Shown piece by piece: positions 1-64,000 of a stretch of DNA of 64,000 bases (positions are counted from its first letter, which is position 1; every line of letters starts with the position of its first letter). The stretch spans positions 1,602-65,601 of the forward strand of contig JAAYKD010000069.1 in NCBI GenBank assembly GCA_012522585.1. The letters are read 5' to 3'. This stretch comes from Bacillota bacterium (GTDB lineage: Bacteria > Bacillota > JAAYKD01). The notes below the pieces were generated by a model that did no database searches, was not told the DNA's origin, and worked only from the letters and a program-made list of their open reading frames with translations. The position numbers and the translations under genes were made by a program.

Positions 1-689
1 TTCAGATGATAACGCCTCTTCTAGGCAAATATATCTATCCCGGATCCGAAGGCAAAGAGCTAGCAGTCTTACGCTATGGCACCGTCGTTTCCAATGCCGG
101 CTATTTGGGTAACCCCATGGCTCTGGCTCTTTATGGCAGTCAAGGTCTGCTCTATGCCTCTATATTTTTAATTCCTCAACGAATTGTTGTCTGGTCTCTG
201 GGGGTCTCCTATTTCACCGGCAATAGGGGCAAGAAGATGTTCAAGCAGATCCTCTTTCACCCCTGCATTTTAGCGGTCATTGTCGGCCTTGTTTTGATGC
301 TGGCCCAGATTAAACTCCCCAGTGCTTTGGTCAAGGTTCTGCAACATGGAAGCAATAGTGTCACCCCTATTTCCATGGTCTTGATCGGCAACCTTCTAGC
401 CGATATTTCCTTTAAATCCTTGATCAACAAAACTATCCTCTGGTATACAACTGTTCGCCTCATTTTGATTCCGGCAGCCGTCTTAGCAATTTGTTCTGCT
501 TTGAATTTACCCACCATGGTCACAGTCATCTCAACTCTATTGGTAGCCATGCCAGCCGGAGCGACAACTGCTATTTTAGCAGCCCAACATGATGGCGATG
601 ATGTGCTAGCAGCTAAAATAGTCTTCTTTACTACATTTTTATCCTTGATCACTGTGCCCATCTTCATCTTAATCATGAACAAACTTTAA
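1..689 (+). CDS. AEC (auxin efflux carrier/malate permease) family membrane transporter, C-terminal part (5' end lies upstream of window)
   Basis: Hydrophobic multi-TM translation (..GNPMALALYGSQGLLYASIFLIPQRIVVWSLG.., ..VAMPAGATTAILAAQHDGD..) typical of AEC permeases. The ORF runs to the window edge. Confidence 0.6.
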   Translation, partial: QMITPLLGKYIYPGSEGKELAVLRYGTVVSNAGYLGNPMALALYGSQGLLYASIFLIPQRIVVWSLGVSYFTGNRGKKMFKQILFHPCILAVIVGLVLMLAQIKLPSALVKVLQHGSNSVTPISMVLIGNLLADISFKSLINKTILWYTTVRLILIPAAVLAICSALNLPTMVTVISTLLVAMPAGATTAILAAQHDGDDVLAAKIVFFTTFLSLITVPIFILIMNKL

Positions 690-792
690 TCACGATGGCG
701 ACGATGTGCCAGCAGCTAAGATAGTCTTCTTTACTACCTTCTTATCCTTGATTACTATGCCCATCTTCATCTTAATCATGAACAAGCTTTAG
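588..792 (+). repeat. Two tandem copies (about 100 bp each, about 90% identical) of the 3'-terminal coding segment of the AEC transporter. Copy 2 (691-792) lies immediately after the stop codon and keeps its own stop.
   Basis: Direct comparison of 588-689 with 691-792 (cacgatggcgacgatgtgccagcagctaag...catcttaatcatgaacaagctttag). Confidence 0.85.
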
Positions 793-888
793 AATCAGGG
801 CTTGACAATAAAATGAATTTCGTTATAATGCAAGTGTAAACTTTACACCTAGGGTTTATAGATTAATTAAATACTGGTTGCATGATGA

Positions 889-1078
889 TTTCGAGAGAGT
901 GCGAAAGGCAATAGCTTTTCGACGCCGAAGGGGCCCGCGCGGGAAACTCTCAGGCAAAAGGATCGAAATCGGACGACCACTCCGGAAAGCCAGACTACCA
1001 GATGGATGTCTTGGCACCGAAGAAGCAATCCGCAGAGACCTTTAAACTAAAGGATCTTTTCGGGGAATCTTTCAGGTT
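889..1078 (+). promoter_or_regulatory. Glycine riboswitch. One well-conserved aptamer (about 890-975) plus a degenerate second aptamer (about 985-1075).
   Basis: Aptamer 1 contains GAGAG...GACGCCGAAGGGGC...GAAACTCTCAGGCAAAAGGA, matching the glycine-aptamer core. Aptamer 2 contains GGCACCGAAGAAGCAA...AAACTAAAGGATC. Confidence 0.6.
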
Positions 1079-1082
1079 ATAA

Positions 1083-1126
1083 GACGGAGGCGCACGAAAT
1101 ATCGTAGTGCCTCTGTCTTTTTTTAT
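1083..1126 (+). terminator. Intrinsic terminator serving as the riboswitch expression platform
   Basis: GACGGAGGCGCAC...GTGCCTCTGTC stem followed by TTTTTTT. Confidence 0.6.
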
Positions 1127-1164
1127 GAGCTTTAGCTACGAAATCAAGAAAGAGTGAAGAGAGT

Positions 1165-1302
1165 ATGGAGCACAAAACACCTTTATACGACTGCCATCTT
1201 ACAGCTGGAGCCAAAGCCACACCCTTTAGAGGCTATTTGCTCAAGGTTAAAATAGGAAAAGAAGACTTGATCGGTAACAAGGCACTTCCCCTAAAGAGCT
1301 GA
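1165..1302 (+). pseudogene. gcvT: Remnant of the 5' end of gcvT (aminomethyltransferase): 45 codons, then a stop
   Basis: The translation MEHKTPLYDCHLTAGAKATPFRGY.. matches the GcvT N-terminal motif (K/R-TPLYD-H...GAK...F-G), then diverges and terminates. It is preceded by a GA-rich RBS. Confidence 0.5.
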
Positions 1303-1422
1303 GCCGAAAGTTTTACAAGTTAGGCTAAAAGCGGCAGAGAGAGGCAGAGCTTAAGGATTTTGTGCTTTCTGAATCAAGCCAAAGGAAATAAAAGTTGATT
1401 ATAAAGAAAAGGAGCCAATAAT

Positions 1423-2820
1423 ATGCAAAATGAATTCGATCTTGCGGTAATTGGTGCAGGGCCTGGGGGCTATGTAGCTGCCATTAGAGGAGCTCAGTCA
1501 GGCATGAAGGTTGCACTCATTGAAGAAAGAGAAATTGGTGGCACTTGTTTAAACAGAGGATGCGTTCCCACCAAAGCGCTGATGCATTCCGCCAATCTTT
1601 ACCGCCAAATTAGCCGTAGCGATCTCTTCGGTATTGAAGCCACAGACCTAAAATACGATATGGAAAAAATCTATTCACGAAAAGACGAGGTTGTATCAAA
1701 GTTACGCAGTGGAGTTGAGTTTCTCATATCAGCTAATCAAATTGAAATCATCAGAAGCAGAGGCCTGGTTACAGACCAAAACACAATAAAAACAAAGGAC
1801 AGAGAGATTAAAGCTAAGAATATACTCATTGCCACCGGTTCCTCTCCTGCTCGACCTCCTATTCCGGGCTTGGATTTACCAGGGGTCATGACCAGCGATG
1901 AATTACTGAATCAGCAGCAAGGACCCGGCTGCCAAAGTCTCATCATCATCGGCGGAGGCGTTATAGGCATGGAATTCGCCGGAATATTTTCATCTTTCGG
2001 TTGCAAAGTCACCGTCATTGAGGCGATGGACCGTATTTTGTCAACCATGGATAGAGAAATCGCTCAAAATTTGAGTATGATCATGAGGAGGCGGGGTGTA
2101 ACTATAAATACGAGGGCAAGGGTAAACAAAATCGAGCAAACAGAAGAGGGCTTGATCTGCCATTATACCCAAAAAGAAACCTCTAAAGTTGCTGAAGCAC
2201 AAGCAGTGCTCGTGGCCATCGGGCGAAAACCAAATGTTGATGGATTATTCTCAGAAAACCTCAATATAAAGACTGAACGGGGAATCGTTGTTAACGAGCA
2301 TTTCCAAACCAACATCCCTGGTATCTATGCCATTGGAGATGTTATTTCTGATGGCATCCAGCTGGCTCATCTGGCTTCAGCACAAGGAATAACCGCTGTA
2401 TCTCATATGATAGGCAATCCTTCCCCCGTCGACCTCAACACAATACCCTCCTGCATCTACACTGAACCGGAAATTGCCTCTGTGGGTCTTTCTGCAGACC
2501 AAGCCAAGGCCCAAGGGCTTTCAATTAAAACAGGGAAATTCCCTATGTCGGGCAATGCAAAATCAATCATCGAAGATGAAGACCGAGGTTTTATCAAACT
2601 AGTCTTTGATAGTGAAACAGAGGTAATCCTCGGTGCACAAATGATGTGCGGCAGAGCTACCGATTTAATCAGCGAAATGTCAACAGCCATCGTCGCCAAG
2701 CTTACCTTGGCCGACCTAGGCTCCGTGATTCGACCTCATCCCACCTTTATCGAAGGGATCAGCGAAGCCTTAGATGGCACTCATGGCAAAGCCATTCATA
2801 TTGCACCTAGAAACCGCTAA
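1423..2820 (+). CDS. lpdA: Dihydrolipoyl dehydrogenase (E3/L-protein)
   Basis: FAD-binding GAGPGGYVAA, redox-disulfide CLNRGCVPTK, NAD site GGGVIGMEFAG, and a C-terminal dimerisation HPT motif. RBS AAGGAG upstream. Confidence 0.93.
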   Translation: MQNEFDLAVIGAGPGGYVAAIRGAQSGMKVALIEEREIGGTCLNRGCVPTKALMHSANLYRQISRSDLFGIEATDLKYDMEKIYSRKDEVVSKLRSGVEFLISANQIEIIRSRGLVTDQNTIKTKDREIKAKNILIATGSSPARPPIPGLDLPGVMTSDELLNQQQGPGCQSLIIIGGGVIGMEFAGIFSSFGCKVTVIEAMDRILSTMDREIAQNLSMIMRRRGVTINTRARVNKIEQTEEGLICHYTQKETSKVAEAQAVLVAIGRKPNVDGLFSENLNIKTERGIVVNEHFQTNIPGIYAIGDVISDGIQLAHLASAQGITAVSHMIGNPSPVDLNTIPSCIYTEPEIASVGLSADQAKAQGLSIKTGKFPMSGNAKSIIEDEDRGFIKLVFDSETEVILGAQMMCGRATDLISEMSTAIVAKLTLADLGSVIRPHPTFIEGISEALDGTHGKAIHIAPRNR

Positions 2821-2822
2821 AT

Positions 2823-2863
2823 TAAAAGCGCTATCTTCCAATCAAAGATAGCGCTTTTTTACT
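2823..2863 (+). terminator. Rho-independent terminator after lpdA
   Basis: AAAGCGCTATC..GATAGCGCTTTTTT hairpin plus a T-run. Confidence 0.75.
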
Positions 2864-2875
2864 TAGAAACTCTAA

Positions 2876-3005
2876 CAATTGTAATTTCTTACCTTAAATT
2901 TTCCCGACAAAAATTTTCTGTTTAATCCTCTTGGGCTGTTCTTGCAAGGATTTTCTCTTGATCATATTTATCCAAATTGACCCAATAATCGCTGAAAACT
3001 CTAAA
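2876..3005. repeat. Degenerate (about 70% identical) duplicate of the 3' end plus 3' flank of the glycyl-radical enzyme gene (authentic copy about 3006-3135)
   Basis: 2880-2996 aligns with 3010-3130 (..cccgacaaaaattttctgtttaatcctcttgggctgttcttgc..atttatccaaattgacccaataatcgctg.. against ..cccagccaaaaaatcgctgtttattcttcttgagcagttcgagc..atttatccaaattaacgaaataatcgctg..). Confidence 0.7.
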
Positions 3006-3046
3006 TTATCTTTTTCTCTTAATATTCCCAGCCAAAAAATCGCTGT

Positions 3047-5398
3047 TTATTCTTCTTGAGCAGTTCGAGCGATGATCTCCTCTTGATGGTATTTATCCAA
3101 ATTAACGAAATAATCGCTGTAACCGGCTACTCTGACTAAAAGATCTTTATATTCGGCTGGGTTCTGCTGGGCTTTTCTCAGTGTCTCAGTGTCCACCACA
3201 TTGAATTGGATGTGGTGACCGCCTAAACGAAAATAGGTTCTAATCAAGGCAGCCAATTTTTTCAAACCCTGCTCCCCTGCTAGAGTCGAAGGCATGAAGC
3301 GTTGATTGAGCAAGGTGCCTCCGGAGTAACTTTGATCCATTTTAGCCAAGGATTTAATCACTGCTGTGGGACCATTGCGATCAGCGCCGTGAGAAGGTGA
3401 AGTCCCATCTGATTCCGGCAGATGAGCCAAACGACCATTGGCGCTTGCTCCCAGCATTTTGCCAAAATAAACATGACAGGTTGTGGAGAGCATATTCAGA
3501 TGATAGGTGGGCCCTTTAGTGCTATGGCGCCCTTCAATATTATCTAAAAGGGATTGATAGACCCTTTGCATAATTTTATCGGCCCGATCATCATCGTTGC
3601 CATAGAAGGGTGTCTGATTGAGCAATTTTTGTCGCAGCGGCTCATGACCTTGGAAATTATCACTCAAGGCTTGTAGCAATTGCTCCAGCGGGACAGTCTT
3701 TTCATCATAGACATGGGTCTTGATAGCTGAAAGGCTGTCCGTCACCGTTCCTATACCGCAGCATTGAATATAGGTCGTATTATATTTAGGACCTCCGTCG
3801 TAGTAATCTTTGCCACTTTCAATACAGCCTTCGATGACCACGGAGAGGAAAGGAGCCGGAGCATATTTTCTGAACATATGTTCTAAATAGTTGTTGACTC
3901 TGATCTTGGTGTCGACGACGAAACTCAATTGCTTTTGGAAAGCTGCGTAGAGATCATCGAAACTTTCAAAATCTCGGCCCGTGCTCAAGCCGATTTTTTT
4001 ACCGCTCAAGGGGTCAACTCCATCGTTTAAAGTCAATTCCAAAACTTTAGGCACGTTGAGATAGCCGGTCAACAAATAGGCTTCCTTGCCGAAACAGCCT
4101 GTCTCGATACAGCCACTGTTTCCCCCTTCTCTGGCATCCTCAACGCTTTTGCCTGAGCGTACCTGTTCCATGATGACCATATCCGTATTGAAAACGGAAG
4201 GATAACCATAGCCCTTGCGGATAATGGCAGCTGCTTCTAGGAGGAATTTTTCCGGAGTTTTTGCGCTGATCTGAACATTACACTGAGGCTGCAATAAGTG
4301 AAGCTCATCGAAAACTTCCAACAAGAGATATGAGACTTCACTGACTCCATCACTGCCATCTCTTTGCAGGCCACCAATATTGATATTGACGAAATCATTA
4401 TAGGTTCCGCTTTCCAAGGCGGTCACACCGACTTTGGGTGGGGCCGGATGGTTGTTGAATTTTATCCATAAACAGCTCAAGAGCTCCTTAGCTTGATTTC
4501 TGGTCAAGGTGTTGGCAGCCAGTTCTCTAAAATAAAAGGGTGCTAAATGCTGATCTAAATGACCTGGGCTCATAGAATCCCAGCCGTTCAATTCCATGAT
4601 GGTGCCTAAATGGACAAACCAGTACATTTGAAGAGCATCATGAAAACTCTGGGGAGCTTGAGCCGGAATGCGGCGACAGCGCTCAGCTATATCCAACAAT
4701 TCGGCTTTACGCTCAGGGTTATCTTCCTCTTGGGCCAATGCTTGGGCTTTTTCAGCATGTCTTTGACCATAGCGAATCAGTGCCTGAGCGGAAATCATCA
4801 TAGCTTTATATTGCTCATTTTTATTGCCCGCTTCAGGGTCCTTGAGCCAGTCCAATTGGCTTTGCCGTTCTTTTATTTGCTCAATGAAATCGTCCATACC
4901 GTAAAGATAGATTCTACCGTCTAAGGCAGTATGTCCGGGAGCCCTTTGCTCCATAAATTCAGTGAACAAACCTGCTTCGTAGAGGTTCTTCCAAGTATCA
5001 TCGATTTCGGCAAAAGCTTTATCCCGCATACTGCGCCCCCGCCAATAAGGAATCACTTCTTTTTCATAGATCAGCTTATCCTCCGAACTGATCTTGTAGC
5101 CTGCCATCTCCCTCGTATCCAAAACATCTAGATCCTCTAGAGTATGACAAGTCAATTCCGGAAAAGAAGGGACGACTGCGGGAGCATTTCCTCTTTCCCC
5201 TACGATCAATTCCCCTTGACCGATATAGATTTCTTTCTGATCGCAGAAATGATAAAAATTCTTGGCTCGCATGACGGGAACCGAATATTTACCATCATTC
5301 TCTCGATAAAATTCTGTGACCAGCTTGGCCCTTTCCGCACTGAATTTTACAACAGCCTCTCGACTCTCTTGACGCAATCTGGCAACTCGTTCAGTCAT
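3047..5398 (-). CDS. Glycyl-radical enzyme of the PFL2/DhaB-like eliminase family (glycerol dehydratase / HypD / CutC-like). Substrate unassigned.
   Basis: C-terminal glycyl-radical motif RVAGYSDYF. Active-site thiyl-Cys/Glu motif GCIETG. WFVHLGTIMELNGWDSMSPG and FMEQRAPGH blocks resemble C. butyricum glycerol dehydratase. The likely true start is the second ATG (MTERV..), which has AGGAGG 7 nt upstream; the listed ORF begins 6 codons earlier. Confidence 0.85.
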   Translation of the reverse strand: MTERVARLRQESREAVVKFSAERAKLVTEFYRENDGKYSVPVMRAKNFYHFCDQKEIYIGQGELIVGERGNAPAVVPSFPELTCHTLEDLDVLDTREMAGYKISSEDKLIYEKEVIPYWRGRSMRDKAFAEIDDTWKNLYEAGLFTEFMEQRAPGHTALDGRIYLYGMDDFIEQIKERQSQLDWLKDPEAGNKNEQYKAMMISAQALIRYGQRHAEKAQALAQEEDNPERKAELLDIAERCRRIPAQAPQSFHDALQMYWFVHLGTIMELNGWDSMSPGHLDQHLAPFYFRELAANTLTRNQAKELLSCLWIKFNNHPAPPKVGVTALESGTYNDFVNINIGGLQRDGSDGVSEVSYLLLEVFDELHLLQPQCNVQISAKTPEKFLLEAAAIIRKGYGYPSVFNTDMVIMEQVRSGKSVEDAREGGNSGCIETGCFGKEAYLLTGYLNVPKVLELTLNDGVDPLSGKKIGLSTGRDFESFDDLYAAFQKQLSFVVDTKIRVNNYLEHMFRKYAPAPFLSVVIEGCIESGKDYYDGGPKYNTTYIQCCGIGTVTDSLSAIKTHVYDEKTVPLEQLLQALSDNFQGHEPLRQKLLNQTPFYGNDDDRADKIMQRVYQSLLDNIEGRHSTKGPTYHLNMLSTTCHVYFGKMLGASANGRLAHLPESDGTSPSHGADRNGPTAVIKSLAKMDQSYSGGTLLNQRFMPSTLAGEQGLKKLAALIRTYFRLGGHHIQFNVVDTETLRKAQQNPAEYKDLLVRVAGYSDYFVNLDKYHQEEIIARTAQEE

Positions 5399-5412
5399 TT
5401 TATTCCTCCTGA

Positions 5413-6291
5413 TCATTCTATGTTTCTTCGGGCTTCGAGACCACCGGCTCTTAAATAGTCTATGGCTCGGTCCATCTCAGATTCCGTTGGTGTTTCAATA
5501 TGGGGTAATTTATATTCTCGGTTCAATTTTTCATATTTGTTGATCTGCATATGGTGATAGGGCAATAGCTCCAGGGGCCAAGGATTTTCAAACTGCTTAA
5601 AAAAATCGATAATCCTATCGAGATTTTTTTTAGAATCGTTGATTCCCGGTATCAAAGGCATTCGAACAATACCGGCATAACCTGCTCTGATCAAATTGGC
5701 CAAGTTATTTAGAATCAGAGTGTTGTCAACACCTGTATACTTCTCATGTTCTCGGCCAGCCATATGTTTCAAATCGTAGAGAAATAGATCAATATGAGGA
5801 GCCAAGTCTGCTAAGATTGGCCAAGGGCTGTAGCCCGATGTATCCAAAGTTCGATGGATACCCTCCTGGCCTGACAATTTGAGCAACTCCAACAGAAATT
5901 CCGGTTGACTTAAAGGCTCACCACCGGAGAATGTAACTCCGCCACCTGATTCATCATAAAAGAGTCGATCCTTTAAAATGATCTCGTGAACTTCTTGAGC
6001 CCTTTTAGTTTCACCGACCCAAACCCGAGCTTGAGTCAAACAAGCATCAACACAAAGCCCGCAGAGCAAGCAATTTGCACTTTGCTCTAAGCCTTGGGGG
6101 CAAACTTCCAGACAGCGACGACAATCGATACACAGTTCTTCTTGCCAAAGAATCTCTTTAGAAAAACCTTGGCTTTCAGGATTGTGACACCACCAACAAT
6201 TCAAAGGACAGCCTTTGAAAAAAACCGTGGTGCGAATACCCGGACCGTCCTCGATACTGTAGCGCCTAATATTAAAAATGGTACCTTCCAT
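5413..6291 (-). CDS. Glycyl-radical enzyme activating enzyme (radical SAM, with two extra ferredoxin-like Cys clusters)
   Basis: CPLNCWWCHNPE (CX3CX2C) near the N-terminus. CIDCRRCLEVCP and CLLCGLCVDAC clusters. GGEP SAM motif. The stop overlaps the GRE start region. Confidence 0.9.
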   Translation of the reverse strand: MEGTIFNIRRYSIEDGPGIRTTVFFKGCPLNCWWCHNPESQGFSKEILWQEELCIDCRRCLEVCPQGLEQSANCLLCGLCVDACLTQARVWVGETKRAQEVHEIILKDRLFYDESGGGVTFSGGEPLSQPEFLLELLKLSGQEGIHRTLDTSGYSPWPILADLAPHIDLFLYDLKHMAGREHEKYTGVDNTLILNNLANLIRAGYAGIVRMPLIPGINDSKKNLDRIIDFFKQFENPWPLELLPYHHMQINKYEKLNREYKLPHIETPTESEMDRAIDYLRAGGLEARRNIE

Positions 6292-6424
6292 GCTTCTTTT
6301 CCTTCACTATTTATTAGTCTTATCTTTCGCCATAGACTAAAAATTTCCTGCTAGAGAACAATAAAGGAATGCTTGCCAGACAAAGCGAACTTTTTAAAAA
6401 ACAAGGACAAAGGGGTTAAAAGCA

Positions 6425-7054
6425 ATGACAGATTTAGCAGCGCTCTTTAAAATTTCATATGGACTTTACTTGATTGGAGCTAAAAAAGAGAATAAAGAAA
6501 ATGCATGTATCAACAATACCTTGATTCAAATCACCTCGGAGCCTCTGCGTCTCTTGCTGGCCATGAACAAAGGGTCATACACTCACGATCTGGTCAAAGC
6601 AACAGGGCAATTATCCGTTGCTGTCATTGATCAAAGAGCTGATATGAGTTTCTTCAACCATTTTGGAACTAAAAGCGGCAGGGATATTGATAAGCTAGAG
6701 GGTTTCCCCGTCCTCTTCTGCTCCAATGGTTGCCCCAGTGTTGAAGGCAACATCTGTGCTCTTTTTGCAGGTGAGGTTGAGCAGACTATTGATGTGGGCA
6801 GCCACAGCCTCTTCATCATCGCTGTCCAAGAAGCAGCAATCAAAAGCGATTACGAACCCATCACCTATGCTCAGTATCGCAATTTAAAGAACACAGGCAG
6901 CATTGAAATCATCAAGACAGAAAAAAAGGAATACAAATACATCTGCACTGTCTGTCATTACGAGTATGACGGGGATATTCCCTTCGAAGACCTGCCCGAT
7001 GATTATAAATGCCCGATCTGTGGGGTGGGCAAGGAATTGTTCATCAAAGTTTGA
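6425..7054 (+). CDS. Flavin reductase-like domain fused to a C-terminal rubredoxin domain
   Basis: N-terminal flavin-reductase-like fold ([12 protein letters not shown]..). C-terminal [10 protein letters not shown]...[10 protein letters not shown] is a canonical rubredoxin CxxC...CxxC. Confidence 0.75.
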
Positions 7055-7062
7055 TTGAAAAC

Positions 7063-7099
7063 AAAAAAACCGAGCCGATTAATCCGGCTCGGTTTTTTT
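7063..7099. terminator. Bidirectional intrinsic terminator between the convergent rubredoxin-fusion and ilvE genes
   Basis: AAAAAAACCGAGCCGATTAATCCGGCTCGGTTTTTTT. Confidence 0.8.
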
Positions 7100-7110
7100 A
7101 AACTAGTCTT

Positions 7111-8184
7111 CTAGACTTGCTGAATCCAATTGAATTCATCTTTCAGTCTACCCCATTGAATTCCGGTCAATGTATCATAGACTTTTTGAGTTACTTCCCC
7201 TGTTTTGAAATCATTGATGGTCAGAACTTTGCCTTTATAGAAGAGTTCACCGACGGGTGAAACGACTGCAGCAGTTCCCACAGCAAAGATTTCTTCCAAG
7301 GTGCCATTTTCATGAGCTTCGACTAAATCATCGATGGAGATATTGCGTTCACTGACCTTCATGCCCCAATGGCGCATTAGGTGAAGTGCTGAATCGCGGG
7401 TAATACCGGGAAGAATTGTTCCTTCTAGGGGTGGGGTGATGATTTCGCCGTCAATTTTAAAGATGACATTGGTGGTTCCAATTTCTTCTATATATTTGCG
7501 ATGGATTCCATCCAACCACATGACCTGAGAATAGCCTAAAGATCTGGCTTTTTCTTGACCGGCCAAAGAGGCTGCATAGTTACCGCCTGTTTTAGCTTCT
7601 CCAGTTCCACCTTTGATGGCTCTGACGTATTCGTCTTCGACAAAAATCTTGACCGGACTGACTCCTTCAGGATAATAGGAGCCGGAAGGTGAAAGTAAAA
7701 CGATGAAGAGATAGGTGCTGGAGGCTGAAACGCCAACAGAAGGCTGAGTAGCTATACACATGGGCCTGATGTAAAGAGAAGCATCTTTAGCTTGGGGGAC
7801 CCAGTCCTGATCGACTTCGACAATTGCTTTGACAGCCTGAACAAAATCGTCAACCGGTATTTCGGGCATGGAGACTCTTCTATTACTCCGCTGCATGCGA
7901 GCGCCATTGGCTTCGGGTCTGAACAATTGAACCTTTCCATCGTCACGGCGGTAGGCTTTCATGCCTTCAAAGGTTTCTTGAGCATAGTGCAAAACCATTG
8001 CTGCCGGATCCATGGAGATGGGCCCATAAGGAACGATTCTGGGATCATGCCAGCCTGTTCCTCTGGTGTAGTTCATGACGAACATGTGATCGGTAAAATG
8101 TCTGCCAAATCCTAAATTAGCCTCATCGGGGCGTGGTTTAGGATTTTCGGTTAGGGTAATTTTAATATCCAACAAAAAGATCAT
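7111..8184 (-). CDS. ilvE: Branched-chain amino acid aminotransferase
   Basis: N-terminus ..ENPKPRPDEANLGFGRHFTDHMF.. and overall class-IV aminotransferase pattern. 357 aa. Confidence 0.9.
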   Translation of the reverse strand: MIFLLDIKITLTENPKPRPDEANLGFGRHFTDHMFVMNYTRGTGWHDPRIVPYGPISMDPAAMVLHYAQETFEGMKAYRRDDGKVQLFRPEANGARMQRSNRRVSMPEIPVDDFVQAVKAIVEVDQDWVPQAKDASLYIRPMCIATQPSVGVSASSTYLFIVLLSPSGSYYPEGVSPVKIFVEDEYVRAIKGGTGEAKTGGNYAASLAGQEKARSLGYSQVMWLDGIHRKYIEEIGTTNVIFKIDGEIITPPLEGTILPGITRDSALHLMRHWGMKVSERNISIDDLVEAHENGTLEEIFAVGTAAVVSPVGELFYKGKVLTINDFKTGEVTQKVYDTLTGIQWGRLKDEFNWIQQV

Positions 8185-8233
8185 CCTCTCTTTTTTTTAT
8201 AACTATTTCACTGCCTTAGCCAAGGCTTTGAAT

Positions 8234-10750
8234 CTATTTTACTTTCATCAAGGCATTGAAGAAGGGTTTGTAAGTGCCGTCTGTCTGAGCTCTGTATTGA
8301 GCGTGATAGCCCAGAAGGACTACATCACCTTGACCATATTCAACATGCATAGCAGCTGCTTTTCCGGCAATTAATTCTTCACCGTAGAGCAAACCGCTTT
8401 GTAAAATTTCTCTTTCCGGATAGCTGGCTAAAACTGTGTAATTTTGAGCCTTAGCTGTATCGGTGATGATATAAGCAGGACTGCTGAAGTTCAAGGTTAA
8501 GCCTAACTCAGGCATACCCCAATTGATGGGATGATCTGCATGTTCGGTGCGTAAAGTGGCTCCCTGGGTGAAAAACTCATCCATGGATTTTCCTTCAACA
8601 ACATTAGTCAAGCCTAACTCTAAAGCTTCCACTGCCCAATCACAAGAACCTGCTTGAGCTACCAAACGTCCGCCAGCTTCAACAAATTCCTTTAAAGCTG
8701 CAACTCCTTCAGCCTTTAAACCGCTCATATAACCTTCAGGCACGGTTCCGATAAAGCGACGCATCCTGGAGAAAGCGGGATCTTTGGTGATATCGGTGAG
8801 CATGCCTTTGCGATCGGCAGGAATAAAGATAACATCGTATTTGTCGATTAAATTGCCCTTTTGAACTTCTTCATCCATGATGTTGACGTAAGGGAATTCA
8901 AATTGTTCTAAGACCAAACGAGTCCAACCTTCGTCCATAGAGCCGCCTAGATAGCGCTTATAAAGAGCCAGACGCTTTGCTTCGTAGGGAATAATTTCAG
9001 CTTCGGCTAAGGGGCCTTCGAAGGGTACTATATCAATACCCAGCTCTTGGCCGCCGGCTTTTAAGATTTCCTGACCTTGGGCTTCGGCAACAAAATCGCC
9101 GCAGCAACGGGTTCGCCAGACCTTAATACCTTGAGCTAAGAGACGATTGGCTAAACGGAAAGAAGCATTGAGATTTCCACCAAAGACATAGGCTTCATGC
9201 TGATTGGCTTCTTCAAAAATTGCCTGCATGGGGGGAACTTCGGTCAGAAGTTTTGTTTTGCCCTCAATTGGATCTTCAGCTTCTATGATGTAAACACCCA
9301 TATACTCGCCGTAAGTATCGGTGGTGGTATCATAGATATTAGAAGCATTATTGAAGCGACGGCTGAACCAGTTATCATTGAAGAATGTTCTGGCTAAGAG
9401 GGTGCGAATAGCTGCTCTCTTGGGCTGAGACGCGTAAATAACGATGGAACCTTCAGGGGCTGTTTCACAACCGCTTGAGACGCATTCTTCGGCAATATGC
9501 AACTCGAAGCCCTGTTGTTCTAAAACTTTAATCAATTTATAAGCCGTAACCGGATCGTTTTGCAGATCAGCAGGAATGATGAAGCCATAAGGCTTTTCCA
9601 TTTCGCCCAGTTCGGTCTGTCTTTGTGCCTTCTTAATGGCATTGCGCAGGATGATATCCTTGTTTCGAGCTGCACAATCTAAGAGTGCCCAAGAAGTAAT
9701 CTTTTGTTGCTCGACGATATCTCTCAAGGTCCACCAGCCACCGGGCCAAGGATGAACAAAATCAACCTGTTGTTGGTGTACCGGGAAAGTGCGATCATTA
9801 GCACCTTGCAATTGCTCCGGAGCAATGTAGATCGGGCTTGCCGTCTTGACATTGGCCGATTCAGTCAACATACCGGCAATATTATGGTGATTGGTAAACC
9901 AGTGGAAGCCCATATGGCCCCAAGCAGGGAATTGACCTCCGCTTAAGATGCCTCTTTTCCCTTCCTCTTCCAGGCGATAACCCATGTGAGCTCCATACAT
10001 GCGCAGCTCACTCCAGACTAATGGGTCCGGATTGGGATGAATGGGGTCACTATAGGGGGAAATGTAAAGGCGAGCACCATAAGAGCCGAAATGATGATGA
10101 TCTTGGAAAGCATGGGGATTCCATTTTTGGAACATGATTTCTCCCACATAGCGAGATTCGATCAAGTTCCAAGCAAAAGCATCGCGATTGTTGTCGTGAC
10201 CACAATACTTATGATAGAGCCAAGGCAAACCTGCTCCTTCATATTCTGTGCCCAAATATTTGTTATACCAGTCGGTGACCATGATTTGGCCATCCGGGTT
10301 AAAACAAGGAACTATGATGGAAATAGTTTCATCTAAAATTCTTAAACCCTCTTCACTCTCAGTAGTCAAGAGATCATAGACCAGCTCAGGCGCCATTTGG
10401 GTGCCTCCAACCTCGCTGGCGTGCAAGCTCATAGTCTGAACTACTATGGCTTTGCCTTCCTTAACCAGTTCATCTAAGCGTTCTTCTTCAATTCCACGAG
10501 GATCAGTAATCTGCTTGTTGATCAGCCTTAATTCTTCTAGCCTAGCTAAGTTTTCAGGGGAAGATATATAGGCTACTAAAAATGGATGTCCCTCAGTTGA
10601 AGGTCCCATATTTTCGAGGATCATGCGGTCGCTCTCTTTGGCTAAGAGCTCCAAATAGTCGACGATCTTTTCCCATCTGACCAGCTTACGATCCTCTCCC
10701 AGTTGGTGACCAAAATAACTAATTGGAGATGTGACTTTGACTTGACTCAT
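8234..10750 (-). CDS. Large M14-family metallocarboxypeptidase-like protein (about 838 aa)
   Basis: M14 signatures HASE (HxxE zinc site), NPDG, and D-NNRD-F resembling the NRNF motif. The ORF track begins at GTG. An ATG with AAAGGAG RBS (MSQVKV..) is the likelier start. Confidence 0.6.
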   Translation of the reverse strand: MSQVKVTSPISYFGHQLGEDRKLVRWEKIVDYLELLAKESDRMILENMGPSTEGHPFLVAYISSPENLARLEELRLINKQITDPRGIEEERLDELVKEGKAIVVQTMSLHASEVGGTQMAPELVYDLLTTESEEGLRILDETISIIVPCFNPDGQIMVTDWYNKYLGTEYEGAGLPWLYHKYCGHDNNRDAFAWNLIESRYVGEIMFQKWNPHAFQDHHHFGSYGARLYISPYSDPIHPNPDPLVWSELRMYGAHMGYRLEEEGKRGILSGGQFPAWGHMGFHWFTNHHNIAGMLTESANVKTASPIYIAPEQLQGANDRTFPVHQQQVDFVHPWPGGWWTLRDIVEQQKITSWALLDCAARNKDIILRNAIKKAQRQTELGEMEKPYGFIIPADLQNDPVTAYKLIKVLEQQGFELHIAEECVSSGCETAPEGSIVIYASQPKRAAIRTLLARTFFNDNWFSRRFNNASNIYDTTTDTYGEYMGVYIIEAEDPIEGKTKLLTEVPPMQAIFEEANQHEAYVFGGNLNASFRLANRLLAQGIKVWRTRCCGDFVAEAQGQEILKAGGQELGIDIVPFEGPLAEAEIIPYEAKRLALYKRYLGGSMDEGWTRLVLEQFEFPYVNIMDEEVQKGNLIDKYDVIFIPADRKGMLTDITKDPAFSRMRRFIGTVPEGYMSGLKAEGVAALKEFVEAGGRLVAQAGSCDWAVEALELGLTNVVEGKSMDEFFTQGATLRTEHADHPINWGMPELGLTLNFSSPAYIITDTAKAQNYTVLASYPEREILQSGLLYGEELIAGKAAAMHVEYGQGDVVLLGYHAQYRAQTDGTYKPFFNALMKVK

Positions 10751-10931
10751 ATATTCCACTCCTTTGTTTTTTATGGTAAGCTAAAGAACTTACCGGTCTC
10801 TTATATTAATTGGCAATTGCCATGTAAAAATCCTTCTATTGACGGAATAATTTTTCTATTCTAACTTAAAAATTGCTAAAAGGAAGGTGCAGCCTGAAAA
10901 GCGAATCTATCCTTAAGTAAAAGGAGCTGGC

Positions 10932-11993
10932 ATGATGAAATCTAAGCATAGGATAATTTTCCTCTTTGTTTTAATAACTATACTATTGGGCACTGGTTGC
11001 TCAAATTTCAAAAGCAATGAGACCACCTTAAAAGAGGCCAATGGTTTTGCCTTAGGAGGTCTTATTCAATATAAATTGATCGGTGAAAAGGAAAGTACCG
11101 AACTAGCATTTCAAGAGATCAGCCAGCTTTTAAAAGAATTAGAGGATGAATTCAGTGCCAATGATCAAAATTCATTTCTTTCAACCTTGACTGAAGAGGC
11201 CTATCAAGAAAAGATAAAAATCAGCGACAATTTCAAAGCCATGATCGAATTGGCTTGGGATTTGGAGGAGTTGAGCGAAGGAAAATTTACACCTTTGGTT
11301 GGACCCTTGGTAAAACTCTGGAATATCGGTTTCAGCGATGCCAAGAAGCCTGGAGATAACTCGATCAAAGAGCTCTTGCCTTTATTAGTCAAAGAGAATT
11401 TGCTCATAGAAGAAGTAGGCGATGACTCTTTTATTTCCTTCCTCCAGCCTGCTATGTCCTTAGATCTAGGAGCCATCGTCAAAGGCTACGCCGCTCAAGA
11501 GGCTCTGAGGATCTGTCGACAACAGAATTTAAAGGGTGCTCTAATTTCTATTAATGGCAATTTAGCCGTTTATGGTCAGAATACAAATGATTCTCCTTGG
11601 CGGATTGGTTTGATCGATCCAGAAAGAGCGAGCAACGATATCATCGGAAGTTTCACAGGAGAAAACATTACAGTAGCTACTTCCGGCGATTACGAGCGTT
11701 ATTTCATTGAAGATGGTCTAGTCTATCATCATATCCTGGATGCTACTAATGGCTACCCGGTCGACTCCGACTTAAGGGCTGTTTCCATAATTTCAGAGCA
11801 AGGAGCTTTAGCCGATGGTCTTTCCACCGTTGCCTTCCTCTTAGGCAAGGATAAGGGGATGGCTCTCTTGGATAATTATGAAAATCTCGACTACCTTCTG
11901 GTAGCTAAGGATAACAGCCTCTGGAGCAAGGATGAATTTAAGGAAAACTTCATCATAACAAACGATAATTACCATTGGGGTGAGGTGAAATAA
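10932..11993 (+). CDS. apbE: FAD:protein FMN transferase ApbE (lipoprotein)
   Basis: Lipobox LLGTGC. ApbE motifs TSGDYERYF and HHILDATNGYP. Confidence 0.9.
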   Translation: MMKSKHRIIFLFVLITILLGTGCSNFKSNETTLKEANGFALGGLIQYKLIGEKESTELAFQEISQLLKELEDEFSANDQNSFLSTLTEEAYQEKIKISDNFKAMIELAWDLEELSEGKFTPLVGPLVKLWNIGFSDAKKPGDNSIKELLPLLVKENLLIEEVGDDSFISFLQPAMSLDLGAIVKGYAAQEALRICRQQNLKGALISINGNLAVYGQNTNDSPWRIGLIDPERASNDIIGSFTGENITVATSGDYERYFIEDGLVYHHILDATNGYPVDSDLRAVSIISEQGALADGLSTVAFLLGKDKGMALLDNYENLDYLLVAKDNSLWSKDEFKENFIITNDNYHWGEVK

Positions 11994-11994
11994 G

Positions 11995-12537
11995 ATGAAT
12001 ACTCAGAAGATGTTGCGTTTAAGCCTGGCTTTGAGTTTAGGCCTAAGCTTGCATGTGATTGAAAGGATGCTGCCTTTACCGGCTCTGCCTTTCCCCGGAG
12101 TCAAACTAGGCTTAGCCAATCTGATCAGTTTAGGTGCAATCTTTTGGTTTTCCTATAAGGAAAGCCTTACCTTGATTATTTTGCGCTGTGTCTTAGCTTC
12201 CTTTTTTGGAGGTGGTTTTTCCGCTTTTCTCTACTCGTTGAGCGGCGCCTTTTTCAGCTTCAATCTGATCTGGTTTCTTTCTCATCTCTCTCCTGCCAAT
12301 TTCAGCCTACCAATGATCAGCATGGTCGGGGCAATTGTCCATAATTTCAGCCAAATCATGGTCTCCATCTTTTTAATGGAAACCTTAGGGCTCTTGATCT
12401 ATCTGCCAATTCTGATCATAGCCGGTTCGATCAGCGGCTTAGCCATCGGCCTGACCGGTCTTATCTTAATTCGCAATTTACACAAGAGCGGACTCTTGCC
12501 CCAAATTGAAGAAAGATTACTACCCTTGTTAAGTTAA
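11995..12537 (+). CDS. Gx-transporter family membrane protein (former heptaprenyl diphosphate synthase component I, PF07456)
   Basis: 5-TM hydrophobic protein. N-terminus LSLALSLGLSLHVIERMLPLP.. is typical of the family. Frequently found adjacent to apbE. Confidence 0.6.
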   Translation: MNTQKMLRLSLALSLGLSLHVIERMLPLPALPFPGVKLGLANLISLGAIFWFSYKESLTLIILRCVLASFFGGGFSAFLYSLSGAFFSFNLIWFLSHLSPANFSLPMISMVGAIVHNFSQIMVSIFLMETLGLLIYLPILIIAGSISGLAIGLTGLILIRNLHKSGLLPQIEERLLPLLS

Positions 12538-12920
12538 TGCCAATTCTGATCATAGCCGGTTCGATCAGCGGCTTAGCCATCGGCCCGAGCAGTCTTATCC
12601 TAATTCGCAATTTACATAAGAGCGGACTCTTGCCCCAAATTGAAGAGAGATTACTACCCTTGTTAAGTTAATGCCAATTCTGATCATAGCCGGTTCGATC
12701 AGCGGTTTAGCCATCGGCCTGACCAGACTTATCTTAATTCGCAATTTACATACGAGCGGACTCTTACCCCAAATTGAAGAAAGATTACTACCCTTGTTAA
12801 GTTAATGCCAATTCTGATCATAGCCGGTTCGATCAGCGGTTTAGCCATCGGCCTGACCAGTCTTATCTTAATTCGCAATTTACATACGAGCGGACTCTTA
12901 CCCCAAATTGAAGAGAAAGT
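12405..12920 (+). repeat. Four tandem copies of a 134-bp unit (the last one truncated). Copy 1 is the last 44 codons plus stop of the Gx-transporter gene. Copies 2-4 lie downstream, each retaining the TAA.
   Basis: Unit gccaattctgatcatagccggttcgatcagcgg...cccttgttaagttaat begins at 12405, 12539, 12673 and 12807. A few substitutions distinguish the copies. Confidence 0.9.
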
Positions 12921-13000
12921 AAAACTAGTTTAAAATTAAAAAAAGCCTAAGGTCAAAGAACTCTCATTTTTCCTGAGAAGCTTCTGACCTTAGGCTCTTC

Positions 13001-13318
13001 TTATTTGAAATCGTAAAAGGCTGTTCTGTCTATGATGATGAAGGATACCTTGACTCTCTTATAACCTAAATTTTTCATGAAATCTGCGATGACCTGAGCT
13101 GCTTCATCCTGTTGCTCCTGAGGCCGATCGAACCAATGAACTTCAATCATCGGATAACTTTCAATCAAGCCTGATTCATCAAAATGGGTGGTCTGGGTCA
13201 ATTCAAGGGTGAAGACTCTTTTTTCACATTGAGCAACTTGAGATAATTTTTCAATCAGGGGCTGAGCTAAAGTTTGCAAATCACTGGGCTTAACTCCGCG
13301 AAAGACTAATGTTGGCAT
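13001..13318 (-). CDS. Small conserved hypothetical protein. It has an N-terminal Pro after Met and may belong to the tautomerase/DUF1904-like superfamily.
   Basis: ORF only (MPTLVFRGV...). No diagnostic motif beyond the N-terminal Pro. Confidence 0.35.
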   Translation of the reverse strand: MPTLVFRGVKPSDLQTLAQPLIEKLSQVAQCEKRVFTLELTQTTHFDESGLIESYPMIEVHWFDRPQEQQDEAAQVIADFMKNLGYKRVKVSFIIIDRTAFYDFK

Positions 13319-13337
13319 TTAAGTTCCCCCTTCAATC

Positions 13338-13826
13338 TTATTTTTTATACATTTTTTCATACAAGGCAGGAATTATACATTCAGGCACCAAGCCTTCCAA
13401 TTTTCCTCCGTAAGAAGCGATCTCTTTAACAGTTGAGGATGAAACAAAAGCTAAATTCTGTTTTGTCATGAGAAAACACATCTCTATATCATCGTCCAAA
13501 AACTGATTGGCTGCGGCAATTTGAAACTCATATTCAAAATCCATCATGGCCCTCAAGCCACGGACTATGGTCTTAGCTCCAATTTCATTGCAGAAATCAA
13601 CGGAAAGACCTGTGTAATGAGCTATTTTAACCTGAGGGTTTTCATTAATCGCACATTCCATCAGATAGAGGCGCTCTTCTAAATTAAACATGGTGACCTT
13701 GGTCGGATGATTTAAAATAGTCACATAGACCTCGTCAAATAATTTACATGCTCTTTTAATAATATCCATATGCCCATTGGTAATTGGGTCAAATGTACCT
13801 GGATACATTGCTATTTTCTTTGCCAA
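13338..13826 (-). CDS. coaD: Phosphopantetheine adenylyltransferase
   Basis: YPGTFDPITNGH nucleotidyltransferase motif. 162 aa. Confidence 0.93.
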   Translation of the reverse strand: MAKKIAMYPGTFDPITNGHMDIIKRACKLFDEVYVTILNHPTKVTMFNLEERLYLMECAINENPQVKIAHYTGLSVDFCNEIGAKTIVRGLRAMMDFEYEFQIAAANQFLDDDIEMCFLMTKQNLAFVSSSTVKEIASYGGKLEGLVPECIIPALYEKMYKK

Positions 13827-13888
13827 ATTTTTCGGCCTCCTTTTATTTTCTCCTTAAAAACATTCTTTTAAGCTGCTCTTTCAAAAAA

Positions 13889-14848
13889 CTATTCTGCTTC
13901 GAGCTCCTCTTTCTGTTCAGGCTCAACATGCTCAGTCAGAGCATTGAAGGTCTCTTTTATAGTAGCTGTTGTATTGACAATTTTTTGCACGTCTGAGGGA
14001 ATAATCAGCTTGGTGGCTTGACCATCGGCTACTTTTTCCAGAGCTTCATAGCTTTTTAAAGTTAGATAAGCCTGAGTCGGAGCAGCCTTGGAAATCAATT
14101 CTATACTGCGAGCTTGAGCTTCTGCCATCAAGATGACTGCCTCTGCCTGGCCTTCTGCTTCCGTTATAGCTGCTTTTTTAGCCGCTTCAGCTTTTAAAAT
14201 AACTGCTTCTCTTTCACCTTCAGCCCCCATGATGACAGCTCTTTTTTCACCTTCGGCTCGTAAGATCTGCTCGCGGCGCTCTCTTTCAGCACGCATCTGC
14301 TTTTCCATGGCGTCTTGAATATCCCTGGGGGGTATGATGTTTTTCAATTCTACTCTGTTGATTTTAATACCCCAAGGGTCTGTAGCCTCATCAACAATAG
14401 AACGAACTTGAGCATTGATCGTATCCCTGGAAGTCAGGCATTCGTCTAATTCCAAATCACCGATGATGTTTCTCAAAGTTGTCGCTGTCAGGTTTTCAAT
14501 AGCTACAATAGGCCGATCCACCCCATAGGTATAGAGCTTGGCGTCAGTGATAAAGTAATAGACGACTGTGTCGATTTGAATGGTCACATTGTCTTTGGTA
14601 ATGACAGGCTGAGGGGGAAAATCCGCCACCTGTTCTTTCATGGAAACCCGATTGGAGATATAATCAATTATTGGCACCAGAAAATGCAAACCTGTGCTCA
14701 AGGTGGCATTATAGGCACCTAGGCGTTCAACTACATAAACCTCTGACTGAGGCACAATTCTGACATATTTAACCAAAACGGCTAAAACAAACACGACTAA
14801 AATCAATAAAGGAATGAGAACAGCAAGACTACTCGTTAAAACTTCCAT
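13889..14848 (-). CDS. SPFH/Band-7 (stomatin/prohibitin-like) membrane protein
   Basis: N-terminal TM segment, SPFH core, and an Ala/Glu-rich C-terminal coiled coil. Adjacent to an NfeD gene. Confidence 0.8.
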   Translation of the reverse strand: MEVLTSSLAVLIPLLILVVFVLAVLVKYVRIVPQSEVYVVERLGAYNATLSTGLHFLVPIIDYISNRVSMKEQVADFPPQPVITKDNVTIQIDTVVYYFITDAKLYTYGVDRPIVAIENLTATTLRNIIGDLELDECLTSRDTINAQVRSIVDEATDPWGIKINRVELKNIIPPRDIQDAMEKQMRAERERREQILRAEGEKRAVIMGAEGEREAVILKAEAAKKAAITEAEGQAEAVILMAEAQARSIELISKAAPTQAYLTLKSYEALEKVADGQATKLIIPSDVQKIVNTTATIKETFNALTEHVEPEQKEELEAE

Positions 14849-14863
14849 ACGTTACCTCCTGTT

Positions 14864-15325
14864 TTAATGTTTTTTAAATCCTTTAACCACAAACTTAGCC
14901 CCTTCAACTGCTGTGATTTCCACCACATCATCAATTTGAATAATTTCATCTTCATCCTGTAAAAGCACAACCCATTCTACCCCGTCGATTCTTACTCGAC
15001 CTTTGCCCTCCAAATCGACAGTCTCTGTAACAATGGCTCGACGCCCAATAAAACTATCCACATTGGTGGCAACTGTGCTTTTTTTCAATTTAGTTTGGGT
15101 CCAACGTCTGACCAGAATTAGGAAAACAATGGAAAGAATTAAAAAAACTGCAATCTGAAAGACTTCGTTGATCGGACTATAGGAGAGCAAAAGAACAATC
15201 GCTCCGGCAGCTGCAAACCAAATACTGACCAATTGTCTGGTTAAAATTTCAACAACCAAACTGAATAAGACAACTGCTAACCACAACCAAGTCAAAGGCA
15301 ACACCTCCTTGCCAAAAATCTTCAA
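14864..15325 (-). CDS. NfeD-like membrane protein (short form, OB-fold C-terminus)
   Basis: Two TM helices followed by a beta-rich C-terminal domain. Classic NfeD-stomatin pairing. Confidence 0.7.
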   Translation of the reverse strand: MKIFGKEVLPLTWLWLAVVLFSLVVEILTRQLVSIWFAAAGAIVLLLSYSPINEVFQIAVFLILSIVFLILVRRWTQTKLKKSTVATNVDSFIGRRAIVTETVDLEGKGRVRIDGVEWVVLLQDEDEIIQIDDVVEITAVEGAKFVVKGFKKH

Positions 15326-15328
15326 TCA

Positions 15329-16177
15329 TTATTTTCTAAACCATTCGCAGACTATTAAATCGCTGGGCTCCAATGTGTAACCCGCGGCCAAAACTTCTTC
15401 TCTGACTTTTTGATGATCAGCAGAAAAGACTATGGTAATCTTTTCTACCTGTCTCTGCACTGCCTCTTGATAGGCAAAATTAAATATTTTGCGATAATCC
15501 CCAGCATAAAAAGCAATATGTAGAGCTGTTTCAGGCATGAACCTAGCACCTAAAACCAAAAGATTATCACCTTGTTCATCGTAATAAACTTTCTCTTCCC
15601 GAGCTAAGCCTTTAAACAATTCCTCATTCAAAGGATAAAAAGTTCTATTCATGACAAAATGCTGACCCCAACAGGGGCTTTTTTTATTTAAAAGCAGAAG
15701 GGCTTGCTCTTCGTCTAAAAGCTTAAAACCATGGTCGACAAAAGGCAATTCTTCTGAATGCTGGGCCAACAGAAGGTTGGCACCTCGATAGGTAGCGCTG
15801 ACTTCAAAACCGAATTTTAAGGCTAAACCCTTACTGACAAGATTGTTCAAGCCGGTGTACATCCCCATGCGATTGACCCCTTGCAGGTCGGCCAGTTCAA
15901 AAAAACGACGGTAAAAAGCTTTACCGATACCCCGACCTTGATAAATAGGATCGACTCTCAAGGTTTCCAACCAAACACCACCGTCATAAAGATGGGTATA
16001 TTTGCCGATTCCAGCGATGACCCCATCAACCTCAACGACACCTAACTCACCTACCTGATCGTTAAAAAACTCGTCGGCAACTGCTCTTAAATAATAAAGA
16101 CCTCTGACGGCCGCTGCCTCAACTTCACAGGCTCTTTCCAAATCTGACCACTGAGCTCTTCTGACTCGATATTCCAT
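15329..16177 (-). CDS. GNAT-family N-acetyltransferase, two-domain
   Basis: Acetyl-CoA binding motif QGRGIGKAF..RRFFE in the N-terminal domain. Confidence 0.6.
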   Translation of the reverse strand: MEYRVRRAQWSDLERACEVEAAAVRGLYYLRAVADEFFNDQVGELGVVEVDGVIAGIGKYTHLYDGGVWLETLRVDPIYQGRGIGKAFYRRFFELADLQGVNRMGMYTGLNNLVSKGLALKFGFEVSATYRGANLLLAQHSEELPFVDHGFKLLDEEQALLLLNKKSPCWGQHFVMNRTFYPLNEELFKGLAREEKVYYDEQGDNLLVLGARFMPETALHIAFYAGDYRKIFNFAYQEAVQRQVEKITIVFSADHQKVREEVLAAGYTLEPSDLIVCEWFRK

Positions 16178-16365
16178 AAATGCACCTTCTTCGTACGATT
16201 GACTTTTCTATTAGAAAAATTCGCCGCCTTAGAATTGAATTCCTTGTTTTAAAAATTCTATAAGTTTCTCGAATAAAGGAAAAAAATCAAGAAAAAGAAG
16301 GAAAAGCCTAAGGGTAATGGTGAATATATTAGGGTGATTTAAACTTAGAATGAGGAGGACTATTC

Positions 16366-18426
16366 ATGTTTGACGCACCTTACATATTACGCTTGAGTTC
16401 GGAGGACATTCCCGCTAAGACTCCCGACTTTCTGCCCGGTATTCGCAGAGCGCCTCGCCGGACGGCTCAGCTTTCAGAATCTGACATCAGATTGAGCCTA
16501 AAAAACGCCTTGCGCTACATCCCAGCTTCCCATCAGGAAGAGCTGGCCCAAGAGTTTTTACAGGAATTGCTGACCTATGGCCGTATTTATGGCTACCGCT
16601 TCCGCCCAGAAGGCAGAATCTATGGTAAACCAATAGATGAGTATCCAGGCAAATGCACCGAAGGCAAAGCCTTCATGGTCATGATTGACAACAATTTAGA
16701 TTTTGCTACGGCACTCTATCCCTACGAACTGGTCACCTACGGTGAAACGGGGCAAGTCTGTCAAAACTGGATGCAATATCGCCTGCTGCAAAAATACTTG
16801 GCAGAGGTCACCGAAGAGACAACTTTAGTGGTTGATTCCGGCCATCCTGTCGGTTTGTTCAAATCCCACTCCCTGGCACCCAGAGCTATTTTGACCAATG
16901 GCATGACCATAGGTATTGCCGATGATTTAGAATCATTCAAACGTTTAGCTGCCCTAGGTGTTTCCAATTACGGACAGATGACCGCCGGTGGCTGGATGTA
17001 TATTGGGCCCCAAGGAATCGTTCACGGAACCTATAACACTGTCTTAAACGCTTCCAGAAGAATCAAACCCGGTGCCACCGATATGACAGGTCTCCTGTTC
17101 GTTTCTTCCGGTCTAGGAGGCATGTCTGGAGCCCAAGGCAAGGCTGGTAAAATCGCCGGTGGCGTTTCCCTAGTCGCCGAAGTTGACGAGAGCCGTGTGC
17201 AAACTCGCCACGAGCAAGGCTGGGTCGATTCGGTAACCAGAACACCTCAAGAAGCTTTAGAATTAGCCAAGGAATTCCAGGATAAAAAAGAAGCCACTGC
17301 CATTGCTTATCTGGGCAATATAGTTGACTTACTGGAATATGCCCTGGAAAATGATCATCATATCGATCTTTTATCCGATCAAACCTCCTGCCACGAAGCT
17401 TACGAAGGGGGCTACTGCCCAGTCGGTATGAGCTTCGAAGAACGGACCAAGATGCTCAGAGACGATAAGGCTGAATTCAGTCGTTTAGTCGACATTGGCT
17501 TGAGACGTCACTATGATGTAATCCGCGGTTTGACCGAAAAAGGAACCTATTTCTTTGATTATGGCAACAGCTTCATGAAAGCAGTTTTCGATGCTGGCGT
17601 TCAGGAAATCGCCAAGAATGGCCTCAACACCCTGGATGGTTTCATCTGGCCTTCCTATGTGGAAGACATCCTCGGGCCTGAACTCTTCGACTTTGGCTAC
17701 GGCCCCTTCCGTTGGGTCTGCTTGAGCGGTAAAGAAGAGGATTTAGCCAAAACTGATGCAGCTGCCATGGAAATCATCGATCCGGAAAGACGCTATCAGG
17801 ATAGAGACAATTGGGTCTGGATCAAAGATGCCAAGAAAAACCAATTGGTTGTCGGTACCCAAGCCAGAATCCTCTATCAGGATGCCTGGGGACGCACCAA
17901 CATCGCCTTGCGCTTCAACGAGATGGTCAGAAATGGCGAGGTAGGCCCGATCATGCTGGGTCGAGATCACCATGACGTTTCCGGTACAGATTCTCCCTTT
18001 AGAGAAACTTCAAATATTAAAGACGGTTCCAATCTGACTGCTGATATGGCAATCCATTGTTACGCTGGCAATGCCGCCAGAGGCATGTCCTTAGTCGCAT
18101 TACACAACGGTGGCGGCGTTGGCATTGGCAAAGCCATCAATGGTGGCTTCGGTATGGTTTTAGACGGTTCTGAGAGAGTCGATACGGTCTTGAAGATGGC
18201 CATGCCTTGGGATGTCATGAGCGGTGTTGCTAGAAGAGCCTGGGCCCGCAACGAAAATGCCATCACCACTGCAGATGAATGGAACCAACTCTATCACGAA
18301 GATGGCACCAATAGAATCTCCCTGCCCTACCCAACTGAAGAAAGCTTACTGGATGCAACCTTAGAGAAAAACAATCAAGGCGTCCAAGAATTGCTCAAAC
18401 AGATTGATAAGATTTACAAATCCTAA
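16366..18426 (+). CDS. hutU: Urocanate hydratase (long 686-aa form)
   Basis: Urocanase blocks MTAGGWMYIGPQGIVHGT, GGGVGIGKAINGGFGMVLDGS and LGRDHHDVSGTDSP. Confidence 0.9.
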   Translation: MFDAPYILRLSSEDIPAKTPDFLPGIRRAPRRTAQLSESDIRLSLKNALRYIPASHQEELAQEFLQELLTYGRIYGYRFRPEGRIYGKPIDEYPGKCTEGKAFMVMIDNNLDFATALYPYELVTYGETGQVCQNWMQYRLLQKYLAEVTEETTLVVDSGHPVGLFKSHSLAPRAILTNGMTIGIADDLESFKRLAALGVSNYGQMTAGGWMYIGPQGIVHGTYNTVLNASRRIKPGATDMTGLLFVSSGLGGMSGAQGKAGKIAGGVSLVAEVDESRVQTRHEQGWVDSVTRTPQEALELAKEFQDKKEATAIAYLGNIVDLLEYALENDHHIDLLSDQTSCHEAYEGGYCPVGMSFEERTKMLRDDKAEFSRLVDIGLRRHYDVIRGLTEKGTYFFDYGNSFMKAVFDAGVQEIAKNGLNTLDGFIWPSYVEDILGPELFDFGYGPFRWVCLSGKEEDLAKTDAAAMEIIDPERRYQDRDNWVWIKDAKKNQLVVGTQARILYQDAWGRTNIALRFNEMVRNGEVGPIMLGRDHHDVSGTDSPFRETSNIKDGSNLTADMAIHCYAGNAARGMSLVALHNGGGVGIGKAINGGFGMVLDGSERVDTVLKMAMPWDVMSGVARRAWARNENAITTADEWNQLYHEDGTNRISLPYPTEESLLDATLEKNNQGVQELLKQIDKIYKS

Positions 18427-18444
18427 AGAACTTAAAATATTAAA

Positions 18445-18483
18445 GAGCCTCCCTTAAGAAATTAAGGGAGGCCCTTTTTATTT
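18445..18483 (+). terminator. Intrinsic terminator after hutU
   Basis: GCCTCCCTTAAGAAATTAAGGGAGGC followed by TTTTTATTTT. Confidence 0.8.
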
Positions 18484-18855
18484 TCTCAATTTGTCAACAA
18501 AATTATTTGTTCTCCTGAGAGCTATCCGACTAACTATAAATGCTTTTCTTAAAAGCATCTAACCAGGAGCAAAATTATATGTTTATTTTTAAAACAGATT
18601 TTTGATAATCCTTAGATGCTAAATGAAATTTAAATTCTCAGACTCAACAATCTATTCTTCTAGAATCTTATCAGACTCACTATCAGTGCTTTCTAAATAC
18701 TTTAAACAAGAAAGGAAAACTACTGCTTCTATTTACTATGCAATTTCTCAATAGTTATTAAGTGTCAACTTAACTTCAGAATTCTCGGAGAGTAGGTTTG
18801 AATTTTTGAAACTGCACTCTCTCGGATAAACTTACGAACCAAATAGAGAAAACCT

Positions 18856-19728
18856 TTATTTTTTGTATATTTCTTCTGCCAATTTTCGACCTGTGGGAGT
18901 AGCGGCAATACCACCCAAAGCTGTTTCTCTCAACTGCATGGGTAACATCTTGCCAGTTTTAAACATGGCGTCTATGACTTCATCTAAGGGGATGGGGCAA
19001 ACTTGCCCGGCTAAGGCTAAATCAGCACTCAAAAAGGCATTAATTGACTGAGAAGCATTGCGATAGGCACAGGGCAATTGAACCAGGCCAGCTATGGGGT
19101 CACAGATTAAACCCATCACATTGATCAAGGCAAAGGATGCCGCCTCAATGCACTGTTGGGGCCTTCCCCCGGCCATTTCCACAATAGCCGCAGCTGCCAT
19201 GGCCGCAGCTACCCCACATTCCGCCTGACAGCCTCCTTCTGCTCCTGAGACCGTGGCATTGCGGGTTATGATAGCTCCGATACCGGAAGCTGTTAAAAGC
19301 CCCTCTAAAACCTTTTTCTGATCAGCCCCTAGGTGTTCGGCTGCGGTCAGAATGACGGCAGGCACAATGCCACTGGCTCCGGCTGTCGGGGCTGCACAGA
19401 TCAAGCCCATGGCCGCATTAGTCTCGGAAGAAGAGAGAGCTCGAGCCATCATCAAATTTAAGACCGGTCCTAAAAAAGAATTTTCTTGACTGCTATATAA
19501 AAACTGCCTGTGAGCAACTCCGGTAATCAAGGAATGAACGGAATTCAAAGGCTCTTCCAAGGCATTTGTAGCTGATTTTTCCATGATAGAAAAAGTTTGC
19601 TTCAAACCGGCAAAGACTTCTTCCTCTGTTTTCTCCGTCAGCTTCATTTCACTTTGCAAAACCACAAAAGAAAGAGGCTTATTTTCCTCTATTGCTCTTT
19701 GCAGTAATTCCTGAACATCTGTGTACAT
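18856..19728 (-). CDS. sdaAA: L-serine dehydratase, Fe-S dependent, alpha subunit
   Basis: Conserved Cys-rich core (..GGCQAECGVAAAMAAAA..). Positioned after the beta subunit. Confidence 0.9.
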   Translation of the reverse strand: MYTDVQELLQRAIEENKPLSFVVLQSEMKLTEKTEEEVFAGLKQTFSIMEKSATNALEEPLNSVHSLITGVAHRQFLYSSQENSFLGPVLNLMMARALSSSETNAAMGLICAAPTAGASGIVPAVILTAAEHLGADQKKVLEGLLTASGIGAIITRNATVSGAEGGCQAECGVAAAMAAAAIVEMAGGRPQQCIEAASFALINVMGLICDPIAGLVQLPCAYRNASQSINAFLSADLALAGQVCPIPLDEVIDAMFKTGKMLPMQLRETALGGIAATPTGRKLAEEIYKK

Positions 19729-19744
19729 ACGATTCCTCCTTAAA

Positions 19745-20410
19745 CTACAAAGCGTTGATGATGATGACGCTGTTCACCTGAGGTATGCTTCTCAAGATTT
19801 TTCCCACTTCAGCGGGTATTTGCTCATCGGTTTCAATGATACAGGAAGCTATGCTGCCGCGATTTTTACGGCTGACTTTCATCACACCGATATTGATATC
19901 CAAAGCAGCTAAGACAGAAGTTATTTTGTTGATAACCCCTTGCCTATCCTGTTGGGTGATCAGCAAAGTGGGTGAAAGAGCTCGATATTCTGTGGCAAAA
20001 CCATCGATTTCGCTGATAATTATCTGAGCACCTCCTAAAGAGGAGCCGATGATGGTGTTTTTTTGTCCATCTTCCAGATGAAAGATCATTTTGACTGTAT
20101 TCTCATGAACCCCTTCCAATTCTATGGGCTGGAAACTGTAGGTTAAACCCTTTTTTTCGGCCAATATAAAAGCTTGAGGCAGTCTTTCATCATCTTCTTT
20201 TAAACCCAGAGCTCCGGCGACCAAAGCCCTATCGGTGCCATGGCCTTTATAAGTCTGGGCAAAGGAACCATGAAGATAAAAATCAACCCGTTTAAAATCA
20301 CATCCCACGATCTGTCTGGCTATATAAGCTAAACGAGCAGCCCCGGCGGTGTGAGAACTGGATGGCCCGATCATGATAGGACCCAAGACATCAAAGATGC
20401 TAATATGCAC
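19745..20410 (-). CDS. sdaAB: L-serine dehydratase beta subunit (with C-terminal ACT-like domain)
   Basis: MHISIFDVLGPIMIGPSSSHTAGA N-terminus is characteristic of SdaAB. Confidence 0.9.
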   Translation of the reverse strand: MHISIFDVLGPIMIGPSSSHTAGAARLAYIARQIVGCDFKRVDFYLHGSFAQTYKGHGTDRALVAGALGLKEDDERLPQAFILAEKKGLTYSFQPIELEGVHENTVKMIFHLEDGQKNTIIGSSLGGAQIIISEIDGFATEYRALSPTLLITQQDRQGVINKITSVLAALDINIGVMKVSRKNRGSIASCIIETDEQIPAEVGKILRSIPQVNSVIIINAL

Positions 20411-20439
20411 ACAAATAACCCCTTTCTAACTGATCTCAT

Positions 20440-21441
20440 TTAAATTAAATCTTGCAAATAGGAATAGCCCTGGGCTTCCAACTCCTCGGCAGGAATGAAT
20501 CTCAAGGCTGCACTATTGATACAATAACGGTTGCCTGTAGGTGAAATTGGATCATTTTCAAAGAGATGGCCCAGATGGCTATCGCCACTGCGACTTCTGA
20601 CTTCTATTCTCTCCATGAAGAAGCTGCGGTCTTTTAAGTAAACAACGACATCCTGATCGATGACCCGAGCAAATGAGGGCCAACCGGAACCACTGGCAAA
20701 CTTATCCCGGGAGGAAAACAATGGTTCACCGGTTATTATATCAACATAGAGGCCTTTTTCAAAATGCTTATCGTATTGATTTTGATGAGGTGGTTCCGTG
20801 CCATTCTTCTGCGTCACCTCATACTGTAATTGAGTCAGCATCGATTTGATTTGTTCTTCTTCTGGCTTGGGATAATGACCGGGATCGATTAAGAAGGACT
20901 CGGCTTCTTTCAAGGCAGAGAAGGGAATGTGACAATATCCCCTGGGGTTTTTGTTCAAATAATCTTGATGATATTCCTCTGCATCAAAAAACCTCTGTAA
21001 AGGCTCCAGCTCCACATGGAAGCTTTTGCTTCTTCCTTTAACCACGGAAAAAATTCTTTCAATGGTGGGTAAATCTTCCAAATCAGAATAGTAAACACCA
21101 CTTTGATATTGACTGCCAAAATCAGGACCTTGATAATTTTTAGCTCCTACATCTATAACTTTAAAAAAAGTGAAGAGGATGCCATCTAAGGTGATTAGCT
21201 TGGGGTCATACTCCACTCGCACCGTTTCACGATAATCTGTATTTCCTCGTATGACCAAATTGTAGTTGGGAGTTATAGCTTGATTACCATTGGCATAACC
21301 GCTGCTGGTCGCTAGTACTCCGGGTAAATTCTGCATCAGCTTTTGAACTCCCCAAAAGCATCCGCCGGCTAAATAAATCCGCTTTATTCCAGGCTTCTCT
21401 TGATAGCCCTGATCAAGAATATCCCTTTGCATATTTTTCAC
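20440..21441 (-). CDS. msrAB: Bifunctional peptide methionine sulfoxide reductase MsrA/MsrB
   Basis: MsrA GCFWGVQ in the N-terminal half. Msr[10 protein letters not shown] and CINSAAL in the C-terminal half. Confidence 0.9.
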
Positions 21442-22754
21442 TCCTTTTCTATACGGCTTGCTCTGACGATCCCCTCTTCGACACTTTCAGCCTTCAGATC
21501 GAGCAAAAGCCCACCTATGGGCAAATCACTCTGCCAAGGCACTCTCACTCTTAAATATTCTGAACTATAGCCTTCAGCTTCCTGCTTTTTAGGATCGTAA
21601 CTTTCCAAAAGCACGGACAAGTTTCGGCCCAAAAAACCTTGGGCAAAATCCAATGCCATTTCATTTCCTAATTGACGCAGTTGCCGGCTGCGTTTTTCTT
21701 TTTCTTCTTTGACTACCTGAGGTTTCAAGGTAACTGCCTTAGTTCCGGCTCTGGCAGAAAATCGAAAGACATGCATGCGGGAAAATTCCAGCTCAGCGCA
21801 AAACTCGTAGGTAGATTCTGCATCCTCTTGGCTTTCCTGAGGAAAACCAACTATAACATCGGTGCTGATGGCTATATCGGGTATAGATGACCTGATATTT
21901 TTGACCAATTGACGATAATAAGCAGTATCGTAGCGTCTATTCATATTTTTCAAAACAGAATCACAGCCACTTTGCAGAGGGATATGGAGATGGCGACAAA
22001 TTTTATCTGTACTGGCCATCAGTTCAATCAATTCAGCATCCAGGTCGGTGGGCTCCACCGAAGATAAACGCACTCTTTCCAGTTTTGGAATTTTGATCAG
22101 TAATTTTAAAAGATAAGCTAAATTTTTCTTCTCCTGAAAATCCTGGCCCCAGGCTGAAAGATGAATCCCTGTGAGAACCAGCTCCTTATAGCCTGCCTCG
22201 GCGTATCTTTGAGCTTCCGCAACTATATTGGCAGCCTCGCGGCTTCTTTCAGGCCCTCTCAAATAGGGAATAATACAATAACTGCAAAAATTATTGCAGC
22301 CTTCCTGAATTTTAATCATCGGGCGAGTATAATTGGCGACTTCAAAGCCTTTCATCTCTTCAAACTCTTCATTATCTGCAAAGGGGCGAACTAAGTTTGA
22401 ATCCAACTCTTCCCCTTCAACCAAGAGCAGATTATCTAAAAACTCCTGTCTTTCCATTGTGCCGACTACATACTTGACTCCGGGGAACTGAGCCAGCTTG
22501 GTCGACTCCATCTGGGCATAACAGCCCATGACTATTATTTCCGCTTCTGGATTTCGACGGTGAGCTGCATTGATCTGCTGACGAGATTTAGCTGCTGCCT
22601 GAGCCGTGACAGCACATGTATGAACTATGTAAAGATCAGCTTGTTTATTCCAAGGCCCCAGATCATATCCGGCTACCTTCATCTGCTCCGCTATGGAATC
22701 GCTTTCATATTGATTGACTTTGCAGCCTAAGGTAAAAATAGCTGCTTTTTTCAT
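21438..22754 (-). CDS. mtaB: tRNA (t6A37) methylthiotransferase MtaB (radical SAM MTTase)
   Basis: MTTase N-terminal domain ([12 protein letters not shown]). Radical-SAM CNNFCSYC. Synteny prmA-rsmE-mtaB as in Bacillus (yqeT-U-V). Confidence 0.85.
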
Positions 22755-23500
22755 CTTTGAACCTCCATTTGCCCATATTGATATAAAGTGATGGCAGTTA
22801 AAACCACGGCAGCTGTTTCACTGCGCAGTATCCGGGGCCCTAAAGCAACGGCTTTTCCTCCTGCTTCGGTTAGAAGCTCTGCCTCTCTCTGGCTAAATCC
22901 CCCTTCAGGTCCAACAATCAGGGCAATCTTCTCAGAATTTTCATGGGCTTCATACAATTTTTTTAAATTTTTCTCTTTTTCCTCTTCCCAAGCAAAGACG
23001 ACTAAATCAAACTGCTGCAAAATATTGGCAAGTGAAATTAAATCTGTAGGTGGGAAAACTTGAGGAATCATCTGCCTTTGGGATTGTTCCGCTGCTTCCT
23101 TGACTATTCTGCGCCAGCGCTCCAGTTTTTTACTGTCCCTATCCTCATTATATTTGAAGACAGTGCGCTCTGATAATAAAGGCTGAATGGCTTTGACACC
23201 CAACTCCGTGCATTTTTGCAGGATATAAGGCCAACGATCCCCTTTGGGAATGGCTTGAATCAAGGTGATCTCGAGCTCTGGCTCTTTATTCTCAGTGAAG
23301 CTCTCGGTGATTTCTCCATAGGCTTGATTTTTACCCAGATAACTCAAAACCACCTGATGGGTTTGACCCTCAGGATCAATACAAAGAATGGAATTGCCCT
23401 TTCTCAAGCGCAAGACTCTGGTCGCTTGATGGGCAAATTCCCGATCAAAATTTATTTTATTGCCTCGTATTTGTTCATTGGTAATAAAAAATCTCTGCAT
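22751..23500 (-). CDS. rsmE: 16S rRNA (uracil1498-N3)-methyltransferase RsmE
   Basis: MQRFFI.. start overlapping the prmA stop (TAATG), with RBS AAGGA. The listed ORF starts 10 codons upstream, inside prmA. Confidence 0.85.
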   Translation of the reverse strand: MQRFFITNEQIRGNKINFDREFAHQATRVLRLRKGNSILCIDPEGQTHQVVLSYLGKNQAYGEITESFTENKEPELEITLIQAIPKGDRWPYILQKCTELGVKAIQPLLSERTVFKYNEDRDSKKLERWRRIVKEAAEQSQRQMIPQVFPPTDLISLANILQQFDLVVFAWEEEKEKNLKKLYEAHENSEKIALIVGPEGGFSQREAELLTEAGGKAVALGPRILRSETAAVVLTAITLYQYGQMEVQR

Positions 23501-24438
23501 TATTCCTTTTGGGCAATGATGCTCACCCATTCACCTTCCTCTTTAATTTCTAAAACTTCTAAGGACTCTTCCTTTATCATGAGAACGACTTCTTCTTTAC
23601 GGCTATTAATAATGCCTCCGGAAATGAATATTCCCTGAGGTAAGAGCAGTTCTCTGACCTGAGCTAGAAGGCTTAAAATTGCATCAGCCACAATATTGGC
23701 GACGATTAGATCCACAGGTTCCTTGACTTGATCTGCCAAATTACCTTCAATCAGATTCACTTTTCCTGTCAAACCATTCAATTTAAGGTTCTGACGGGCA
23801 CTGGCTATGGCTAAGGGGTCATTGTCCACAGCAATCAAATTTCCAGCTCCCAATTTGGAGGCTGCAATGGTTAAAATTCCAGAACCACAACCTATATCCA
23901 AAAAGCTAGCTCCTCTAGGCAAATACTCTTCCAGGGCCTGTAAGCACAATTTTGTGGTTGGATGCATGCCGGTGCCAAAGGCTAAACCCGGATCTAACAC
24001 AATTTCCAGATCATTTTGTTCTAAAACAAAGTCTTCCCAATGAGGCCTGATGACTAAACTTTTACCCAGGCGGAAAGGCTTATAATATTGCTGCCAAGCC
24101 GTGGCCCAATTCTCATCCTCCACCTGAAAAACTCTGACCCTAGAGGAACCGGCATCGAGGCCATAGCTGTTTAAAAGAGCTGCTTGAGCTTTGATCTCCT
24201 CAAAGAGAGCAGGGAATTTTTCACTATCCTGAAACCATCCCCTGACTTGGGCTTCAGCATCAGGGTCCACCGGGGGCTTTGCTTCCACATAATCCCAACT
24301 ACCTTTTTGATTTTCCACTTTAGTCAAGGCAAAAGGATCATCAATGGCTACTCCCTTAGCTCCCGCTTCCAACAAAATTGCTGAGGCTGCTTCTATAGCC
24401 TCATCTCTGACCGAGATGGTAATTTCCAACCAATTCAT
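23500..24438 (-). CDS. prmA: Ribosomal protein L11 methyltransferase
   Basis: SAM motif LDIGCGSGIL. Synteny after dnaJ. Confidence 0.9.
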   Translation of the reverse strand: MNWLEITISVRDEAIEAASAILLEAGAKGVAIDDPFALTKVENQKGSWDYVEAKPPVDPDAEAQVRGWFQDSEKFPALFEEIKAQAALLNSYGLDAGSSRVRVFQVEDENWATAWQQYYKPFRLGKSLVIRPHWEDFVLEQNDLEIVLDPGLAFGTGMHPTTKLCLQALEEYLPRGASFLDIGCGSGILTIAASKLGAGNLIAVDNDPLAIASARQNLKLNGLTGKVNLIEGNLADQVKEPVDLIVANIVADAILSLLAQVRELLLPQGIFISGGIINSRKEEVVLMIKEESLEVLEIKEEGEWVSIIAQKE

Positions 24439-24512
24439 CTTATTTTCTCCTCTACATACAAAAAAGGCTGCGGTTTAAGAACAACTTAAACCTAACAGCC
24501 TTTTTTAAACAA

Positions 24513-25664
24513 TCACTTGAGAATATCCTTCATTTTGCTAAAAAACCCTTTGCCTTTAGCAATTTCTTCCTCACCCATGGAAAGAGCGAATTGGGTCAGG
24601 GCTTCTCTTTGTTTATCGTTTAACTTTTTGGGTATTTCAATCTTAACCTGAACTTGCATGTCGCCGCGGCCATAACCGCCTAAATTAGGGAAACCCTTAC
24701 CTCGCATCCGGAAATGAGTTCCAGACTCTGTGCCTGCGGGAATTCGCAAGGATGCTGTGCCTTCTAATGTCGTCACCTTGACCTCTTCGCCGATGACAGC
24801 TTGAGTAAAGGTAATGCTGGCATCTGTATAAATATCGTCACCACGACGCTCGAAATCCTTATGGGGTCTGACAGAAACCACGACATAGAGATCACCGTTG
24901 GGGCCATTGCGCTCTCCAGGCTCTCCTTCGCCATTTAAGCGCAGACGTCGGCCGTGTTCGATACCGGCAGGAACCTTGACTTTGACAGGTCTGGTTTTAC
25001 GGACCCGACCGCTGCCGCTACAAGTGGTGCAAGGTTCTTTGATGATCTGTCCCGTGCCTTGACAATTGCTACAGGTTCGGACACTCATCATATTGCCCAA
25101 CATGGTCTGCTGCACAGTTTGAACTTGACCGCTGCCATTACAGACCGGACAGGTTTCAACTTTACTTCCCGGTTTAGCACCGCTGCCCGAGCAAGTCGAA
25201 CAATGTTCTTCTCTTTGAATCTGTATTTCTTTTTCAACTCCGAAATAGCTCTCTTCAAAGGTTATGGTCAAATTGACCCTCAGATCGTTTCCTTTGACCG
25301 GGCCGGTATGTGCCCTTTGGCCCATCCCACCCATGCCACCGGAGAAAAATGTTTCGAATATATCGCTGATATCGCCAAAGCCACTGCCTCCAAAGCCGCC
25401 TCCATAGGAACCGTAGCCACCGCCCATTCCCTGTTCAGGATCAAAGGCCGCATGACCATATTGATCGTAAAGACTGCGCTTTTGGCTATCTGAGAGAACA
25501 TCATAAGCTTCTTTTACTGCTTTAAATTTTTCGGCAGCTGATGGGTCATCAGGATTGGCATCAGGATGTAGCTCCCGGGCCAATTTGCGATAGGCTTTTT
25601 TGATAGTCGCCTCGTCTGCATTTTTATCAACGCCCAGCAGCTGATAATAGTCTTGTTTTGCCAT
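24513..25664 (-). CDS. dnaJ: Chaperone DnaJ
   Basis: J-domain with HPD. G/F-rich region. Four CxxCxGxG zinc-finger repeats. Confidence 0.97.
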
Positions 25665-25727
25665 TATTCAACATCCCTTCAGAGCAAAACCGGCTATTCA
25701 AAAAAGATTCATCGGTTTTTGCTTGTT

Positions 25728-27548
25728 TTATTTTGGATCCTCCGGATCAATTTCATATTCTGCGTCGACGACGGTATCGCCATCTTCTGTTTTTTCTTCC
25801 TCAACAGGAGCTTCTCCTTGTTGGTCTTCGTAAATCTTTGAGCTCAAAGTGTATAGATGCTGGTTCAAAGCTTCAGATGCTTCTTTGATGGCTTCTAAAT
25901 TATCGCCTTTTAAAGCTTCTTTAACTTTTTCTATGGCTGCTTCAACTTCAGCTTTTTCTTCCGGACTCAATTTGTCGCCCAGATCATTGATGGTCTTCTC
26001 AGTTTGATAGACTTGGTTGTCAGCTTGGTTGCGCAGTTCAACTTCTTCTTTCTTTTCTTTGTCGGCTGCCGCATTGATTTCGGCTTCCTTGACCATGCGA
26101 TCGATTTCTTCATCGCTTAAATTAGTTGAAGCGGTGATGGTAATATGCTGTTCTTTACCGGTGCCTTGGTCTTTGGCTGTTACATTGACAATGCCATTGG
26201 CATCGATATCGAAGGTGACTTCAATTTTCGGAACACCTCTGGGTGCTGTAATGATTCCGTCCAACATGAATCTGCCTAAGGTTGTATTATGAGCTGCCAT
26301 TTCTCTTTCACCCTGCAAAACATGAATCTCTACAGAGGTTTGACCATCAGCAGCAGTGGAGAAAATCTGAGATTTCGAAGTGGGAATAGTTGTATTGCGA
26401 TCGATCAGACGGGTGAAGATTCCGCCTAAGGTTTCCAAACCTAAAGAAAGCGGAGTCACATCTAAGAGAACCATACCTTTAACGTCACCTGAGAGAACTC
26501 CGGCTTGAATGGCTGCACCTTCCGAAACAGCTTCATCAGGGTTGACTCCTCTAAAGGGTTCTTTGCCTAAGAACTTATCGATTGCTTCTTGCACGGCAGG
26601 TATTCTGGTTGAACCACCGACTAAAATAATTTTATCCACCTGGTTGGGGGTCAAATCGGCATCTTTTAAAGCCTGGCGAACAGGTCCCATGGTCTGTTCC
26701 ACTAGATCAGCAGTCATTGCATCGAATTTAGCCCTGGTCAAGGTCAGATCCAGATGTTTAGGACCGCTGGCATCTGCTGTGATAAAGGGTAAATTGATAT
26801 TAGCCGTGAGCAAACCGGATAATTCAATTTTAGCTTTTTCTGCCGCTTCTTTCAAGCGTTGCATGGCACTGCGATCCTGGGAGAGATCGATACCACTATC
26901 TTTTTTAAATTCTGCTACCAACCAATCGACGATTCTCTGGTCGAAATCGTCACCGCCTAAGCGGGTATTGCCATTGGTCGATTTAACTTCGACCAAGCCT
27001 TCACTGATTTCCAAAATGGAAACGTCGAAGGTGCCGCCGCCTAGGTCATAGACCATGATGACTTGATCCTCTTCTTTATCCATGCCAAAAGCTAAGGCTG
27101 CAGCTGTAGGCTCGTTGATGATCCGCATAACTTCTAAACCAGCGATGGCTCCTGCATCCTTGGTAGCCTGTCTTTGTGAGTCGTTAAAATAAGCAGGCAC
27201 TGTAATTACAGCTTTATCAACTTTAGTACCCAAATAAGATTCGGCATCTTCTTTGAGTTTGCGTAAGATCATGGCAGTTATTTCTTGTGGGGTATAGGTT
27301 TTATCGTCGATGGTAACTTTATAATTGCTGCCCATCTCCCTTTTGATTGAACTGATCGTATGATCCGGATTGGTGACCGCTTGTCTTTTGGCAATCTGCC
27401 CGACCATACGCTCATCGCCTCTAAATGCCACAACAGAAGGGGTTAGACGACTACCTTCGGCATTGAGGATGACTGTAGGTTGTCCGCCTTCCATGACGGA
27501 AACCACAGAGTTCGTTGTTCCAAAGTCAATTCCAATTATTTTGCTCAT
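25728..27548 (-). CDS. dnaK: Chaperone DnaK (Hsp70)
   Basis: [18 protein letters not shown], and a C-terminal EEDK tail. The ORF track begins at GTG. The likely start is ATG (MSKIIG..) with a GGGAG RBS. Confidence 0.97.
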
Positions 27549-27574
27549 TTTATACACTCCCGTTTCTTTTTATC

Positions 27575-28141
27575 TTAATTTTTTATTATATGTGCAACCT
27601 GTACCATAGAGGCACGGATTACTTTCTCTTTTAACATATAGCCTTTGCGCAAAACCATGGTCACTGTATTGTCTTCTACCCCTTCAGGTGCGGGACAGGT
27701 TGTTACAGCTTCATGAAAATTAGGATCGAAGGGCAAATTTAAAGCTTCAATCTCCTGCAATCCTTCATTGGTCAACAGGTTGATCAGCTGACGGTAGATC
27801 AATTCAACCCCGGCTAAATAGCTTTCTTCATATTGACTATCCGTTTCAGCCGCTTCAATTGCTCTTTCAAAATCATCGATAATTGGCAGCATCTGGGTAA
27901 TCAATTTCTGAGCTGCATATTCGCTCAATTCTTCTTTTTCCCGGGCTGAGCGCCTGCGGAAATTGTCAAAATCCGCTTGCAGACGCATTGTTCTGGCTTC
28001 GGCTATTTTTAATTTTTCAGCAAATTCTTCTAAAATGTCTACTTCTTCTTGAAGCTCCTCCTCGGGAGGCATAACCTCAGGGGTTATTGCTTCTTTTTCT
28101 TCGACTTGAGAATTTTTATCATCCTTTTTCCTTAGAAACAA
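27575..28141 (-). CDS. grpE: Nucleotide exchange factor GrpE
   Basis: Acidic N-terminus and a GrpE C-terminal beta domain. Lies between dnaK and the chaperonin gene. Confidence 0.9.
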   Translation of the reverse strand: MFLRKKDDKNSQVEEKEAITPEVMPPEEELQEEVDILEEFAEKLKIAEARTMRLQADFDNFRRRSAREKEELSEYAAQKLITQMLPIIDDFERAIEAAETDSQYEESYLAGVELIYRQLINLLTNEGLQEIEALNLPFDPNFHEAVTTCPAPEGVEDNTVTMVLRKGYMLKEKVIRASMVQVAHIIKN

Positions 28142-28195
28142 TTAGGCTCATTCCTTTCTTCAAGCAATAGTTGGCAACCAGATAAATATGATTGA

Positions 28196-29734
28196 CTAGT
28201 ATTCAGGGCTTTGATCTTTCTTTTTGATAATGGTATCAATGCGTAAAATTGCTTCAGCTACCTCACCGGCAGCTTTTAAAGCGTGTAATTTTACTAAAGT
28301 CGGATCTAAAATACCCTGCAAACTCAAATCTTTAACTTCGCCGCTATCGCAATCAATTGTGAGATTTTCATTTTTCTCTTCAGATTGAGCAGCTAAAACT
28401 TCTTCGATCTTCTCTAAAGGATTATATCCAGCATTATGGATAATTTGAGCTAAGGGACGTTTTAAAGCTTCTACCACAATATCCAAACCATAGGCAGACA
28501 TGCCTTTGAGTTGGTCTCTCAAGGGAGCTATGTGCCGAGCTGTGGCGATTTCCACTGCTCCACCTCCGCTGACCACTCCACCTTTGACCGCAGCCTGCAC
28601 AGCTGAAGCTGCATCCCGAGCGATTCTTTCTCGCTCTCCGACCACGGCTGATGTGGAAGCACCTACCAGAATAGTAGCTGTCTTCTGCCCTTGTCCTCCC
28701 AAAATTCGGAGATAACCCAATTTTTTATCATGAATAACCGAATCCGCTTGGCCTAAAAGACCCTTTAACTCAGTCAACTCTCTTTTTAAAGCATTTCTTT
28801 TAATGGGTTTGGCTCCGCTATGTTCTGCTATTTGACGCAGACTGCGCCTCAAGACCCTGGTCACTACCATGATACCAGCATCTGTCAAAACCTCCTCAGC
28901 TAAAGGATGGAGATTTTTATCAGTTAAAATGAGGTCAACTTCCAATTGGAGAATTCTTTCCAGCATCTGCTTAAACTCATTCTGCAATTCCATATAGCGG
29001 GCAAAGCCACTTTCGGTTGTCAGGGCCTCATCGTCTATTTCCTCAGGCTCTAGTGCGTCATCGATTAAAAGTATGCGAGCCTTTTCCACTTTTTCCGGCA
29101 TATCCTTGTTTAAAGGCTCTTTCTCTAAGATGATGCCAGCAAACACCTCGTTTTCTGCACCCTCTTTGGCCAAAATCAATTGGGAGAGTTTAAAATCTTC
29201 TTCTTCCAATTTTTCTTTTCCAACCAAAAGTGCTGCTTGCACAGTCAGATCGGCAATGTCTTCATGTTCACGACCGGCTACCAGAGCTATTTGTTTTAAA
29301 ATCTTCTCATCTAAAGTGAGCATAGCTTGACTGGATTGAGTGATATAACTCCTAGCCTCTTGCAGGCCAAAGCGCATACCATCGATAATTCGAGCCACCG
29401 GAACGCCCCGGTAGACATGTTCAGCACCTGCTGAAATCAAGGCATTGGCCATAATGGTGGCTGTGGTCGTGCCGTCGCCAATCTCCTCCTGTTGGGCTTT
29501 AGCAACATTGATTAAAAGCTGAGCTGCCGGATGAGTCACATCCATTTTTTCTAAAATGGTCACGCCGGCGTTGGTGATCAAAACATCGCCGTAGCGATCA
29601 ACCAGCATGGTATCCAAGCCTTTGGGACCAATAGTCCCTTCTACAGCCGCTGCAACAGCTCTGATCGCCGCCGCATTGTTGGCCAAGGCTCCGCTTCTCT
29701 CATCCATTTCTCGATTGGGTGCACTATTTGCCAT
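28196..29734 (-). CDS. Group II (thermosome/CCT-type) chaperonin subunit, 512 aa, embedded in the hrcA operon
   Basis: TCP-1/thermosome signatures LGPKGLDTMLVD, GDGTTTA (rather than GroEL-type motifs), and an apical/equatorial domain layout. AAGGAG RBS. Only 14 bp separate it from the hrcA stop. Confidence 0.8.
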   Translation of the reverse strand: MANSAPNREMDERSGALANNAAAIRAVAAAVEGTIGPKGLDTMLVDRYGDVLITNAGVTILEKMDVTHPAAQLLINVAKAQQEEIGDGTTTATIMANALISAGAEHVYRGVPVARIIDGMRFGLQEARSYITQSSQAMLTLDEKILKQIALVAGREHEDIADLTVQAALLVGKEKLEEEDFKLSQLILAKEGAENEVFAGIILEKEPLNKDMPEKVEKARILLIDDALEPEEIDDEALTTESGFARYMELQNEFKQMLERILQLEVDLILTDKNLHPLAEEVLTDAGIMVVTRVLRRSLRQIAEHSGAKPIKRNALKRELTELKGLLGQADSVIHDKKLGYLRILGGQGQKTATILVGASTSAVVGERERIARDAASAVQAAVKGGVVSGGGAVEIATARHIAPLRDQLKGMSAYGLDIVVEALKRPLAQIIHNAGYNPLEKIEEVLAAQSEEKNENLTIDCDSGEVKDLSLQGILDPTLVKLHALKAAGEVAEAILRIDTIIKKKDQSPEY

Positions 29735-29748
29735 ATTCGTTTTCTCCT

Positions 29749-30777
29749 TTATCCCTTGTTAAAAATATCGGTCAACAACTTGCTAACTTCTCTGACTGCT
29801 GTCATGGCTCTGGCATAATCCATTCTGGTTGGCCCTAAAACGCCAACCCAGCCCACCGGAGCACCATTCCATCTATACAGAGCAGTGACTAAACTACAAT
29901 TTTCAACTTCTTCCAATTGGTTTTCAGAACCAATGGTGACCTGAACATTGTCGGTGAATTGCTTTTCACCTACTAAAGAAAGCATTGCTTCGCGATGATC
30001 TAAAAGTTTTAAAATACTACGAACCCTATTGACATCCTGAAATTCAGGTTGCACTAAAATGCGCGCCGTCCCGCCTAAATAAATATCAGCGGTACTCTCA
30101 CCCAACAGAAGTTCTTGGATCAATTCAACTACTTGGTCGAATTGTTCGATGCGGCGACCAATATCCTGGCGCACATTGAGAATTCCACTTTTTAACATCT
30201 GATTCCAGGTTACATTATAGAAATTACGGTTAATATAATCGCTAATACCATCTAAATCGCTTTGCTCTATATCATCGGGTAAATTGATCATCCGGTTGGC
30301 GACAAGACCATTGTCGGATACCACAACTACCAGAGCTTTACCTTTTTGAACTTCCATCATATGAAGTTTTTGTAAACGACTACTGCCTGCTTGGGGCCCG
30401 GAGGCCAAAGCCATGTAATCGGTCAGTGAGGATAAGAGGTGAGCTGCTTCTTGAATCACATTTTCTAAGACTTGAGCCTGTTGATGATATATTTGTTTGA
30501 TAGCTTGAACTTCCTGCTCACTTAGGGTTGCTTCATCTAAAAGATTGTCAACGTAAAAACGATAACCACTTTCTGAGGGAATACGTCCGGCTGATGTATG
30601 AGGCTGGTGTAGAAAACCCATTTCTTCTAAATCGGCCATTTCATTGCGAATTGTTGCGGCACTGATATCCATCAGATAGCGTCGTGCTATCGTTCTGGAG
30701 CCCACAGGTTCGGCTGTGAGTATGTAGTCGCGCACAATTGCTTGCAGTATCTTTTGTTTCCGTGCATCCAAACTCAC
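29749..30777 (-). CDS. hrcA: Heat-inducible transcription repressor HrcA
   Basis: N-terminal wHTH (ILQAIVRDYI..EPVGSRTIA). HrcA family length. A CIRCE element lies upstream. Confidence 0.93.
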   Translation of the reverse strand: MSLDARKQKILQAIVRDYILTAEPVGSRTIARRYLMDISAATIRNEMADLEEMGFLHQPHTSAGRIPSESGYRFYVDNLLDEATLSEQEVQAIKQIYHQQAQVLENVIQEAAHLLSSLTDYMALASGPQAGSSRLQKLHMMEVQKGKALVVVVSDNGLVANRMINLPDDIEQSDLDGISDYINRNFYNVTWNQMLKSGILNVRQDIGRRIEQFDQVVELIQELLLGESTADIYLGGTARILVQPEFQDVNRVRSILKLLDHREAMLSLVGEKQFTDNVQVTIGSENQLEEVENCSLVTALYRWNGAPVGWVGVLGPTRMDYARAMTAVREVSKLLTDIFNKG

Positions 30778-30810
30778 GCAAATCCCCTGCCTTTTAAAAA
30801 AATATAGTTG

Positions 30811-30837
30811 TTAGCACTCGACCTTGCAGAGTGCTAA
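30811..30837. promoter_or_regulatory. CIRCE operator (HrcA binding site)
   Basis: Perfect inverted repeat TTAGCACTC-N9-GAGTGCTAA, located 34-60 bp upstream of the hrcA start. Confidence 0.95.
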
Positions 30838-30910
30838 CAACTCAAAGATACACCTTTTTTCTCTATTTGTCAAGGGGTTGCCAGGCAAAAGTCAGGAAAG
30901 GTCAAATAGG

Positions 30911-32065
30911 TCAGGGCAGAAACTTAATCATCACCTGATTGCTCACAGGTATGCCCTTTTCTGTCAGGCGAAAGACCTGGCCCTCAACCTCTTCAGCCAA
31001 ACCCGAAGAGATGGCCCAGTCTATCGCTTTTTCGTATTTAACCAAGAAATCAATTTGAAACCGCTCTTTCATTTTTTCGTAGCTGATGCCTTCTTGCAGG
31101 CGCAAAGCCATGATGATAGTTTCAGTTTCTTCTTGCTGGGGCGTAATCTTCTCAATTTCAGAAAAAACAGGTTGAAAATCCTCAGTCCAGGTTTTTATAT
31201 ACTCCCCTAAATCTAGAGTATTGCCTCTTCGCTCACCCTGCCAATAGGAAAAAGCTCCCACACCTAGGCCTAGATACTGCTGATTGCGCCAGTAGATAAG
31301 ATTGTGTTTCGACTCAAAACCTGGTTGAGCAAAATTTGCTATTTCGTAATGGCTATAATTTTCGGCTGCCAAGAGAGCTACTGCCATTTCAAGCATCTGG
31401 ACCTGCTCTTCCTCAGAAGGTAGTTCCAGCCGGCCTTGCTTTGCCAACTCAGCGAAGACCGTTCCCTCAGAAACCATCAGATTATAGAGAGAAAGATGAT
31501 TGGGTTTAAATTTTAAAACTAAACGAAGGCTTTCCTGCCATTGCTCCAAACTCTGTTGGGGCAAACCATAGATAAAATCCAAACTGAAATTTTCTACTTT
31601 CGCTCTTTTTAAATCCGCAATTGCCTCAACGGCCCTTTCACGATTATGGGTCCTGCCCATCTTTTCCAATAAACCCTGATCAAAACTCTGAACGCCTAAA
31701 GAAAATCGATTGACTCCTAAATCTTTAAGCTTAACAATCTTTTCAAAAGTCAAACTCTCAGGATTACACTCGATGGTAATCTCAGCAACGGGATTTATCT
31801 TGAATTTTTTAAACAAAGCCTGGAAAATTTCTTCCAGCTCTTCAATTTTTAAAAGAGAAGGAGTGCCGCCGCCGATGAAAACCGTATCAAAGACCTGGCC
31901 TGCATCCATGCTTTGACTATAATAATCCATCTCTTTGAGCAAAGCTTTAAGATACTCTCCAGTTTGATCATGATCACTTGGCAGAGAAAGAAAATCACAA
32001 TAAAAGCACTTTTGTTGGCAAAAAGGGATGTGGATATAGAGACCTGTCATAATTTCTTCCTCCAA
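30911..32065 (-). CDS. hemW: Radical-SAM heme chaperone HemW (HemN-like, oxygen-independent coproporphyrinogen oxidase family)
   Basis: CQQKCFYCDF radical-SAM motif. The GGGTPS block. Conserved lepA-hemW-hrcA synteny. Confidence 0.88.
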   Translation of the reverse strand: MEEEIMTGLYIHIPFCQQKCFYCDFLSLPSDHDQTGEYLKALLKEMDYYSQSMDAGQVFDTVFIGGGTPSLLKIEELEEIFQALFKKFKINPVAEITIECNPESLTFEKIVKLKDLGVNRFSLGVQSFDQGLLEKMGRTHNRERAVEAIADLKRAKVENFSLDFIYGLPQQSLEQWQESLRLVLKFKPNHLSLYNLMVSEGTVFAELAKQGRLELPSEEEQVQMLEMAVALLAAENYSHYEIANFAQPGFESKHNLIYWRNQQYLGLGVGAFSYWQGERRGNTLDLGEYIKTWTEDFQPVFSEIEKITPQQEETETIIMALRLQEGISYEKMKERFQIDFLVKYEKAIDWAISSGLAEEVEGQVFRLTEKGIPVSNQVMIKFLP

Positions 32066-32113
32066 TCAAAAAACCGTACTCTTAATTTATACAATCTGAG
32101 CACGGTTTAATTT

Positions 32114-33916
32114 TTATTTCTCGATTTTCAAAACTGCCATAAAGGCGTCTTGGGGTAATTCTACGTTTCCGACTAGGCGCATTCTCTTCTTACCCTCTTT
32201 TTGCTTTTCTAAAAGTTTACGTTTACGAGAAACATCTCCCCCGTAGCATTTGGCCAAAACATCTTTACGATAAGCTGCGATATTCTCTCTGGCTATGATC
32301 TTATTACCTAAAGCTGCTTGAATTGGTATTTCAAATTGTTGTCTTGGTATGACCTTGCGCAGACGCTCACATAGAGCCCTGCCTCTGGGAACGGCCTTTT
32401 CTCTATGGACGATAACCGCCAAAGCATCAATTGCATCACCGGCAACTAAAATATCCATCTTGACCAAATCGGCTGCTTTATACTCGGACATTTCATAATC
32501 TAAGGAAGCATAACCCCGGGTCCGTGATTTCAATTGGTCGAAGAAATCATAGATAATCTCGGAAAGAGGGAGTTCATAGAGCAACAAAACTCTATGGGGA
32601 TCTAAGTACTCCATGTGGTCAAAGACTCCTCTTCTCTCTATAACCAAATCCATAACTGTTCCTATATATGTATCGGGAGTCAAAATCGTAGCTTTCACAT
32701 AGGGTTCTTCAATTATTTCGATTTCATTGGGTTCAGGAACTTGAGCCGGATTATCTAAGGTCAGGACTTCACCGTTGGTCTTGGTCACCCGATAGATAAC
32801 CGTCGGAGCAGTTGTGATAATATCCAAATTATAATGCCTGTCCAAACGTTCCTGCACAATTTCCAGATGCAATAGGCCTAAAAAGCCACAGCGGTAGCCG
32901 AAGCCCAAGGCTGCCGATGTTTCCGTTTCATAGGAAAGAGAAGCATCGTTTAACTGTAGTTTTTCTAAAGCATCTCTTAAAGCTGGGTAATCTGAAGTTT
33001 CAGTGGGATAGATACCACAAAAGACCATAGGAGTGGCCTGACGATAGCCGGGTAAAGGCTCCTGGGCAGGTCGATCGGCATCGGTGATTGTATCTCCAAC
33101 CCGGGTATCCTGAACAGTTCTGATGGTTGCAGCCAAATAGCCGACTTCTCCGGCTCTCAATTCATCTAAAGGCTGCATACCTGGCCGGAATGTACCGACC
33201 TCTAAAACTTCATAGACCTTATCGGTAGCCATCAACAAAATCCGCATTCCAGCTTTCAAAGTTCCATGCATGACCCTGATATAACAGATTACCCCACGAT
33301 AATTATCATAATGAGAATCGAAAATCAGAGCTTGCAAAGGTTCTTCTTCATCGCCTTGGGGAGCTGGAATCAAATTGACGATCTGTTCTAAAATCTCCGG
33401 GATGCCTGTTCCATCTTTAGCTGAAGCTAAAACAGCATCGCTACAATCAATGCCTATGACCTCTTCAACTTCCTTTTTAACCCTCTCCGGATCGGCGCTG
33501 GGCAGGTCAATTTTATTGATCACCGGAATAATTTCCAAGTCCTGTTCCAAGGCCAGATAAACATTGGCTAAAGTCTGAGCTTCTATACCTTGAGTAGCAT
33601 CAATAACCAGAATAACACCTTCGCAGGCGTTTAAAGAACGAGAAACTTCATAGCTAAAATCCACATGTCCGGGAGTATCTATCAAGTTCAATTGATAGGT
33701 CTGGCCATCCTTAGCCTGATATTTCATACGCACCGGTTTGAGCTTTATGGTGATGCCTCTTTCTCTTTCCAAATCCATGGAATCCAAAATCTGTTTTTCC
33801 ATTTCCCTGGAACTCAAAGTCTCGGTATGTTCGATTAGCCTGTCGGCTAGAGTTGATTTTCCATGGTCAATATGGGCAATAATACAAAAATTGCGAATGT
33901 TTTCCATGTGGTTCAC
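32114..33916 (-). CDS. lepA: Elongation factor 4 (LepA)
   Basis: GTPase G1 [17 protein letters not shown], and the LepA-specific C-terminal domain. 600 aa. Confidence 0.97.
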
Positions 33917-33942
33917 TAATTTTCCTACTTTCTAAATCAATC

Positions 33943-34581
33943 TTAACGGCGCATGCCGCTGCTCAGCAGACTGAGCAAATAATCCAATTGAACATCTATG
34001 GCTTGTTCATCTCGACTGCCCAAAAAATTGCTCTTAGGCAAGGCAAAGTCTGACAAGTTTAACATAACATGGTTGATCAAGCGGCCCATGACCTCAATAG
34101 GCAAATCCCTACGCAACTCACCTCGGGCTATGGCTTGTTCAATCATGTGAATATAATAATCCAAACCTTCTATGGAATAGTGTTTGGCTATCTCTATTTG
34201 CAATTCTTCCGGCTCACTGCGCACCTGGCGCAAAAAGGCAGCTTCTATAGGGTGAGCATCAGCAAAATCTAAGATCAATCTGCCTTGAACTTTCAGAAGA
34301 ATAAAAAAATCCAAGCGACCGACAGGTCTGATTTCCTGAAATCGCTTTTCAGCAAATTCAGCTTGTACAGCCGCCACTTTAGTCAGGGTACGCAGATAGA
34401 GTTCCAATTTATCCTTAAAATGATGGTAAAAACTACCTTTGGAAACTTTGGCCTTTTTTAATATCTCATTGATCGAGGCTGTCTGATAGCTGTTCTCAGC
34501 AAACTCTTCGATTGCTTCCAGATAGAGCTGTTTTTCATTTTTCAAACCTTCAGGTCTAGGAGCCACTGCAAACCCTCCCAA
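33943..34581 (-). CDS. TetR/AcrR family transcriptional regulator
   Basis: HTH region GSFYHHFKDKLELY. Confidence 0.8.
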   Translation of the reverse strand: MGGFAVAPRPEGLKNEKQLYLEAIEEFAENSYQTASINEILKKAKVSKGSFYHHFKDKLELYLRTLTKVAAVQAEFAEKRFQEIRPVGRLDFFILLKVQGRLILDFADAHPIEAAFLRQVRSEPEELQIEIAKHYSIEGLDYYIHMIEQAIARGELRRDLPIEVMGRLINHVMLNLSDFALPKSNFLGSRDEQAIDVQLDYLLSLLSSGMRR

Positions 34582-34897
34582 TAATTTAAAATTTACAGTC
34601 CATTATAACACTTTAATCTCAGTAATGCCAGAGCCGCCTTTTTAATTCAAAGATTTTTCTTCCATCAAGCCTTGACAAAGCGCTTCTTTTTCTTTACTCT
34701 AACTAAGGCTTTGTTCATATAAGGCCCCTTGCTCTAGAAAATTACTGAATGTGACAAATTTTCCAAGCAAAAAAATCTATCTAAATGACATTTTCAACTT
34801 GCCAAAGATTATATTACATGTTACAATTACTGATGTTATTTATCCAATGAATACTGCTGCCAAGCATTTATACGGATAGAACCCGTGAACGAAGGAG

Positions 34898-35170
34898 GTG
34901 AAACGCATGGCCAACAGTAGATCTGCTTTAAAGCGTGTGAGAATCACCGCCAAGAAAACTGCGCGCAATAAAATTCTTCGATCCAAAGTGAAAAATTCTA
35001 TCCGCAGACATAAGCTAGCTATTTTAAATGAAAGCGAAGATGTTGATACAACATACAAACAAGCGATGAGCCAAATCGACCGCGCCGTTTCCAAAGGGAT
35101 TATGCATAGAAATACAGCAGCCCGGAAGAAATCCCGTTTAACCAAAGCATATAATAAGGTCAGCGTTTAA
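34898..35170 (+). CDS. rpsT: 30S ribosomal protein S20
   Basis: MANSRSALKRVRITAKKTARNK.. is a canonical S20 N-terminus. Confidence 0.95.
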   Translation: MKRMANSRSALKRVRITAKKTARNKILRSKVKNSIRRHKLAILNESEDVDTTYKQAMSQIDRAVSKGIMHRNTAARKKSRLTKAYNKVSV

Positions 35171-35182
35171 GCCGAATAAAAT

Positions 35183-35222
35183 TAAGCGCCTAATCTTTTG
35201 ATTGGGCGCTTTTTTATTTTTA
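35183..35222 (+). terminator. Intrinsic terminator after rpsT
   Basis: AAGCGCCTAATC..GATTGGGCGCTT followed by TTTTTATTTTT. Confidence 0.8.
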
Positions 35223-35225
35223 AAC

Positions 35226-36269
35226 TTATTGAACCGAAGCTATAACCTGACTTAAGAAAAACTCCAAGGCCAATCTCCTGTCTCTTTTCCCTGACAGAAT
35301 GGCATCTTCCGTCTCACTCAAAGCAAACAATAAATTGTTCAAAGAGGATGTGGAAAAGACTCTGCTCTGAATAAGGGATTGCTTGACTAGATAGCTGTGT
35401 AGAGAAAGCTTCTTAGCCATAGCAGCCTCAGTCAGGCCTGATTCTCGCAAAACCTTGACTCTGGATAAGCGGCGCAATTGGAAGCGCAAAGCCCCCAAAA
35501 TTCGCATGGGCTCTTGGTTTTGATCTAAAATTTTACTCAGAATCTTCTGGGCTTGTTCATTCTCCTTTTTGGCTATTAAATCAATAATCTCAAAAACATT
35601 GGCTTCAACCCCTTCGGAAAGAAAAGGCAGAGCCTCTGGCAGAGTAATCACTTTGTTTTTAGGAAAATTCAAAGCCAGTTTGCTGATTTCGTTTTGAGCT
35701 ATGCCCAATTGATTATCTGCAATCAGAGCAAGATGAGCAATCAGTCGAAACTCCCCTTTTAATCCTTGAGCCGCCATTATATCTTGAACTGCCCGAGTCA
35801 TATCCTGGCCTTTTAGCTGAGAGCATTGAACATAGGTTCCTATTTCTAAAACCTTGCGGACCAGACGTCGGCGCCTATCCAAATTAGCATAGTCATAGAA
35901 GACTAAGATATGGTCCCTTTGTTCAAACAATTGAAGCCATGTTTCTTCTTGGTCAAGATTGCTCTTACCCTGACTTTGCTGATCATTGTTCTCTTTGCTT
36001 CTACTGCCACTTTTAAATAAGGGTGAGCCTTCTATGAGAATAACTTTTCCCTCACCTAAAAGCCCTAATTGTAGATTAGCCTCAAGCTGAGCCGGAGTTA
36101 AATCTTCTCCATCCAACTTCAGAACATTATAAAGCCGCTCCTCCAAAGGAATTGTTTCCTGTAATGCCTGGATTGCCTGAGAGACTTGCCAAGTATCATC
36201 ACCATAAACAAGATAGAGATTGGAAACCTTTCCCGATTTTATTTGCCTCTGCAATTGCCGAAAATCCAT
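35226..36269 (-). CDS. holA: DNA polymerase III delta subunit
   Basis: Length and domain pattern of HolA. Conserved comEC-holA / rpsT arrangement as in Bacillus. Confidence 0.8.
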   Translation of the reverse strand: MDFRQLQRQIKSGKVSNLYLVYGDDTWQVSQAIQALQETIPLEERLYNVLKLDGEDLTPAQLEANLQLGLLGEGKVILIEGSPLFKSGSRSKENNDQQSQGKSNLDQEETWLQLFEQRDHILVFYDYANLDRRRRLVRKVLEIGTYVQCSQLKGQDMTRAVQDIMAAQGLKGEFRLIAHLALIADNQLGIAQNEISKLALNFPKNKVITLPEALPFLSEGVEANVFEIIDLIAKKENEQAQKILSKILDQNQEPMRILGALRFQLRRLSRVKVLRESGLTEAAMAKKLSLHSYLVKQSLIQSRVFSTSSLNNLLFALSETEDAILSGKRDRRLALEFFLSQVIASVQ

Positions 36270-36340
36270 AGCCTCACCTACTTTCTTTACTGGTATTCTT
36301 TTTTAAAGCAGCAAATACCTTTTAAATAGCTTTCAAGGTA

Positions 36341-36765
36341 GGCAGGTTCACCAGGTCCAGTAACGGCCATTGCTTTGGCAGATGGTTCCCCTTTGAGCTG
36401 CCCTAGTCAAAACTAGGCTATGGTCAGCAGGTTCGCCAAGTCTAGTAACGGCCATTGCTTTGGCAGATGATTCCCCTTTGAGCTGCCCTAGTCAAAGCTA
36501 GGCTATGGTCAGCAAGTTCGCCAAGTCCAGTAGCGACCGTTGCTTTGGCAAATGATTCCCCTTTGAGCTGCCCCAGTCAAAGCTAGGCCATGGTCAACAG
36601 GTTCGCCAAGTCCAGTAACGGCCATTGCTTTGGCAGATGATACCTCCTTTGAGCTGCCCTAGTCAAAACTAGGCTACGGTAAACAGGTTCGCCAAGTCCA
36701 GTAACGGCCATTGCTTTGGCAGATGATACCTCCTTGGGCAGCCGTAGTCAAAACTATGCTATTGT
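36341..36765. repeat. About five tandem copies of an approximately 85-bp unit. The last copy supplies the final roughly 20 codons and stop of comEC.
   Basis: Unit ggtcagcaggttcgccaagtccagtaacggccattgctttggcagatgattcccctttgagctgccctagtcaaagctaggctat recurs at about 36343, 36428, 36513, 36598 and 36684 with point differences. Each unit contains the small hairpin CTAGTCAAAACTAG. Confidence 0.9.
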
Positions 36766-39022
36766 GCCTTTTTAAAATTTCCAATGTGGAATCGGCCGGA
36801 TGATTATATCGGTTGTTAACAGCGACGGAGATGATGGAGATCTCCGGTGTAATTTTACCGAGAAATTCAGGGCTGCAAGAACTGGCTCCCCCGTGATGGG
36901 AAACTTTAAAGAGGGTTTGGGCTTCTATAGCTCTGATTTTTGGCAAAAGGGCGAATTCCCCTTCCCTTTCCAGATCTCCAGCAAGCCACAAATCCGTTCC
37001 TTGATAGACTAGATGGATAACTAAAGAGTCATCATTGCCTCCATCTTTAAAAACCTGAGATTGCACTACTTCGATGCTAACATCCTTGTCTAAAACTATT
37101 TGATCCCCTTCAAACAAGAGGATCTTTTGGCTTTCCGGCTGTTGGCTCAGCCAATCGGTCAATTCTGCAGGTAAATTCGTTAAATCTGCCAGGCCGTGTA
37201 AAAACTTTTTGTAAGGAAGTTTATCTCCCACTTGAATTAAGCCTTGAAAATGGTCTGAGTGGCCATGACTCAATAACAGAACATCCAGACTATTCAATCC
37301 CAATCTTTTCAAATAGGGAAGCACCGTCTTCTTTCCAATTTCACTGCTGCCAGTACCCGAGCCTCCTCCATCCACTAGGATGGTTTTTCCATTGGGCAAA
37401 CGCAAAAAAATACAATCACCTTGGCCAACATCGATCATATGAACTTCCAATTTATAGGGCCAAGGATGCCAACAGAGCAGGGCTAAAATGAGAAGGAAAG
37501 ACAGAGCTGTTTTTTTAACCAGGCTTTTATACTTAGGTAAAATCCCTGAGCTCAGGAAAAACAAGAAGATATAGGCCAAGTAGACGACTGACAAGCTGGG
37601 TTTGGGTAAATATAATGAAGACATAGGCAAGGAAGCAAAGAGACTTCCCGTTTTGATCAACAGCCAAGCATAGGCTTCGGCCAATCCGTAGAGCCAAAAG
37701 AACAAAGAGCTAAAAGGGATGCTCAACCATAATAAAAGCAATAAAGGCATGGCGGGAATGATCAAAGGAGTAAAAACTAAATTGCTCAAAGGAGCGATTA
37801 AAGACACTTCCTGAAAATAATAGAGACTTAGTGGAAGGACACCGATTTGAGCTGCCAGAGTGGCAGCCATAGGAAAGATCAAAAAATCAGCTAACTTCAA
37901 TCGCTTTTTTAAAGCTGTGGAAATAGGTCTGGTGAAAACAAAAAGACCCCAGACTGCACATAAGGAAAGGAGAAAACCCGTTTCAAAGAGTAAATTAGGC
38001 CAAAGCGGCAGGAGAATCAAAAGCATCAAGGCTAATATTGTAGACCAATGGGTTCGCCTCAAGATTATTTTAGCTGAGAAAACGATGATGGCCATGATTC
38101 CGGCTCGAACAACCGAAGGTTCCAATTCTGTCAAGAGCATAAAAAACATTATTAAGGCCAGATAGAGAAAATATTCCGACTTTCTACTTAAAAGAAGTCT
38201 GTTTAAAAACAAGCCCAACCCCACAATGAAAAAAGCGACATTGCCCCCGGAGACTGCCAGAAGATGCAGAAGACCTGCCTTTTGAAAATTTTCAATTAAG
38301 TCTTCGGCCAAATCATCTGCCACCCCAAATGACAAGCTCATCAAAAGAGAAGCGGTCTCCTCTTGCAGCTTAGGGTTTCCATCTTGCCCCTTAGAGTAAA
38401 GAGCCATGTAGAGATTTCTTCTCAATTTCCAGATAGATGCTAGAGGGTCGGTCAAGGTTGGCCCTCCCAAGGTTTTTCCCTCCTGAGCAAAAAAGCGAGC
38501 CACAATATTCTTTCTTTTCTGAATTAAATCCCAATTGGGATCTCCGAAATTTACTCTGCCCCCCTGCAGTCCCAAGCTACCCTTAAGCCAGATAAAGGTG
38601 CCTGGAGGATATAGTTGATCTTCCTTGTTCTCCAGATAGACATCGACTTTACCACCCTGAGAGTGCCAAGAATTTTCCTTTAAAATAGAAAACTCCTCTA
38701 ACTGAAAGCGCCATCTGTTTTGATTGTCCTTAAAAGGAAAGCCGCTGACCCGTCCTTGAATTTCTATTGTTTGATCCGTAGGGATTGAATCCAACCTTTT
38801 CGCTTTTTTAAATTCATGGAGGGAATAAATGGAATAGCCTAAAATCATGAAAACTAAGAAAATTGCTACTGTCTTTCTATCTCTATAGAGAGCCAAGATA
38901 ATTAAGAGAAAAGATAGAACTATCAAAAAAGGCAAATAGGAGAAACCGTATCTTTGCTCTCCTAAAGCAATTCCCAAAGCCATAGCCGCAGCTGCGACTA
39001 TGGGCTTTTTAATTCTTTTCAT
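36674..39022 (-). CDS. comEC: DNA internalisation competence protein ComEC/Rec2 (with C-terminal metallo-beta-lactamase domain)
   Basis: Multi-TM competence domain. MBL motif HGHSDH. 782 aa. The C-terminal tail is encoded inside the tandem repeat. Confidence 0.92.
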   Translation of the reverse strand: MKRIKKPIVAAAAMALGIALGEQRYGFSYLPFLIVLSFLLIILALYRDRKTVAIFLVFMILGYSIYSLHEFKKAKRLDSIPTDQTIEIQGRVSGFPFKDNQNRWRFQLEEFSILKENSWHSQGGKVDVYLENKEDQLYPPGTFIWLKGSLGLQGGRVNFGDPNWDLIQKRKNIVARFFAQEGKTLGGPTLTDPLASIWKLRRNLYMALYSKGQDGNPKLQEETASLLMSLSFGVADDLAEDLIENFQKAGLLHLLAVSGGNVAFFIVGLGLFLNRLLLSRKSEYFLYLALIMFFMLLTELEPSVVRAGIMAIIVFSAKIILRRTHWSTILALMLLILLPLWPNLLFETGFLLSLCAVWGLFVFTRPISTALKKRLKLADFLIFPMAATLAAQIGVLPLSLYYFQEVSLIAPLSNLVFTPLIIPAMPLLLLLWLSIPFSSLFFWLYGLAEAYAWLLIKTGSLFASLPMSSLYLPKPSLSVVYLAYIFLFFLSSGILPKYKSLVKKTALSFLLILALLCWHPWPYKLEVHMIDVGQGDCIFLRLPNGKTILVDGGGSGTGSSEIGKKTVLPYLKRLGLNSLDVLLLSHGHSDHFQGLIQVGDKLPYKKFLHGLADLTNLPAELTDWLSQQPESQKILLFEGDQIVLDKDVSIEVVQSQVFKDGGNDDSLVIHLVYQGTDLWLAGDLEREGEFALLPKIRAIEAQTLFKVSHHGGASSCSPEFLGKITPEISIISVAVNNRYNHPADSTLEILKRHNSIVLTTAAQGGIICQSNGRYWTWRTCLP

Positions 39023-39621
39023 CTGACTTTAATCTGATCTTTAATGGCGGAGAAGATGCCTTCAGCTATGCCGGGAACATTCATCAAATCCTCAATGGCC
39101 TGAAATTTGCCCTGTTTATCCCGATAGTTGATGATGGCTCGAGCTCTGGTTTCACCGATTTGACTGAGAGTCATCAATTGGCTTAGATCTGCCTGATTGA
39201 TATCCACCTTGCCATCGTCTAGATTGACTACAGTCAAGTCGTCTTCTGTGTAACTGGGCACATAATAACGACAGCCATCCTGCAAAACCATGGCTAAATT
39301 CAACCTGTCTAAATCTGCGTCCTCTTTAGCTCCTCCAACTGAAATCAGGGCTTCTCCCAGGCGCAATTCCTTCTTTATTCTGACCAGGCCAGGCTTTAAA
39401 ACGGCTCCGGCTATATGAACCACAATCTCCTCTTCACTCTCTTGCACCACTTCTTTTAATTCACCGCTTGTTTGCTCATTGACTAATTGAATTTGACCTT
39501 CTGCGGGAATTATATTAAAGCTCTGCTCCTTTTTCTGCCATTGCCAAAATCCAAAGCTGCATATGAAAATACCCAAACCCAAGCCTAGGCAAAGGTAATG
39601 AAGATTAGTCATTTTTTTCAT
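39019..39621 (-). CDS. comEA: Competence protein ComEA (SLBB + helix-hairpin-helix DNA-binding domains)
   Basis: N-terminal TM segment, SLBB domain (VHIAGAVLKPGLVRI), and a C-terminal HhH pair (INQADLSQLMTLSQIGETRARAII). Confidence 0.9.
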   Translation of the reverse strand: MKKMTNLHYLCLGLGLGIFICSFGFWQWQKKEQSFNIIPAEGQIQLVNEQTSGELKEVVQESEEEIVVHIAGAVLKPGLVRIKKELRLGEALISVGGAKEDADLDRLNLAMVLQDGCRYYVPSYTEDDLTVVNLDDGKVDINQADLSQLMTLSQIGETRARAIINYRDKQGKFQAIEDLMNVPGIAEGIFSAIKDQIKVR

Positions 39622-39950
39622 ATTTAGCTCCCCTTTTTTAGGGAGTTTTCAGCAATTTTCCCTTTTTTTCCTGCTTGCCCCCACCAGCCAGCCCAAGATT
39701 CAAAGCTGCAGACAAGAAGTTTTAAAGGAGATAATCATGTTTGGGACTTGAATATGCAAAGGAACAGCAATAATTCTGTTCTATTTTGATTTAAAGACCC
39801 AAAAGCAGCCATTCTGCTTTTTTTCACTGAAAAAAATGAAAAACTTAATTTATTTTGTGATTCAAATCTCTTTTTTTTCTTTGAGATCTATGATATAATA
39901 CTTTTTGGTAATCAATTTACCAGAGTATAGACAAAAGGGAGCGATTTATC

Positions 39951-40151
39951 ATGATCGACAAAAACATCAATATAGTTGAATTAATTCAAAAATACCCCCA
40001 AGCAGCCATGGTTTTAATGCAGTCTGGCATGGGTTGCATAGGCTGTGCAGCAGCTCAGTTCGAAACTTTAGAGCAAGGCTGTAATGCTCATGGCATCGAT
40101 GCCGACGCAATGGTCAAAAATTTAAATACAGTTTTAGGTTTGGATAAATAA
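39951..40151 (+). CDS. Small DUF1858-like protein (hybrid-cluster-protein-associated redox disulfide domain)
   Basis: 66 aa with paired Cys CIGCAA and the conserved ELIQKYPQAAMVLMQSGMGC pattern. Confidence 0.6.
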   Translation: MIDKNINIVELIQKYPQAAMVLMQSGMGCIGCAAAQFETLEQGCNAHGIDADAMVKNLNTVLGLDK

Positions 40152-40163
40152 GTCTAAAAAATT

Positions 40164-40200
40164 TAAGCCACCTTCTAAATTGAAGGTGGCTTGTTTTTTT
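40164..40200 (+). terminator. Intrinsic terminator
   Basis: AAGCCACCTTCTAAATTGAAGGTGGCTT followed by GTTTTTTT. Confidence 0.8.
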
Positions 40201-40227
40201 GGAATGAAATCTATTTTGTTTTTTTAT

Positions 40228-41262
40228 TTAGTCGTCGATCAGATAAGAATGAATTACTTTATAGGTGTTCTTCAATCCATCGATATGAGTTCTCTCGTAG
40301 CCATGAGAAGCATAAACACCAGGACCGATCAGACCGTGTCTGACATCAAAGCCTGCTCTTAATGTAACTTCTACGTCGGAACCATACATAGGATAAACGT
40401 CTAAAGCATAATCTGCTCCTGCTTTTTTAGCTGCAGCAATCAGTTCGTTGGTCAGATCGTAGTGATAGATACCGCCGGAATCCTTAGGACAGATTGAAAC
40501 CATACGCTCGGTGCATTTCAAGCCTTGGCCGACACAACCCATATCAACTGCGATAACATCTTCGATGATGTCAGGAATACCCGTAGCTCCTCCATGACCG
40601 ATTTCTTCAAACATGGTAAAGCTGAGCCAGGTGTTGCGCTTAGGTGTAACCTTCTCTTCGGCTAAGTATTTAGCAAAGGTCAGCAAAACTGCAGAGGATG
40701 CTTTATCGTCGAGGAAGCGGCTTTTAATATAGCCTTTAGAAGTAATTCTAAAACGAGGTTCCAGACAGATGAAGTCTCCGTGTTGGATTCCAAGAGCCTC
40801 AGTATCAGCTGCAGAGGTGACAAATTCATCTAAGAGCACTTCAACATTATCTCTGAAATTACGAGGGTTATTGACATTGGGGTTGACATGAGTGGAAGCA
40901 TTGGCTACTTGTAAGGTGCCTTCATATTCTTGACCGTCTCTGGTAATGACTATGACATTTTCTGTTTCCGTATTGTTGGGGTTTAAGCCGCCAATATTGC
41001 TGAGCATCAAAGCTCCGCTGCTTTTAATTGTAGCGACTGCTCCGCCCAGAGTATCGACGTGGCCAAAGAACATGACCGGTGAACCTTCCCCGCCCAAATC
41101 AACGGTAACTCCGCCTTTGCGCAAGGTGTTGGGCTCATAACCCATTCCTCTCAATTCTTTGAGCAAAAATTCAGTAATCCTACCGGTGTAACCTGAGGGG
41201 CTAGGGATTTCTAACAATCTTTCTAAAACATCCAGCATATAATCCACATACTTCTGTTCCAT
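40228..41262 (-). CDS. M42-family (FrvX/YsdC-like) metallo-aminopeptidase
   Basis: M42 peptidase domain order and conserved His/Asp/Glu ligand blocks (..FFGHVDTLG.., ..EEIGHGGA..). Confidence 0.75.
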   Translation of the reverse strand: MEQKYVDYMLDVLERLLEIPSPSGYTGRITEFLLKELRGMGYEPNTLRKGGVTVDLGGEGSPVMFFGHVDTLGGAVATIKSSGALMLSNIGGLNPNNTETENVIVITRDGQEYEGTLQVANASTHVNPNVNNPRNFRDNVEVLLDEFVTSAADTEALGIQHGDFICLEPRFRITSKGYIKSRFLDDKASSAVLLTFAKYLAEEKVTPKRNTWLSFTMFEEIGHGGATGIPDIIEDVIAVDMGCVGQGLKCTERMVSICPKDSGGIYHYDLTNELIAAAKKAGADYALDVYPMYGSDVEVTLRAGFDVRHGLIGPGVYASHGYERTHIDGLKNTYKVIHSYLIDD

Positions 41263-41411
41263 GACATTGCCTCCTTTTATTAGTATCTTTATTGTATCAT
41301 TGCTGGAAATTTATGTAAAGACAGATTAAAGTGCTTCCAGCCGGAGCAGGAAAAAGAGCAGGTCAACAGGAATTAGTTAAAATAATGAACTCTTTAAGAA
41401 AGGAGGATCTC

Positions 41412-42188
41412 ATGCAAAAAGAACAAGAAAAAAGATTGGCAGTTTTAATTGATGCAGAAAACATTTCCGACAAATACATTAAAACCATCATGGATGAGGC
41501 CGCAAATCTTGGAGTTGCTACCTATAAAAGAATCTATGGAGACTGGACCGGTAGCCTACTCAATTCATGGAAGACGGTTTTATTGGAGAATTCCATCATT
41601 CCCATTCAACAGTATCATTATACCTATGGTAAGAGTTCCAGTGATTCGGCCATGATAATAGATGCTATGGATATTCTCTATTCGGGAAATGTCGAAGGTT
41701 TTTGCATCGTCTCTTCAGACAGTGACTTTACCCGCCTGGCCTCTCGTTTAAGAGAAAGCGGCATGGTTGTCATAGGAATGGGAGAGCGTAAAACACCTAA
41801 ACCTTTTATTACATCCTGTAATCAGTTTAAATATCTGGATATTTTAACTGAAAATCAAGAGAAAGAGCGAAAATCCAACATTATCCGAGTTTCACAACAT
41901 CACATAAAAGACGATTATAACAACACCCAAGCGGACTTAGAAGCTATTAAAAAGACTCTCTTAGCTCTGGCCGAAGAAAGCAGCGACGAAGATGGATGGC
42001 TTTTTATTGGCGACGTAGGCAATCAATTGGCTAAACGATTCCCCGATTTTGATGTGCGCAATTATGGTTTTAAAAAATTAACTCCTTTTTTAAAATCTCT
42101 AAAACTATTTGAACTGAGAGCCGAACCGGCAGGAGAAGGTCGCAATGTCAAATTAATCTATATCCGTTTGAAGAACAACCATTATTAA
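41412..42188 (+). CDS. NYN (LabA-like) nuclease-domain protein with C-terminal OST-HTH/LOTUS domain
   Basis: NYN block RLAVLIDAENIS...YGDW...DSDF. C-terminal OST-HTH-like segment. Start chosen at the ATG that has a GGAGG RBS. Confidence 0.7.
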   Translation: MQKEQEKRLAVLIDAENISDKYIKTIMDEAANLGVATYKRIYGDWTGSLLNSWKTVLLENSIIPIQQYHYTYGKSSSDSAMIIDAMDILYSGNVEGFCIVSSDSDFTRLASRLRESGMVVIGMGERKTPKPFITSCNQFKYLDILTENQEKERKSNIIRVSQHHIKDDYNNTQADLEAIKKTLLALAEESSDEDGWLFIGDVGNQLAKRFPDFDVRNYGFKKLTPFLKSLKLFELRAEPAGEGRNVKLIYIRLKNNHY

Positions 42189-42270
42189 AGTTTGTTTTTA
42201 GGCTTTAATAACTATCCTTATCTGAGAAAATTAATCTAAAGAGTTTATATATCTGGAAAGAAGGAATAAT

Positions 42271-43149
42271 ATGGCAAAAATTGCATGGATTGGAACCGGC
42301 GTCATGGGAGCTTCCATGGCAGGTCATTTGAGCCAAGAAGGCCATGAACTTTTTTTATTCAACCGCACCCACACCAAAGCTGTTAAGGTAGCGGAACAAA
42401 TCAAAGCTAAGGCCTTTGACACAATAGCCGAAACTGTCAAGGATGCAGATTTCATCTTCACCATTGTCGGTTACCCTCATGATGTGGAAGAAGTGATGCT
42501 GAAACCTCAAGGTGTTTTCGATTCAGCCAAAAAAGGGTCCTTGATCATCGATATGACCACCTCATTGCCTTCCCTAGCGGTAAAACTCTACCAAATCGGT
42601 CAAGAAAGAGGTTTGAAACTCTTGGACGCACCTGTTTCAGGGGGCGATTCAGGAGCCCGCAACGGGACACTATCCATCATGGTAGGAGGAGATCAAGAAG
42701 ATTTCAAAACTGCCCTGCCTCTTTTTGAAGCGATGGGCCAAAACATAGTTCACATGGGAGTGGCTGGCAATGGTCAACATACTAAAGCCGCCAACCAAAT
42801 TGCCGTCGCCGGAGCAACTGCTGCCATGACAGAAGCAATCGTTTACTCTAAAAAAGTTGGTTTGGAGCCGGAAGCTATGCTCAAGGCTATTGGAGCCGGA
42901 GCGGCAGGCAGCTGGCAATTACAGAATATGGCTCCCAGAGTCCTGCAAAAGGATTTTGACCCTGGCTTTTTCGTCAAACACTTCATCAAGGATATGAAAA
43001 TTGTCAATGAGGAAATGGAAGAGCGAGATACTCATTTAGAAATGCTCAATACTGTTTTGAATCTCTATCTGAAGATGGCTGAAGCCGGTTTCGAAGACGA
43101 CGGTACTCAAGCCTTGATTAAGCTCTACGAAGAACAATCGAGCTGCTAA
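42271..43149 (+). CDS. 3-hydroxyisobutyrate dehydrogenase / 2-hydroxy-3-oxopropionate reductase family NAD(P)-dependent oxidoreductase
   Basis: Rossmann motif WIGTGVMGASMAGHL. HIBADH-family catalytic Lys region. Confidence 0.8.
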   Translation: MAKIAWIGTGVMGASMAGHLSQEGHELFLFNRTHTKAVKVAEQIKAKAFDTIAETVKDADFIFTIVGYPHDVEEVMLKPQGVFDSAKKGSLIIDMTTSLPSLAVKLYQIGQERGLKLLDAPVSGGDSGARNGTLSIMVGGDQEDFKTALPLFEAMGQNIVHMGVAGNGQHTKAANQIAVAGATAAMTEAIVYSKKVGLEPEAMLKAIGAGAAGSWQLQNMAPRVLQKDFDPGFFVKHFIKDMKIVNEEMEERDTHLEMLNTVLNLYLKMAEAGFEDDGTQALIKLYEEQSSC

Positions 43150-43303
43150 ACTTAAAGATAAACCTGTGTGTTAGCAATTACTCTTTGTTGATGCTCTAGG
43201 AAGAACAGTCGAAACTGCTAAACATATAGTTAAATCTTTATATGTAGGCAATCATACCCTTTGTTGATCTTCAACAGAAATCAGTAAATTAACTTTCAAA
43301 CCT

Positions 43304-43348
43304 AAAAAGGCTGTAGCAAAAATTTGCTACAGCCTTTTTGTTTTTTTA
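43304..43348. terminator. Bidirectional intrinsic terminator
   Basis: AAAAAGGCTGTAGCAAAAATTTGCTACAGCCTTTTTGTTTTTTT. Confidence 0.8.
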
Positions 43349-43390
43349 TTCGAATTCTAAAGAAACAGGACAGTGATCTGAGATTCCTTC

Positions 43391-45241
43391 TTATCCTACT
43401 TTTTGTTTCTTTTCTTCTATTTCCAGATGCTCATCCAGGGCTTTTCTAAACTGAGTTTCGTATAATTCAGTATAGACACCGTTTTTCATCAAGAGCTCTC
43501 TATGAGTGCCTTGCTCGACGATCCGGCCTTCTTTTAAGACCAGGATTTCATCTGCTGACATGATGGTGGATAATCTATGGGCAATGACGATACTGGTTCG
43601 ACCTTGCAAAAGTGGTAGAATAGCATCTTGAATCAGGCTTTCGGAGATGGAGTCCAATGAAGAAGTTGCTTCATCCAAAATCATAATTTTGGGGTTTTTC
43701 AAGATCGCTCGGGCAATGGACAGCCTTTGCTTCTCTCCTCCGGAAAGTTTTGTTCCTCTATTTCCAATTTGAGTATCATAGCCTTGAGGCAAAGTCATGA
43801 TGAATTCATGGATATTAGCATCCTTACAGGCTGCGATCAAATCCTCTTCTTTGCTGTTTTGATTTGCATAGAGCAGGTTTTCTCTAATGGAACCATTGAA
43901 GAGATAAGTTTCTTGGGTCACCATACCTACGGAAGAGCGCAGGAATTTTAAATCCAAATCCCTGACATCAATACCATCGATTTTTACTGCTCCAGCTATG
44001 ACATCGTAAAGTCTGACGACTAAATTTGTAATTGTAGTTTTCCCCGAACCTGAGGGACCGACAATCGCAACTGATTTTCCTTCTTCGACGCTAAAGGAAA
44101 TATCCTTTAAAATCTCTTTATCCTCACTATAATGGAAATTAGCATTTTCAAAGCTGAGATTTCCAGAAATATTAGCTGGAACTATGGCCTCAGGTGAGTT
44201 TTGAATTTCTATCGGCATATCAAAATAATCGAAGAGGCGAGTAAACAAAGCCATCGACCTGATTAAATCGACTTGTAAGTTCAAGAGGGAGTTGACCGGT
44301 CGATAGAGTCGACCTAAGAGAGCAACCATGACGGTAATATCACCGACGCTCAACTGATCGTTGCCTTTGATAATCATCAAATAGCCACCGACCAAATAGA
44401 TCAGCATGGGGCCAATGCTGGTAAAGACATTCATCACCATTCTAAACCAACGGCCGGCAATACTCTCTTTGATATTCAATTCGGTCATTTCTTTAGCGGT
44501 TCTTTCATATTTTTCATATTCCATCTCTTCATTGGCAAAAATCTTGACCAATTGTTGTCCGCTGACAGAAAGAGTTTCGTTCAAAATCTGGTTGATTTCA
44601 TCGTATTTTTGTTGAGCAATTCTAGTCAATTCCCATCTTCTCTTGCCCACATATTTAGTTGGCAAGATGAAAAAGGGAACTAAAACACAGCCCAGCAAGG
44701 CCAAAATCCAATTCTTTTGAAACATGGCAATCAATGCCAAGATGACCAAAGAAACATTTTGGATAAAACTGACCAAGGTTCCGGCAACAACTCTTTGCAC
44801 TCCGTTAATATCGCTGGTCATCCTGGTTATTATTTCACCTTGTTTGCTGGTTGAAAAGAAGCTTTGAGACAAATACTGGAGATGATAGTATAGCTCGGTC
44901 TTCATATTCAAGGTAATGTGTTGAGATATCCAGGTGTTGAGCTGAGCATTCAATACATCAATCAAATTAGAAAGTATCAAAACACCAAAGGACAAGCCGA
45001 TCAGCTTGACTAAAAGATTAAAATCTCTGCCGATCAAACCGTCGTCAATAATTCTTCCGGTGAGCAGCGAAGGCAATAGTGAAAAAGCCGATGACACGAT
45101 GATTAAAACTAAAACTAAAATCATCTGGGGAGCAAAAGGCACCAGATAAGAGAAGATTCTCTTGACTAACTCTAGCGTAACTTCCGGTTTATTTGCCTTT
45201 TCCTCTTCGGTTAAATAACGTCCGCGTCTTCCACCTCTCAT
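43391..45241 (-). CDS. ABC exporter, fused permease/ATPase (MsbA/MdlB-like)
   Basis: Six-TM N-terminal domain. Walker A GPSGSGKTT, signature LSGGEKQR, and Walker B ILDEATS. Confidence 0.9.
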   Translation of the reverse strand: MRGGRRGRYLTEEEKANKPEVTLELVKRIFSYLVPFAPQMILVLVLIIVSSAFSLLPSLLTGRIIDDGLIGRDFNLLVKLIGLSFGVLILSNLIDVLNAQLNTWISQHITLNMKTELYYHLQYLSQSFFSTSKQGEIITRMTSDINGVQRVVAGTLVSFIQNVSLVILALIAMFQKNWILALLGCVLVPFFILPTKYVGKRRWELTRIAQQKYDEINQILNETLSVSGQQLVKIFANEEMEYEKYERTAKEMTELNIKESIAGRWFRMVMNVFTSIGPMLIYLVGGYLMIIKGNDQLSVGDITVMVALLGRLYRPVNSLLNLQVDLIRSMALFTRLFDYFDMPIEIQNSPEAIVPANISGNLSFENANFHYSEDKEILKDISFSVEEGKSVAIVGPSGSGKTTITNLVVRLYDVIAGAVKIDGIDVRDLDLKFLRSSVGMVTQETYLFNGSIRENLLYANQNSKEEDLIAACKDANIHEFIMTLPQGYDTQIGNRGTKLSGGEKQRLSIARAILKNPKIMILDEATSSLDSISESLIQDAILPLLQGRTSIVIAHRLSTIMSADEILVLKEGRIVEQGTHRELLMKNGVYTELYETQFRKALDEHLEIEEKKQKVG

Positions 45242-45810
45242 AGACTTTCACCTTCCTTTTCTGCTTCTACACTTTCATTTGTTGAACCTTGATCCTTCTT
45301 GGGCAAAGTTCTTTCTCTTGGTTTTCTATGCTTACTATGATGCTTGCGACTTTTAGTCTTTCCAGACTTTCTATCTTTGTGCCTTTGCTTTCGTTTTTCA
45401 TCCATTCCATCATTTAGCTTTTGACAGAGTTTAAAAAACTCTTCCTTTTCTTCTGAAGTTAGAAATTCTGAAAGAAAATCAGGACTTTCCCCTCTTTTTC
45501 TTAACTGTTTTGCTTGATCTTGTCCGGTAGGTGTCAGGAAAAGCTGAATTGCTCTTTTGTCCTTTTCATCCCGCTCTTTTGTTACAAGCCCCTCCTCCAG
45601 AAGTTTGTCCAACCATTCACTTAAAGATGGAGGTCGTATATCCATACGCCGAGCTAAATCGCGTAAATTTATTCCAGGATTTTCCAAAAGCATGAGTTTC
45701 AATGTATCCAATCGGCTCAAATGACGATCACTGTGTGCTGTAAAACGACGAATACGTCTAGCTAGCTTGATTATTTCTTCTACTAAAGATTTTTCAATTA
45801 CTTCATTCAT
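45238..45810 (-). CDS. MarR-family transcriptional regulator with a Lys/Arg-rich C-terminal tail
   Basis: Winged-helix MarR core (..LSRLDTLKLMLLENPGINLRDLARRMDIRPPSLSEWLDKLLEEGLV..). Its stop overlaps the downstream ABC exporter start by 4 bp. Confidence 0.7.
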   Translation of the reverse strand: MNEVIEKSLVEEIIKLARRIRRFTAHSDRHLSRLDTLKLMLLENPGINLRDLARRMDIRPPSLSEWLDKLLEEGLVTKERDEKDKRAIQLFLTPTGQDQAKQLRKRGESPDFLSEFLTSEEKEEFFKLCQKLNDGMDEKRKQRHKDRKSGKTKSRKHHSKHRKPRERTLPKKDQGSTNESVEAEKEGESL

Positions 45811-46025
45811 ACAAATTCTCCTTTCAATTAATTAGGTTCCTTACTAATTATAGTATAGTTAGGTTCCTAACGATTGTCAAGGGTTTCAATTCGTTTTTTT
45901 ATGCCGTTTTTAGTTATTTCAAATTTTCCAGCCAAAAAAAATCGCAAAGGATTATAATCATACCCGTCGAATTTATGGGTTGAAATGCTAATTATATCCA
46001 CAAGTTATCTAAAAGGAGGTATAGC

Positions 46026-46737
46026 TTTGCTGCAAAATTACGATTCCAATGCACCGATCTTGGGTTTAACTAAGAATGCTGACAATCAAGAAATTAAATC
46101 CAAAGCTTTTGACTTCATCATTGATTGTGGTAGTTTGTTCTTTGCCAGCACCGATCAGAGTGGTAAACCAAATATCAGAGGCCTAGAAGTGCATCGCTTA
46201 GATGAGGAAGGCAATGTCTATTTTGGTCTCTCCACCGGTAAACCATCCTATACAGAAATCAAGGAACAGAATTTCATAGCGGCCAGTGCTTTTAAAAGTC
46301 TGCCCCTCGATTCAGGAGGCTATTCTATTGCCATCAGGGTCTACGCCGATCTTGAAGAAATGGATTCACCTTTGCTTATGGAAAGATACTGGCAACAAAA
46401 CCCTGGCACCAAAGAGATGTATAAAAAGGATCTGAGCAATTTTGCTTTGTTCAAACTTAAAAATGGTTACGGTGAATTCTTCCATGTGCGCAAGGATGAA
46501 AAGATTTTCAGATTGAGGTTTAGCTTCGGTCAGGGAAAGATCCGGCCTTTCCTCTACCATATAGAAGACAATTGCATCGAATGTGGCCTTTGTGCAGAGA
46601 GCTGCTTGATGGATACAATCCTGGTTAAAGATGGACATCATTATATAGACCATTACAGCTGTCTGGAATGTGGCAAATGTTACCAGGTCTGCCCGACTGA
46701 TGCGATCAGCAAGGCATCCCAGAAAATTCCTCTTTAA
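46026..46737 (+). CDS. Pyridoxamine-5'-phosphate-oxidase-like (FMN-binding split-barrel) domain fused to a 2x[4Fe-4S] ferredoxin domain
   Basis: C-terminal CIECGLCAESC and CLECGKCYQVCP clusters. Start placed at the TTG that has an AAAGGAGGT RBS. The listed ORF starts 14 codons earlier at an ATG without an RBS. Confidence 0.6.
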
Positions 46738-46782
46738 AAAGAAGGTTGAAATTTTTCAATCGAGATAGAAATTTCAGCAAGA

Positions 46783-46823
46783 AAAAACAGGCACCGAGGT
46801 TTTAAACCTCGGTGCCTGTTTTC
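46783..46823. terminator. Bidirectional intrinsic terminator
   Basis: AAAAAACAGGCACCGAGGTTTTAAACCTCGGTGCCTGTTTTCTG. Confidence 0.8.
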
Positions 46824-46829
46824 TGAATT

Positions 46830-47339
46830 TTATTCTTCAATAGCTTTTAAAACTGCTTGCATAAAATAGGGTAAGTCTCTGGGAGTCCGGGAAGTGATTA
46901 AATGACCATCGATGACTACGGCTTCGTCGACATGGATTGCACCGGCATTGATCAAATCATCTTTGATGGAATAAAAACTGGTAACCTTCTTGCCTTTTAA
47001 ATCGCAGCAGGAAGCCAGCATCCAGCCACCGTGACAAATAGTCGCAATGGGCTTTTTGGCTTTATCCATCTGTCTGACAAATTCTACCGTTGCCGGAGTT
47101 CTGCGCATGAAGTCGGGTGAGAATCCTCCGGGAATCACCACTGCTGCATAGTCATCTGCGTTGATGGCATCGGAAGCATGGGTGCTTTTTTCGGTAACAC
47201 CTGCTTTAGATGCAAAGGTAGCATCGGCTCTGGGGCCAACTAAGTGAACCTCATAACCTGCTTCGAGCAGTCTCAGGTAGGGATAGATTAATTCTCTTTC
47301 ATCGAATTGGTTTTCAATTAAAACAGCAACTTTTTTCAT
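46830..47339 (-). CDS. DJ-1/PfpI family protein (class-I glutamine amidotransferase-like)
   Basis: Nucleophile-elbow Cys in ICHGGWML. 169 aa. Confidence 0.8.
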   Translation of the reverse strand: MKKVAVLIENQFDERELIYPYLRLLEAGYEVHLVGPRADATFASKAGVTEKSTHASDAINADDYAAVVIPGGFSPDFMRRTPATVEFVRQMDKAKKPIATICHGGWMLASCCDLKGKKVTSFYSIKDDLINAGAIHVDEAVVIDGHLITSRTPRDLPYFMQAVLKAIEE

Positions 47340-47354
47340 TTACTTCACCCTTTT

Positions 47355-47582
47355 TTATTTTCGCCAATAATTATTTGCAGCTGCCACTGTTTGGAAATTT
47401 ATGGCAACGACTTGCGAGGCTAAAGTCAAACTATCTGCATTATTGGAATAATCTTCCCGTAAACGGGCTTTCACAGCCTCATCCTTTTGAATATAACCTA
47501 CTCCTTTACGAGCAAGAGTAATTGCTAATTCAAACCCTTCTTGAGGAGTAGCGGTTATCAATGATTCTAACCAAACGCTCAT
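47355..47582 (-). CDS. Hypothetical small protein, probably co-transcribed with the DJ-1 gene
   Basis: 75-aa ORF, 15 bp upstream of the DJ-1 gene. No recognisable motif. Confidence 0.3.
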   Translation of the reverse strand: MSVWLESLITATPQEGFELAITLARKGVGYIQKDEAVKARLREDYSNNADSLTLASQVVAINFQTVAAANNYWRK

Positions 47583-48118
47583 AATAATATCCTCCTTTAG
47601 TGATCTCTCTATAATTATACCTGATGACTGACGAAATGTCTATAATTCTAAGGGTTTTAGTGAGATAGTCACATTTCTCTGAAAAGCTTTGAGTTCTAAA
47701 TGCAAGCTTGATAATCGAGCAAGACCATTGCAACAGTCCTGCTTGTTAGTTTCTAAATTTTGTCTTTGGGGGAAAATTTAGCTTTCAGAGTCCAATTTGT
47801 TACAACATTCTATTTTATACAGCTTCCTATAATTTTCCCTGATATTGAAGATGAAAAGGCTAAGCTAACCCAGCTTTAGCTCTTTGTTCAAAGCAAATAG
47901 AAGGAATCTGTATCTAAAATCCGATTTTCTAGAGCCTAAATGGTATTTTCAAGGCCTGATAGGCTAAGCAAGCCAACCCAACTCTTTCGACTAAGGAAGG
48001 AATAAAGGAACAAAATGTTGAAGTTTAGTTGTGAAAAAAGGGAATATTTAATAATATTTAAACAATTTTCCCAGAGCTAAAATTAAATAAGCTCGACAAA
48101 TTTTGAGGAGGTAGGTCA

Positions 48119-49294
48119 ATGCAGTATCAAGGTTTAGTCATCTCTGTACCTAAGGAGATTATGCCTGGTGAAAAACGTGTTGCAGCGACACCGGAAACAG
48201 TCAAAAAACTCGTGTCCCAAGGAGCCACCCTATTAGTAGAAGAAAGTGCAGGTTTAGGTTCTTATTTTTCTGATGCAGAATATGTGGAAGCCGGTGCTAC
48301 TATTGTCGGTGATGTAGAAGAATTATTCTCCAAAGCCAATATCATATTCAAAGTAAAAGAGCCTCAATTCAACCATCAGGTAGGAAAACATGAAGTGGAT
48401 CTGATGAAAGCGGAGCAAGTTCTGATAACCTTCTTACATCCAGCAGCTCCTGCCAACCACGAAATGATTCAAAATTTGACGGCTAAAGGTGTAACGGCTT
48501 TGACTTTAGATGGAATACCTCGTATTTCCAGAGCCCAAGCTATGGACGCTTTGACTTCCATGAGCACTGTTGCCGGCTATAAATCAGTCTTGATGGCAGC
48601 TAACCGAGTACCAAAATTCCTGCCCATGATCGGCACTGCCATCGGTATGATGCCACCGGCCAATGTAACTGTCTTAGGAGCAGGAGTTGCCGGTTTACAG
48701 GCTATCGCCACAGCTAAACGCTTAGGCGCCGTGGTCTATGCTGCAGATATCCGACCGGAAGCTGCCGAGCATGCTAAGAGCCTAGGAGCAAGAATCGTGG
48801 AAACTGGTGTTCCGGCCGAAATTGCTATCGGTGAAGGTGGCTATGCCAAAGCCCTGCCCCAAGAATGGATTGTCAAAGAGCAAACTGCTCTCTACGATAC
48901 CATCATCAATTCAGATATCGTCATAGCAACTGCTTTAGTTCCCGGAAGAATGGCTCCCACCTTAATTACCGAAGAGATGGTCAAAGCCATGAAACCCGGC
49001 TCAGCCATCGTCGACGTTTCCATTGACCAAGGAGGCAACTGTGCTCTGACAGTGGGCGGCGAATTAATCGAACGCCACGGCATCAGCATCGACGGAACTA
49101 AGAATATTCCCGGTATGGTAGCCACCAGTGCAACCAGTATGTTCTCTAAAAATATAGTCAACTTTGTTGCCAATATCGTCAAAGACGGAAAGATTATCAT
49201 CGACACAAACGATGAAATTACCGATTCTACCCTGGTCTGTCAAAATGGAAAACTGGTTCACGCCGGTACCCGTGAGGCTTTAGGCCTTAATTAA
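48119..49294 (+). CDS. pntAA: NAD(P) transhydrogenase subunit alpha part 1 (dI, NAD(H)-binding)
   Basis: Alanine-dehydrogenase-like dI fold with GAGVAGLQA Rossmann motif and the N-terminal PKEIMPGEKRVAATPE signature. Confidence 0.92.
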   Translation: MQYQGLVISVPKEIMPGEKRVAATPETVKKLVSQGATLLVEESAGLGSYFSDAEYVEAGATIVGDVEELFSKANIIFKVKEPQFNHQVGKHEVDLMKAEQVLITFLHPAAPANHEMIQNLTAKGVTALTLDGIPRISRAQAMDALTSMSTVAGYKSVLMAANRVPKFLPMIGTAIGMMPPANVTVLGAGVAGLQAIATAKRLGAVVYAADIRPEAAEHAKSLGARIVETGVPAEIAIGEGGYAKALPQEWIVKEQTALYDTIINSDIVIATALVPGRMAPTLITEEMVKAMKPGSAIVDVSIDQGGNCALTVGGELIERHGISIDGTKNIPGMVATSATSMFSKNIVNFVANIVKDGKIIIDTNDEITDSTLVCQNGKLVHAGTREALGLN

Positions 49295-49317
49295 TAAATT
49301 CAAGGAGTGGCCATAGA

Positions 49318-49593
49318 ATGAATGCAATCTGGTTGCTTGCAATATTTCTCGTCTCCACTTTGCTGGGATATAAAGTTATCAGCGAAGTTCCATCATTATT
49401 GCACACACCATTGATGTCCGGCAGCAATGCCATCTCAGGAGTTACTATTTTAGGATCCTTGGTCTCGACTGCAGCCGCTGCTGCCTTGGGGAGCAGATTA
49501 TTGGGATTTGTTGCTATCGTTTTAGCATGTATAAACTTAGTCGGTGGTTTTGTAGTCACCGACCGCATGCTGAGAATGTTTAAAAGTAAATAG
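49318..49593 (+). CDS. pntAB: NAD(P) transhydrogenase subunit alpha part 2 (small membrane subunit)
   Basis: 91-aa, 3-TM protein with the conserved GYKVISEVPSLLHTPLMSGSNAISG block. Confidence 0.9.
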   Translation: MNAIWLLAIFLVSTLLGYKVISEVPSLLHTPLMSGSNAISGVTILGSLVSTAAAAALGSRLLGFVAIVLACINLVGGFVVTDRMLRMFKSK

Positions 49594-49607
49594 GAGGGCT
49601 TATCTAG

Positions 49608-52600
49608 ATGGAACCGATTTATATCATTATCTCTATCGTTTTAGCAGCTCTCGTTCTTCTCGGCATCAAACTCATGAGTTCTCCCAAAACAGCCGTCCAA
49701 GGTAATTTAATCAGCGCCTTCAGTATGTTGGCGGCAGTAATTTTGGTGCTTTGGACTAACAATATTTTAAGTCTCCCTCTATTGTGGGCAGCAATAGCCA
49801 TCGGAAGTATAATCGGCTATGTTCTGGGTATGAAAGTCACCATGATTCAAATGCCTCAGGTTGTTGCTCTTTTAAACGGATTGGGAGGCGGAGCTTCCCT
49901 TTTAGTTGCAGCAGCTGAAATTCTCAGCAACTTTAATCAAATGGACGCTTTTAGTAAAGTGAGCGGTCAATTGGCTTTAATCGTCGGTGGTATCACCCTC
50001 TCAGGCAGCATGATTGCAGCAGCCAAGTTGGACAGAAGGATGAGTCAACGTCCCGTAGTCCTCAAAGGCCACAATATTTTAGCCAACGGTAGTTTGGTCA
50101 TCATGATTGTTGCCACTTTTCTCACCTTATTGGACAATTCACCTTATATTTTCTTATCCTTCCTGATTTTAATACTATCCCTAGCCTATGGTTATCTTTT
50201 CTCTGTCCGAGTAGGCGGAGCTGATATGCCTATCACCATCAGTTTGTTAAACTCCTTTTCCGGATTAGCAGGAGCAATAGTTGGTTTTACCATAGGTGAG
50301 CCACTTTTGGTTGCAGTCGGTGCCATTGTCGGAGCCTCGGGTCTGATTTTGACTCAAATCATGTGTAAAGCCATGAATCGCTCCTTAGGCAGTGTCTTAA
50401 GCGGAGGCACCTCCAAACCGAGTAGCAAACCCAAGGTCGTGCCTGCGAAAGTGGAAGAGCCCGTTTTAACAGAGCCCATAAAAGAAGAAGTTGCTAAAAG
50501 TTTAGGGGATTTATTAAAAGAAGCCCAACGAGTCATCATCATACCAGGCTATGGCATGGCCTTGGCTCAGGCTCAAAATGAAGTAAAAGCCCTGACCGAT
50601 GCACTCATCGCCCAGGGTAAACAGGTAGAATTCGCTATACACCCCGTAGCCGGACGGATGCCCGGACATATGAATGTCCTTTTAGCAGAGGTTGATGTTC
50701 CCTACGAATTGATGCGAGAGATGGACGATATCAATCCTCTCTTTGCCGAAACGGATGTAGCCATCGTGGTTGGATCTTGTGACGTTGTCAATCCAGCCGC
50801 CAACACAGCCGAAGATACCCCCATCTACGGAATGCCTGTTCTTTCCGTAGAAAACGCCAAACATGTAATCGTTTGCAATTTAGATACAAACCCTGGCTAT
50901 TCTGGCGTAGACAATCCTCTCTATGAGATGGAACATGTCAGACTCCTTTTGGGAGATGCCAAAGCAACTCTCAAGCAATTACTGGCTGAATTTAAAGAGG
51001 AAAAGAAATCTGAGCCCCAGGAGATCGAAGAAGAAAAAACTCCAAGCTCTCCTTCCTATTTAGAACTATTGCACCAAGGAGAAAAAGTTATCTTCGTTCC
51101 CGGATACGGTATGGCCTTAGCCCAAGCCCAATCATTGGTCAAACAGTTGGCTGATGCTTTGGAAGAAAAAGGCAAAGAGGTCAAATTTGCCATCCACCCT
51201 GTAGCCGGACGAATGCCCGGTCACATGAATGTGCTCTTAGCAGAAACGGATGTGCCTTACGATAAACTTTGGGAAATGGACGATATCAATCCTCTCTTCC
51301 CGGAAACCGATATAGTCATCATCGTTGGTGCCAATGACGTAGTCAACCCGGCAGCCAACACTGCAGAAGACACACCCATCTACGGTATGCCCGTCTTATC
51401 AGTTGAAAATGCCAAACATGTAATTGTCTGTAACTTAGATAAAAGCCCTGGCTATTCCGGCGTAGATAATCCTTTATACGAAATGGATAATGTGACTCTG
51501 CTTTTAGGCGACGCTAAAGAGAGCCTGACTCAACTGATCGACCAGTTTAAACAAGGACCTATAGCCAAAGAGCCGGAGCCTCTAGCTCAAGGAACAGACA
51601 CTCTAACCACTGTTCTGGCTAAACCTGAAAGAGTCATCATCGTGCCTGGATATGGCATGGCTTTAGCCCAAGCTCAAACCCAGGTCAAGGAGATTTATGA
51701 AACCTTGGAGGCCAAGGGAACAGAAGTGGAATTTGCCATTCACCCAGTGGCAGGACGGATGCCCGGACATATGAATGTGCTCTTAGCAGAAGTCGATATT
51801 CCTTATGAAAAATTGAGAGAAATGGATGATATCAACCCTCTCTTCCCGGAAACAGATCTGGTCATCATTGTGGGCGCCAATGACGTAGTCAACCCGGCAG
51901 CCAACACAGCTGAGGACACACCCATTTACGGCATGCCCATTCTCAATGTAGATCAAGCTAAGCATATTGTGGTTTGCAATTTGGATCAAAGCCCAGGTTA
52001 TTCCGGTGTGGATAACCCCCTATACGAGATGGACAATGTCACTCTTTTGTTGGGCGATGCCAAGGACAGCCTGAATAAAATACTGGATATCTTCAAGGCA
52101 GAACCCTCAGCAGCCCCAGAAGCAGAACCAACTTCAGTAGCTCAAACTTCAGTCTTAGCCGCAGCTAAAAAGGTCATCATCGTACCAGGCTATGGCATGG
52201 CTTTAGCTCAGGCTCAAACTCTAGTCAAAAGTGTTTACGATGCCCTAGAAGCCAAGGGTGCAGAGGTGGAATTCGCCATCCACCCGGTGGCAGGACGCAT
52301 GCACGGCCACATGAACGTTCTCTTAGCAGAAGTCGATGTTCCTTACGAAAAACTGAGAGAGATGGACGATATCAACCCTCTCTTCCCGGAAACCGACGTG
52401 GTCATCGTAGTGGGCGCCAATGACGTAGTCAACCCGGCGGCCAATACAGCCGAGGACACACCTATTTATGGGATGCCCATCTTAAATGTAGACCAAGCCA
52501 AACACATCATAGTCTGCAACTTGGATAGGAGCCCAGGTTATTCCGGCGTAGACAACCCCCTATACGATATGGAGAATGTGACTTTGCTTCTAGGTGATGC

Positions 52601-52640
52601 CAAAGCATCTTTAGAAATCCTTCTCGAAGAATTGAAATAA
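49608..52640 (+). CDS. pntB: NAD(P) transhydrogenase subunit beta carrying four tandem dIII (NADP(H)-binding) domains (1010 aa)
   Basis: Residues 1 to about 290 form the multi-TM dII domain. They are followed by four repeats of about 180 aa, each with PGYGMALAQAQ, AIHPVAGRMPGHMNVLLAE, GANDVVNPAANTAEDTPIYGMP and NPLYEM. Confidence 0.9.
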   Translation: MEPIYIIISIVLAALVLLGIKLMSSPKTAVQGNLISAFSMLAAVILVLWTNNILSLPLLWAAIAIGSIIGYVLGMKVTMIQMPQVVALLNGLGGGASLLVAAAEILSNFNQMDAFSKVSGQLALIVGGITLSGSMIAAAKLDRRMSQRPVVLKGHNILANGSLVIMIVATFLTLLDNSPYIFLSFLILILSLAYGYLFSVRVGGADMPITISLLNSFSGLAGAIVGFTIGEPLLVAVGAIVGASGLILTQIMCKAMNRSLGSVLSGGTSKPSSKPKVVPAKVEEPVLTEPIKEEVAKSLGDLLKEAQRVIIIPGYGMALAQAQNEVKALTDALIAQGKQVEFAIHPVAGRMPGHMNVLLAEVDVPYELMREMDDINPLFAETDVAIVVGSCDVVNPAANTAEDTPIYGMPVLSVENAKHVIVCNLDTNPGYSGVDNPLYEMEHVRLLLGDAKATLKQLLAEFKEEKKSEPQEIEEEKTPSSPSYLELLHQGEKVIFVPGYGMALAQAQSLVKQLADALEEKGKEVKFAIHPVAGRMPGHMNVLLAETDVPYDKLWEMDDINPLFPETDIVIIVGANDVVNPAANTAEDTPIYGMPVLSVENAKHVIVCNLDKSPGYSGVDNPLYEMDNVTLLLGDAKESLTQLIDQFKQGPIAKEPEPLAQGTDTLTTVLAKPERVIIVPGYGMALAQAQTQVKEIYETLEAKGTEVEFAIHPVAGRMPGHMNVLLAEVDIPYEKLREMDDINPLFPETDLVIIVGANDVVNPAANTAEDTPIYGMPILNVDQAKHIVVCNLDQSPGYSGVDNPLYEMDNVTLLLGDAKDSLNKILDIFKAEPSAAPEAEPTSVAQTSVLAAAKKVIIVPGYGMALAQAQTLVKSVYDALEAKGAEVEFAIHPVAGRMHGHMNVLLAEVDVPYEKLREMDDINPLFPETDVVIVVGANDVVNPAANTAEDTPIYGMPILNVDQAKHIIVCNLDRSPGYSGVDNPLYDMENVTLLLGDAKASLEILLEELK
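50526..52640 (+). repeat. Intragenic tandem repeat: four units of about 540-560 bp (starts about 50526, 51084, 51630, 52170), each encoding one dIII domain
   Basis: Self-alignment of the pntB sequence. Copies differ mainly at third-codon positions. Confidence 0.9.
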
Positions 52641-52660
52641 AATCCTTATTCAATAAATTA

Positions 52661-52703
52661 AAAAAGCAGCCTCAGATTTTCGTCTGAAGCTGCTTTTTAT
52701 TTT
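52661..52703 (+). terminator. Intrinsic terminator after pntB
   Basis: AAAAAGCAGCCTCAGATTTTCGTCTGAAGCTGCTTTTTATTTT. Confidence 0.85.
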
Positions 52704-52755
52704 ATTATTTGCACTTAGGACTTTTAAGGAACACTATGGGCTGCCTAGTTCACTG

Positions 52756-52863
52756 ATAAAAAAGTAATCATCGTACCAGGATACAACATGGCTTTAACAT
52801 AAGTTCAAATATTGATCAAAGAAGCTTCTAACCTGGAAGCTGAACAAGCTAATAAAATCTAAG
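52756..52863 (+). pseudogene. Decayed remnant of the start of a fifth dIII repeat (..KVIIVPGYNMALT*..), downstream of the pntB terminator
   Basis: aaaaagtaatcatcgtaccaggatacaacatggctttaac... aligns to repeat-unit starts (aaaaaggtcatcatcgtaccaggctatggcatggctttagc...) with many substitutions and a stop. Confidence 0.7.
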
Positions 52864-52916
52864 CATAAATAAAAACAGTCCGGTCTTCAAATTTAAGACC
52901 AGACTGTTTTTTTCTA

Positions 52917-53879
52917 TTATTTTCTCTTGAATTCTCGCCGATAGCTTTCTGCCTCACTGGGAGAACAATAGACAAAATGTTCAGGTAATATCTCAACCAT
53001 GGAAGGCTGTTCAACAGAGTAATCATGAGTCTCCAAGCCGTCATAGGTAATCCGCCTGCGTCTTTTCTCACTCAAGGGATTGGGATGAGGTATGGCCGAG
53101 AGCAAAGCTCTGGTATAAGGATGGATGGGATTGTCGTAGAGTTCATCTGCCTCTGCCACTTCCACCAACTTTCCATAGTACATGACGCCGATACGATCGG
53201 AAAAATGCTTGACTACACTTAAATCGTGAGCAATAAACAAAATGGTTAAACCTAAATCTTCCTTGAGACTGCCCAGCAAATTTATAACCTGAGCTTGGAT
53301 GGAAACATCCAAAGCAGAAACCGGTTCGTCGGCAATGACCATGGCCGGCTCAACTACTATGGCTCTGGCAATGCCTATACGCTGACGCTGTCCTCCAGAA
53401 AACTCATGAGGATAACGAGTCGCATGCTCTCTGGTCAGGCCTACTTTATTCAGGATGCTGTAAACTTTTTCATCAACTACAGCTTTATCTTTAATTCCCC
53501 TGACTTCCAAGCCTTCTCCGATGATTTCCCGAACTGTCATCCGAGGATTTAAGGAATCCACAGGATCTTGAAAAATCATCGCTACCTTATCGGTGATGTA
53601 GCGACGCAGCCTGCTATTCATCGGGCCGGAAATATCCTCGCCATCTAAAAACATTTCACCTGAGGTGGGGGTATAAAGACGAATAATCGAGCGCCCCGTG
53701 GTGGTCTTGCCACAACCTGACTCCCCTACCAAACCAAAAGTTTCCCCTTGATAGATATGAAAAGTCACGTCATCTACGGCTTTAACGACCTGCTGGCTTT
53801 TACCGCTGCCACTATAAAAATACATGCTCAAATTATTTACTTCCAGTATTTTTTTCCTTGAATCACTGATTGCCCTCAC
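52917..53879 (-). CDS. oppF: Oligopeptide ABC transporter ATP-binding protein OppF
   Basis: Walker A GESGCGKTT, signature FSGGQRQR, and the OppD/F C-terminal extension. Confidence 0.9.
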   Translation of the reverse strand: MRAISDSRKKILEVNNLSMYFYSGSGKSQQVVKAVDDVTFHIYQGETFGLVGESGCGKTTTGRSIIRLYTPTSGEMFLDGEDISGPMNSRLRRYITDKVAMIFQDPVDSLNPRMTVREIIGEGLEVRGIKDKAVVDEKVYSILNKVGLTREHATRYPHEFSGGQRQRIGIARAIVVEPAMVIADEPVSALDVSIQAQVINLLGSLKEDLGLTILFIAHDLSVVKHFSDRIGVMYYGKLVEVAEADELYDNPIHPYTRALLSAIPHPNPLSEKRRRRITYDGLETHDYSVEQPSMVEILPEHFVYCSPSEAESYRREFKRK

Positions 53880-54945
53880 CCCTTCCTTTATGATACTCTT
53901 CTTCCTCCACCAGCATGCGGTCGATACGATTGCGTAAAACTTCAGGCATCTCTACATCCGGCGCATTCTCATGCAAAAGCCAAGTGGCTGCATAATGAGT
54001 ATCACTAACTTTGAAAAAGGGCGGTTGCTCTTTAAAATCGATTTCCATAGCATAGCGGTTGCGAGAAGCAAAAGCATCTCCAACCGGGGGTTCAAGCATA
54101 TTGGGAGGGGTTCCGGGAATAGCCAGAAGCTTTTCCTTTGAGTCCATATCTGGCATAGAAGATAGCAGGGCCCAGGTGTATGGGTGCTTGGGGTTGAAGA
54201 AAATTTCTTCGCTGGTCCCATATTCTACTACTTTCCCTGCATACATAACATAGACGAAGTCTGCCATATTGGCCACAACTCCCAAGTCATGGGTAATAAA
54301 GACAATGGAAAGATTTTTTTGGTATTTTAATTCATTGATCATATCCAAAATACGAGCTTGAACAGTTACATCAAGAGCCGTTGTCGGTTCATCACAAATC
54401 AGTATTTCCGGCTCATTGGCCAAAGCAATGGCTATAACAATGCGCTGGCGCATTCCCCCTGATAATTGGAAGGGATAATGTTCGAATCTTTGTTCTACAT
54501 CGGGTATGCCAACATCTCGCATCAGATCTAAGGCTCTTTCTCTCGCTTCTTTTTTACTGACCTTTTGATTTTCCAAAATCATCTCGGTAATCTGTTTGCC
54601 TACCTTCATAATAGGGTTCAAAGAAGACAGAGGGTCTTGGAAGATCAGACCGATTTTTTTACCTCTGATATCTTGAAATTGCTTTTCGCTGATTTTAGTC
54701 AGATCATCACCGTCATAGAGAATACTGCCTTTTTCAATGATAGCATTGCCTGCCAAAATTCCCATGATACTCTTGGCTGTGACGCTCTTACCGCTACCAC
54801 TCTCCCCTACTATTGCCACAGTTTTTCCTCTGGGCAATTGAAAAGAAACACCTCTGACCGCTTGCACTTTACCTACAAAACCTCGAAAGGAGACTGTTAA
54901 ATCCTGGACATCTAATACTATTTCATCGTTGATTTGATTATTCAT
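53863..54945 (-). CDS. oppD: Oligopeptide ABC transporter ATP-binding protein OppD
   Basis: Walker [10 protein letters not shown], signature LSGGMRQR, and a C-terminal oligopeptide-transporter domain. Confidence 0.9.
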
Positions 54946-54957
54946 AGCTCCTCCTTT

Positions 54958-56094
54958 CTAGTCTACACCGCGCATAGTCGGATCAAAAGCATCCCGCAAA
55001 CCATTTCCAAAGAGGTTAAAAGAAATCATCAAGATGGAAATCAGGATGGCAGGAAACAGAGTCTGATAGGGATAGGATGTGAGCACTTTCTGAGCATCAG
55101 AAAGCAAAACACCCATAGATGGTTCAGGTGCTTGAATTCCCAAACCGATAAAGGCTAAGAAAGCTTCGCTAAAGATAGCTCCGGGAACAGCAATCATGGC
55201 CCGAGTTATGATCGGCCCGATAGAGTTAGGTAAGATGTGTCTAAAAATCAATTTGCGATCATCAACTCCCAGTGTCCTGGCAGCTAAAACATATTCTCGA
55301 CCTTTAAAGCGCAAGAATTGTGCTCTGATCAATCTGGCTGTACCTATCCAGCCTCTGACAACCAAAGCTATAATTATGGCACGAATACCTGTACCCAAGA
55401 CTAAAATCAGCATGGTAGCCAAGATAGATTGAGGAAAAGCCCCTACTATTTCAGTAAAGCGCATCATCACCATATCCGCTTTGCCACCGTAATAACCGGC
55501 TATTGCCCCATAAATTGTGCCGATGACTATATTGACGAAAACTGCTATAACAGCAATCATCAAAGACACTCTAGCTCCTCGCCAGGTTCTAGTCCACAAA
55601 TCTCGACCTAAATAATCGGTACCGAACCAGAAGTTAATATCATCAGGGACATCATGCATTTTATACATATCCGCTTTTATGTCGGCCATCGCTATATCCC
55701 TGCTGGTAAAGGTTCTGACCGTTTCAAGAATACTTCCTTCGGGGTACCTGCTGGGATCAGTAAGATTGGCTACCTGACGATTATAAAGAATTCTGGTACC
55801 ATCAAACACTCCAAATTTAGCGAATATGGGAATCCGAGGTGGCAGATTAACCCGATCAACCATCTGTTGATTATAGCCAAATTGATTCATAGCCGGCCCG
55901 AACAAAGCCATAATAATTATAAAAACAATTATTCCAAAGGCAATAATAGCTGATTTATTTCTGGAAAGCCTGATTAAAGCATCTCCGAAGTAACTGACCG
56001 GTTGCCCAACAAAACTGTCATCAAAAAGATCTTCATCTAACTGGACTAAAACAAAATCTTCCGGAGCAAGACGGGAATTCAATTTTTTATTCAT
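54958..56094 (-). CDS. oppC: Oligopeptide ABC transporter permease OppC
   Basis: BPD-transporter permease with the EAA-like loop, plus an N-terminal extension. Confidence 0.88.
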   Translation of the reverse strand: MNKKLNSRLAPEDFVLVQLDEDLFDDSFVGQPVSYFGDALIRLSRNKSAIIAFGIIVFIIIMALFGPAMNQFGYNQQMVDRVNLPPRIPIFAKFGVFDGTRILYNRQVANLTDPSRYPEGSILETVRTFTSRDIAMADIKADMYKMHDVPDDINFWFGTDYLGRDLWTRTWRGARVSLMIAVIAVFVNIVIGTIYGAIAGYYGGKADMVMMRFTEIVGAFPQSILATMLILVLGTGIRAIIIALVVRGWIGTARLIRAQFLRFKGREYVLAARTLGVDDRKLIFRHILPNSIGPIITRAMIAVPGAIFSEAFLAFIGLGIQAPEPSMGVLLSDAQKVLTSYPYQTLFPAILISILMISFNLFGNGLRDAFDPTMRGVD

Positions 56095-57040
56095 CCTTCT
56101 TACCTCCTACTCTGACACGTGGGTCAACTAAACCGTAAGATAAGTCTACGAGTAGGGCTGTTCCGATTGAAATCATCGCATAAAACATCAATGTTGCCAC
56201 GGTCAAAGAGTGGTCATTAGCATTGATTGATTTTATCATAGTCCCGCCTACACCCGGTATGGAAAAAAGCCTTTCTATGACCATGGAGCCTCCTACTATA
56301 TTGGCGAACATGGGCACGATAACATTCATCATCGGTAAAGAAGCATTACGGAAAGCATGCTTAACTGTAGCTTTAAACCTGCCTAGCCCCTTCGTCTTGG
56401 CCAAGAGCATATATTCAGAGCCCAAAACCTCTATCAATTCTCCTCTGAGATAACGGGTGATGGTTGCTATGGGGCTCAAGGATAGGGCGGCGATAGGCAA
56501 TACCATGGACTTTAATCGCAGAGCACCTACCGCTGAGGGCTGATACAAAATAGGAAAGAGTTTTAGCTTATAGGCTAAAAAGTACTGCATCAAAGAAGCA
56601 AAAACAAAAGAAGGAACAGAAATAAAGATAATTACACCGACAGAAATCAGAGTATCCGCCCCTCGATTCTTCTGCAAAGCTGCCACAATACCGGCAACTA
56701 TACCTATAGGCACAGAGATCAGCAGAGAAATCAAATTTATTTGTAAAGAGACTGGTATCCTATTGGCTAAAACTTGGAAAGCTGGAACTCCCGGTTCAAC
56801 TTTAACCGAAGTTCCCCAATCCTTATCCATAACCACGCCTTTGAGAAAATAATAAAACTGGATATGGATAGGTTTATCCAAATGGGCCCGTTCTATCAAC
56901 ATATCTATTATGGCTTGGTCTAAGTTAGGGTCATCATAGACACTCCCTGGCATGAGGCGAACAACTGCAAAAGCAAGTGCCAAAATGATGAAGAGAGTAA
57001 CAGCTGCTGCTAGGAGGCGCTTAAGAACATATTTAAGCAT
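56087..57040 (-). CDS. oppB: Oligopeptide ABC transporter permease OppB
   Basis: Six-TM permease. Start MLKYVLKRLL.. is typical of OppB/DppB. Confidence 0.88.
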   Translation of the reverse strand: MLKYVLKRLLAAAVTLFIILALAFAVVRLMPGSVYDDPNLDQAIIDMLIERAHLDKPIHIQFYYFLKGVVMDKDWGTSVKVEPGVPAFQVLANRIPVSLQINLISLLISVPIGIVAGIVAALQKNRGADTLISVGVIIFISVPSFVFASLMQYFLAYKLKLFPILYQPSAVGALRLKSMVLPIAALSLSPIATITRYLRGELIEVLGSEYMLLAKTKGLGRFKATVKHAFRNASLPMMNVIVPMFANIVGGSMVIERLFSIPGVGGTMIKSINANDHSLTVATLMFYAMISIGTALLVDLSYGLVDPRVRVGGKKDE

Positions 57041-57184
57041 AATGGATTATACCTCCCCTTTCTAGTAAAAAATGGATCTAAAAATGCTTTATATTTCATA
57101 ATTCACTCTTTAAAAAAACCTATTAAATCATGACAAGGCATCAAGAAATAAATCTTGACGCCTTGTCCATAATTAGAACATCGA

Positions 57185-58951
57185 TTATTCTTCCATATCC
57201 ATAAATCTCCAGCCGAAGCCGAGACCGACTGTATATTCGTCTACAGGTAGAACTATACGCTCAGACCAGAGCACAAAAGCTTTCTCTTGGATTACAGGAA
57301 TACAGGTTATATCGTCCAAGATAATTGACTTTTCTATTTCTACAGTAGCATCGAAGGTTTTACGCTCGTCGAAACGATACTCTTCTGTTAATAATTTTTC
57401 ATAATTATCATCGAGGAAGTCATTGCTATAAGGAGAATATTTGTTTGTTGCATAACTGCGATAAGGGGCAAACTTTTTATGAGGCTCATAAGTTTCTGCT
57501 CCTAAATGCCAACCTGACCAACACATATCCCATTCGGTCGTCGGACCTTCATTAGAAGTGCGCATCAAGGCTAAGGCTGCAGTATGTTGGATTGCCTGCA
57601 ATTTCAGCTCGAATTTATCTTCGCCAAAAATCTGAGGCAATTGGTTCTGAATATATTCAGAAGCTGTACGCAATGCGTCCATTCCCTCGCTATAATGCAA
57701 ACTCAGACTCATTTTATCTAAGTTGTATTTTTCCAGTGCCTCGTCGAAAAGCTCCTTAGCTAAATCAGGATCATAGCCTCCATTGGCTGGCAGCCATTCA
57801 TTGGCCTCTTCCATTTGACGATAGAGAGTGCCATCGGCGAAGGATACACCTGAGTAAGATAAGAAGAAGGGAGCGGCAGTGGTAAAGGTTAAATCGGCAA
57901 TTGTATTTCTGTCAATAGCATGGAATATGGCTTTACGCACCAGAGGATCTTGTAAGAAAGCTTTATCTGGGTTGTTTCTATTGACTTCGATGGTACGAAT
58001 TGCTTTTTGATCGTAAGAAATCAAACTTGGATCTTCAGCATACTTGGCTAAACCATTAGCACCAAGAGCCACATAATCACTATCTCCACTTTCAAAGAGC
58101 TCTAATCTGGTAGCTTCATCTAAAACGACTCGGCCTTCGATTCCATCTAATTTGATCAGATGAGCATTGATGAAGTTTTCGTTCTTTTCAAAGGTTCTTT
58201 CCGATGCTTTAACCCAATTTGTCAGGTTAAATGGTCCGCATCCCATGAATTTTTCTAACGAAGTGCCATAGCTATTGCCTGTCCGGTCAGCATTCATACA
58301 TTCTTCATATATGGGCTCATAAACAGGACTGGTTGATCTAACAGCAAAATGGCGAATAACTTCTTGTTCGGTGTATTTCTGAGCTGTGGTAATTTCCAAA
58401 GTATAATCGTCTAAAGCTTTTAAACCAACATCTTCCCAATCTACTGCAGGGTTGGGGTTACCGTCTTTATCAGTACCTTTTTGTTGGTAATACTCTAAAC
58501 CATTTTTGACAAGAATATATTGATTGGCAATACTACTGGTAGAATTCCAGGCTAGATCTGGATCTAAGCCCATCTTCCAAGAATAGATAAAGGTATTGGC
58601 ATCAATTGGTTCTCCGTTAGCCCATTTGGCTTCAGGATTGACTTTAATTGTCCAGACATAATCATCTTCAGCAACAGGATAGTCCTCAGCTAAGGCTGGT
58701 ACATAATATGATTTGTCGCGGCTTTCAGCTGGTACTATCTGATAGAGTGCCACTTGAATAAAGTCTACAATTTCATAGTTTGGTGCAGCATTACAATCGT
58801 GAGGGTTGATGGAGTTGTCCTCTCCACTGCTTATCCATTTGAATATTTTTGGGGCAGCTTCAGGAGATGGGGGTGGTTCACTGGGGTTGCAACCGGCCAA
58901 AGCCAGGGCAACGATTAAAAGAGATAAGAAAAATAACAATCGTTTACGCAA
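57185..58951 (-). CDS. oppA: Oligopeptide-binding lipoprotein OppA (SBP family 5)
   Basis: Lipobox LALAGC. 588-aa family-5 solute-binding protein. Confidence 0.88.
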   Translation of the reverse strand: MRKRLLFFLSLLIVALALAGCNPSEPPPSPEAAPKIFKWISSGEDNSINPHDCNAAPNYEIVDFIQVALYQIVPAESRDKSYYVPALAEDYPVAEDDYVWTIKVNPEAKWANGEPIDANTFIYSWKMGLDPDLAWNSTSSIANQYILVKNGLEYYQQKGTDKDGNPNPAVDWEDVGLKALDDYTLEITTAQKYTEQEVIRHFAVRSTSPVYEPIYEECMNADRTGNSYGTSLEKFMGCGPFNLTNWVKASERTFEKNENFINAHLIKLDGIEGRVVLDEATRLELFESGDSDYVALGANGLAKYAEDPSLISYDQKAIRTIEVNRNNPDKAFLQDPLVRKAIFHAIDRNTIADLTFTTAAPFFLSYSGVSFADGTLYRQMEEANEWLPANGGYDPDLAKELFDEALEKYNLDKMSLSLHYSEGMDALRTASEYIQNQLPQIFGEDKFELKLQAIQHTAALALMRTSNEGPTTEWDMCWSGWHLGAETYEPHKKFAPYRSYATNKYSPYSNDFLDDNYEKLLTEEYRFDERKTFDATVEIEKSIILDDITCIPVIQEKAFVLWSERIVLPVDEYTVGLGFGWRFMDMEE

Positions 58952-59160
58952 TAAAACCTACTCCTTTTCCTTATAAATTACATCTATTATTGCATAGATG
59001 GCTTTAACTGTCAATAATTATTTGAATACTACTCTATTCGTTTAAATGGAACATCATACTATTGATCCAATGGCCTGGAGTAGGTGTTTTGGCTCAATCA
59101 AAACGAGGTTTTCAGACCATTCCACATCGATTTTATACATTTCCCCACTTCATGTTGCAT

Positions 59161-59195
59161 AAAAAAAGCTTCTGCTAGCTCGCAGAAGCTTTTTG
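59161..59195. terminator. Intrinsic hairpin terminator between the hypothetical gene and the opp promoter region
   Basis: AAAAAAAGCTTCTGCTAGCTCGCAGAAGCTTTTTGG. Confidence 0.7.
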
Positions 59196-59508
59196 GTCCT
59201 ATTGAAAAATCTGGGTTTTAGTCACGAAACATCCCCGGCTATGCCAGTTTTCAGAAAATACCACCCAACAACTTCGATCGGAAAATTTAATCATTTATTT
59301 TCAATCAGTAAATTCTCCCTATTGCTTATTTCCTTGCCTAGATAATCTAATCAGAAAGGCTAGCTGAAAGCCAATTAACCCGAGCCATAGCCAATAAAAA
59401 AGCTAGAACCACCTCTAATTAATACAGTTTAAACTAGAAGTATAGCCGAACGGGTCGCAACAATAATAACTTAATACAGATAGAAAAATTGAGATAGACT
59501 TAAGTGAA

Positions 59509-60414
59509 TCAATCTTCCCAAGAACTAGGGTAAAACTCGGTTACCTCTCCTTGGGCACCAAAGCCGTAGAGCACCTCGTCCTCCACTTTAAAATAGGAGA
59601 AAAAGTCAAAGGTTCCATCAATAGTGCGATTAAGAATTTTGCCTTCATCATAATGATAAATACCCGATTCAGATGGTTTCTTACTGCCATTTTCATAAAT
59701 ATAAAGCTGATTGGATATTACCCAAACGGCTAACTTTTTGTCGCTAGTTTCCCAATAACCTGCAACTGCTTGATAAAACTCATCCAATTCCCTTTTATAG
59801 GCAAATAAATCTTGTCCGTGGTCTTCTGCTAAATCGATGAAAAAATCGTACATGGCGATTGTAGCCCTATTATCAACGGCAGCTCCGCTATTATCTCGAG
59901 CATAAATCCCTTCCCCACTAGCATAATCTATCCGTAGATCCGAACCTATGTTAGGGGGTAAGCCAGCGGTAAAAATATTGGTCCCATTACTAGCAGCCAC
60001 CGGATACTCATCGATGATGGCCTGCAAATCATCCAGTGTTGTTAAAGGCAACTCTATTTCAAAATCAAAACCTTTCATGCCAACCAAAGGGATGGCAGAG
60101 CCTTCAAAAATAACCTGGTCTTGATCTTTTCGAACAATAAAAGAACAGTATTCAAAGTCCATCTCTTTTTCATAAAAATGGAAAAAGTCACACGCAAATT
60201 CATAGCTGAAAAAAACTATCTCTTTTGATTCAATCACTTTAGGCGCCTTTTTATTTGTCCGATCAGTTCTTTTCCCCGTCATTTCCGATCTGTTAACCAT
60301 TTCTTGAATCACCTCCCGAATATAATCAAAGCCAAATTTAAATCCAGAAGAAAGAGATTTTTGCATCACTAAAAGAGCTGCTAGAAGAACCAGCAGACCA
60401 ATAAGCCACTTCAT
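59509..60414 (-). CDS. Hypothetical exported/membrane-anchored protein (N-terminal signal anchor, no recognisable domain)
   Basis: ORF with AGAGGT RBS before MKWLIGLLVLLAALLV. The listed ORF starts 7 codons upstream. Confidence 0.5.
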   Translation of the reverse strand: MKWLIGLLVLLAALLVMQKSLSSGFKFGFDYIREVIQEMVNRSEMTGKRTDRTNKKAPKVIESKEIVFFSYEFACDFFHFYEKEMDFEYCSFIVRKDQDQVIFEGSAIPLVGMKGFDFEIELPLTTLDDLQAIIDEYPVAASNGTNIFTAGLPPNIGSDLRIDYASGEGIYARDNSGAAVDNRATIAMYDFFIDLAEDHGQDLFAYKRELDEFYQAVAGYWETSDKKLAVWVISNQLYIYENGSKKPSESGIYHYDEGKILNRTIDGTFDFFSYFKVEDEVLYGFGAQGEVTEFYPSSWED

Positions 60415-60555
60415 ATTTTTACCTCTCTTTTGCATAAATTTGCCTCACTTCCCACTCACTTAAAATTGACCATTATATTTACTTAAAGTATACCGTATCC
60501 ACTCACAAAAGTATATTGGTCTTACGGTTAATATGTTGTAACTGAAATAAAGCAA

Positions 60556-60588
60556 AAAAGCCCCACCTCAGGTGGGGCTCAAATTTTT
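60556..60588. terminator. Hairpin terminator immediately 3' of tRNA-Ser
   Basis: AAAAAAGCCCCACCTCAGGTGGGGCTCAAATTTTTT. Confidence 0.75.
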
Positions 60589-60676
60589 TGGCGGAGGGTT
60601 AGGGATTCGAACCCTAGATACCTCTCAGTATGCCGGTTTTCAAGACCGGTGCCTTCAACCACTCGGCCAACCCTCC
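60589..60676 (-). tRNA. tRNA-Ser (anticodon UGA), class II with long variable arm and encoded CCA
   Basis: Reverse complement: GGAGGGTTGGCCGAGTGGTTGAAGGCACCGGTCTTGAAAACCGGCATACTGAGAGGTATCTAGGGTTCGAATCCCTAACCCTCCGCCA. T-loop GGTTCGAATCC. Anticodon loop CTTGAAA. Confidence 0.9.
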
Positions 60677-61099
60677 ATTTTATCGAATAGATTGCCTAAT
60701 TTTGTCGGCAATTTAAACAAATTAGTTGCTTTTAATTTACTTTTGCATGTTAGCACGCTCCCACAAAAAAGTCAAGCAAAAAGGCTGGTTCTGACTCGAT
60801 TAAAGAGCTTGAATACAACTCTTCTCTAATGGCCTTTAAACCCTTGGTTTAACTTGACTTTTTAAGGGTTTAGGCTTAATATGGATATGGTTTTTCTCTG
60901 AATTATTTGTGCCGAAACATATTCATGAATATGTTTTTTAGTCAATAAAAAGGTTTACTAAAGAACAACTTTTTCTCTATTATTCTACAATACTATTAGT
61001 ATTTATTGACTTTTAGACAATTCGATTAAAACTGTTATTTTCAACAAATTTCAGAGAAAAAAACACAGCTTTTTATGACTGTGAATATTCCATTAAGAG

Positions 61100-61582
61100 G
61101 TGTATTTCATGTTTTTACTTCTCTTCGTACTTTGGTGGATCTTTAGCGGGCCTTTAACCGTTGAAATCATCATGGTAGGCTTTTTTCTATCTTTAATCTT
61201 AGAATTTGCCACGGTGAAGATTTTGGGCTATCGTTTCAACGCTGACTTGAGTGCCGCTGTACACACAAGATTATGGGCCAGATACTTTAAAACATTGGTA
61301 GTAGAAATAGTAATCTGCTGCATAGATGTTTTACGTATGATTTATACCAAGGATTTAGAGATAAAACCAATGCTCAGGCGATTTAAAGTCGATTTAAAAG
61401 AAGATGGAAACAAAGTTCTTTTAGCCAATTCGATTACTTTGACTCCCGGCTCCATCACAGCAAGGGTCCAGGGAGATTATTTTATTGTTCATGCCCTTGA
61501 TGGCGCCCTCATGGAAGGCATAGAAGATTCAGAATTTGTCAAGATTTTAAAGGAGATGGAAGAATATGACGAAACTTTCTGA
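61100..61582 (+). CDS. mrpE: Mrp/Mnh-type cation:proton antiporter subunit E (MbhA-like)
   Basis: MrpE-like 160-aa membrane protein. It is the first gene of an E-F-G-B-B'-C-D cluster. Confidence 0.7.
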   Translation: MYFMFLLLFVLWWIFSGPLTVEIIMVGFFLSLILEFATVKILGYRFNADLSAAVHTRLWARYFKTLVVEIVICCIDVLRMIYTKDLEIKPMLRRFKVDLKEDGNKVLLANSITLTPGSITARVQGDYFIVHALDGALMEGIEDSEFVKILKEMEEYDETF

Positions 61583-61904
61583 GTTTGTTCCCTATTTCCT
61601 CATGACATGCTGCATCATTCTCGCACTTTGCGCCATAGCCGCTTTGATCAGAGCTATTAAAGGTCCAAGATACACCGATCGTTTAGTCGCAGGCAATATG
61701 ATTGGCACCATGGTCATTGCCACCATGTGTATCTTATCGGTCTATTTAGGTCAAAGTTTCCTAGTCGATGTGGCAATTGTCTATGCTTTGCTCAGCGCCT
61801 TAGCAGTTATCGTTCTTTCCCGCCTGATCATTGTTAGGCGCTACGAACAAATAGATAAAGAGGGCGGCCAACCTGTCTTAGACGATTGGAGGCAAGAGCA
61901 ATGA
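61566..61904 (+). CDS. mrpF: Mrp/Mnh antiporter subunit F
   Basis: IRAIKGPRYTDRLVAGNMIGTM matches the MrpF/PhaF signature. Confidence 0.8.
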   Translation: MTKLSEFVPYFLMTCCIILALCAIAALIRAIKGPRYTDRLVAGNMIGTMVIATMCILSVYLGQSFLVDVAIVYALLSALAVIVLSRLIIVRRYEQIDKEGGQPVLDDWRQEQ

Positions 61905-62236
61905 TCAATACTATCAGCACTATAATAGGTATGTTTTTAATCGCCTCCGGAATTTTCACTTTTATTTCTGCTATTTTTGGTGTTTACCGCTTTAAATATG
62001 TGCTCAATCGCATGCATGCTGCGGCCCTTTGTGAAACCCTTGGCATGATGCTATTGATTTCTGGTCTAAGTTTTATCATAGGTATTTCCTGGCATGCCGC
62101 TAAAATGATTTTAATCGTGGTTTTCATCTGGCTGGCTTCACCAGTTTCCAGCCATCTGATCGCCCGAGCCGAAATACTGACATATAAGGGCATAGAAAAC
62201 GAATTGGAGGTTGTTGACGATGAATGTAGTGCTTGA
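61886..62236 (+). CDS. mrpG: Mrp/Mnh antiporter subunit G
   Basis: MnhG-like 3-TM protein (..FGVYRFKYVLNRMHAAAL..). Confidence 0.8.
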   Translation: MEARAMINTISTIIGMFLIASGIFTFISAIFGVYRFKYVLNRMHAAALCETLGMMLLISGLSFIIGISWHAAKMILIVVFIWLASPVSSHLIARAEILTYKGIENELEVVDDECSA

Positions 62237-62474
62237 GTTAATTTTATTGGCCTTCCTGTTCATCTGTGCCATTGGGGCAATGACCTCTGAACGCCTATTG
62301 GTTTCTGTAGTCATCTATATGTCTTATGGTTTAGTCATGGCCTTGATTTGGGCCTTGCTACAAAGTCCGGACTTAGCCATCACAGAAGCAGCCGTCGGAG
62401 CCGGTGTCTCCGGCATACTCTTCTTTTTAACTCTCAAAAGAATTCATGCTTTAAAAGGAACGGAGGATGAATAA
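62211..62474 (+). CDS. MnhB N-terminal-domain-like small membrane protein (DUF4040/MbhD-like)
   Basis: 87-aa, 3-TM ORF. Its position between mrpG and mrpB matches mbhD. Confidence 0.55.
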   Translation: MLTMNVVLELILLAFLFICAIGAMTSERLLVSVVIYMSYGLVMALIWALLQSPDLAITEAAVGAGVSGILFFLTLKRIHALKGTEDE

Positions 62475-62477
62475 AGG

Positions 62478-63392
62478 TTGAAAATTTTCAAGGGTAGATT
62501 TTTTCAAAATTTGATCATGTGGGTCAACGGAGATACAGAGCATTTTCTGCCGCCTGCTGATACCAAAATGATGGAATCCCCTAAGGTTCCCAGTGTAACC
62601 CAGACCCTCAGGCCTTTACCTACCAAGGATGAGGTTTTTTTAGGCAGCTTTACAGGCCTTTCTATTTTCCTGGTCATAGGCTTGGTTTCCATCCTTTTGT
62701 TGACAACATATAATTTGCCTCTTTTTGGCGATCCGGACAACCCCGTAGTCAACGAAGTGATTAAACGCTATGTGGAAAAGGGTGTAGAAGAAACAGGAGC
62801 CATCAACGTTGTTGCCGGCATGATTTTAGACTACAGGGCCTTTGATACTCTGGGCGAAGCCTCCGTTTTGCTTTTAGCCGGAACCAGTGTGATGATGCTC
62901 TTGCTCAAAGATATTAAAAACACCGACCCAGAAGATGATCAAATAGCAGCTTATGAAATGGAAATTGAGGAGCGCAATCGGGATCTCATCTTACAGAAGA
63001 TAACCATGATTTTACTCCCAGCCATCATCCTCTACGGTATCTACGTGGTAATCAACGGGCATCTATCGCCTGGGGGTGGGTTCTCAGGAGGGGCAATTTT
63101 AGGCGCTGGTTTAATTCTCTATGCTTCAGCCTTCGGCACCAATGAAGTCAGAAAAATTTTCACCATGAAAACCTTTAAAATTCTGACCACCTCCGCTTTG
63201 ATGACTTATGCCATCTGTAAAACATACGTTTTCCTCTTGGGAGCCAATGGCATTGATACGCGCATCCCTTTAGGCACACCCGGAGCAATCTTCAGCAGTG
63301 GTTTAATCTTCGTCCTGGATGTTTGTGTTGGCATCATTGTTGCTTGTACCATGTATGGTTTCTACTCAATATTTACAACGGGGGAAATCTAA
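62478..63392 (+). CDS. MnhB/MrpB-related membrane subunit (MbhE/F-like)
   Basis: Multi-TM protein with an MnhB-domain C-terminal half. TTG start (uncertain). Confidence 0.55.
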   Translation: MKIFKGRFFQNLIMWVNGDTEHFLPPADTKMMESPKVPSVTQTLRPLPTKDEVFLGSFTGLSIFLVIGLVSILLLTTYNLPLFGDPDNPVVNEVIKRYVEKGVEETGAINVVAGMILDYRAFDTLGEASVLLLAGTSVMMLLLKDIKNTDPEDDQIAAYEMEIEERNRDLILQKITMILLPAIILYGIYVVINGHLSPGGGFSGGAILGAGLILYASAFGTNEVRKIFTMKTFKILTTSALMTYAICKTYVFLLGANGIDTRIPLGTPGAIFSSGLIFVLDVCVGIIVACTMYGFYSIFTTGEI

Positions 63393-63394
63393 AA

Positions 63395-63777
63395 TGAACA
63401 ATCTATTAAAAACAATGATCAACGATCGTTTTATGATAGCGGCAGTCTTGCTCTTCGGATTTGGTTTTATGAATCTCTTGTTGCAGAAAAATCTGATCCG
63501 CAAAATCATCTCCTTTAATATCATGGAGTCTTCGATCTTTTTGTTTTTAGCTTCCCAAGGCTACATCAATGGTCGCATTGCTCCTATCATCGTCGACGGA
63601 ATCCTCGATGCAGATGTCTATATCAACCCCATACCCAGTGGCCTGGTTTTAACAGGCATAGTCGTTTCCGTCAGTGTTACGGCTTTCTTTTTGGCTTTAA
63701 CGGTCAGACTTTACAATATATACAAAACCGTCGACTTCGACGAAATCATGCTTTTAGTCAATAAGGAGGCGGAATAG
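63395..63777 (+). CDS. mrpC: Mrp/Mnh antiporter subunit C (NuoK-like)
   Basis: About 127-aa, 3-TM NuoK-like protein. Start placed at the ATG that has a GGGGGAAAT RBS. Confidence 0.7.
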
Positions 63778-64000
63778 ATGTTACCATTACATTATAATAT
63801 ACCGGCCATCAGCATTCTTGCCTGCCTTATTTCCGGAATAGTCATTCCCCTTCTGCCCAGTGAGAGAGCAGCTCTCAGGCTGAATCTAACGGTCAGCGGT
63901 TTTGTCGCGTTTTTGTCCGCTATCCTTCTATACAAGGTAGTGCCCAATAACGAATACTTCGTCTACACCATGGGAAGCTTTCCCGCTCCCTGGGGCAACG
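63778..64000 (+). CDS. mrpD: Mrp/Mnh antiporter subunit D (NuoN/NuoM-like), 5' part only (continues past window)
   Basis: ATG with AAGGAGG RBS. Hydrophobic N-terminus. Position after mrpC. Confidence 0.6.
   Translation, partial: MLPLHYNIPAISILACLISGIVIPLLPSERAALRLNLTVSGFVAFLSAILLYKVVPNNEYFVYTMGSFPAPWGN

Follow-up and report, generated by a model that had tools for sequence, protein, structure and literature searches.

A Group III chaperonin with alanine at position 56, encoded in the hrcA-dnaK operon of an uncultured Bacillota bacterium

The gene located between hrcA and grpE in the window (the whole stretch of 64,000 nucleotides of Bacillota DNA that was analysed) and called cpn here encodes an ordinary Group III chaperonin, which is neither GroEL nor a true Group II thermosome. 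It was assigned to Group III because it clusters with Ch-CPN, the Carboxydothermus hydrogenoformans chaperonin, because it carries a loop deletion with Arg155 and a lid deletion with characteristic hydrophobic residues, and because its predicted fold matches the structures 5x9v and 5x9u. Very probably, cpn occupies the second place in a class I heat-shock operon, hrcA-cpn-grpE-dnaK-dnaJ(-prmA...), controlled by HrcA through CIRCE (Table 1), and its product is a lid-closing chaperonin that refolds proteins.

Group III chaperonins were reportedly published by Techtmann and Robb in 2010. The family, its dnaK-operon context, crystal structures and a resurrected ancestor are already in the literature and have little weight as discovery; the replacement of Asp56 by alanine is the only part of the present finding that could repay bench work.

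Table 1. Position of the operon genes and of the associated sites in the window
Feature	Position	Strand	Description
Group III chaperonin gene (cpn)	28196..29734	minus	512-aa ORF; Pfam Cpn60_TCP1, E-value 3e-110
RBS AGGAG for cpn	29744..29748	minus	read from sequence; within the 14-nt hrcA-cpn gap
Codon GCC (Ala56)	29567..29569	minus	aligned with Ch-CPN Asp56 and GroEL D52
hrcA, heat-inducible repressor binding CIRCE	29749..30777	minus	342 aa, GTG start; TIGR00331 and Pfam HrcA
grpE	27575..28141	minus	188 aa, TTG start; Pfam GrpE, 8e-47
dnaK (Hsp70)	25728..27557	minus	Pfam HSP70, E-value 3e-247
dnaJ (Hsp40)	24513..25664	minus	Pfam DnaJ, DnaJ_CXXCXGXG, DnaJ_C
prmA, rsmE-like, mtaB-like	21438..24438	minus	Pfam PrmA, Methyltrans_RNA, UPF0004 and Radical_SAM
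Candidate sigma-A-type promoter	30845..30873	minus	TTGACA (30873-30868), 17-nt spacer, TATCTT (30850-30845)
CIRCE operator	30811..30837		TTAGCACTC-N9-GAGTGCTAA, 0 mismatches
Candidate CtsR-box-like direct repeat	30890..30906	minus	TTTGACCTTTCCTGACT; 16 nt upstream of the -35 hexamer

Alanine 56 in the ATP-binding site

An et al. (2017; PMC5635000) describe Asp56 of Ch-CPN as a conserved catalytic residue and propose that it is one of two acidic residues by which the attacking water is activated; the equivalent residue of GroEL, D52, is in contact with the gamma-phosphate (PMC8440773). The window protein has the second aspartate of this two-aspartate ATPase site (Asp56 and Asp373 in Ch-CPN, D52 and D398 in GroEL), as Asp374, together with the GDGTTT motif, whereas the first is replaced by alanine. 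The site is common to all three chaperonin groups and does not define Group III, therefore the Group III membership of the protein stands. A search of a collection of papers for the D52A and D398A mutants of GroEL and the D64A and D393A mutants of the thermosome yielded nothing usable beyond the statement on the GroEL D52 contact.

Aspartate occupied position 56 in all nine Group II references and in E. coli GroEL, and the NDG motif was present in 119 of 120 Hadarchaea thermosomes. The sequence ITNAGVTI was found in 25 of the 120 clusters closest to the window protein, the remainder having ITNDGVTI or a close variant. In an alignment of 128 sequences (120 homolog clusters, six further Group III sequences and two thermosome outgroups), Ala56 was present in 26 sequences, every one of them Group III. 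Grouping of the Ala56 sequences in one clade was rejected (0/100 bootstraps in a neighbour-joining tree of the 128 sequences); three lineages, each with its own support, are fixed for Ala56 (8, 16 and 2 sequences). The other ATP-site residues named by An et al. (Asn55, Asp87, Thr89-91, Arg155, Asp374 and Gly391) were the same as in Asp-type proteins, and a search of the alignment for changes that co-vary with Ala56, whether compensating or degenerating, revealed none beyond a few conservative, clade-specific ones.

Because one of the two aspartates proposed to activate water is an alanine, the ATP hydrolysis step may be slower in the window protein than in Ch-CPN. We also put forward, tentatively and from sequence comparisons, the less than even possibility that the Ala56 lineages, with at least three separate origins or retentions, are 'slow-timer' lid-bearing chaperonins, co-expressed with DnaK, in which hydrolysis would be much slower and closure longer. 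It is unlikely that the substitution cripples the ATPase of this Group III protein to the point that it would serve chiefly as an ATP-binding holdase that stays closed for long, or as a modulator of HrcA, and not cycle as a foldase. The proposed role of Asp56, the D52 contact and the fixation of alanine in three lineages would suit such a protein, and as the Group III ring closes upon ATP binding rather than hydrolysis (PMC5635000), slow hydrolysis would prolong the closed state; however, the rest of the ATP site is kept, nothing compensates or decays beside Ala56, and the high conservation of the whole protein argues for a working ATPase cycle. We retain the reading of a cycling, lid-closing refolding chaperonin. 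The recurrent change from Asp56 to alanine is a natural experiment on the share of the first catalytic aspartate in setting the pace of a chaperonin that bears a lid and is closed by ATP binding.

Operon structure and predicted control by HrcA

The cpn ATG lies 14 nt past the hrcA TAA and 9 nt downstream of AGGAG, and 54 nt separate the cpn stop codon from grpE downstream; the original prediction had correctly read both the 512-residue open reading frame between hrcA and grpE and the spacing between the hrcA stop and the cpn start. The hrcA product scored 343 bits against the equivalog model TIGR00331 (cut-off 197) and matched Pfam HrcA with an E-value of 7e-61, and the grpE product scored 160 bits against NF010738 (cut-off 137). 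The true start of dnaK is likely the ATG at position 27548, which gives 606 residues, as in the JGI gene call for the identical contig. All these genes are on one strand; prmA and the rsmE-like and mtaB-like genes correspond to the distal portion of the Bacillus-type dnaK gene string, and prmA follows dnaJ in related loci as well.

Of 79 related genome loci, many of which belong to Paenibacillus, 77 have the order hrcA-cpn-grpE, and a perfect CIRCE precedes hrcA in 74 of these 77 operon loci. The gene had been described as inserted in the operon; in view of these loci, Group III genes canonically sit between hrcA and grpE, cpn is no recent insertion and Group III is not very rare. In the survey of An et al., all members were in the DnaK operon "with one exception" (PMC5635000).

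The candidate sigma-A-type promoter scored 10/12 in the promoter scan, and CIRCE starts 8 nt past its -10 hexamer. In six loci that share only 58-71% chaperonin identity, the -35 hexamer is invariant and the -10 hexamer nearly invariant. Promoter and CIRCE are kept among relatives while the surrounding sequence varies, and within CIRCE only the spacer varies, the arms being invariant. The single perfect CIRCE reported in the original prediction was recovered at the same place, and it is the sole match in the 64 kb even when three mismatches are allowed (0.02 expected by chance). Two sequence features of a class I regulon, a CIRCE at the promoter and an encoded HrcA, are present, and the locus is a data point for strong conservation of operon architecture, promoter and CIRCE.

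A candidate CtsR box lies upstream of the -35 hexamer and not over the promoter. The operator looked for was the tandem heptad (A/G)GTCAAA-NAN-(A/G)GTCAAA (PMC3842655); the direct repeat matches its reverse complement, TTTGACY-NTN-TTTGACY, at 12 of 14 positions, a score reached by none of 400 random 160-nt windows. Its conservation is limited to the close clade: it is kept in three close relatives (L001, L002 and L003), and a fourth locus (L067) has one change, in the last base.

These elements suggest the following mode of action. In unstressed cells, HrcA bound to the single CIRCE 3' of the promoter would repress the whole transcript, including hrcA itself; when unfolded proteins build up, HrcA would become inactive and the chaperonin would be made with the Hsp70 system (HrcA/CIRCE mechanism, PMC3842655). 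By homology, the chaperonin would form two stacked eight-membered rings, and ATP binding would shut each chamber with the built-in two-helix lid, without GroES, for the refolding of clients, which DnaK and DnaJ may pass to it, as An et al. propose. Ch-CPN and the ancestral protein ACIII are hexadecamers made of two rings of eight that show ATP-dependent closure and refolding with no GroES (PMC5635000, PMC12696368). Co-transcription, heat induction, the 16-mer, ATP-driven closure and co-operation with DnaK are thus expected here by analogy with other Group III members and with Bacillus-type HrcA systems.

In the cpn-grpE gap, no terminator-like site was found and folding was no better than that of shuffled sequence (z = +1.3), with no stable hairpin; an Rfam scan gave no match within the operon. 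The B. subtilis dnaK operon has internal promoters, and an internal promoter serving cpn or grpE would be compatible with the consensus scans, which weak promoters could escape. Nevertheless, expression of cpn apart from CIRCE and HrcA, from an internal promoter or constitutively, with an operon position devoid of regulatory meaning, is decidedly improbable: the hrcA-cpn gap holds just a ribosome-binding site, the scan of this gap and its vicinity on the coding strand found no promoter-like site, and the tight linkage of hrcA and cpn is kept in all 77 operon loci. Control of cpn by HrcA is the reading that we prefer.

Family assignment, structure and distribution

The original prediction had used thermosome/CCT motifs to separate the protein from GroEL. 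Its thermosome-like character was borne out by profile searches; the motifs, on the other hand, cannot tell chaperonin groups apart because LGPKG and GDGTTTA are also present in aligned E. coli GroEL (sequence verified against PDB 4pkn), and the version beginning with LGPKG that had been quoted was incorrect, the motif of the window chaperonin being TIGPKGLDTMLVD. Motif-based grouping was therefore dropped, and profile, phylogenetic and indel evidence was used.

The Pfam Cpn60_TCP1 match covers residues 27-506. NCBIfam thermosome models matched the full length of the protein, with 304 bits for TIGR02339 (cut-off 671), 302 for NF041083 (cut-off 400) and 292 for NF041082 (cut-off 450). GroEL models matched mainly the C-terminal third, at 44-172 bits against cut-offs of 352-1041; TIGR02348 gave 144 bits (cut-off 582) in two partial stretches, and NF009487 gave 172 bits with residues 351-509 as its best stretch. 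In a phmmer search of the PDB, 9rwq scored 598 bits over the full length and 5x9u (Ch-CPN) 418 bits. Natural thermosomes did not exceed 239 bits, and 9rwp, a reconstructed Group II ancestor, reached 274 bits. In a separate comparison with representatives at the 50% identity level, full-length ones scored between 586 and about 350 bits (at least 39% identity), and thermosome-like matches were mostly at or below 250 bits. The protein is 41-79% identical to Group III members, 29-37% to thermosomes and 27% to E. coli GroEL.

The phylogeny that had been proposed as a check was constructed by neighbour joining (39 sequences, 514 columns, 200 bootstraps, GroEL outgroup). The window protein fell within a Group III clade of 29 sequences, which includes Ch-CPN and ACIII, with 99% support, and Group II formed a clade with 99.5% support, Group II being sampled narrowly (Hadarchaea, three PDB sequences and one ancestral reconstruction, no CCT). 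The PDB sequences were added because a search seeded with a Hadarchaeum thermosome returned only Hadarchaea-like proteins (at least 78% identity).

In Group III, the alpha6-alpha7 loop is six residues shorter than in Group II, Arg155 of Ch-CPN contacts the gamma-phosphate, and the lid consists of two helices with a four-residue deletion relative to Group II and with, in Ch-CPN, Leu237, Phe243, Tyr246 and Phe253 (PMC5635000). Compared with all Group II references, the window protein has a six-column gap in the nucleotide-sensing loop after residue 153; it has Arg155, which is present in 29/29 Group III and 0/9 Group II sequences. Its lid has gaps of three and one residues relative to Group II, after residues 237 and 251, and keeps Leu238, Phe244, Tyr247 and Phe254. 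In its apical domain, the protein aligns with thermosome lids and not with GroEL apical insertions. In the AF2 monomer model (pLDDT 87.7), the two lid helices span residues 235-239 and 241-263, the tip contains no strand, and the best Foldseek matches were 5x9v_A and 5x9u_A (TM 0.88-0.92, rmsd 2.6-2.8), followed by thermosomes and CCT (TM about 0.8).

The short length of the protein had been taken as a sign of a reduced lid. A four-residue lid deletion does exist and is family-wide, but the lid is not specially reduced: the 512 residues result from family-wide deletions and short tails. The median length of Group III is 527 residues, from which the window protein departs at the tails only, and what else is missing relative to thermosomes is accounted for by the nucleotide-sensing loop (six residues), by further small gaps and by the tails at both termini.

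The Group II assignment of the original prediction is replaced by membership of the separate Group III clade, the 304 bits obtained being set against a thermosome cut-off of 671. That cpn is a true Group II thermosome gene, acquired fairly recently from an archaeon into the dnaK operon, is very improbable: thermosome models are the best NCBIfam matches and the overall fold is like that of thermosomes and CCT, but these scores are far under the cut-offs of 400-671 bits, identity is lower to thermosomes than to Group III, the two clades are separate, the Group II nucleotide-sensing loop and extra lid residues are missing, and Paenibacillus, Armatimonadota and other Bacillota carry a chaperonin gene in this slot too. 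Recent horizontal transfer of cpn was also rejected on composition, its GC (0.454) and GC3 (0.404) being those of the neighbouring genes. Because the slot is filled in these various bacteria, any archaeal transfer would be ancient and family-wide, and an origin of the entire Group III clade by ancient archaeon-to-Firmicute transfer is discussed in the literature (PMC5635000, PMC12696368).

A divergent, GroES-dependent GroEL (Group I) paralog, which the matches of GroEL models to the C-terminal equatorial region and the shared GDGTTT and LGPKG-type motifs might evoke, can be dismissed, since these matches are in two stretches and below cut-off, identity to E. coli GroEL is low, the apical domain has thermosome-type lid alignment and all best fold matches are Group III or Group II proteins; the earlier statement that the protein is not GroEL holds. 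No groEL paralog was found within the 64-kb window.

For the Group III chaperonin that we consider cpn to encode, Carboxydothermus had rightly been cited as a precedent, Ch-CPN being in the same clade, but the description of such proteins as rare and confined to a few anaerobic Firmicutes was an understatement. An et al. listed 195 Group III paralogs (PMC5635000), and we found homologs in many Paenibacillus species, in Negativicutes, in Armatimonadota and in many metagenome clusters; NCBI nr already includes a protein identical to the window chaperonin. Group III chaperonins are also common well outside thermophilic anaerobes; dozens of Paenibacillus species, for instance, have them.

Comparison with known systems

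Thermosomes and CCT resemble Group III chaperonins in their built-in helical lid, independence from GroES, eight-fold rings and three-domain fold, and share GDGTTT and the distal catalytic aspartate with the window protein. They differ from it by a nucleotide-sensing loop that is six residues longer and contains a lysine, by long tails, and by four more lid residues, which form a beta-strand. Group II genes are found in archaea, outside hsp70 operons. Group II rings close on hydrolysis and not on ATP binding (PMC5635000).

Ch-CPN (PDB 5X9U/5X9V; PMC5635000), the Group III prototype, is encoded in the same hrcA-grpE slot, and is the best structural match of the window protein, with which it shares the shortened loop with Arg155, the four-residue lid deletion, the lid hydrophobic residues and the equivalent of its Asp373. 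The two proteins are only 41% identical, the window protein being closer to Negativicutes/Desulfotomaculum-type members (about 60%) and to Bacillota MAGs (69-79%), and Ch-CPN has Asp56 where the window protein has alanine. In contrast with the Ch-CPN host, the source of the window is an uncultured Bacillota MAG of 43% GC with no evidence of thermophily.

ACIII (PDB 9RWQ), the highest-scoring PDB sequence, is an ancestral Group III chaperonin with double octameric rings and ATPase activity (PMC12696368). It is a reconstructed sequence with aspartate at position 56, whereas the window protein is natural and has alanine. The PDB molecule name for 9RWQ reads ACII; the paper assigns it as ACIII.

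Finally, the window operon resembles the B. subtilis-type class I operon hrcA-grpE-dnaK-dnaJ in its perfect CIRCE consensus, in the hrcA equivalog as first gene, in the sigma-A-like promoter directly 5' of CIRCE and in its flanks, lepA-hemW upstream and prmA-rsmE-mtaB downstream. It differs by the additional chaperonin gene between hrcA and grpE, and may hold an additional CtsR-like box 5' of the -35 hexamer.

Family membership and lid of the chaperonin

The 512-aa open reading frame between hrcA and grpE (cpn) encodes an ordinary member of the named, structurally characterised Group III chaperonin family, in its canonical context. Pfam placed the protein in the general Cpn60/TCP-1 family only. 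The NCBIfam thermosome models matched it over the full length at 292-304 bits, far under their cut-offs of 400-671, and profile searches gave no assignment to GroEL, whose models matched two partial stretches (44-172 bits); by these scores the protein is neither GroEL nor a bona fide thermosome. Group III was described as a monophyletic bacterial clade, with 195 paralogs at that time, whose genes all lie within the DnaK operon with one exception; its members have a built-in lid for closure, lack the nucleotide-sensing loop, and carry Arg155 and conserved hydrophobic residues at the lid tip (An et al., 2017; PMC5635000).

The best sequence match in the PDB was 9rwq (598 bits), followed by the Carboxydothermus hydrogenoformans chaperonin Ch-CPN (5x9u/5x9v, 418 bits), the reconstructed Group II ancestor 9rwp (274 bits) and natural thermosomes (239 bits or less). 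According to its paper, 9rwq is the resurrected Group III ancestor ACIII (PMC12696368). The PDB molecule name, 'Ancestral Group II Chaperonin (ACII)', is at odds with this and misleading for automated annotation; the 9RWQ sequence groups with Group III in our tree.

This neighbour-joining tree (514 columns) was rooted on E. coli GroEL (sequence verified against PDB 4pkn). On the Group III side it comprised the window protein, Ch-CPN, ACIII, named members of the group, and translations of genome loci from Paenibacillus and Armatimonadota; on the other side were five thermosome-type sequences, two PDB thermosomes and the Group II ancestor ACII. Such a phylogeny had been suggested with the original prediction of a CIRCE-controlled, Carboxydothermus-like group II chaperonin distinct from GroEL. 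It separated a Group III clade containing the window protein (99% support) from a Group II clade (99.5%); the general idea and the exclusion of GroEL were thus right, but the assignment to group II was not.

All testable Group III-specific features are present in the window protein. First, it lacks 6 residues of the nucleotide-sensing loop and has Arg155, as found in 29/29 Group III and 0/9 Group II sequences. Second, the alignment shows a 3+1-residue deletion in the lid, together with Leu238/Phe244/Tyr247/Phe254, Asp374 and GDGTTT. Third, an AlphaFold2 model computed from 57 homologs (mean pLDDT 87.7), which provides the lid modelling also suggested earlier, has a two-helix lid, and Foldseek ranked 5x9v_A and 5x9u_A (TM 0.88-0.92, rmsd 2.6-2.8 Å) above every thermosome and CCT subunit.

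The length of 512 aa had been taken to indicate a reduced lid. The lid is slightly reduced (4 residues), but most of the 46 residues missing relative to a full-length thermosome are elsewhere: 9 at the N-terminus, 6 in the nucleotide-sensing loop, 4 after residue 191, 4 in scattered small gaps and 19 in the C-terminal tail. This slight reduction is the known Group III lid and no peculiarity of cpn. Within the 120 closest clusters, Group III proteins range from 505 to 545 aa (median 527), and the window protein is shorter than the Thermosinus Group III protein only by 2 residues at the N-terminus and 15 at the C-terminus.

Operon layout and expression signals

Coordinates of features in the window
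Feature	Position	Strand
Tandem glycine riboswitch	882-1097	plus
Pyridine-nucleotide-disulphide oxidoreductase gene	1423-2820	
Glycyl-radical enzyme gene	3047-5416	
rsmE-like and mtaB-like genes	downstream of prmA	minus
prmA	23500-24438	minus
dnaJ	24513-25664	minus
dnaK (ORF as mechanically called)	25728-27557	minus
grpE	27575-28141	minus
cpn	28196-29734	minus
Codon of residue 56 of cpn	29567-29569	minus
hrcA	29749-30777	minus
CIRCE	30811-30837	
Promoter-like site	30873-30845	
CtsR-like direct repeat	30906-30890	minus
HemW-like radical-SAM gene	30911-32065	minus
lepA	32114-33916	minus
Interval between rpsT and lepA	33943-35170	
PntA/alanine-dehydrogenase-like gene	48119-49294	
1010-aa PntB-like ORF	49608-52640	plus

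ORF coordinates, sequence and a CIRCE scan confirmed the locus as first described, with its 14-nt gap between the hrcA stop codon and the cpn start and its single perfect CIRCE; the sole slip of observation was a motif given as LGPKG..., which actually reads IGPKGLDTMLVD. An AGGAG lies 9 nt 5' of the cpn ATG. A sequence scan found no terminator-like site in the hrcA-cpn or the cpn-grpE gap, and the 54-nt spacer between cpn and grpE was no more stably folded than shuffled sequence (z = +1.3); this layout gives good support to the predicted transcription of cpn together with hrcA and the Hsp70 genes. The mechanically called dnaK ORF starts at a GTG, giving 609 aa; within the stretch 27548-27557 the ATG three codons downstream is the likelier start, since JGI calls a gene of 606 aa on the identical contig.

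The 133-nt region between the HemW-like gene and hrcA contains the CIRCE (TTAGCACTC-N9-GAGTGCTAA, 0 mismatches) and, ending 8 nt before it, a promoter-like site, TTGACA-17-TATCTT. No second CIRCE was found in the 64-kb window even with three mismatches allowed (chance expectation 0.02). The regulatory region was aligned with those of five related loci, with an identity of only 58-71% between the chaperonins, and with one copy of the same sequence from another sample. The -35 hexamer and both CIRCE arms were invariant and the -10 nearly so, amid a variable CIRCE spacer and flanks, a pattern as expected of a working promoter and operator.

A direct repeat, TTTGACCTTTCCTGACT, lies 16 nt upstream of the -35 hexamer of hrcA. 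At 12/14 positions it agrees with the CtsR operator consensus, the heptad repeat read as its reverse complement, a score reached by none of the random 160-nt windows from the loci; its conservation is confined to the close clade of the window. Some Firmicutes are known to have dnaK operons under both CtsR and HrcA, and a CtsR element is mentioned in the L. plantarum hrcA operon (PMC3842655). The operon described here may be under similar dual control, although this candidate box lies upstream of the promoter.

HrcA acts as a repressor at CIRCE; its activity is governed by the availability of chaperonin, and an accumulation of unfolded proteins lifts the repression (PMC3842655). Besides the observed gene order, operator, promoter conservation, family membership and predicted fold, the following working can be proposed. 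HrcA would hold the operon repressed until inactivated by stress, and the chaperonin would then be produced in step with GrpE, DnaK and DnaJ and assemble as a 2x8 complex. ATP binding would close the chambers by the built-in lid and clients would be refolded, possibly after being handed over by DnaK, a link that has been proposed but not yet demonstrated (An et al., PMC5635000; PMC5220055).

Distribution of the family and other features of the window

Peptide seeds from the window protein recovered 79 loci from species-representative genomes, whose hosts include about 60 species of Paenibacillus as well as Armatimonadota and various MAGs of Bacillota. The order hrcA-cpn-grpE was found in 77/79, with dnaK-dnaJ next in nearly all, and a perfect CIRCE precedes hrcA in 74. 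As the slot is shared and the GC and GC3 of cpn equal those of neighbouring genes, the position of cpn is an old, family-wide trait, and not the rare insertion initially supposed. The two remaining loci encode genuine thermosomes, one from a Hadarchaeum and one (L079, contig JAHYJW010000002.1, 5926-7566) from a contig labelled Patescibacteria. The latter is a typical 546-aa thermosome of the Group II clade with a TrmB-like regulator nearby and neither hrcA nor dnaK, and either an archaeal origin of its contig (DPANN, for example) or mis-binning is possible; a homolog likewise labelled Patescibacteria (P0089) is a normal Group III protein.

Protein searches found relatives of about 60% identity in Thermosinus, Lucifera, Methylomusa, Desulfotomaculum, Pelotomaculum, Zhaonella and others. 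In a 50%-identity representative library the family comprises about 26 full-length clusters (586 down to 350 bits); scores then fall through a few intermediate and fragmentary matches, and thermosome-like proteins mostly score 250 bits or less. For each of two double-length representatives, P0267 (1057 aa) and P0355 (1047 aa), the match to the chaperonin falls into two stretches, which suggests tandem-fused subunits. The identical 512-aa sequence is present in NCBI nr ("chaperonin" of a Firmicutes MAG), and, with the same neighbours, on a JGI metagenome contig and in an SRA assembly.

Elsewhere in the window, the profile of the transhydrogenase beta-subunit PntB matched four stretches of a 1010-aa ORF (1338 bits), which looks like a duplication or fusion of PntB; this ORF adjoins a PntA/alanine-dehydrogenase-like gene. 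The glycine riboswitch has two aptamers (58.9 and 40.5 bits) and lies upstream of the oxidoreductase gene. The glycyl-radical enzyme gene suggests an anaerobe. Only a TetR-family regulator gene lies between rpsT and lepA, where Bacillus subtilis has gpr and spoIIP, a hint that the organism may be non-sporulating.

Ala56 in the ATP site

Residue 56 of the window protein is Ala (ITNAGVTI), where Ch-CPN has Asp56. Asp56 and Asp373 have been named as conserved catalytic residues, which as a pair activate the attacking water (An et al., PMC5635000), and the equivalent D52 of GroEL contacts the gamma-phosphate (PMC8440773). In our alignment Asp occupies this position in all Group II references and in E. 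coli GroEL, and the NDG motif is present in 119/120 Hadarchaea thermosomes. Ala56 was found in 25/120 of the closest homolog clusters and in five genome loci (L001, L002, L003, L067 and L078). These sequences form three separate groups (bootstrap 192/200, 93/200 and 200/200), one nested beside an Asp-type sequence; the change is thus recurrent or has repeatedly reverted. The remaining ATP-site residues are unchanged in Ala56 proteins, and comparison of the alignment revealed no evident compensating substitution. The Ala56 variant is the sole aspect that might merit experiment: a slower ATP hydrolysis step is a reasonable prediction, and the D52A mutation of GroEL lowers ATPase activity without abolishing it.

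Follow-up and report, generated by a model that had tools for sequence, protein, structure and literature searches.

A tandem array at the 3′ end of comEC in an uncultured Bacillota bacterium, most likely a near-neutral minisatellite built from the gene's own last codons

Tandem units at the edges of bacterial genes are known from several systems. MIRU are tandem units of 46–101 bp located where one gene of an operon gives way to the next; they overlap the upstream gene's stop codon, and their copy number varies. Promoter tandem repeats (PTRs) have been described in Mycobacterium tuberculosis at dop, lpdA and cysG, where copy-variable tandem units, from ~57 bp upward, sit immediately upstream of a gene (PMC12817950), and promoter VNTRs of the same species have been proposed to tune expression of the gene downstream (PMC12817950). 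In the literature that we searched, we found no description of gene-tail minisatellites of the kind reported here.

Here we analyze a tandem array at the 3′ end of comEC, contained in a 64-kb stretch of DNA (64,000 nucleotides; hereafter, the window). The host is an uncultured Bacillota from anaerobic digesters (protein NLN83404.1, from a ‘Firmicutes bacterium’ MAG). We read the array as a locus-specific minisatellite, or VNTR, derived from the comEC 3′ end and most likely close to neutral, and we assign this reading a probability of roughly 0.8. In itself, the comEC array is an ordinary VNTR, and it is notable mainly for three further duplicated 3′ ends nearby.

Anatomy of the comEC array

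The comEC gene (36674..39022, minus strand) is an ORF of 782 aa with DUF4131 (PF13567), Competence (PF03772) and metallo-beta-lactamase (PF00753) domains, matched in that order. Residues 221–764 score 210.2 bits against the TIGR00361 ComEC_Rec2 equivalog model (cutoff 190.05), which places the protein in the ComEC/Rec2 family, and the comEA–comEC–holA synteny required of that family is present. Specifically, comEA (39019..39621, minus strand) neighbors comEC on one side, and holA, encoding the DNA polymerase III delta subunit (35226..36269, minus strand; TIGR01128, 184 bits, above cutoff), is the next gene downstream, followed by rpsT, a TetR regulator gene and lepA; with comEA, these are the immediate gene neighbors of the array. 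Beyond the Pfam metallo-beta-lactamase match, ComEC ends in a conserved terminal segment, GGIICQSNGRYWTWRTCLP, hereafter the tail.

TRF detects a repeat at 36342–36762 with a period of 85, 4.9 copies, 89% matches and a score of 658, and a repeat search gives start-to-start unit spacings of 85, 85, 86 and 85. A 28-nt core of the unit matches four times at ≤3 mismatches, against 0.00 expected in 100 dinucleotide shuffles. Once the unit boundaries are refined on the minus strand, with the single-copy allele of strain L003 (see below) as a guide, the whole array extends over 36337–36762 and comprises five head-to-tail units of 85, 86, 85, 85 and 85 bp, pairwise 80–93% identical. The locus thus has the properties of a minisatellite (abutting head-to-tail units, at least three copies, beyond chance by TRF and by the shuffles). 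It is not a CRISPR array, because the units abut without a spacer, each starting one unit length after the last.

A sequence-only reading of this DNA had described about five tandem 85-bp repeats with comEC ending inside them, had assigned the last codons of the gene to the terminal repeat copy, and had placed further copies, with in-frame stops of their own, downstream of the gene. TRF, the position of the stop codon and the translations bear out this description in each respect. Unit 1 (u1; 36762..36678, 85 nt, minus strand, as for all units) is the copy that is expressed, and it supplies the 28 terminal codons of ComEC, through base 2 of the final Pro codon; its 5′ half shows no difference from the single-copy allele. 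Unit 2 (u2; 36677..36592, 86 nt) begins with four bases, G-TAG, that finish the Pro codon and provide the comEC stop (TAG, 36676..36674), so the gene ends at the u1/u2 junction, within the first bases of u2. This unit is a hybrid, its 5′ part being of the type found in the downstream units and its 3′ part identical to that of u1. Unit 3 (u3; 36591..36507, 85 nt) has L003-like synonymous variants (GGT CGC, ACT TGC) in its 3′ half, unit 4 (u4; 36506..36422, 85 nt) an in-frame TGG>TAG change, and unit 5 (u5; 36421..36337, 85 nt) a CGA>TGA change.

Unit 5 runs into the native flank, where the end of the ancestral comEC frame and the native spacer occupy 36270..36336 (minus strand). This segment holds the last base of the Pro codon, which completes a relic ending in TCLP, then the original, now relic, TGA stop (36335..36333), and finally the native 63-nt comEC–holA spacer (36332..36270), which bears a ribosome-binding site, AGGTGAGG, and is the same stretch as in L003.

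When translated, each unit yields the ComEC tail again, in one or another of the three minus-strand frames (e.g., SLVLTRAAQRGIICQSNGRYWTWRTC and LALTGAAQRGIICQSNGRYWTWRTC, each followed by a stop), and the array is therefore comEC coding sequence copied downstream. The downstream units carry in-frame stops, with nonsense changes in u4 and u5, and TGA replaces TTA at the u2/u3, u3/u4 and u4/u5 junctions. A block of changes relative to u1 is common to u2–u5.

The single-copy sequence of L003 reads ..AAAAGGCAC/ATAGCATAGTTTTGAC...GAACTTGCTTACC/TTGAAAGC.., where slashes mark the limits of the duplicated segment. The 85 bp that were duplicated run from ATAGC.. to ..TTACC, that is, from base 2 of an Asn codon (..HNSIV..) to base 2 of the last Pro codon, and end before the native TGA stop. 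Since the next unit opens with (A/G)TAG, Pro-stop is restored at the junction, with no change to ComEC: between u1 and u2 the sequence TTA CC/G TAG specifies Leu-Pro-stop, and the exact RTCLP ending of the protein is retained. Microhomology at the breakpoints amounts to only 2–3 nt at most.

The sequence-only reading had also stressed a short hairpin in each unit. The hairpin, CCTAG-N6-CTAGG with a 5-bp stem, is real and weak: it is perfect in u2 and u5, one or two bases off in u3 and u4 (that of u4 includes a single G-U pair), and imperfect in u1 and in the ancestral single copy. Two changes of the block common to u2–u5 make the palindrome perfect. Folding z-scores lie between 0 and +1.7 for single units and at −0.29 for the whole array, with no excess over shuffles, and the emphasis placed on the hairpin is thus unsupported by any thermodynamic or covariance signal. 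An Rfam search of the array gave no match at the gathering score or at E≤1, and a scan for intrinsic terminators found no terminator-like site within it. Given these results, we reject a structured RNA, a riboswitch or a terminator as the function of the array.

Source of the unit and variation among strains

Whether the ComEC C-terminus had been remodelled by the repeat or was its source had been posed as an alternative. Aligned to orthologues, the ComEC C-terminus shows homology through the whole tail, to the last residue: a homologous tail (..GAIACRSHGRIWQIQTCRP, then stop) is found in ComEC orthologues at 29–49% identity over the terminal ~50 residues. Most orthologues end at the same position or a few residues away, and several at exactly the same position; for example, one tail reads ..ITAVQGAIACRSHGRIWQIQTCRP before its stop and that of the window ComEC ..LTTAAQGGIICQSNGRYWTWRTCLP. 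Moreover, L003, a strain 98% identical to the window, has one copy with the same RTCLP ending, a TGA stop and a 63-nt spacer to holA. Because orthologues carry the homologous tail and single-copy L003 ends in the same residues, comEC is the source of the repeat; remodelling of the native C-terminus is contradicted by the junction, which regenerates Pro-stop. The distant syntenic loci L017 and L018, with spacers of 60 and 120 nt, have no tandem repeat.

The unit appears to be confined to this locus. We found no other copy in the 64-kb window, no dispersed copy in the related loci searched, no similar DNA in phage and plasmid collections, and no exact match to the unit core in a pattern scan of viral contigs, GTDB genomes and JGI metagenomes. 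A ComEC-based search for related loci in GTDB genomes likewise returned nothing.

Contigs of the same species, 98.0–99.97% identical to the window, differ in array length, as the sequence-only reading had anticipated might be the case. Copy number is 1 in L003, 4 in L001 and 5 in the window, where the flanks are 98.0–99.8% identical, the variation that defines a VNTR, in what are probably all short-read assemblies, with a coverage of only ~3.4x for L003; these numbers could reflect collapse or mis-joining, and strain-specific SNPs argue otherwise. The distance from the comEC stop to holA changes with copy number, from 63 nt in L003 to 319 nt in L001 and 404 nt in the window. In L001, TRF counts 3.9 copies and the window units u3 and u4 are fused, the third unit joining a 5′ half from window u3 to a 3′ half from window u4, with three private differences. 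The L001 array can be viewed as the window array minus a part, and deletion by unequal exchange would produce just such a u3/u4 fusion. The L002 contig breaks inside u2.

At synonymous sites, the window and L003 diverge by 0.068 over six genes and by 0.092 within comEC. We had considered hypermutation of the units and withdrew the idea, since synonymous divergence between strains is already 0.07–0.09; values of 0.068–0.092 accommodate the 7–20% divergence among units and make hypermutation unnecessary. By this comparison, the unit divergence fits neutral decay since about the time of the strain split or from a little before it. Among the 40 substitutions (T>C 10, C>T 7, T>A 6, A>G 5, G>A 4, A>C 3, C>G 3, T>G 2), T/C transitions predominate, and 8 start from A. 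A mutagenic copy like that of a DGR is rejected because the spectrum is not adenine-specific.

In the expressed tail, between window positions 36678–36762 and L003 positions 12261–12345, there are 6 synonymous and 0 non-synonymous differences in 87 nt, for a pS of 0.305, about three times that of the rest of comEC (0.092). Units u1 and u2 have the same 3′ half, and L003-type variants persist in u3. These patterns are most simply read as sequence exchange that involves both the units and the expressed copy, non-synonymous imports being purged by selection; such concerted evolution between the units and u1 would account for the surplus of synonymous change in the expressed tail.

The data thus point to a history that begins with a single copy, the state seen in L003 and in the distant orthologues, after which an 85-bp segment of the comEC end was evidently duplicated in tandem with the ComEC ending kept. 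The first duplication may have occurred by illegitimate recombination or template switching, and later changes in copy number would have followed from RecA-type unequal crossing-over or slippage; the arrays of four and five units that exist, and the u3/u4 fusion in L001, are what unequal exchange would yield. Units would swap sequence among themselves and with the expressed copy, in concerted evolution. The downstream units are decaying pseudo-tails, with stops and amino-acid changes, that are not translated within ComEC. Such an array could persist at the 3′ end of a gene because a duplication there spares the protein, where an out-of-frame intragenic one would destroy the gene. Its sole physical consequence would be the expansion of the comEC–holA spacer from 63 to 319 or 404 nt. 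A sigma-70-like motif directed at holA in each unit counts against neutrality of the array (see below).

Three further duplicated gene ends in the window

Self-comparison of the window, together with TRF, reveals additional duplications of gene tails. At 588..791 (plus strand), the last 103 bp of an AEC/Mem_trans transporter gene, stop included, are present in two copies with a period of 103; the ORF ends at 689. Codon position 3 accounts for 8 of the 10 sites at which the copies differ (P = 0.0034), with TAA>TAG included. The same duplication occurs in L014–L016, L019 and L020, and it is identical in contigs from five other assemblies. At 2867..3122 (minus strand), two copies with a period of 129 and ~75% identity involve the tail of the gene for HypD, a glycyl-radical enzyme (trans-4-hydroxy-L-proline dehydratase; ORF 3047..5416, minus strand, NF043068). 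Here the duplicated part combines ~75 nt from the very end of the gene with ~55 nt from its 3′ flank, and the downstream copy still has an open, tail-like frame with its own stop (VFSDYWVNLDKYDQEKILARTAQED, then stop). This copy adjoins a bidirectional terminator held in common with the dihydrolipoyl dehydrogenase gene at 1423..2820. At 12404..12939 (plus strand), four copies of the last 134 bp of a gene for a PF07456 (Hpre_diP_synt_I) membrane protein (ORF 11995..12537) each comprise 44 codons and the stop; the last unit has 13 nt of filler in place of 24 nt, and gene callers annotate the extra copies as ORFs of 42–44 aa. The PF07456 tail is single-copy in L004 (from the same sample as L003), L011 and L012.

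Both the comEC and the PF07456 arrays are polymorphic between strains that are 98% identical. A strain that otherwise resembles L003 shares the AEC and HypD duplications, which are therefore older and probably fixed.

Other features of the window deserve mention in their own right. A tandem glycine riboswitch with two aptamers (882–1097; 58.9 and 40.5 bits) is placed between a strong TTGACA-17-TATAAT promoter, upstream, and the dihydrolipoyl dehydrogenase gene (1423..2820), downstream. Directly downstream of the stop of a serine dehydratase alpha gene (18856, minus strand) lies a 288-bp AT-rich insertion (18562–18849) that is absent from L004, L008 and L009, which belong to the other strain group; it was considered as a diverged tail copy and set aside, having no similarity to anything else in the window. 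The pntB gene (49608–52640) encodes a 1010-aa protein in which a normal membrane domain precedes four dIII (NADP-binding) domains in tandem, all intact, each of 185 aa and ~74% identical at the nucleotide level. Long PntB homologues of ~830–1230 aa are widespread in anaerobes (Porphyromonas, Dysgonomonas, Desulfovibrio, Alkalicella and Bacillota MAGs), where they are annotated simply as PntB; their size would be compatible with three to five dIII domains. We thus rejected the 555-bp pntB repeats as a fifth recent case, multi-dIII PntB being an old and widespread architecture.

Measured from the end of the stop codon, unit boundaries in the four gene-tail arrays lie at −4, 0, +7 and +55 nt. Because they differ in this way, we reject a rule by which duplications would break at the stop codon, and the mechanism is not tied to that codon. 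In a simulation, duplications of 85–134 bp were placed at random on the gene map of the window; 29–42% of the tolerated ones would straddle only a 3′ end, and the chance that all four would do so was P about 0.007–0.03 (n = 4). Four 3′-end duplications in 64 kb exceed what a simple tolerance filter predicts, an excess that is suggestive but not compelling, as there are four cases, 5′ duplications may be selected against, and intergenic duplicates decay more quickly and are more difficult to detect.

The differences between copies fall at codon positions 1, 2 and 3 in the numbers 1, 1 and 8 for AEC, 4, 3 and 10 for HypD, 2, 3 and 5 for PF07456, and about 7, 6 and 13 for comEC. Pooled over the four arrays, 36 of 63 differences (57%) are at position 3, far above one third and marginally above the ~47% expected from a constrained expressed copy and free additional copies (estimated P about 0.07). 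Import of the copies as foreign alleles, a possibility raised by the position-3 bias, was judged unnecessary, since constraint on the expressed copy alone predicts about 47%.

Three parallel gene-tail duplications hint at a propensity of the lineage. It is conceivable, and in our estimation improbable, that this lineage has an active process that preferentially duplicates the last ~85–135 bp of genes and lets the resulting pseudo-tails feed back into the expressed ends. Fork stalling or template switching at transcription-termination regions would be one candidate, given the terminator hairpins next to two of the four arrays; another would be a route by way of RNA or cDNA. If such a process existed, the array at comEC would be no isolated accident and would stem from a duplication mechanism that acts genome-wide and specifically on 3′ ends.

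Alternative explanations and comparison with known systems

The array could also be a promoter tandem repeat, in which the comEC 3′ end holds the holA promoter and duplication multiplies that promoter, tuning holA by copy number. Units u1 and u2 contain TTGACT-17-TATCAT (10/12 consensus) and u3 and u4 contain TTGACT-17-AATCAT (9/12), all directed toward holA. This putative sigma-70-like motif is also present in the single-copy allele of L003; comEC and holA have no intervening terminator, and array copy number differs between strains. In Bacillus subtilis the comE operons are competence-regulated and holA is essential, a disparity given which holA may need a promoter of its own. However, the motif is a consensus match only, and none occurs at the equivalent place in the distant syntenic loci L017 and L018. 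In u5, the unit nearest holA, the −10 hexamer is degraded to AACCAT, and the best promoter-like matches sit 320–400 nt upstream of holA. Furthermore, each of the three remaining duplications either faces a convergent gene or precedes a separate strong promoter, so promoter dosage cannot be a general cause. On balance, we consider promoter tuning unlikely.

A second alternative would make the downstream units a reservoir of silent cassettes that donate to the expressed ComEC tail by gene conversion, diversifying it in the manner of pilE/pilS. The threefold synonymous divergence of the expressed tail, the identical 3′ halves of u1 and u2, and the L003-type variants kept in u3 can all be accommodated in this way, as can the variants common to PF07456 array units and the single-copy alleles of other strains. 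Yet all changes that reached the expressed copy are synonymous and so create no protein diversity, the would-be donors carry stops, and the ComEC tail is conserved, with nothing to hint at a variable surface. Exchange between repeats, for its part, is expected in any minisatellite and needs no function. We regard a cassette reservoir as very improbable.

Fainter still is the prospect that the array is an artefact, whether of a strain mixture or of repeat collapse or expansion in short-read metagenome assembly. Contigs L002 (12349–12413) and L005 (10386–10665) do end inside the comEC and PF07456 arrays, two partial ComEC proteins (P0123 and P0124) are cut off in the tail, where their contigs probably end, and coverage of the single-copy contigs is low. 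Nevertheless, the same junctions and unit order recur in independent assemblies, made from different samples with different assemblers (a MEGAHIT k127 contig in ERZ941572, the JGI sample 3300038805 and the window), and the PF07456 array is base-for-base identical in four independent assemblies. Unit differences of 7–20% hinder collapse, the single-copy contigs bear consistent SNPs of their own, and three samples agree at the PF07456 locus.

Finally, insertion of a dispersed or mobile element (REP/BIME, MITE or MIRU-like), or of a structured-RNA or terminator array, in place of the native comEC C-terminus is already refuted for practical purposes: each unit does have a short palindrome, and the array lies, as do those of MIRU, at a gene boundary, but the tail is native, the single-copy allele holding the full unit sequence as ordinary coding DNA, the unit has no further copies in the window or the collections searched, and the Rfam, folding and terminator tests are null.

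Understood as a near-neutral minisatellite, the comEC array alone matters little: ComEC is unchanged, and the array is a convenient strain marker and breaks metagenome contigs. It does offer a worked example of how a tandem duplication that straddles a stop codon is silent when its junction rebuilds the terminal codon and the stop, and of how pseudo-tails can raise synonymous divergence in the end of an expressed gene. What stands out is the density, with four independent 3′-end duplications of different ages, two of them polymorphic, in 64 kb. Were this confirmed genome-wide, it would amount to an unusual, lineage-specific propensity for 3′-biased duplication, of relevance to mutational mechanisms and to the birth of C-termini.

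Among known systems, the DGR pair of variable and template repeats (VR/TR) resembles the comEC locus in having a near-copy of the 3′-terminal ~100 bp of a gene just downstream of it. The comEC array differs in its four or five abutting copies, as opposed to one template repeat, in the invariance of the ComEC tail protein, and in substitutions that are not adenine-specific. Like the PTRs of M. tuberculosis, the comEC array consists of copy-variable tandem units immediately upstream of a gene, here holA, at which a promoter-like hexamer pair in the unit is aimed; unlike theirs, its promoter is only putative, and the motif degrades in the units closest to holA and lacks conservation among relatives. 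With MIRU, the array shares tandem, copy-variable units at a gene boundary, over the stop of the upstream gene. MIRU, however, are one family spread over dozens of loci, whereas each array here derives from the adjacent gene, and no second locus with the comEC unit was found in the 64 kb, in related loci or in public collections, as a dispersed repeat of the MIRU, REP/BIME or MITE kind would require.

The closest likeness is to the VNTRs of the ETR/QUB type used in MLVA typing, which have head-to-tail units of tens of bp, a locus-specific sequence and strain-variable copy numbers (here 1, 4 and 5). As in bacterial minisatellites generally, units fuse by unequal exchange and a dedicated enzyme is unnecessary. 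Three features set the comEC array apart from known VNTRs: its unit is the gene's own last 28 codons, with a junction that recreates the stop and leaves the protein untouched; its units are unusually diverged (80–93% identity); and three further arrays of the same kind lie within the same 64 kb.

Follow-up and report, generated by a model that had tools for sequence, protein, structure and literature searches.

Gene content and domain organization of the locus

In an anaerobic-digester Bacillota bacterium, a three-gene operon, pntAA-pntAB-pntB, encodes a membrane transhydrogenase of the three-subunit type whose β subunit carries four dIII domains (Table 1). The locus was analyzed within one continuous stretch of 64,000 nucleotides, henceforth termed the window. 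Membrane transhydrogenases move hydride between NADH and NADPH, driven by the proton gradient. According to the accepted mechanism, the mobile dIII module gates the proton channel when face-down on dII and transfers hydride when face-up on the dI dimer, and in three-subunit enzymes the dI dimer is attached to the complex through dIII alone.

Table 1. Features of the pnt locus and its 3' flank (window positions).
Feature	Position	Strand	Remarks
pntAA	48119..49294	+	separate soluble dI (NAD(H)-binding), 391 aa; Pfam AlaDh_PNT_N, AlaDh_PNT_C
pntAB	49318..49593	+	α2 subunit with membrane helices, 91 aa; Pfam PNTB_4TM, E 6e-32
pntB ORF	49608..52640	+	1010 aa, stop codon included; PF02233 in four stretches
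dII membrane domain (aa 1-268)	49608..50411	+	E 3e-41 to T. thermophilus dII, E 7e-34 to E. coli dII
dII-dIII linker (aa 269-296)	50412..50495	+	Pro/Lys/Glu-rich; AF2 pLDDT <50 over aa 268-296
dIII unit 1 (aa 297-464)	50496..50999	+	N-L-D triad 50877-50885; GSCD vs GAND in units 2-4
Linker 1 (aa 465-480, EKKSEPQEIEEEKTPS)	51000..51047	+	AF2 model and family linker comparison
dIII unit 2 (aa 481-649)	51048..51554	+	N-L-D triad 51432-51440
Linker 2 (aa 650-662, GPIAKEPEPLAQG)	51555..51593	+	AF2 model and family linker comparison
dIII unit 3 (aa 663-831)	51594..52100	+	N-L-D triad 51978-51986
Linker 3 (aa 832-842, EPSAAPEAEPT)	52101..52133	+	AF2 model and family linker comparison
dIII unit 4 (aa 843-1010)	52134..52637	+	N-L-D triad 52518-52526
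16-bp hairpin, A and T run flanks	52661..52698	.	21 nt past pntB stop; scan placed it on minus strand
Decayed relic, 5' end of a further dIII (KKVIIVPGYNMALT*VQILIK...)	52757..52859	+	outside ORF; repeat search, alignment, tblastn
Terminator-like hairpin, 3' end of convergent opp ABC-transporter genes	52871..52911	-	hairpin scan
ABC ATPases of convergent opp genes	52917-53879 and 53863-54945	-	ORF list

Over its full length the pntAA product can be aligned with dI of R. rubrum (E 2e-91), and it keeps the GxGxxG motif, the Asp of 'AADIR' and 'PRISRAQAMDALTS'. The pntAB product aligns with T. thermophilus α2, retains the universally conserved His of HTPLMSG (His29) and has Ser40 at the position of T. 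thermophilus His42. This adjacency of pntB to genes for dI (AlaDh_PNT_N/C) and for a PNTB_4TM protein recurs as the same operon at eight related loci. The dII domain of PntB aligns with its counterparts from T. thermophilus (E 3e-41) and E. coli (E 7e-34); its Asp206 and Arg258 correspond to the D202-R254 and D213-R265 salt bridges of these enzymes, and an AF2 model contains nine long helices and one short helix (aa 260-265) in this domain. Neither of the two known transhydrogenase His positions is occupied by His, the residues being Ser40 in α2 and Asn90 in β. Since the same Ser/Asn combination occurs in 53 of the 73 canonical loci in which the triad was read, the missing His does not discriminate.

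A preliminary description, made from the sequence alone, had proposed that in a 1010-aa PntB a single membrane domain is followed by four in-frame copies of dIII, and the ORF and its Pfam matches bear this out. PF02233 (PNTB) matches the product in four stretches (E=0, 1337.7 bits), the best of which, aa 8-460, covers profile positions 4-455 of 456 and hence a full-length PNTB with dII and dIII. With four complete dIII units, the subunit departs from the one dIII per β of the 1:1:1 domain stoichiometry. The PGYGMA motifs start at aa 313, 498, 680 and 860 (nt 50544, 51099, 51645 and 52185), spaced 555, 546 and 540 nt from start to start, and the core units begin at 50526, 51081, 51627 and 52167, at most 3 nt from the earlier estimates (about 50526, 51084, 51630 and 52170). 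A tblastn search of the whole window with unit 2 returned exactly four units (E 1e-83 to 1e-108) and one short relic; in agreement with the single-copy status claimed for pntAA and pntAB, tblastn located one pntAA, one pntAB and one dII in the window. Tandem Repeats Finder did not report the array in the window because its longest period is 500.

Each unit aligns without gaps to solved dIII structures at about 50-55% identity. The AF2 model of the PntB product (pTM 0.34) contains four identically folded dIII joined by linkers with pLDDT <50. These inter-dIII linkers are 11-16 residues long, Ala/Pro/Glu-rich and predicted to be disordered, and those of the multi-dIII family have a median length of 15 aa (A 27%, E 15%, P 11%). 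The model thus suggests an arrangement as beads on a string. Downstream, the hairpin closest to pntB is probably its terminator, and the relic beyond it matches unit 4 at 75% in the repeat search (family D3; tblastn E 0.001).

Reality of the array and selection on its units

An independent anaerobic-digester assembly (L085) covers the whole locus at 99.88% identity over 9495 nt without gaps, and from the pntB stop to position 52920, relic included, it differs at no base. The array is therefore not an assembly artefact, as previously argued on other grounds. Moreover, with nucleotide identities of only 71-79% between units and no in-register exact match longer than 32 nt, assemblers are left with no repeat that they could mis-join. 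The comparison also clarifies the GRMHGH motif singled out as unique to copy 4: it is present in this strain but is a single-strain polymorphism of one base (52303, A vs C) that makes codon 899 (52302-52304) CAT (His) here and CCT (Pro) in L085. GRMHGH is absent from L085 and from nine of ten aligned homologues.

The copies are old, with synonymous sites near saturation at 71-79% nucleotide identity. Amino acid identities were previously put too high: recomputed values are 85% between units 3 and 4 (formerly about 90%) and 75-78% between unit 1 and the others (formerly about 80%). An earlier count of roughly 30 synonymous against 9 replacement differences over some 115 codons of units 3 and 4 had the direction right but not the numbers, which are about 65 and 34 over 157 codons (pN/pS 0.153). 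Instead of being spread randomly, the differences between these two units fall 21/9/69 on the three codon positions, with the third dominant. Across all six unit pairs, pS is 0.61-0.77, pN 0.09-0.15 and pN/pS 0.15-0.20, in line with the proposal that each copy has diverged under purifying selection.

Relative to the orthologous units of the closest relative (L001), the window units give pN/pS values of 0.05-0.14; for pntAA and dII the values are 0.08 and 0.12. Judged by these ratios, purifying selection on all four heads is as strong as on dI and dII. In a set of 28 non-redundant four-head proteins, 48-50 of 166 columns are invariant in units 1-4, with a between-species identity of 0.68; the figures for single-head relatives are 52 invariant columns and, again, 0.68. 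Each head thus evolves like the sole dIII of single-head relatives.

Nucleotide-site motifs and the distribution of multi-head proteins

The full motif set ascribed to each copy is an overstatement, although most of it is present: all four units have PGYG, IHPVAGR, GxxD(392)xxNP, GDA and the loop E motif GY(A/S)G, the exception being P899H, which unit 4 carries in this strain only. Unit 1, however, reads GSCDVVNP instead of GANDVVNP, unit 4 has NPLYDM instead of NPLYEM, and KRS is gone throughout. At the position of this canonical triad (E. coli K424-R425-S426), the gap-free alignment places N-L-D in all four units, neither KRS nor KRG, a net charge change of -3. [quoted passage not shown] KRS or KRG was found in 73 of 73 canonical loci in which the triad was read, K424 is present in all (100%) of 78 canonical dIII, and all solved dIII structures that could be checked are of the KRS or KRG type. 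The replacement by N-[L/Y/F]-D defines a whole clade, found mainly in anaerobes: in about 100% of its 568 units K424 is Asn and S/G426 is Asp, with Leu, Tyr or Phe in place of R425. Because N-x-D occurs in every unit and in the entire clade, the label 'NADP(H)-binding' given to the four domains was overstated and stands by inference. A characterized member of the clade was not found among the searchable papers on transhydrogenase. The heads most probably still carry NADP(H), in a remodelled and probably weaker 2'-phosphate pocket.

The protein was also scored against the NCBIfam equivalog NF006974 (cut-off 689 bits). As a whole it reaches 937 bits, but only because its four dIII matches add up; its one-head part, aa 1-470, is at 363 bits, in the range of the single-head clade members (353-371 bits). 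All arrays of three to five heads that were encountered belong to the N-x-D clade, which also includes single-head members, and a few two-head proteins of the KRS type exist.

More than one dIII per PntB is indeed found in related genomes, a check that the preliminary description had suggested: the best 120 database homologues all have three to five. Among them are isolates, namely Alkalicella caledoniensis (3.7-Mb record CP058559.1) and two Porphyromonas cangingivalis assemblies, as well as a Desulfovibrio assembly, and two-copy forms exist in public data. The architecture is thus common in anaerobes and not peculiar to the source genome. As for the supposition that a four-dIII PntB is undescribed, we found no description of a multi-dIII PntB among the searchable papers on transhydrogenase, but proteins with two to five dIII are numerous in public data, cultured isolates among them. 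What is new is a class that searchable papers appear not to describe; the sequences themselves are already in databases. A separate soluble dI accompanies the array at all nine multi-head loci inspected, the window included.

Copy number is labile. The dII tree requires at least 16 switches between single and multiple heads and at least 27 copy-number changes, and L001 itself has three units. Units 1 and 2 of the window are orthologous to units 1 and 2 of L001 (nucleotide identities 0.81 and 0.78, pN/pS 0.05 and 0.083), and units 3 and 4 are jointly co-orthologous to its single unit 3, which points to a change either from three to four units in the window lineage or from four to three in the sister lineage. 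Between distant lineages there is no positional orthology, and identity among units within a protein (0.84-0.89) exceeds that between proteins. Head number in the N-x-D clade has changed repeatedly between one and five, by unit duplication and loss. Given this lability, and with single-head forms still present among close dII relatives, extra heads are advantageous at most conditionally.

Possible working of the array and comparison with known systems

We favor, with a probability of roughly 0.55, a reading of this operon in which the four dIII of the β subunit are equivalent heads that take turns at dII and dI. A dI dimer binds one dIII with a Kd <60 nM, there is a steric clash with a second copy, and dIII swivels (PMC5742237). 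Nucleotide exchange takes place face-down only and hydride transfer face-up only, and in three-subunit enzymes the dI dimer may stay bound only if the dIII move in anti-phase (PMC13635403). The heads would alternate at dII and the untethered dI dimer like tandem carrier domains; spare heads would keep this dimer captured, and one loaded head would stay available while another exchanges its nucleotide on dII. Each proton channel would thereby gain in flux or in robustness. Speaking against this reading, nucleotide exchange probably requires a head to be docked on dII, so that heads out of its reach would be kinetically dead; linkers of 11-16 residues may or may not let heads 2-4 dock. By analogy, the array appears to evolve like a carrier-domain array, with labile copy number and no distant positional orthology.

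A division of labor between the units strikes us as unlikely. It would confine the proton-coupled cycle to the membrane-proximal unit 1 and leave units 2-4 as a nucleotide buffer or reservoir, regulatory dI decoys or scaffolds for the recruitment of extra dI dimers, each dIII being able in principle to bind its own dI dimer at nanomolar affinity (PMC5742237). Unit 1 alone is attached directly to TM14 via the native dII-dIII linker, shares GSCD (for GAND) with the orthologous unit of L001 and has the lowest pN/pS, 0.05. Accessory domains would, however, be expected to lose catalytic residues, and none is lost: in 28 diverse four-head proteins no position in the array is more or less conserved than another, with the same invariant residues, loops D and E included. 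As distant lineages lack positional orthology, there is also no conserved "proximal-head" identity. We are similarly doubtful of a cofactor switch in the N-x-D clade (e.g., to NAD(H), or by losing discrimination), in which the heads would no longer carry NADP(H), with the multiplicity tied to a chemistry other than that of a classical NADH/NADP+ transhydrogenase. Replacement of basic by acidic residues is the classical NADP-to-NAD switch. The near-universal change of K424 to Asn and S/G426 to Asp affects a region tied to NADP(H) specificity (KRS and loops D and E, PMC9529548) and to NADP+ contact (Arg425, PMC13635403); the confinement of three-to-five-head arrays to the clade and the 363 bits of the one-head part against the equivalog cut-off point the same way. 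Yet dI keeps its NAD(H)-type Asp and all catalytic motifs, GYG, HPVAGR, D392, GY(S/A)G and GDA are all intact in the heads, and an NAD/NAD enzyme would have no net reaction for proton coupling despite strong purifying selection on the whole operon. The few two-head proteins of the KRS type also speak against it, and the existence of single-head clade members makes triad change and multiplicity separable.

Very improbable, finally, is an array that arose as an artefact of assembly or annotation, or as a neutral, functionless product of replication slippage or unequal crossing-over. Both assemblies of the species are apparently metagenomic, with a k127 contig name in L085 that points to short reads, copy number is mutationally labile across the family, and a decayed extra unit lies just downstream of pntB. 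Set against this are the unit divergence and the identical structure in L085 described above, the same architecture in cultured-isolate assemblies, and the near-saturated synonymous sites with a pN of 0.09-0.15 between units and a pN/pS of 0.05-0.14 between orthologous ones. The relic, as the sole unselected copy, shows how neutrality looks at this locus: it has a stop codon and has decayed.

Beyond the reading of equivalent heads taking turns, we entertain, tentatively, that the N-x-D clade is a mechanistically distinct transhydrogenase without the canonical 2'-phosphate clamp, in which weak binding with fast exchange, or a different cofactor, would make multiple heads profitable. If this were true, at least eight heads and several free dI dimers would share a single dII dimer, with up to five interchangeable heads per proton channel, and this would break the strict 1:1:1 model with two heads in antiphase that rests on the enzymes of E. 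coli, Thermus and mitochondria. Coupling models assume one dIII per protomer and two dIII in antiphase per dimer. Nature offers a series of one, two, three, four and five heads on otherwise similar enzymes, some of them in cultured, tractable anaerobes (Alkalicella, Porphyromonas), which permits tests of dIII shuttling between dII and dI, of the need for dII in nucleotide exchange and of the retention of a free dI dimer. With KRS lost, automated annotation as NAD(P) transhydrogenase may hold by homology only, a concern that bears on redox models of gut, oral and digester anaerobes. Adding heads may also suggest a route to engineered, faster transhydrogenases.

The closest known systems are the PntAA/PntAB/PntB enzymes of T. 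thermophilus and R. rubrum, which have the same gene order and subunit split (dI; 4TM α2; dII-dIII β). The T. thermophilus dII is the most similar, with the Asp-Arg salt bridge in both, and the dIII of the two species are about 50-55% identical to the units here without gaps, GYG, HPVAGR, D392, GY(S/A)G and GDA being kept. They differ in having one dIII instead of four and KR(S/G) instead of N-L-D; α2-His42 of T. thermophilus is replaced here by Ser, which is common to most canonical loci sampled. The two-subunit E. coli PntAB, from which the K424-R425-S426, D392, D213 and R265 numbering is taken, comprises the same three functional domains, but its dI is tethered by fusion to the first membrane helices, its single dIII carries KRS, and it has β-His91 where Asn90 occurs here. 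Eukaryotic single-polypeptide transhydrogenases, known as α-β and β-α isoforms (PMC7614955), are further rearrangements of dI, dII and dIII and mark the domain architecture as evolvable; unlike the present enzyme, they permute or fuse one copy of each domain, and dIII multiplication is not among the described isoforms.

With tandem carrier systems, PntB has in common the repeats, the flexible low-complexity linkers and a copy number that varies among relatives. The E2 component of 2-oxo-acid dehydrogenases carries one to three lipoyl domains. The more tandem ACPs a PUFA synthase has, the higher is its output, and these ACPs are arranged as beads on a string (PMC5067506, PMC3585217); a corresponding effect of head number would be conceivable for dIII. 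There is no homology to PntB, and the likeness is one of mechanism only: carrier domains bear a covalent prosthetic arm (phosphopantetheine, lipoate, biotin), whereas dIII is a Rossmann-type domain with a bound dinucleotide. Because this cargo is non-covalent, the analogy is loose, and PntB would work like such systems at most, without being a member. What unites it with PUFA-synthase ACPs and E2 lipoyl domains is a small mobile domain, repeated head to tail on flexible linkers, that visits several stations.

Gene structure, assembly and selection

The pntB gene of the window encodes one dII membrane domain followed by four in-frame dIII domains, here called heads or units 1 to 4. The preliminary description had proposed this architecture from the sequence alone, and it is borne out by an intact open reading frame, by the Pfam match of the product to PF02233 (PNTB), which falls in four stretches (E=0), and by a tblastn count across the 64-kb window that returned precisely four dIII, a single copy each of pntAA, pntAB and dII, and a short relic. 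We regard the identity of the four-dIII PntB as certain, and the single-copy status claimed for pntAA and pntAB holds as well. The PGYGMA motifs start at PntB residues 313, 498, 680 and 860, the units are spaced by 555, 546 and 540 nt, and the unit coordinates of the preliminary description were correct to within 3 nt. Tandem Repeats Finder reported no repeat in the window because its longest period of 500 lies below the unit length of about 545 nt; the array was analyzed by a separate repeat search and alignments instead. Positions of the locus and of other features are collected in the table. In the sister assembly L085, a 75-aa gene in the matching relative position has a match to Pfam HTHP (PF11534).

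Features of the pnt locus and its surroundings in the window (positions in nt)
Feature	Position	Strand	Remarks
Tandem glycine riboswitch aptamers	882-1097	+	RF00504, 58.9 and 40.5 bits
250-aa protein	45985-46737	+	C-terminal 2x[4Fe-4S] ferredoxin domain; upstream neighbour of pnt operon
DJ-1/PfpI family protein	46830-47339	-	upstream neighbour of pnt operon
75-aa ORF	47355-47582	-	between DJ-1/PfpI gene and pntAA
pntAA, soluble dI	48119-49294	+	AlaDh_PNT_N/C; upstream of pntB
pntAB, small 4TM alpha2 subunit	49318-49593		upstream of pntB
pntB ORF	49608-52640	+	intact, 1010 aa
G-S-C-D, unit 1	50766-50777		GSCDVVNP; PntB aa 387-390
N-L-D, units 1 to 4	50877-50885, 51432-51440, 51978-51986, 52518-52526		
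Relic of a fifth dIII unit	52757-52859		decayed 5'-end fragment, ~100 nt; KKVIIVPGYNMALT*VQILIK..., in-frame stop
tRNA gene	60592-60676	-	RF00005, 61 bits

The array is not an assembly artefact, as had been argued from its divergence. The 11.8-kb contig L085, a near-identical independent assembly, matches the window with 99.88% identity over 9495 nt without a gap, and no two units share an in-register exact match of more than 32 nt, leaving no long repeat for an assembler to collapse or expand. The exact PntB protein is on record as NLN83417.1 (Firmicutes MAG), whose 90% cluster has a second member, encoded on L085, from an ENA anaerobic-digester metagenome assembly. Window and L085 show three base differences in pntB and the downstream spacer; within pntB these are 52303 A/C, 51324 G/A (V573I) and 51437 A/G (synonymous). 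By the first of them, unit 4 reads GRMHGH in the window and the near-invariant GRMPGH in L085, and the Pro is found in 9 of 10 aligned homologues. GRMHGH, once singled out as unique to copy 4, is therefore present in the window as a strain polymorphism or an error, not as a feature of that copy.

The copies are diverged, as described, but their identities had been slightly overestimated: units 3 and 4 share 85% of their amino acids and 79% of their nucleotides, and unit 1 shares 75-78% and 71-73%, respectively, with the others. Nor do all copies carry the motifs in the form given. Unit 4 reads NPLYDM, and G-S-C-D is confined to unit 1, as against G-A-N-D (E. coli G389-D392) in units 2-4 and most homologues, so that unit 1 reads GSCDVVNP for GANDVVNP. 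The same substitution occurs in the orthologous unit 1 of L001, the closest different relative, and is therefore a conserved trait peculiar to the membrane-proximal head in this lineage.

Purifying selection on the copies, read earlier from a stretch of units 3 and 4, is seen in each of the six unit pairs. Synonymous differences reach proportions of 0.61-0.77, near saturation, and non-synonymous differences 0.09-0.15, giving pN/pS of 0.15-0.20; differences between units 3 and 4 fall mainly on third positions (21/9/69 over codon positions 1/2/3). In the comparison with L001, pN/pS is 0.05, 0.083, 0.139 and 0.092 for units 1 to 4. The same ratio is 0.08 in both pntAA and pntAB, 0.12 in dII and 0.11 in the ABC ATPase gene next to the operon. 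Each of the four heads is thus constrained as much as the remainder of the enzyme. The appearance of an unselected copy at this locus is illustrated by the relic, which follows the stop codon of pntB and a hairpin resembling a terminator; window and L085 have zero base differences in this downstream region. The relic suggests that units are turned over at the array's 3' end.

L001, a Logan contig, matches the window in synteny (pntAA-pntAB-pntB, then a convergent opp ATPase) and encodes a protein 84% identical over the covered 82% of the query, with three units only. Units 1 and 2 are positional orthologues of their counterparts (nucleotide identity 0.81 and 0.78, against ~0.66 for non-orthologous pairs). 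Units 3 and 4 of the window are 0.71 and 0.76 identical to unit 3 of L001 and 0.79 to each other; both being related to that single unit, a unit was gained in the window lineage or lost in the other, at about the time of their split. Positional orthology is restricted to close relatives: a unit-1-to-unit-1 correspondence across distant lineages was rejected, because same-position and different-position identities are equal (e.g., 0.671 vs 0.669), units inside one protein being 0.84-0.89 identical in this comparison.

A clade with an altered nucleotide pocket

Every unit aligns gap-free to the dIII structures solved for E. coli, T. thermophilus, R. rubrum and mammals. In all four, N-L-D stands in place of E. 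coli K424-R425-S426 (KRG in Thermus), residues that we take to hold the 2'-phosphate, with Arg425 stacking on the adenine. The label of NADP(H)-binding domains with complete motifs in the preliminary description overlooked this replacement of the canonical NADP(H)-site motif. KRS has been described as part of the NADPH site (PMC9529548), and Arg425 is among the NADP+ contacts (PMC13635403).

Across ~449 units of 120 multi-head homologues, the triad is N-[Y/F/L]-D with very few exceptions (NKD, NMN, NFE), and N-x-D is also the triad of those single-head proteins whose dII is most similar (Tepidanaerobacter, Proteiniborus, Dethiobacteria and others). As a KRS control we used a scan of genome contigs comprising 80 loci from diverse GTDB species, mostly canonical single-head PntB and of little use for taxonomic distribution. 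The 73 single-head loci in which the triad was read have KRS (57) or KRG (16), and the two multi-head loci (Treponema, Desulfobacterales) have N-x-D. Between the classes, K424 is replaced by N and S/G426 by D in about 100%, accompanied by further class-specific changes (423 to C, D401 to A, S404 to T, F439 to Y). This distribution places the multi-head proteins within a distinct, mostly anaerobe clade in which the pocket charge is shifted by -3. The whole PntB of the window passes the NCBIfam equivalog model NF006974 (937 bits, cut-off 689) only because four dIII matches sum; its one-head portion (window 49608-51017) scores 363 bits and single-head clade members 353-371. A few two-dIII proteins are of the KRS type. 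One of them, P0257, is a fragment; in another, P0256 (664 aa, high-GC organism), the second dIII is degenerate (PGYGAGRAQAQ, LLHPLAGHMPGH, KRG), a possible example of function loss in a distal head, unlike the heads of the N-x-D clade.

With the KRS motif replaced in every head, an altered cofactor has to be weighed, i.e., that the heads are not NADP(H) carriers. We consider this unlikely, since with NAD on both sides there would be no reaction for the enzyme to couple, yet the operon is strongly conserved; NADP(H) would still be the likeliest cargo. A swap of specificities, with NADP on dI and NAD on dIII, was rejected because dI retains the NAD-type Asp together with the GxGxxG and RISRAQxxD motifs. 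The rest of the transhydrogenase machinery looks canonical. Both known positions of the central histidine lack His in the window (alpha2 Ser40, beta Asn90), which does not distinguish it, as the same Ser/Asn is found in 53 of the 73 canonical KRS-type loci with the triad read; the sole universally conserved alpha2 His (HTPLMSG) is present.

Distribution and copy-number evolution

More than one dIII per polypeptide is common among the closest homologues. A whole-protein search gave 4080 matches at E<=1e-10, and the best 120, in which dIII were counted, carry three (16 proteins), four (97) or five (7) complete domains. Source-named organisms include Bacillota and Eubacteriales MAGs, Alkalicella caledoniensis, Bacteroidales, Porphyromonas cangingivalis, other Porphyromonadaceae, Dysgonomonas massiliensis and Desulfovibrio. 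We inspected the loci of A. caledoniensis (CP058559.1, a 3.7-Mb record), two independent P. cangingivalis assemblies and a Desulfovibrio assembly, as well as a five-head metagenomic locus and a two-head locus from a Desulfobacterales MAG. At all inspected multi-head loci, pntAA, pntAB and pntB form an operon in this order and dI is a soluble subunit of its own; the surrounding gene neighbourhoods differ between lineages. A one-unit search against 1.84 billion representative proteins (50% clusters) yielded 4427 matches at E<=0.001, of which about twenty clusters have two or more heads, two-head forms included, making multi-head proteins a small minority of PntB diversity.

Unit age varies by lineage. 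In the Alkalicella locus (L082, 8001-11033), units 1-3 are 98.7-99.4% identical in nucleotide sequence and unit 4 is ~93% identical to them, which points to duplication in the very recent past or gene conversion still under way. In Porphyromonas, the units share 83-94% identity, and those of the window, at 71-79%, are among the most diverged and, unlike the Alkalicella array, old. Nearest relatives in a dII-only search include ordinary single-head proteins (60-71% identity), and copy-number parsimony on a tree built by neighbour joining from the dII of 273 complete proteins requires 16 or more transitions between the single and multi states and 27 or more exact copy-number changes. Across 28 non-redundant four-head proteins, units 1/2/3/4 have 48/50/48/49 invariant columns of 166 and a between-species identity of 0.68 at each position (single-head relatives: 52 columns, 0.68), with no positional specialisation or relaxed constraint in distal heads. 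Equal conservation and labile copy number together point to repeated duplication and loss, without decay or specialisation at any position, to which gene conversion possibly contributed.

The four-head pntB gene is real, selected and widespread. The architecture had been called undescribed, and in the transhydrogenase full-text literature searched, mostly outside subscription journals, we found neither multiple dIII domains nor an N-x-D dIII, nor a characterised or solved member of that class; reviews and recent structure papers have one dIII per protomer. The sequences themselves are abundant in public databases, annotated merely as PntB beta subunit.

A proposed carrier-like model

The four-head PntB bears directly on transhydrogenase mechanism. 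An AlphaFold2 model built on a 10-sequence alignment starts with nine long membrane helices and a short one, after which an identical Rossmann-type pattern occurs four times. The pLDDT falls below 50 in segments 268-296, 466-481, 651-664 and 832-847, and pTM is 0.34; the model thus predicts confident domains on low-confidence linkers and defines no set arrangement of the heads relative to each other. Across the family, the linkers between units measure 15 aa in the median and consist of A (27%), E (15%), P (11%), S (10%) and T (8%).

It is established in published work that dIII swivels so as to lie either face-down on dII or face-up under dI. Substrate exchange takes place face-down only and hydride transfer face-up only (PMC13635403). 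One dIII binds per dI dimer with a Kd below 60 nM, a second one ~1000-fold more weakly owing to a steric clash (PMC5742237). We infer that the four heads, equivalent and fully conserved on their flexible tethers, would act like tandem carrier domains, taking turns at dII and at dI. The free dI dimer would stay captured by the head array, and the slow exchange step of one head could overlap with hydride transfer on another. This take-turns reading is supported by the equivalence of the heads in the 28 four-head proteins, the beads-on-a-string arrangement with Ala/Pro/Glu-rich linkers, a copy number as labile as in a concerted-evolution array, and the untethered dI at every multi-head locus examined. 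As a speculation, the N-x-D pocket may weaken nucleotide binding and speed exchange, which would fit such a regime. A parallel is offered by the tandem ACPs of PUFA synthases, in which output increases with ACP number (PMC5067506, PMC3585217); the analogy is one of mechanism only, since the cargo of dIII is not covalently attached.

Follow-up and report, generated by a model that had tools for sequence, protein, structure and literature searches.

A decayed, non-coding fragment of a transhydrogenase dIII unit beyond the pntB terminator of a Bacillota bacterium

We analyzed a stretch of 64,000 nucleotides (hereafter the window) from the genome of a Bacillota bacterium. The window contains a proton-translocating transhydrogenase operon made of three genes, pntAA, pntAB and pntB, followed by a convergent gene for an ABC transporter ATPase. 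The intergenic region between pntB and the ABC gene measures 276 bp and comprises two hairpins with the relic of a dIII unit in between. The nearest relative beyond the sister strains, a Logan assembly referred to here as L001, serves as the main point of comparison. The features discussed below are the following.

48119..49294, plus strand: pntAA (transhydrogenase alpha-1, dI), an open reading frame of 391 aa whose L001 orthologue carries AlaDh_PNT_N/C.
49318..49593, plus strand: pntAB (alpha-2, the 4-TM part of dII), an open reading frame of 91 aa with an orthologue that carries PF12769 PNTB_4TM.
49608..52640, plus strand: pntB, 1010 aa, encoding the membrane dII and then four tandem dIII units, with Pfam PNTB matched in four stretches.
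50504-51004, 51064-51559, 51609-52105 and 52150-52647, plus strand: the pntB dIII units 1 to 4, as given by nhmmer matches and repeat families D1-D3.
52661..52698, unstranded: hairpin T1, predicted intrinsic terminator of pntB, with an A-tract, 16-nt arms and a T-tract (inverted repeat I2; terminator scan).
52699..52748, unstranded: spacer after T1, which may hold post-terminator ancestral remains and/or the remains of an inter-unit linker.
52749..52849, plus strand: dIII relic (decayed head of a dIII unit) in its probable extent, with a robust core at 52757-52820 and a TAA at 52800-52802.
52850..52864, unstranded: AT-rich run-up to T2, containing a second in-frame TAA at 52860-52862.
52865..52917, unstranded: hairpin T2, predicted to terminate in both directions, in contact with the stop codon of the convergent ABC ATPase gene (inverted repeat I1; terminator scan).
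52917..53879, minus strand: OppF-like oligopeptide ABC transporter ATPase, convergent, an open reading frame of 320 aa, with ABC_tran and oligo_HPY found on an identical protein.

A protein identical to the pntAA product is named 'NAD(P) transhydrogenase subunit alpha' at NCBI, where the PntB of the window is also present as the MAG-derived PntB of a 'Firmicutes/Bacillota bacterium'. The dIII units of pntB follow each other with start-to-start spacings of 555, 546 and 540 nt, and the gene ends with a stop codon at 52638-52640. Downstream, T1 folds at -22.1 kcal/mol (z = -7.4) and T2 at -19.0 and -26.5 kcal/mol on the plus and minus strands, respectively (z about -7 to -8). Judged from their sequence, both hairpins are predicted intrinsic (rho-independent) terminators, in which a GC-containing hairpin is followed by a U-tract and an opposite A-tract would allow bidirectional action. 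A 58-nt spacer separates T1 from the robust core of the relic. On the other side of the relic, the run-up at 52850-52864 possibly represents what is left of the last pntB codons and stop of a duplicated copy.

An earlier, sequence-only reading of this DNA had claimed that 52756-52863, past the pntB stop and hairpin, aligns to the head of a dIII unit over roughly 100 bp, with several substitutions and a premature stop. Our analysis confirms that the homology to dIII heads is real and that it is robust over 64-74 nt, so that the claimed length was generous. More specifically, a repeat search recovered 52757-52820 as a fifth copy in register with the four unit heads, ungapped over 64 nt and 75% identical to dIII unit 4 (the true unit heads are 72-81% identical among themselves). 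A formal pairwise alignment, on which the claim had been made to depend, found a significant match: the fragment scored 51 in local alignment, compared with 14.4 +/- 2.1 (maximum 25) for 500 shuffles. When the fragment was compared with both strands of the whole window cut into 150-nt chunks, the heads of the units scored 51, 47, 44 and 31 against a background of 16 +/- 3 (maximum 28). An nhmmer profile built from 22 dIII units of the window's clade matched the fragment with E=5.8e-6 (aligned 52749-52822, envelope 52735-52843), and its only matches in the 64-kb window were the four true units and the fragment.

The homology probably extends over 52749-52849, about 100 nt, as judged from a tblastn match at 52757-52849 (59% over 32 aa, with one codon gap). 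In the ungapped register, offsets 64-84 match the unit at chance level (3-7/21) and offsets 85-106 weakly (8-13/22); carrying the alignment on to about 52849 needs a 3-nt gap, which falls in a region of the unit that also varies among the true units. Thus, the first part of the interval originally proposed stands as probable relic up to about 52849, and its last 14 nt (52850-52863) belong to the AT-rich run-up to T2. A Pfam scan of the fragment matched PNTB as the sole family (E=0.0028, 17.1 bits, profile positions 302-329 of 456), and the matched part is the start of dIII. The score lies below the gathering score of 31.7 bits because the match spans just 28 residues.

The fragment is no longer a domain. 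Translated from 52758, it reads KKVIIVPGYNMALT*VQILIKEASNLEAEQANKI*, the two stops being the TAA codons at 52800-52802 and 52860-52862, in the place of KKVIIVPGYGMALAQAQTLVKSVYDALEAKGAEV in unit 4. Compared with dIII of the proton-translocating transhydrogenase PntB (PF02233), the fragment shares the first beta-strand, the Gly-rich turn and the helix (VIIVPGYGMA...). However, about 30 of the roughly 165 residues of the whole domain are represented, a stop interrupts them, and the invariant Gly of PGYG is replaced by Asn. HPVAGRMPGHMN and the later NADP(H)-binding segments are absent, and the next conserved dIII block (FAIHPVAGRMPGHMN) would coincide with T2 and the ABC gene. The claimed substitutions and premature stop are both present: the fragment differs from the unit consensus at 15 positions, 12 of which are changes from GC to A/T, and the GC content has fallen to 32%, versus 47% in the homologous stretch of unit 4. 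Among sites invariant across the seven units of the window and L001, 6/33 are changed in the fragment, equivalent to a Jukes–Cantor (JC) distance of about 0.21; among those invariant across all 22 units, 6/31 are changed. Accordingly, the fragment has what is expected of a pseudogene (same-orientation homology to an adjoining intact parent gene, truncation, stops and composition drift) and lacks the uninterrupted, whole-domain reading frame with NADP(H)-binding segments that is expected of a functional dIII.

Because the source is a MAG with repeated units, and because sister-strain contigs break off within the dIII repeats, at 52416, we considered whether the fragment could be an assembly artefact, or else a chance similarity. 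Eight contigs were retrieved through exact matches to the neighbouring ABC protein and to a member of the PntB cluster. The fragment is found in the same place on all eight, which are independent and represent several samples and two strain lineages. Four of them (L170, L172-L174) are identical to the window across the fragment region; the other four (L167-L169, L171), which come from other samples, are about 98% identical overall and carry the fragment with the same TAA. The fragment therefore cannot be put down to assembly and is not confined to a single MAG. It is moreover at least 25% different from every true unit and consequently not a mis-joined read, and chance similarity is excluded by the alignment and profile statistics. 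With independent contigs and an nhmmer E of 5.8e-6 against it, the chance or artefact explanation is refuted, and the probability we would still grant it is negligible. Comparison with sister strains, which had also been suggested as a check, thus recovers the same relic and the same TAA in a diverged lineage.

The same comparison reveals how the fragment evolves. Between the two lineages (L167, L168 and L171 versus the window), 94 nt of relic contain seven differences, five of which alter the encoded residue; one of the changes turns the first relic codon from AAA to TGA in the sister strain. The flanking pntB 3' end and ABC gene show 36 synonymous and 0 non-synonymous differences between the strains, and the spacer at 52699..52748 shows five differences. 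The rate of change in the relic is comparable to the local synonymous rate (7/94 versus 36/265, Fisher p=0.14) and far higher than the non-synonymous rate (p=5e-8). Since five of seven differences are residue-altering and the overall rate is synonymous-like, the fragment evolves free of coding constraint. The true dIII units, in contrast, are under strong purifying selection, with dN of 0.03-0.07 and dS above 1.5 between the window units and their L001 orthologues.

These data also bear on the idea that the fragment is a functional element, be it a small ORF, a small RNA (3'-UTR-derived or independent) or a spacer that separates two terminators and thereby insulates pntB from the opp operon. 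Such a role would fit with the persistence of the fragment through the strain split, with an RBS-like AAGGA plus ATG at 52726-52738, and with a core, 52764-52814, that is identical between strains along with all of T2 (100% conserved in the sister strain) while neighbouring bases differ. However, this 51-nt core is an interval chosen post hoc, and an adjacent 175 nt (52838-53012) are likewise identical. The dIII-like frame has no start codon. The ATG at 52736 lies in a different frame, where it begins an ORF of 6 codons, and both the RBS-like motif and the second codon of that ORF are altered in the sister strain, as is the first relic codon, now a stop. Rfam matches all fall well short of the gathering scores and centre on the hairpins, 52740-52865 folds no better than shuffles (z=0.01), and promoter-like matches are weak (9/12). 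Furthermore, L001 has a single hairpin at this locus and no fragment. We regard a function of this kind as very unlikely. Taken together, the fragment is a non-functional gene relic, which decays and has no role.

Comparison with the other contigs provides several further observations on this region. First, the stem arms of T1 are identical in L167, L168, L169 and L171, and the loop at 52677-52682 is changed from TTTTCG to CAAAAA. Apart from one substituted base, the new loop is the reverse complement of the old one (CGAAAA), an inversion as expected from intrastrand template switching in a palindrome. Second, strain divergence over 52416-59880 is mosaic relative to L167: the proportion of synonymous differences (pS) is 0.16 at the 3' end of pntB, 0.13 over the ABC ATPase gene, and only 0.06 and then 0.015 over the next two opp genes, after which differences become dense again around 59077-59533. 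This pattern suggests recombination between strains. Third, position 52303 (PntB residue 899) makes unit 4 read GRMHGHMN, against an invariant GRMPGHMN in the 21 other units examined. L174, another assembly of the same population, has the canonical Pro at residue 899 (C, not A); the His of unit 4 is thus not fixed and reflects either a rare variant or an error of sequencing or assembly.

To place the relic in its evolutionary context, we turn to the relatives. The PntB of L001 is 84% identical to that of the window, and the synteny of pntB and the convergent ABC gene is the same. L001 has three dIII units, an intergenic region of 62 bp with one long hairpin, and no relic. Units are orthologous as 1/1 (82.6%), 2/2 (80.2%) and 4/3 (78.5%, terminal tail included); over the last 93 nt, window unit 4 is 74% identical to the terminal unit of L001 versus 60-68% to other units. 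No L001 unit pairs with window unit 3, which is most similar to unit 4 (79.4%). More broadly, 166 related loci were gathered from genome and metagenome collections, among which 21 have two units, 24 have three and 3 have four. A tblastn search over these loci, 48 of them with at least two units, found no second relic, all partial matches being contig ends. Scans of genomes and metagenomes for closer relatives yielded none beyond 69%. The relic is hence lineage-specific: present in two strain lineages and absent from L001 and about 48 other multi-dIII loci.

The sequence-only reading had also suggested that the dIII array has expanded and contracted over time. This view finds support apart from the relic, with 2-5 units in relatives, a window unit 3 that lacks an L001 orthologue, and a nearly identical pair of units in L103, a locus whose PntB is about 69% identical. 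At 3928-4953 of L103, two dIII units are 97.4% identical in DNA, and the near-identity takes in about 12 codons of the preceding linker (KKTPGEVLAEAKK), so that the repeat boundary lies inside the linker. The pair represents a very recent in-frame duplication of a unit or the product of gene conversion. Within the window, the first roughly 370 nt of unit 3 (which with its linker occupies 51633-52165) are closest to unit 4 (80-89%), and its last 93 nt are slightly closer to unit 2 (69.9% versus 63.4%). A chimera of a unit-4-like head and a unit-2-like tail, made by unequal crossover of unit 2 with the terminal unit, was considered for unit 3 and dropped, as the differences are too small to claim it. 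PntB homologues of about 630, 830-870, 1000-1050 and 1170-1234 aa are common in Bacillota, Bacteroidales, Desulfovibrio and others, the five-unit proteins being those of about 1170-1234 aa. Multi-dIII PntB proteins (2-5 units) are widespread in anaerobes, including Bacillota, Bacteroidales (Porphyromonas, Dysgonomonas), Desulfovibrio and Anaerolineaceae, and a literature search on multi-dIII transhydrogenases found no description of this architecture.

Stand-alone dIII genes following pntB were examined as a possible source of the relic and rejected: of four apparent breaks between units, three are alignment over-extension and one is a frameshift in a contig of 2.7x coverage. Small ORFs directly 3' of pntB do occur in two related loci (L085 1933-2115, 60 aa; L086 5520-5693, 57 aa). 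They have no Pfam match on record and, having no dIII similarity, were rejected as dIII pieces. The downstream neighbours in these two loci are DUF1538, P-II and Na/H-exchanger genes, not the opp operon.

Which unit the relic derives from was assessed at 24 variable sites. The fragment matches unit 4 at 15/24, L001 unit 3 at 16/24, units 2 and 3 at 14/24, and unit 1, L001 unit 1 and L001 unit 2 at 6-10/24; at these sites it is closest to units of the terminal type. A single source unit was not retained, given that the 24 sites do not separate unit 4, L001 unit 3 and units 3 and 2. Divergence at synonymous sites is likewise saturated when units are compared with each other (dS 1.25 or more).

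We hypothesize, with moderate confidence, that the relic arose by tandem duplication of the terminal unit together with the stop and the terminator, followed by deletion within the useless second copy. In the ancestor of the strain group, a tandem duplication would have started in the linker or head of the last dIII unit and extended past the pntB stop to just beyond the bidirectional terminator. The upstream copy would then constitute the intact pntB with T1, and the downstream copy would have left T2 beside the convergent ABC gene. Deletion would then have removed most of the second dIII copy, which had no promoter, start codon or in-frame link, and the roughly 100 nt left would have drifted towards A/T. 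This account would explain a dIII head in the same orientation behind the terminator, the presence of two hairpins as opposed to one in L001, and the behaviour of the L001 hairpin in BLAST, where the 5' flank and arm align with T1 and the 3' arm and flank with T2. Among the genomes found, none represents an intermediate stage in which the second copy is still complete. We infer all three elements of this account, that is, placement by a terminator-spanning tandem duplication, shortening by later deletion, and an event later than the L001 split.

The duplication account predicts that T1 and T2, as well as their flanks, are paralogous. The T1 region (52653-52716) aligned to the T2 region (52865-52928) with a score of 26, which is reached by 1/500 shuffles. 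However, other terminators of the window score 25-30 against T1, so the likeness of T1 and T2 is no better than that of unrelated terminators. The site at 24251-24475 on the minus strand scores 30 against T1, above the 26 of T2, and is probably a further terminator, of the kind AAAAAGCAGCC...GGCTGCTTTTT. The stretch 52851-52878 is identical to the pntB stop region (52636-52666) in 24/31 alignment columns, a result equalled by 9/500 shuffles. The spacer after T1 compared with the ABC gene 3' end was equalled by 14/500 shuffles and is absent from the top window-wide matches, and the spacer at 52699..52748 showed no significant match to the inter-unit linkers. A three-way alignment of the window copies with L001 gives suggestive, unprovable matches. 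Taken as a test of an extended duplication, the comparison of one side (pntB stop region, T1, spacer) with the other (end of the relic, T2, end of the ABC gene) gives scores that look good against shuffles and yet are matched by T1 with unrelated terminators, and the claim of proof was therefore abandoned. The power of this paralogy test is low because the expected divergence between two neutral copies is about 0.4 and the sequence is AT-rich. Of the earlier proposal that the fragment is the relic of a further 3'-terminal duplication, the decayed, non-coding piece of dIII thus stands, and the history is our inference, the T1 and T2 flanks being no more alike than other terminators. The label of a 'fifth repeat' is correct as to dIII homology and loose otherwise, as there is no sign of past membership in the reading frame.

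An alternative is that a fifth in-frame unit once ended at T2, was cut off by a rearrangement and was then mostly deleted. The present 3' end (unit-4 tail, stop, T1 and spacer) would in this case have come from a shorter allele through a crossover that was illegitimate on its right-hand side, or from some other rearrangement. Such a history would account for the failure to detect any likeness of the spacer to the ABC 3' end; PntB proteins with five units exist, and recombination appears to be active at the locus, given the mosaic divergence along the opp operon (pS from 0.16 to 0.015). Nonetheless, unit 4 is the orthologue of the terminal unit of L001, tail included, and was therefore already terminal in the common ancestor; the flank behind the stop also aligns with that of L001. 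A lost fifth unit further requires more events than a single duplication and deletion, and none of the close relatives has five units (L001 has three, the relatives at 65-73% identity two to four). We consider this alternative unlikely.

The sequence of the relic also provides a rough date. Its decay, about 0.21 substitutions per site, is estimated from 33 sites and carries a wide uncertainty. The split of the sister strains corresponds to about 0.08 per branch (pS 0.13-0.16), and the split from L001 to at least 0.4 per branch (dS 0.8-2.8, saturated). On these figures, the event probably occurred after the split from L001, and it certainly preceded the split of the sister strains.

Tandem duplications by unequal or illegitimate recombination across a gene boundary leave gene fragments at the junction. 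The relic resembles the pseudogene remnants at bacterial duplication junctions in being a partial copy of the parent in the same orientation, truncated and with no start or frame continuity. It further resembles them in its stops, its drift to A/T, its approximately neutral rate and the intact functional copies on either side. It differs in that the second copy of the flank (terminator and end of the neighbouring gene) is statistically unrecognisable and in that the relic is very short, about 100 nt. The other known process with which to compare it is the in-frame gain and loss of units in the dIII array: the sequence family and locus are the same, and copy number varies between 2 and 5 in relatives. 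However, the array changes in relatives are all in frame within one ORF, unlike the relic of the window, which lies beyond a stop codon and a terminator.

A more far-reaching reading would make the relic a frozen intermediate in the growth of the dIII array from its 3' end, along a route that has so far not been described. Along this route, the terminal unit would be duplicated with its stop and terminator, and subsequent deletion of the stop and terminator would bring the new unit in frame; where that second step fails, as would be the case at the relic, the extra copy decays. We regard this as quite improbable.

The relic is thus an ordinary pseudogene fragment of a familiar kind, which has gone unannotated. 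For annotation, it should not be called a gene, and pntB should not be extended across it. Its value as a historical marker is modest: rearrangements of dIII units reached past the reading frame in the lineage of the window, and a decay of about 0.2 substitutions per site places the event between the L001 split and the split of the present strains. If the 3'-end growth route were true, the locus would be a dated marker of copy-number turnover in multi-dIII transhydrogenases. More notable than the relic are the multi-dIII arrays themselves (2-5 units), an architecture that is apparently undescribed. A PntB with several dIII units, each under purifying selection, is hard to reconcile with a mechanism of one dIII per protomer (swivel).
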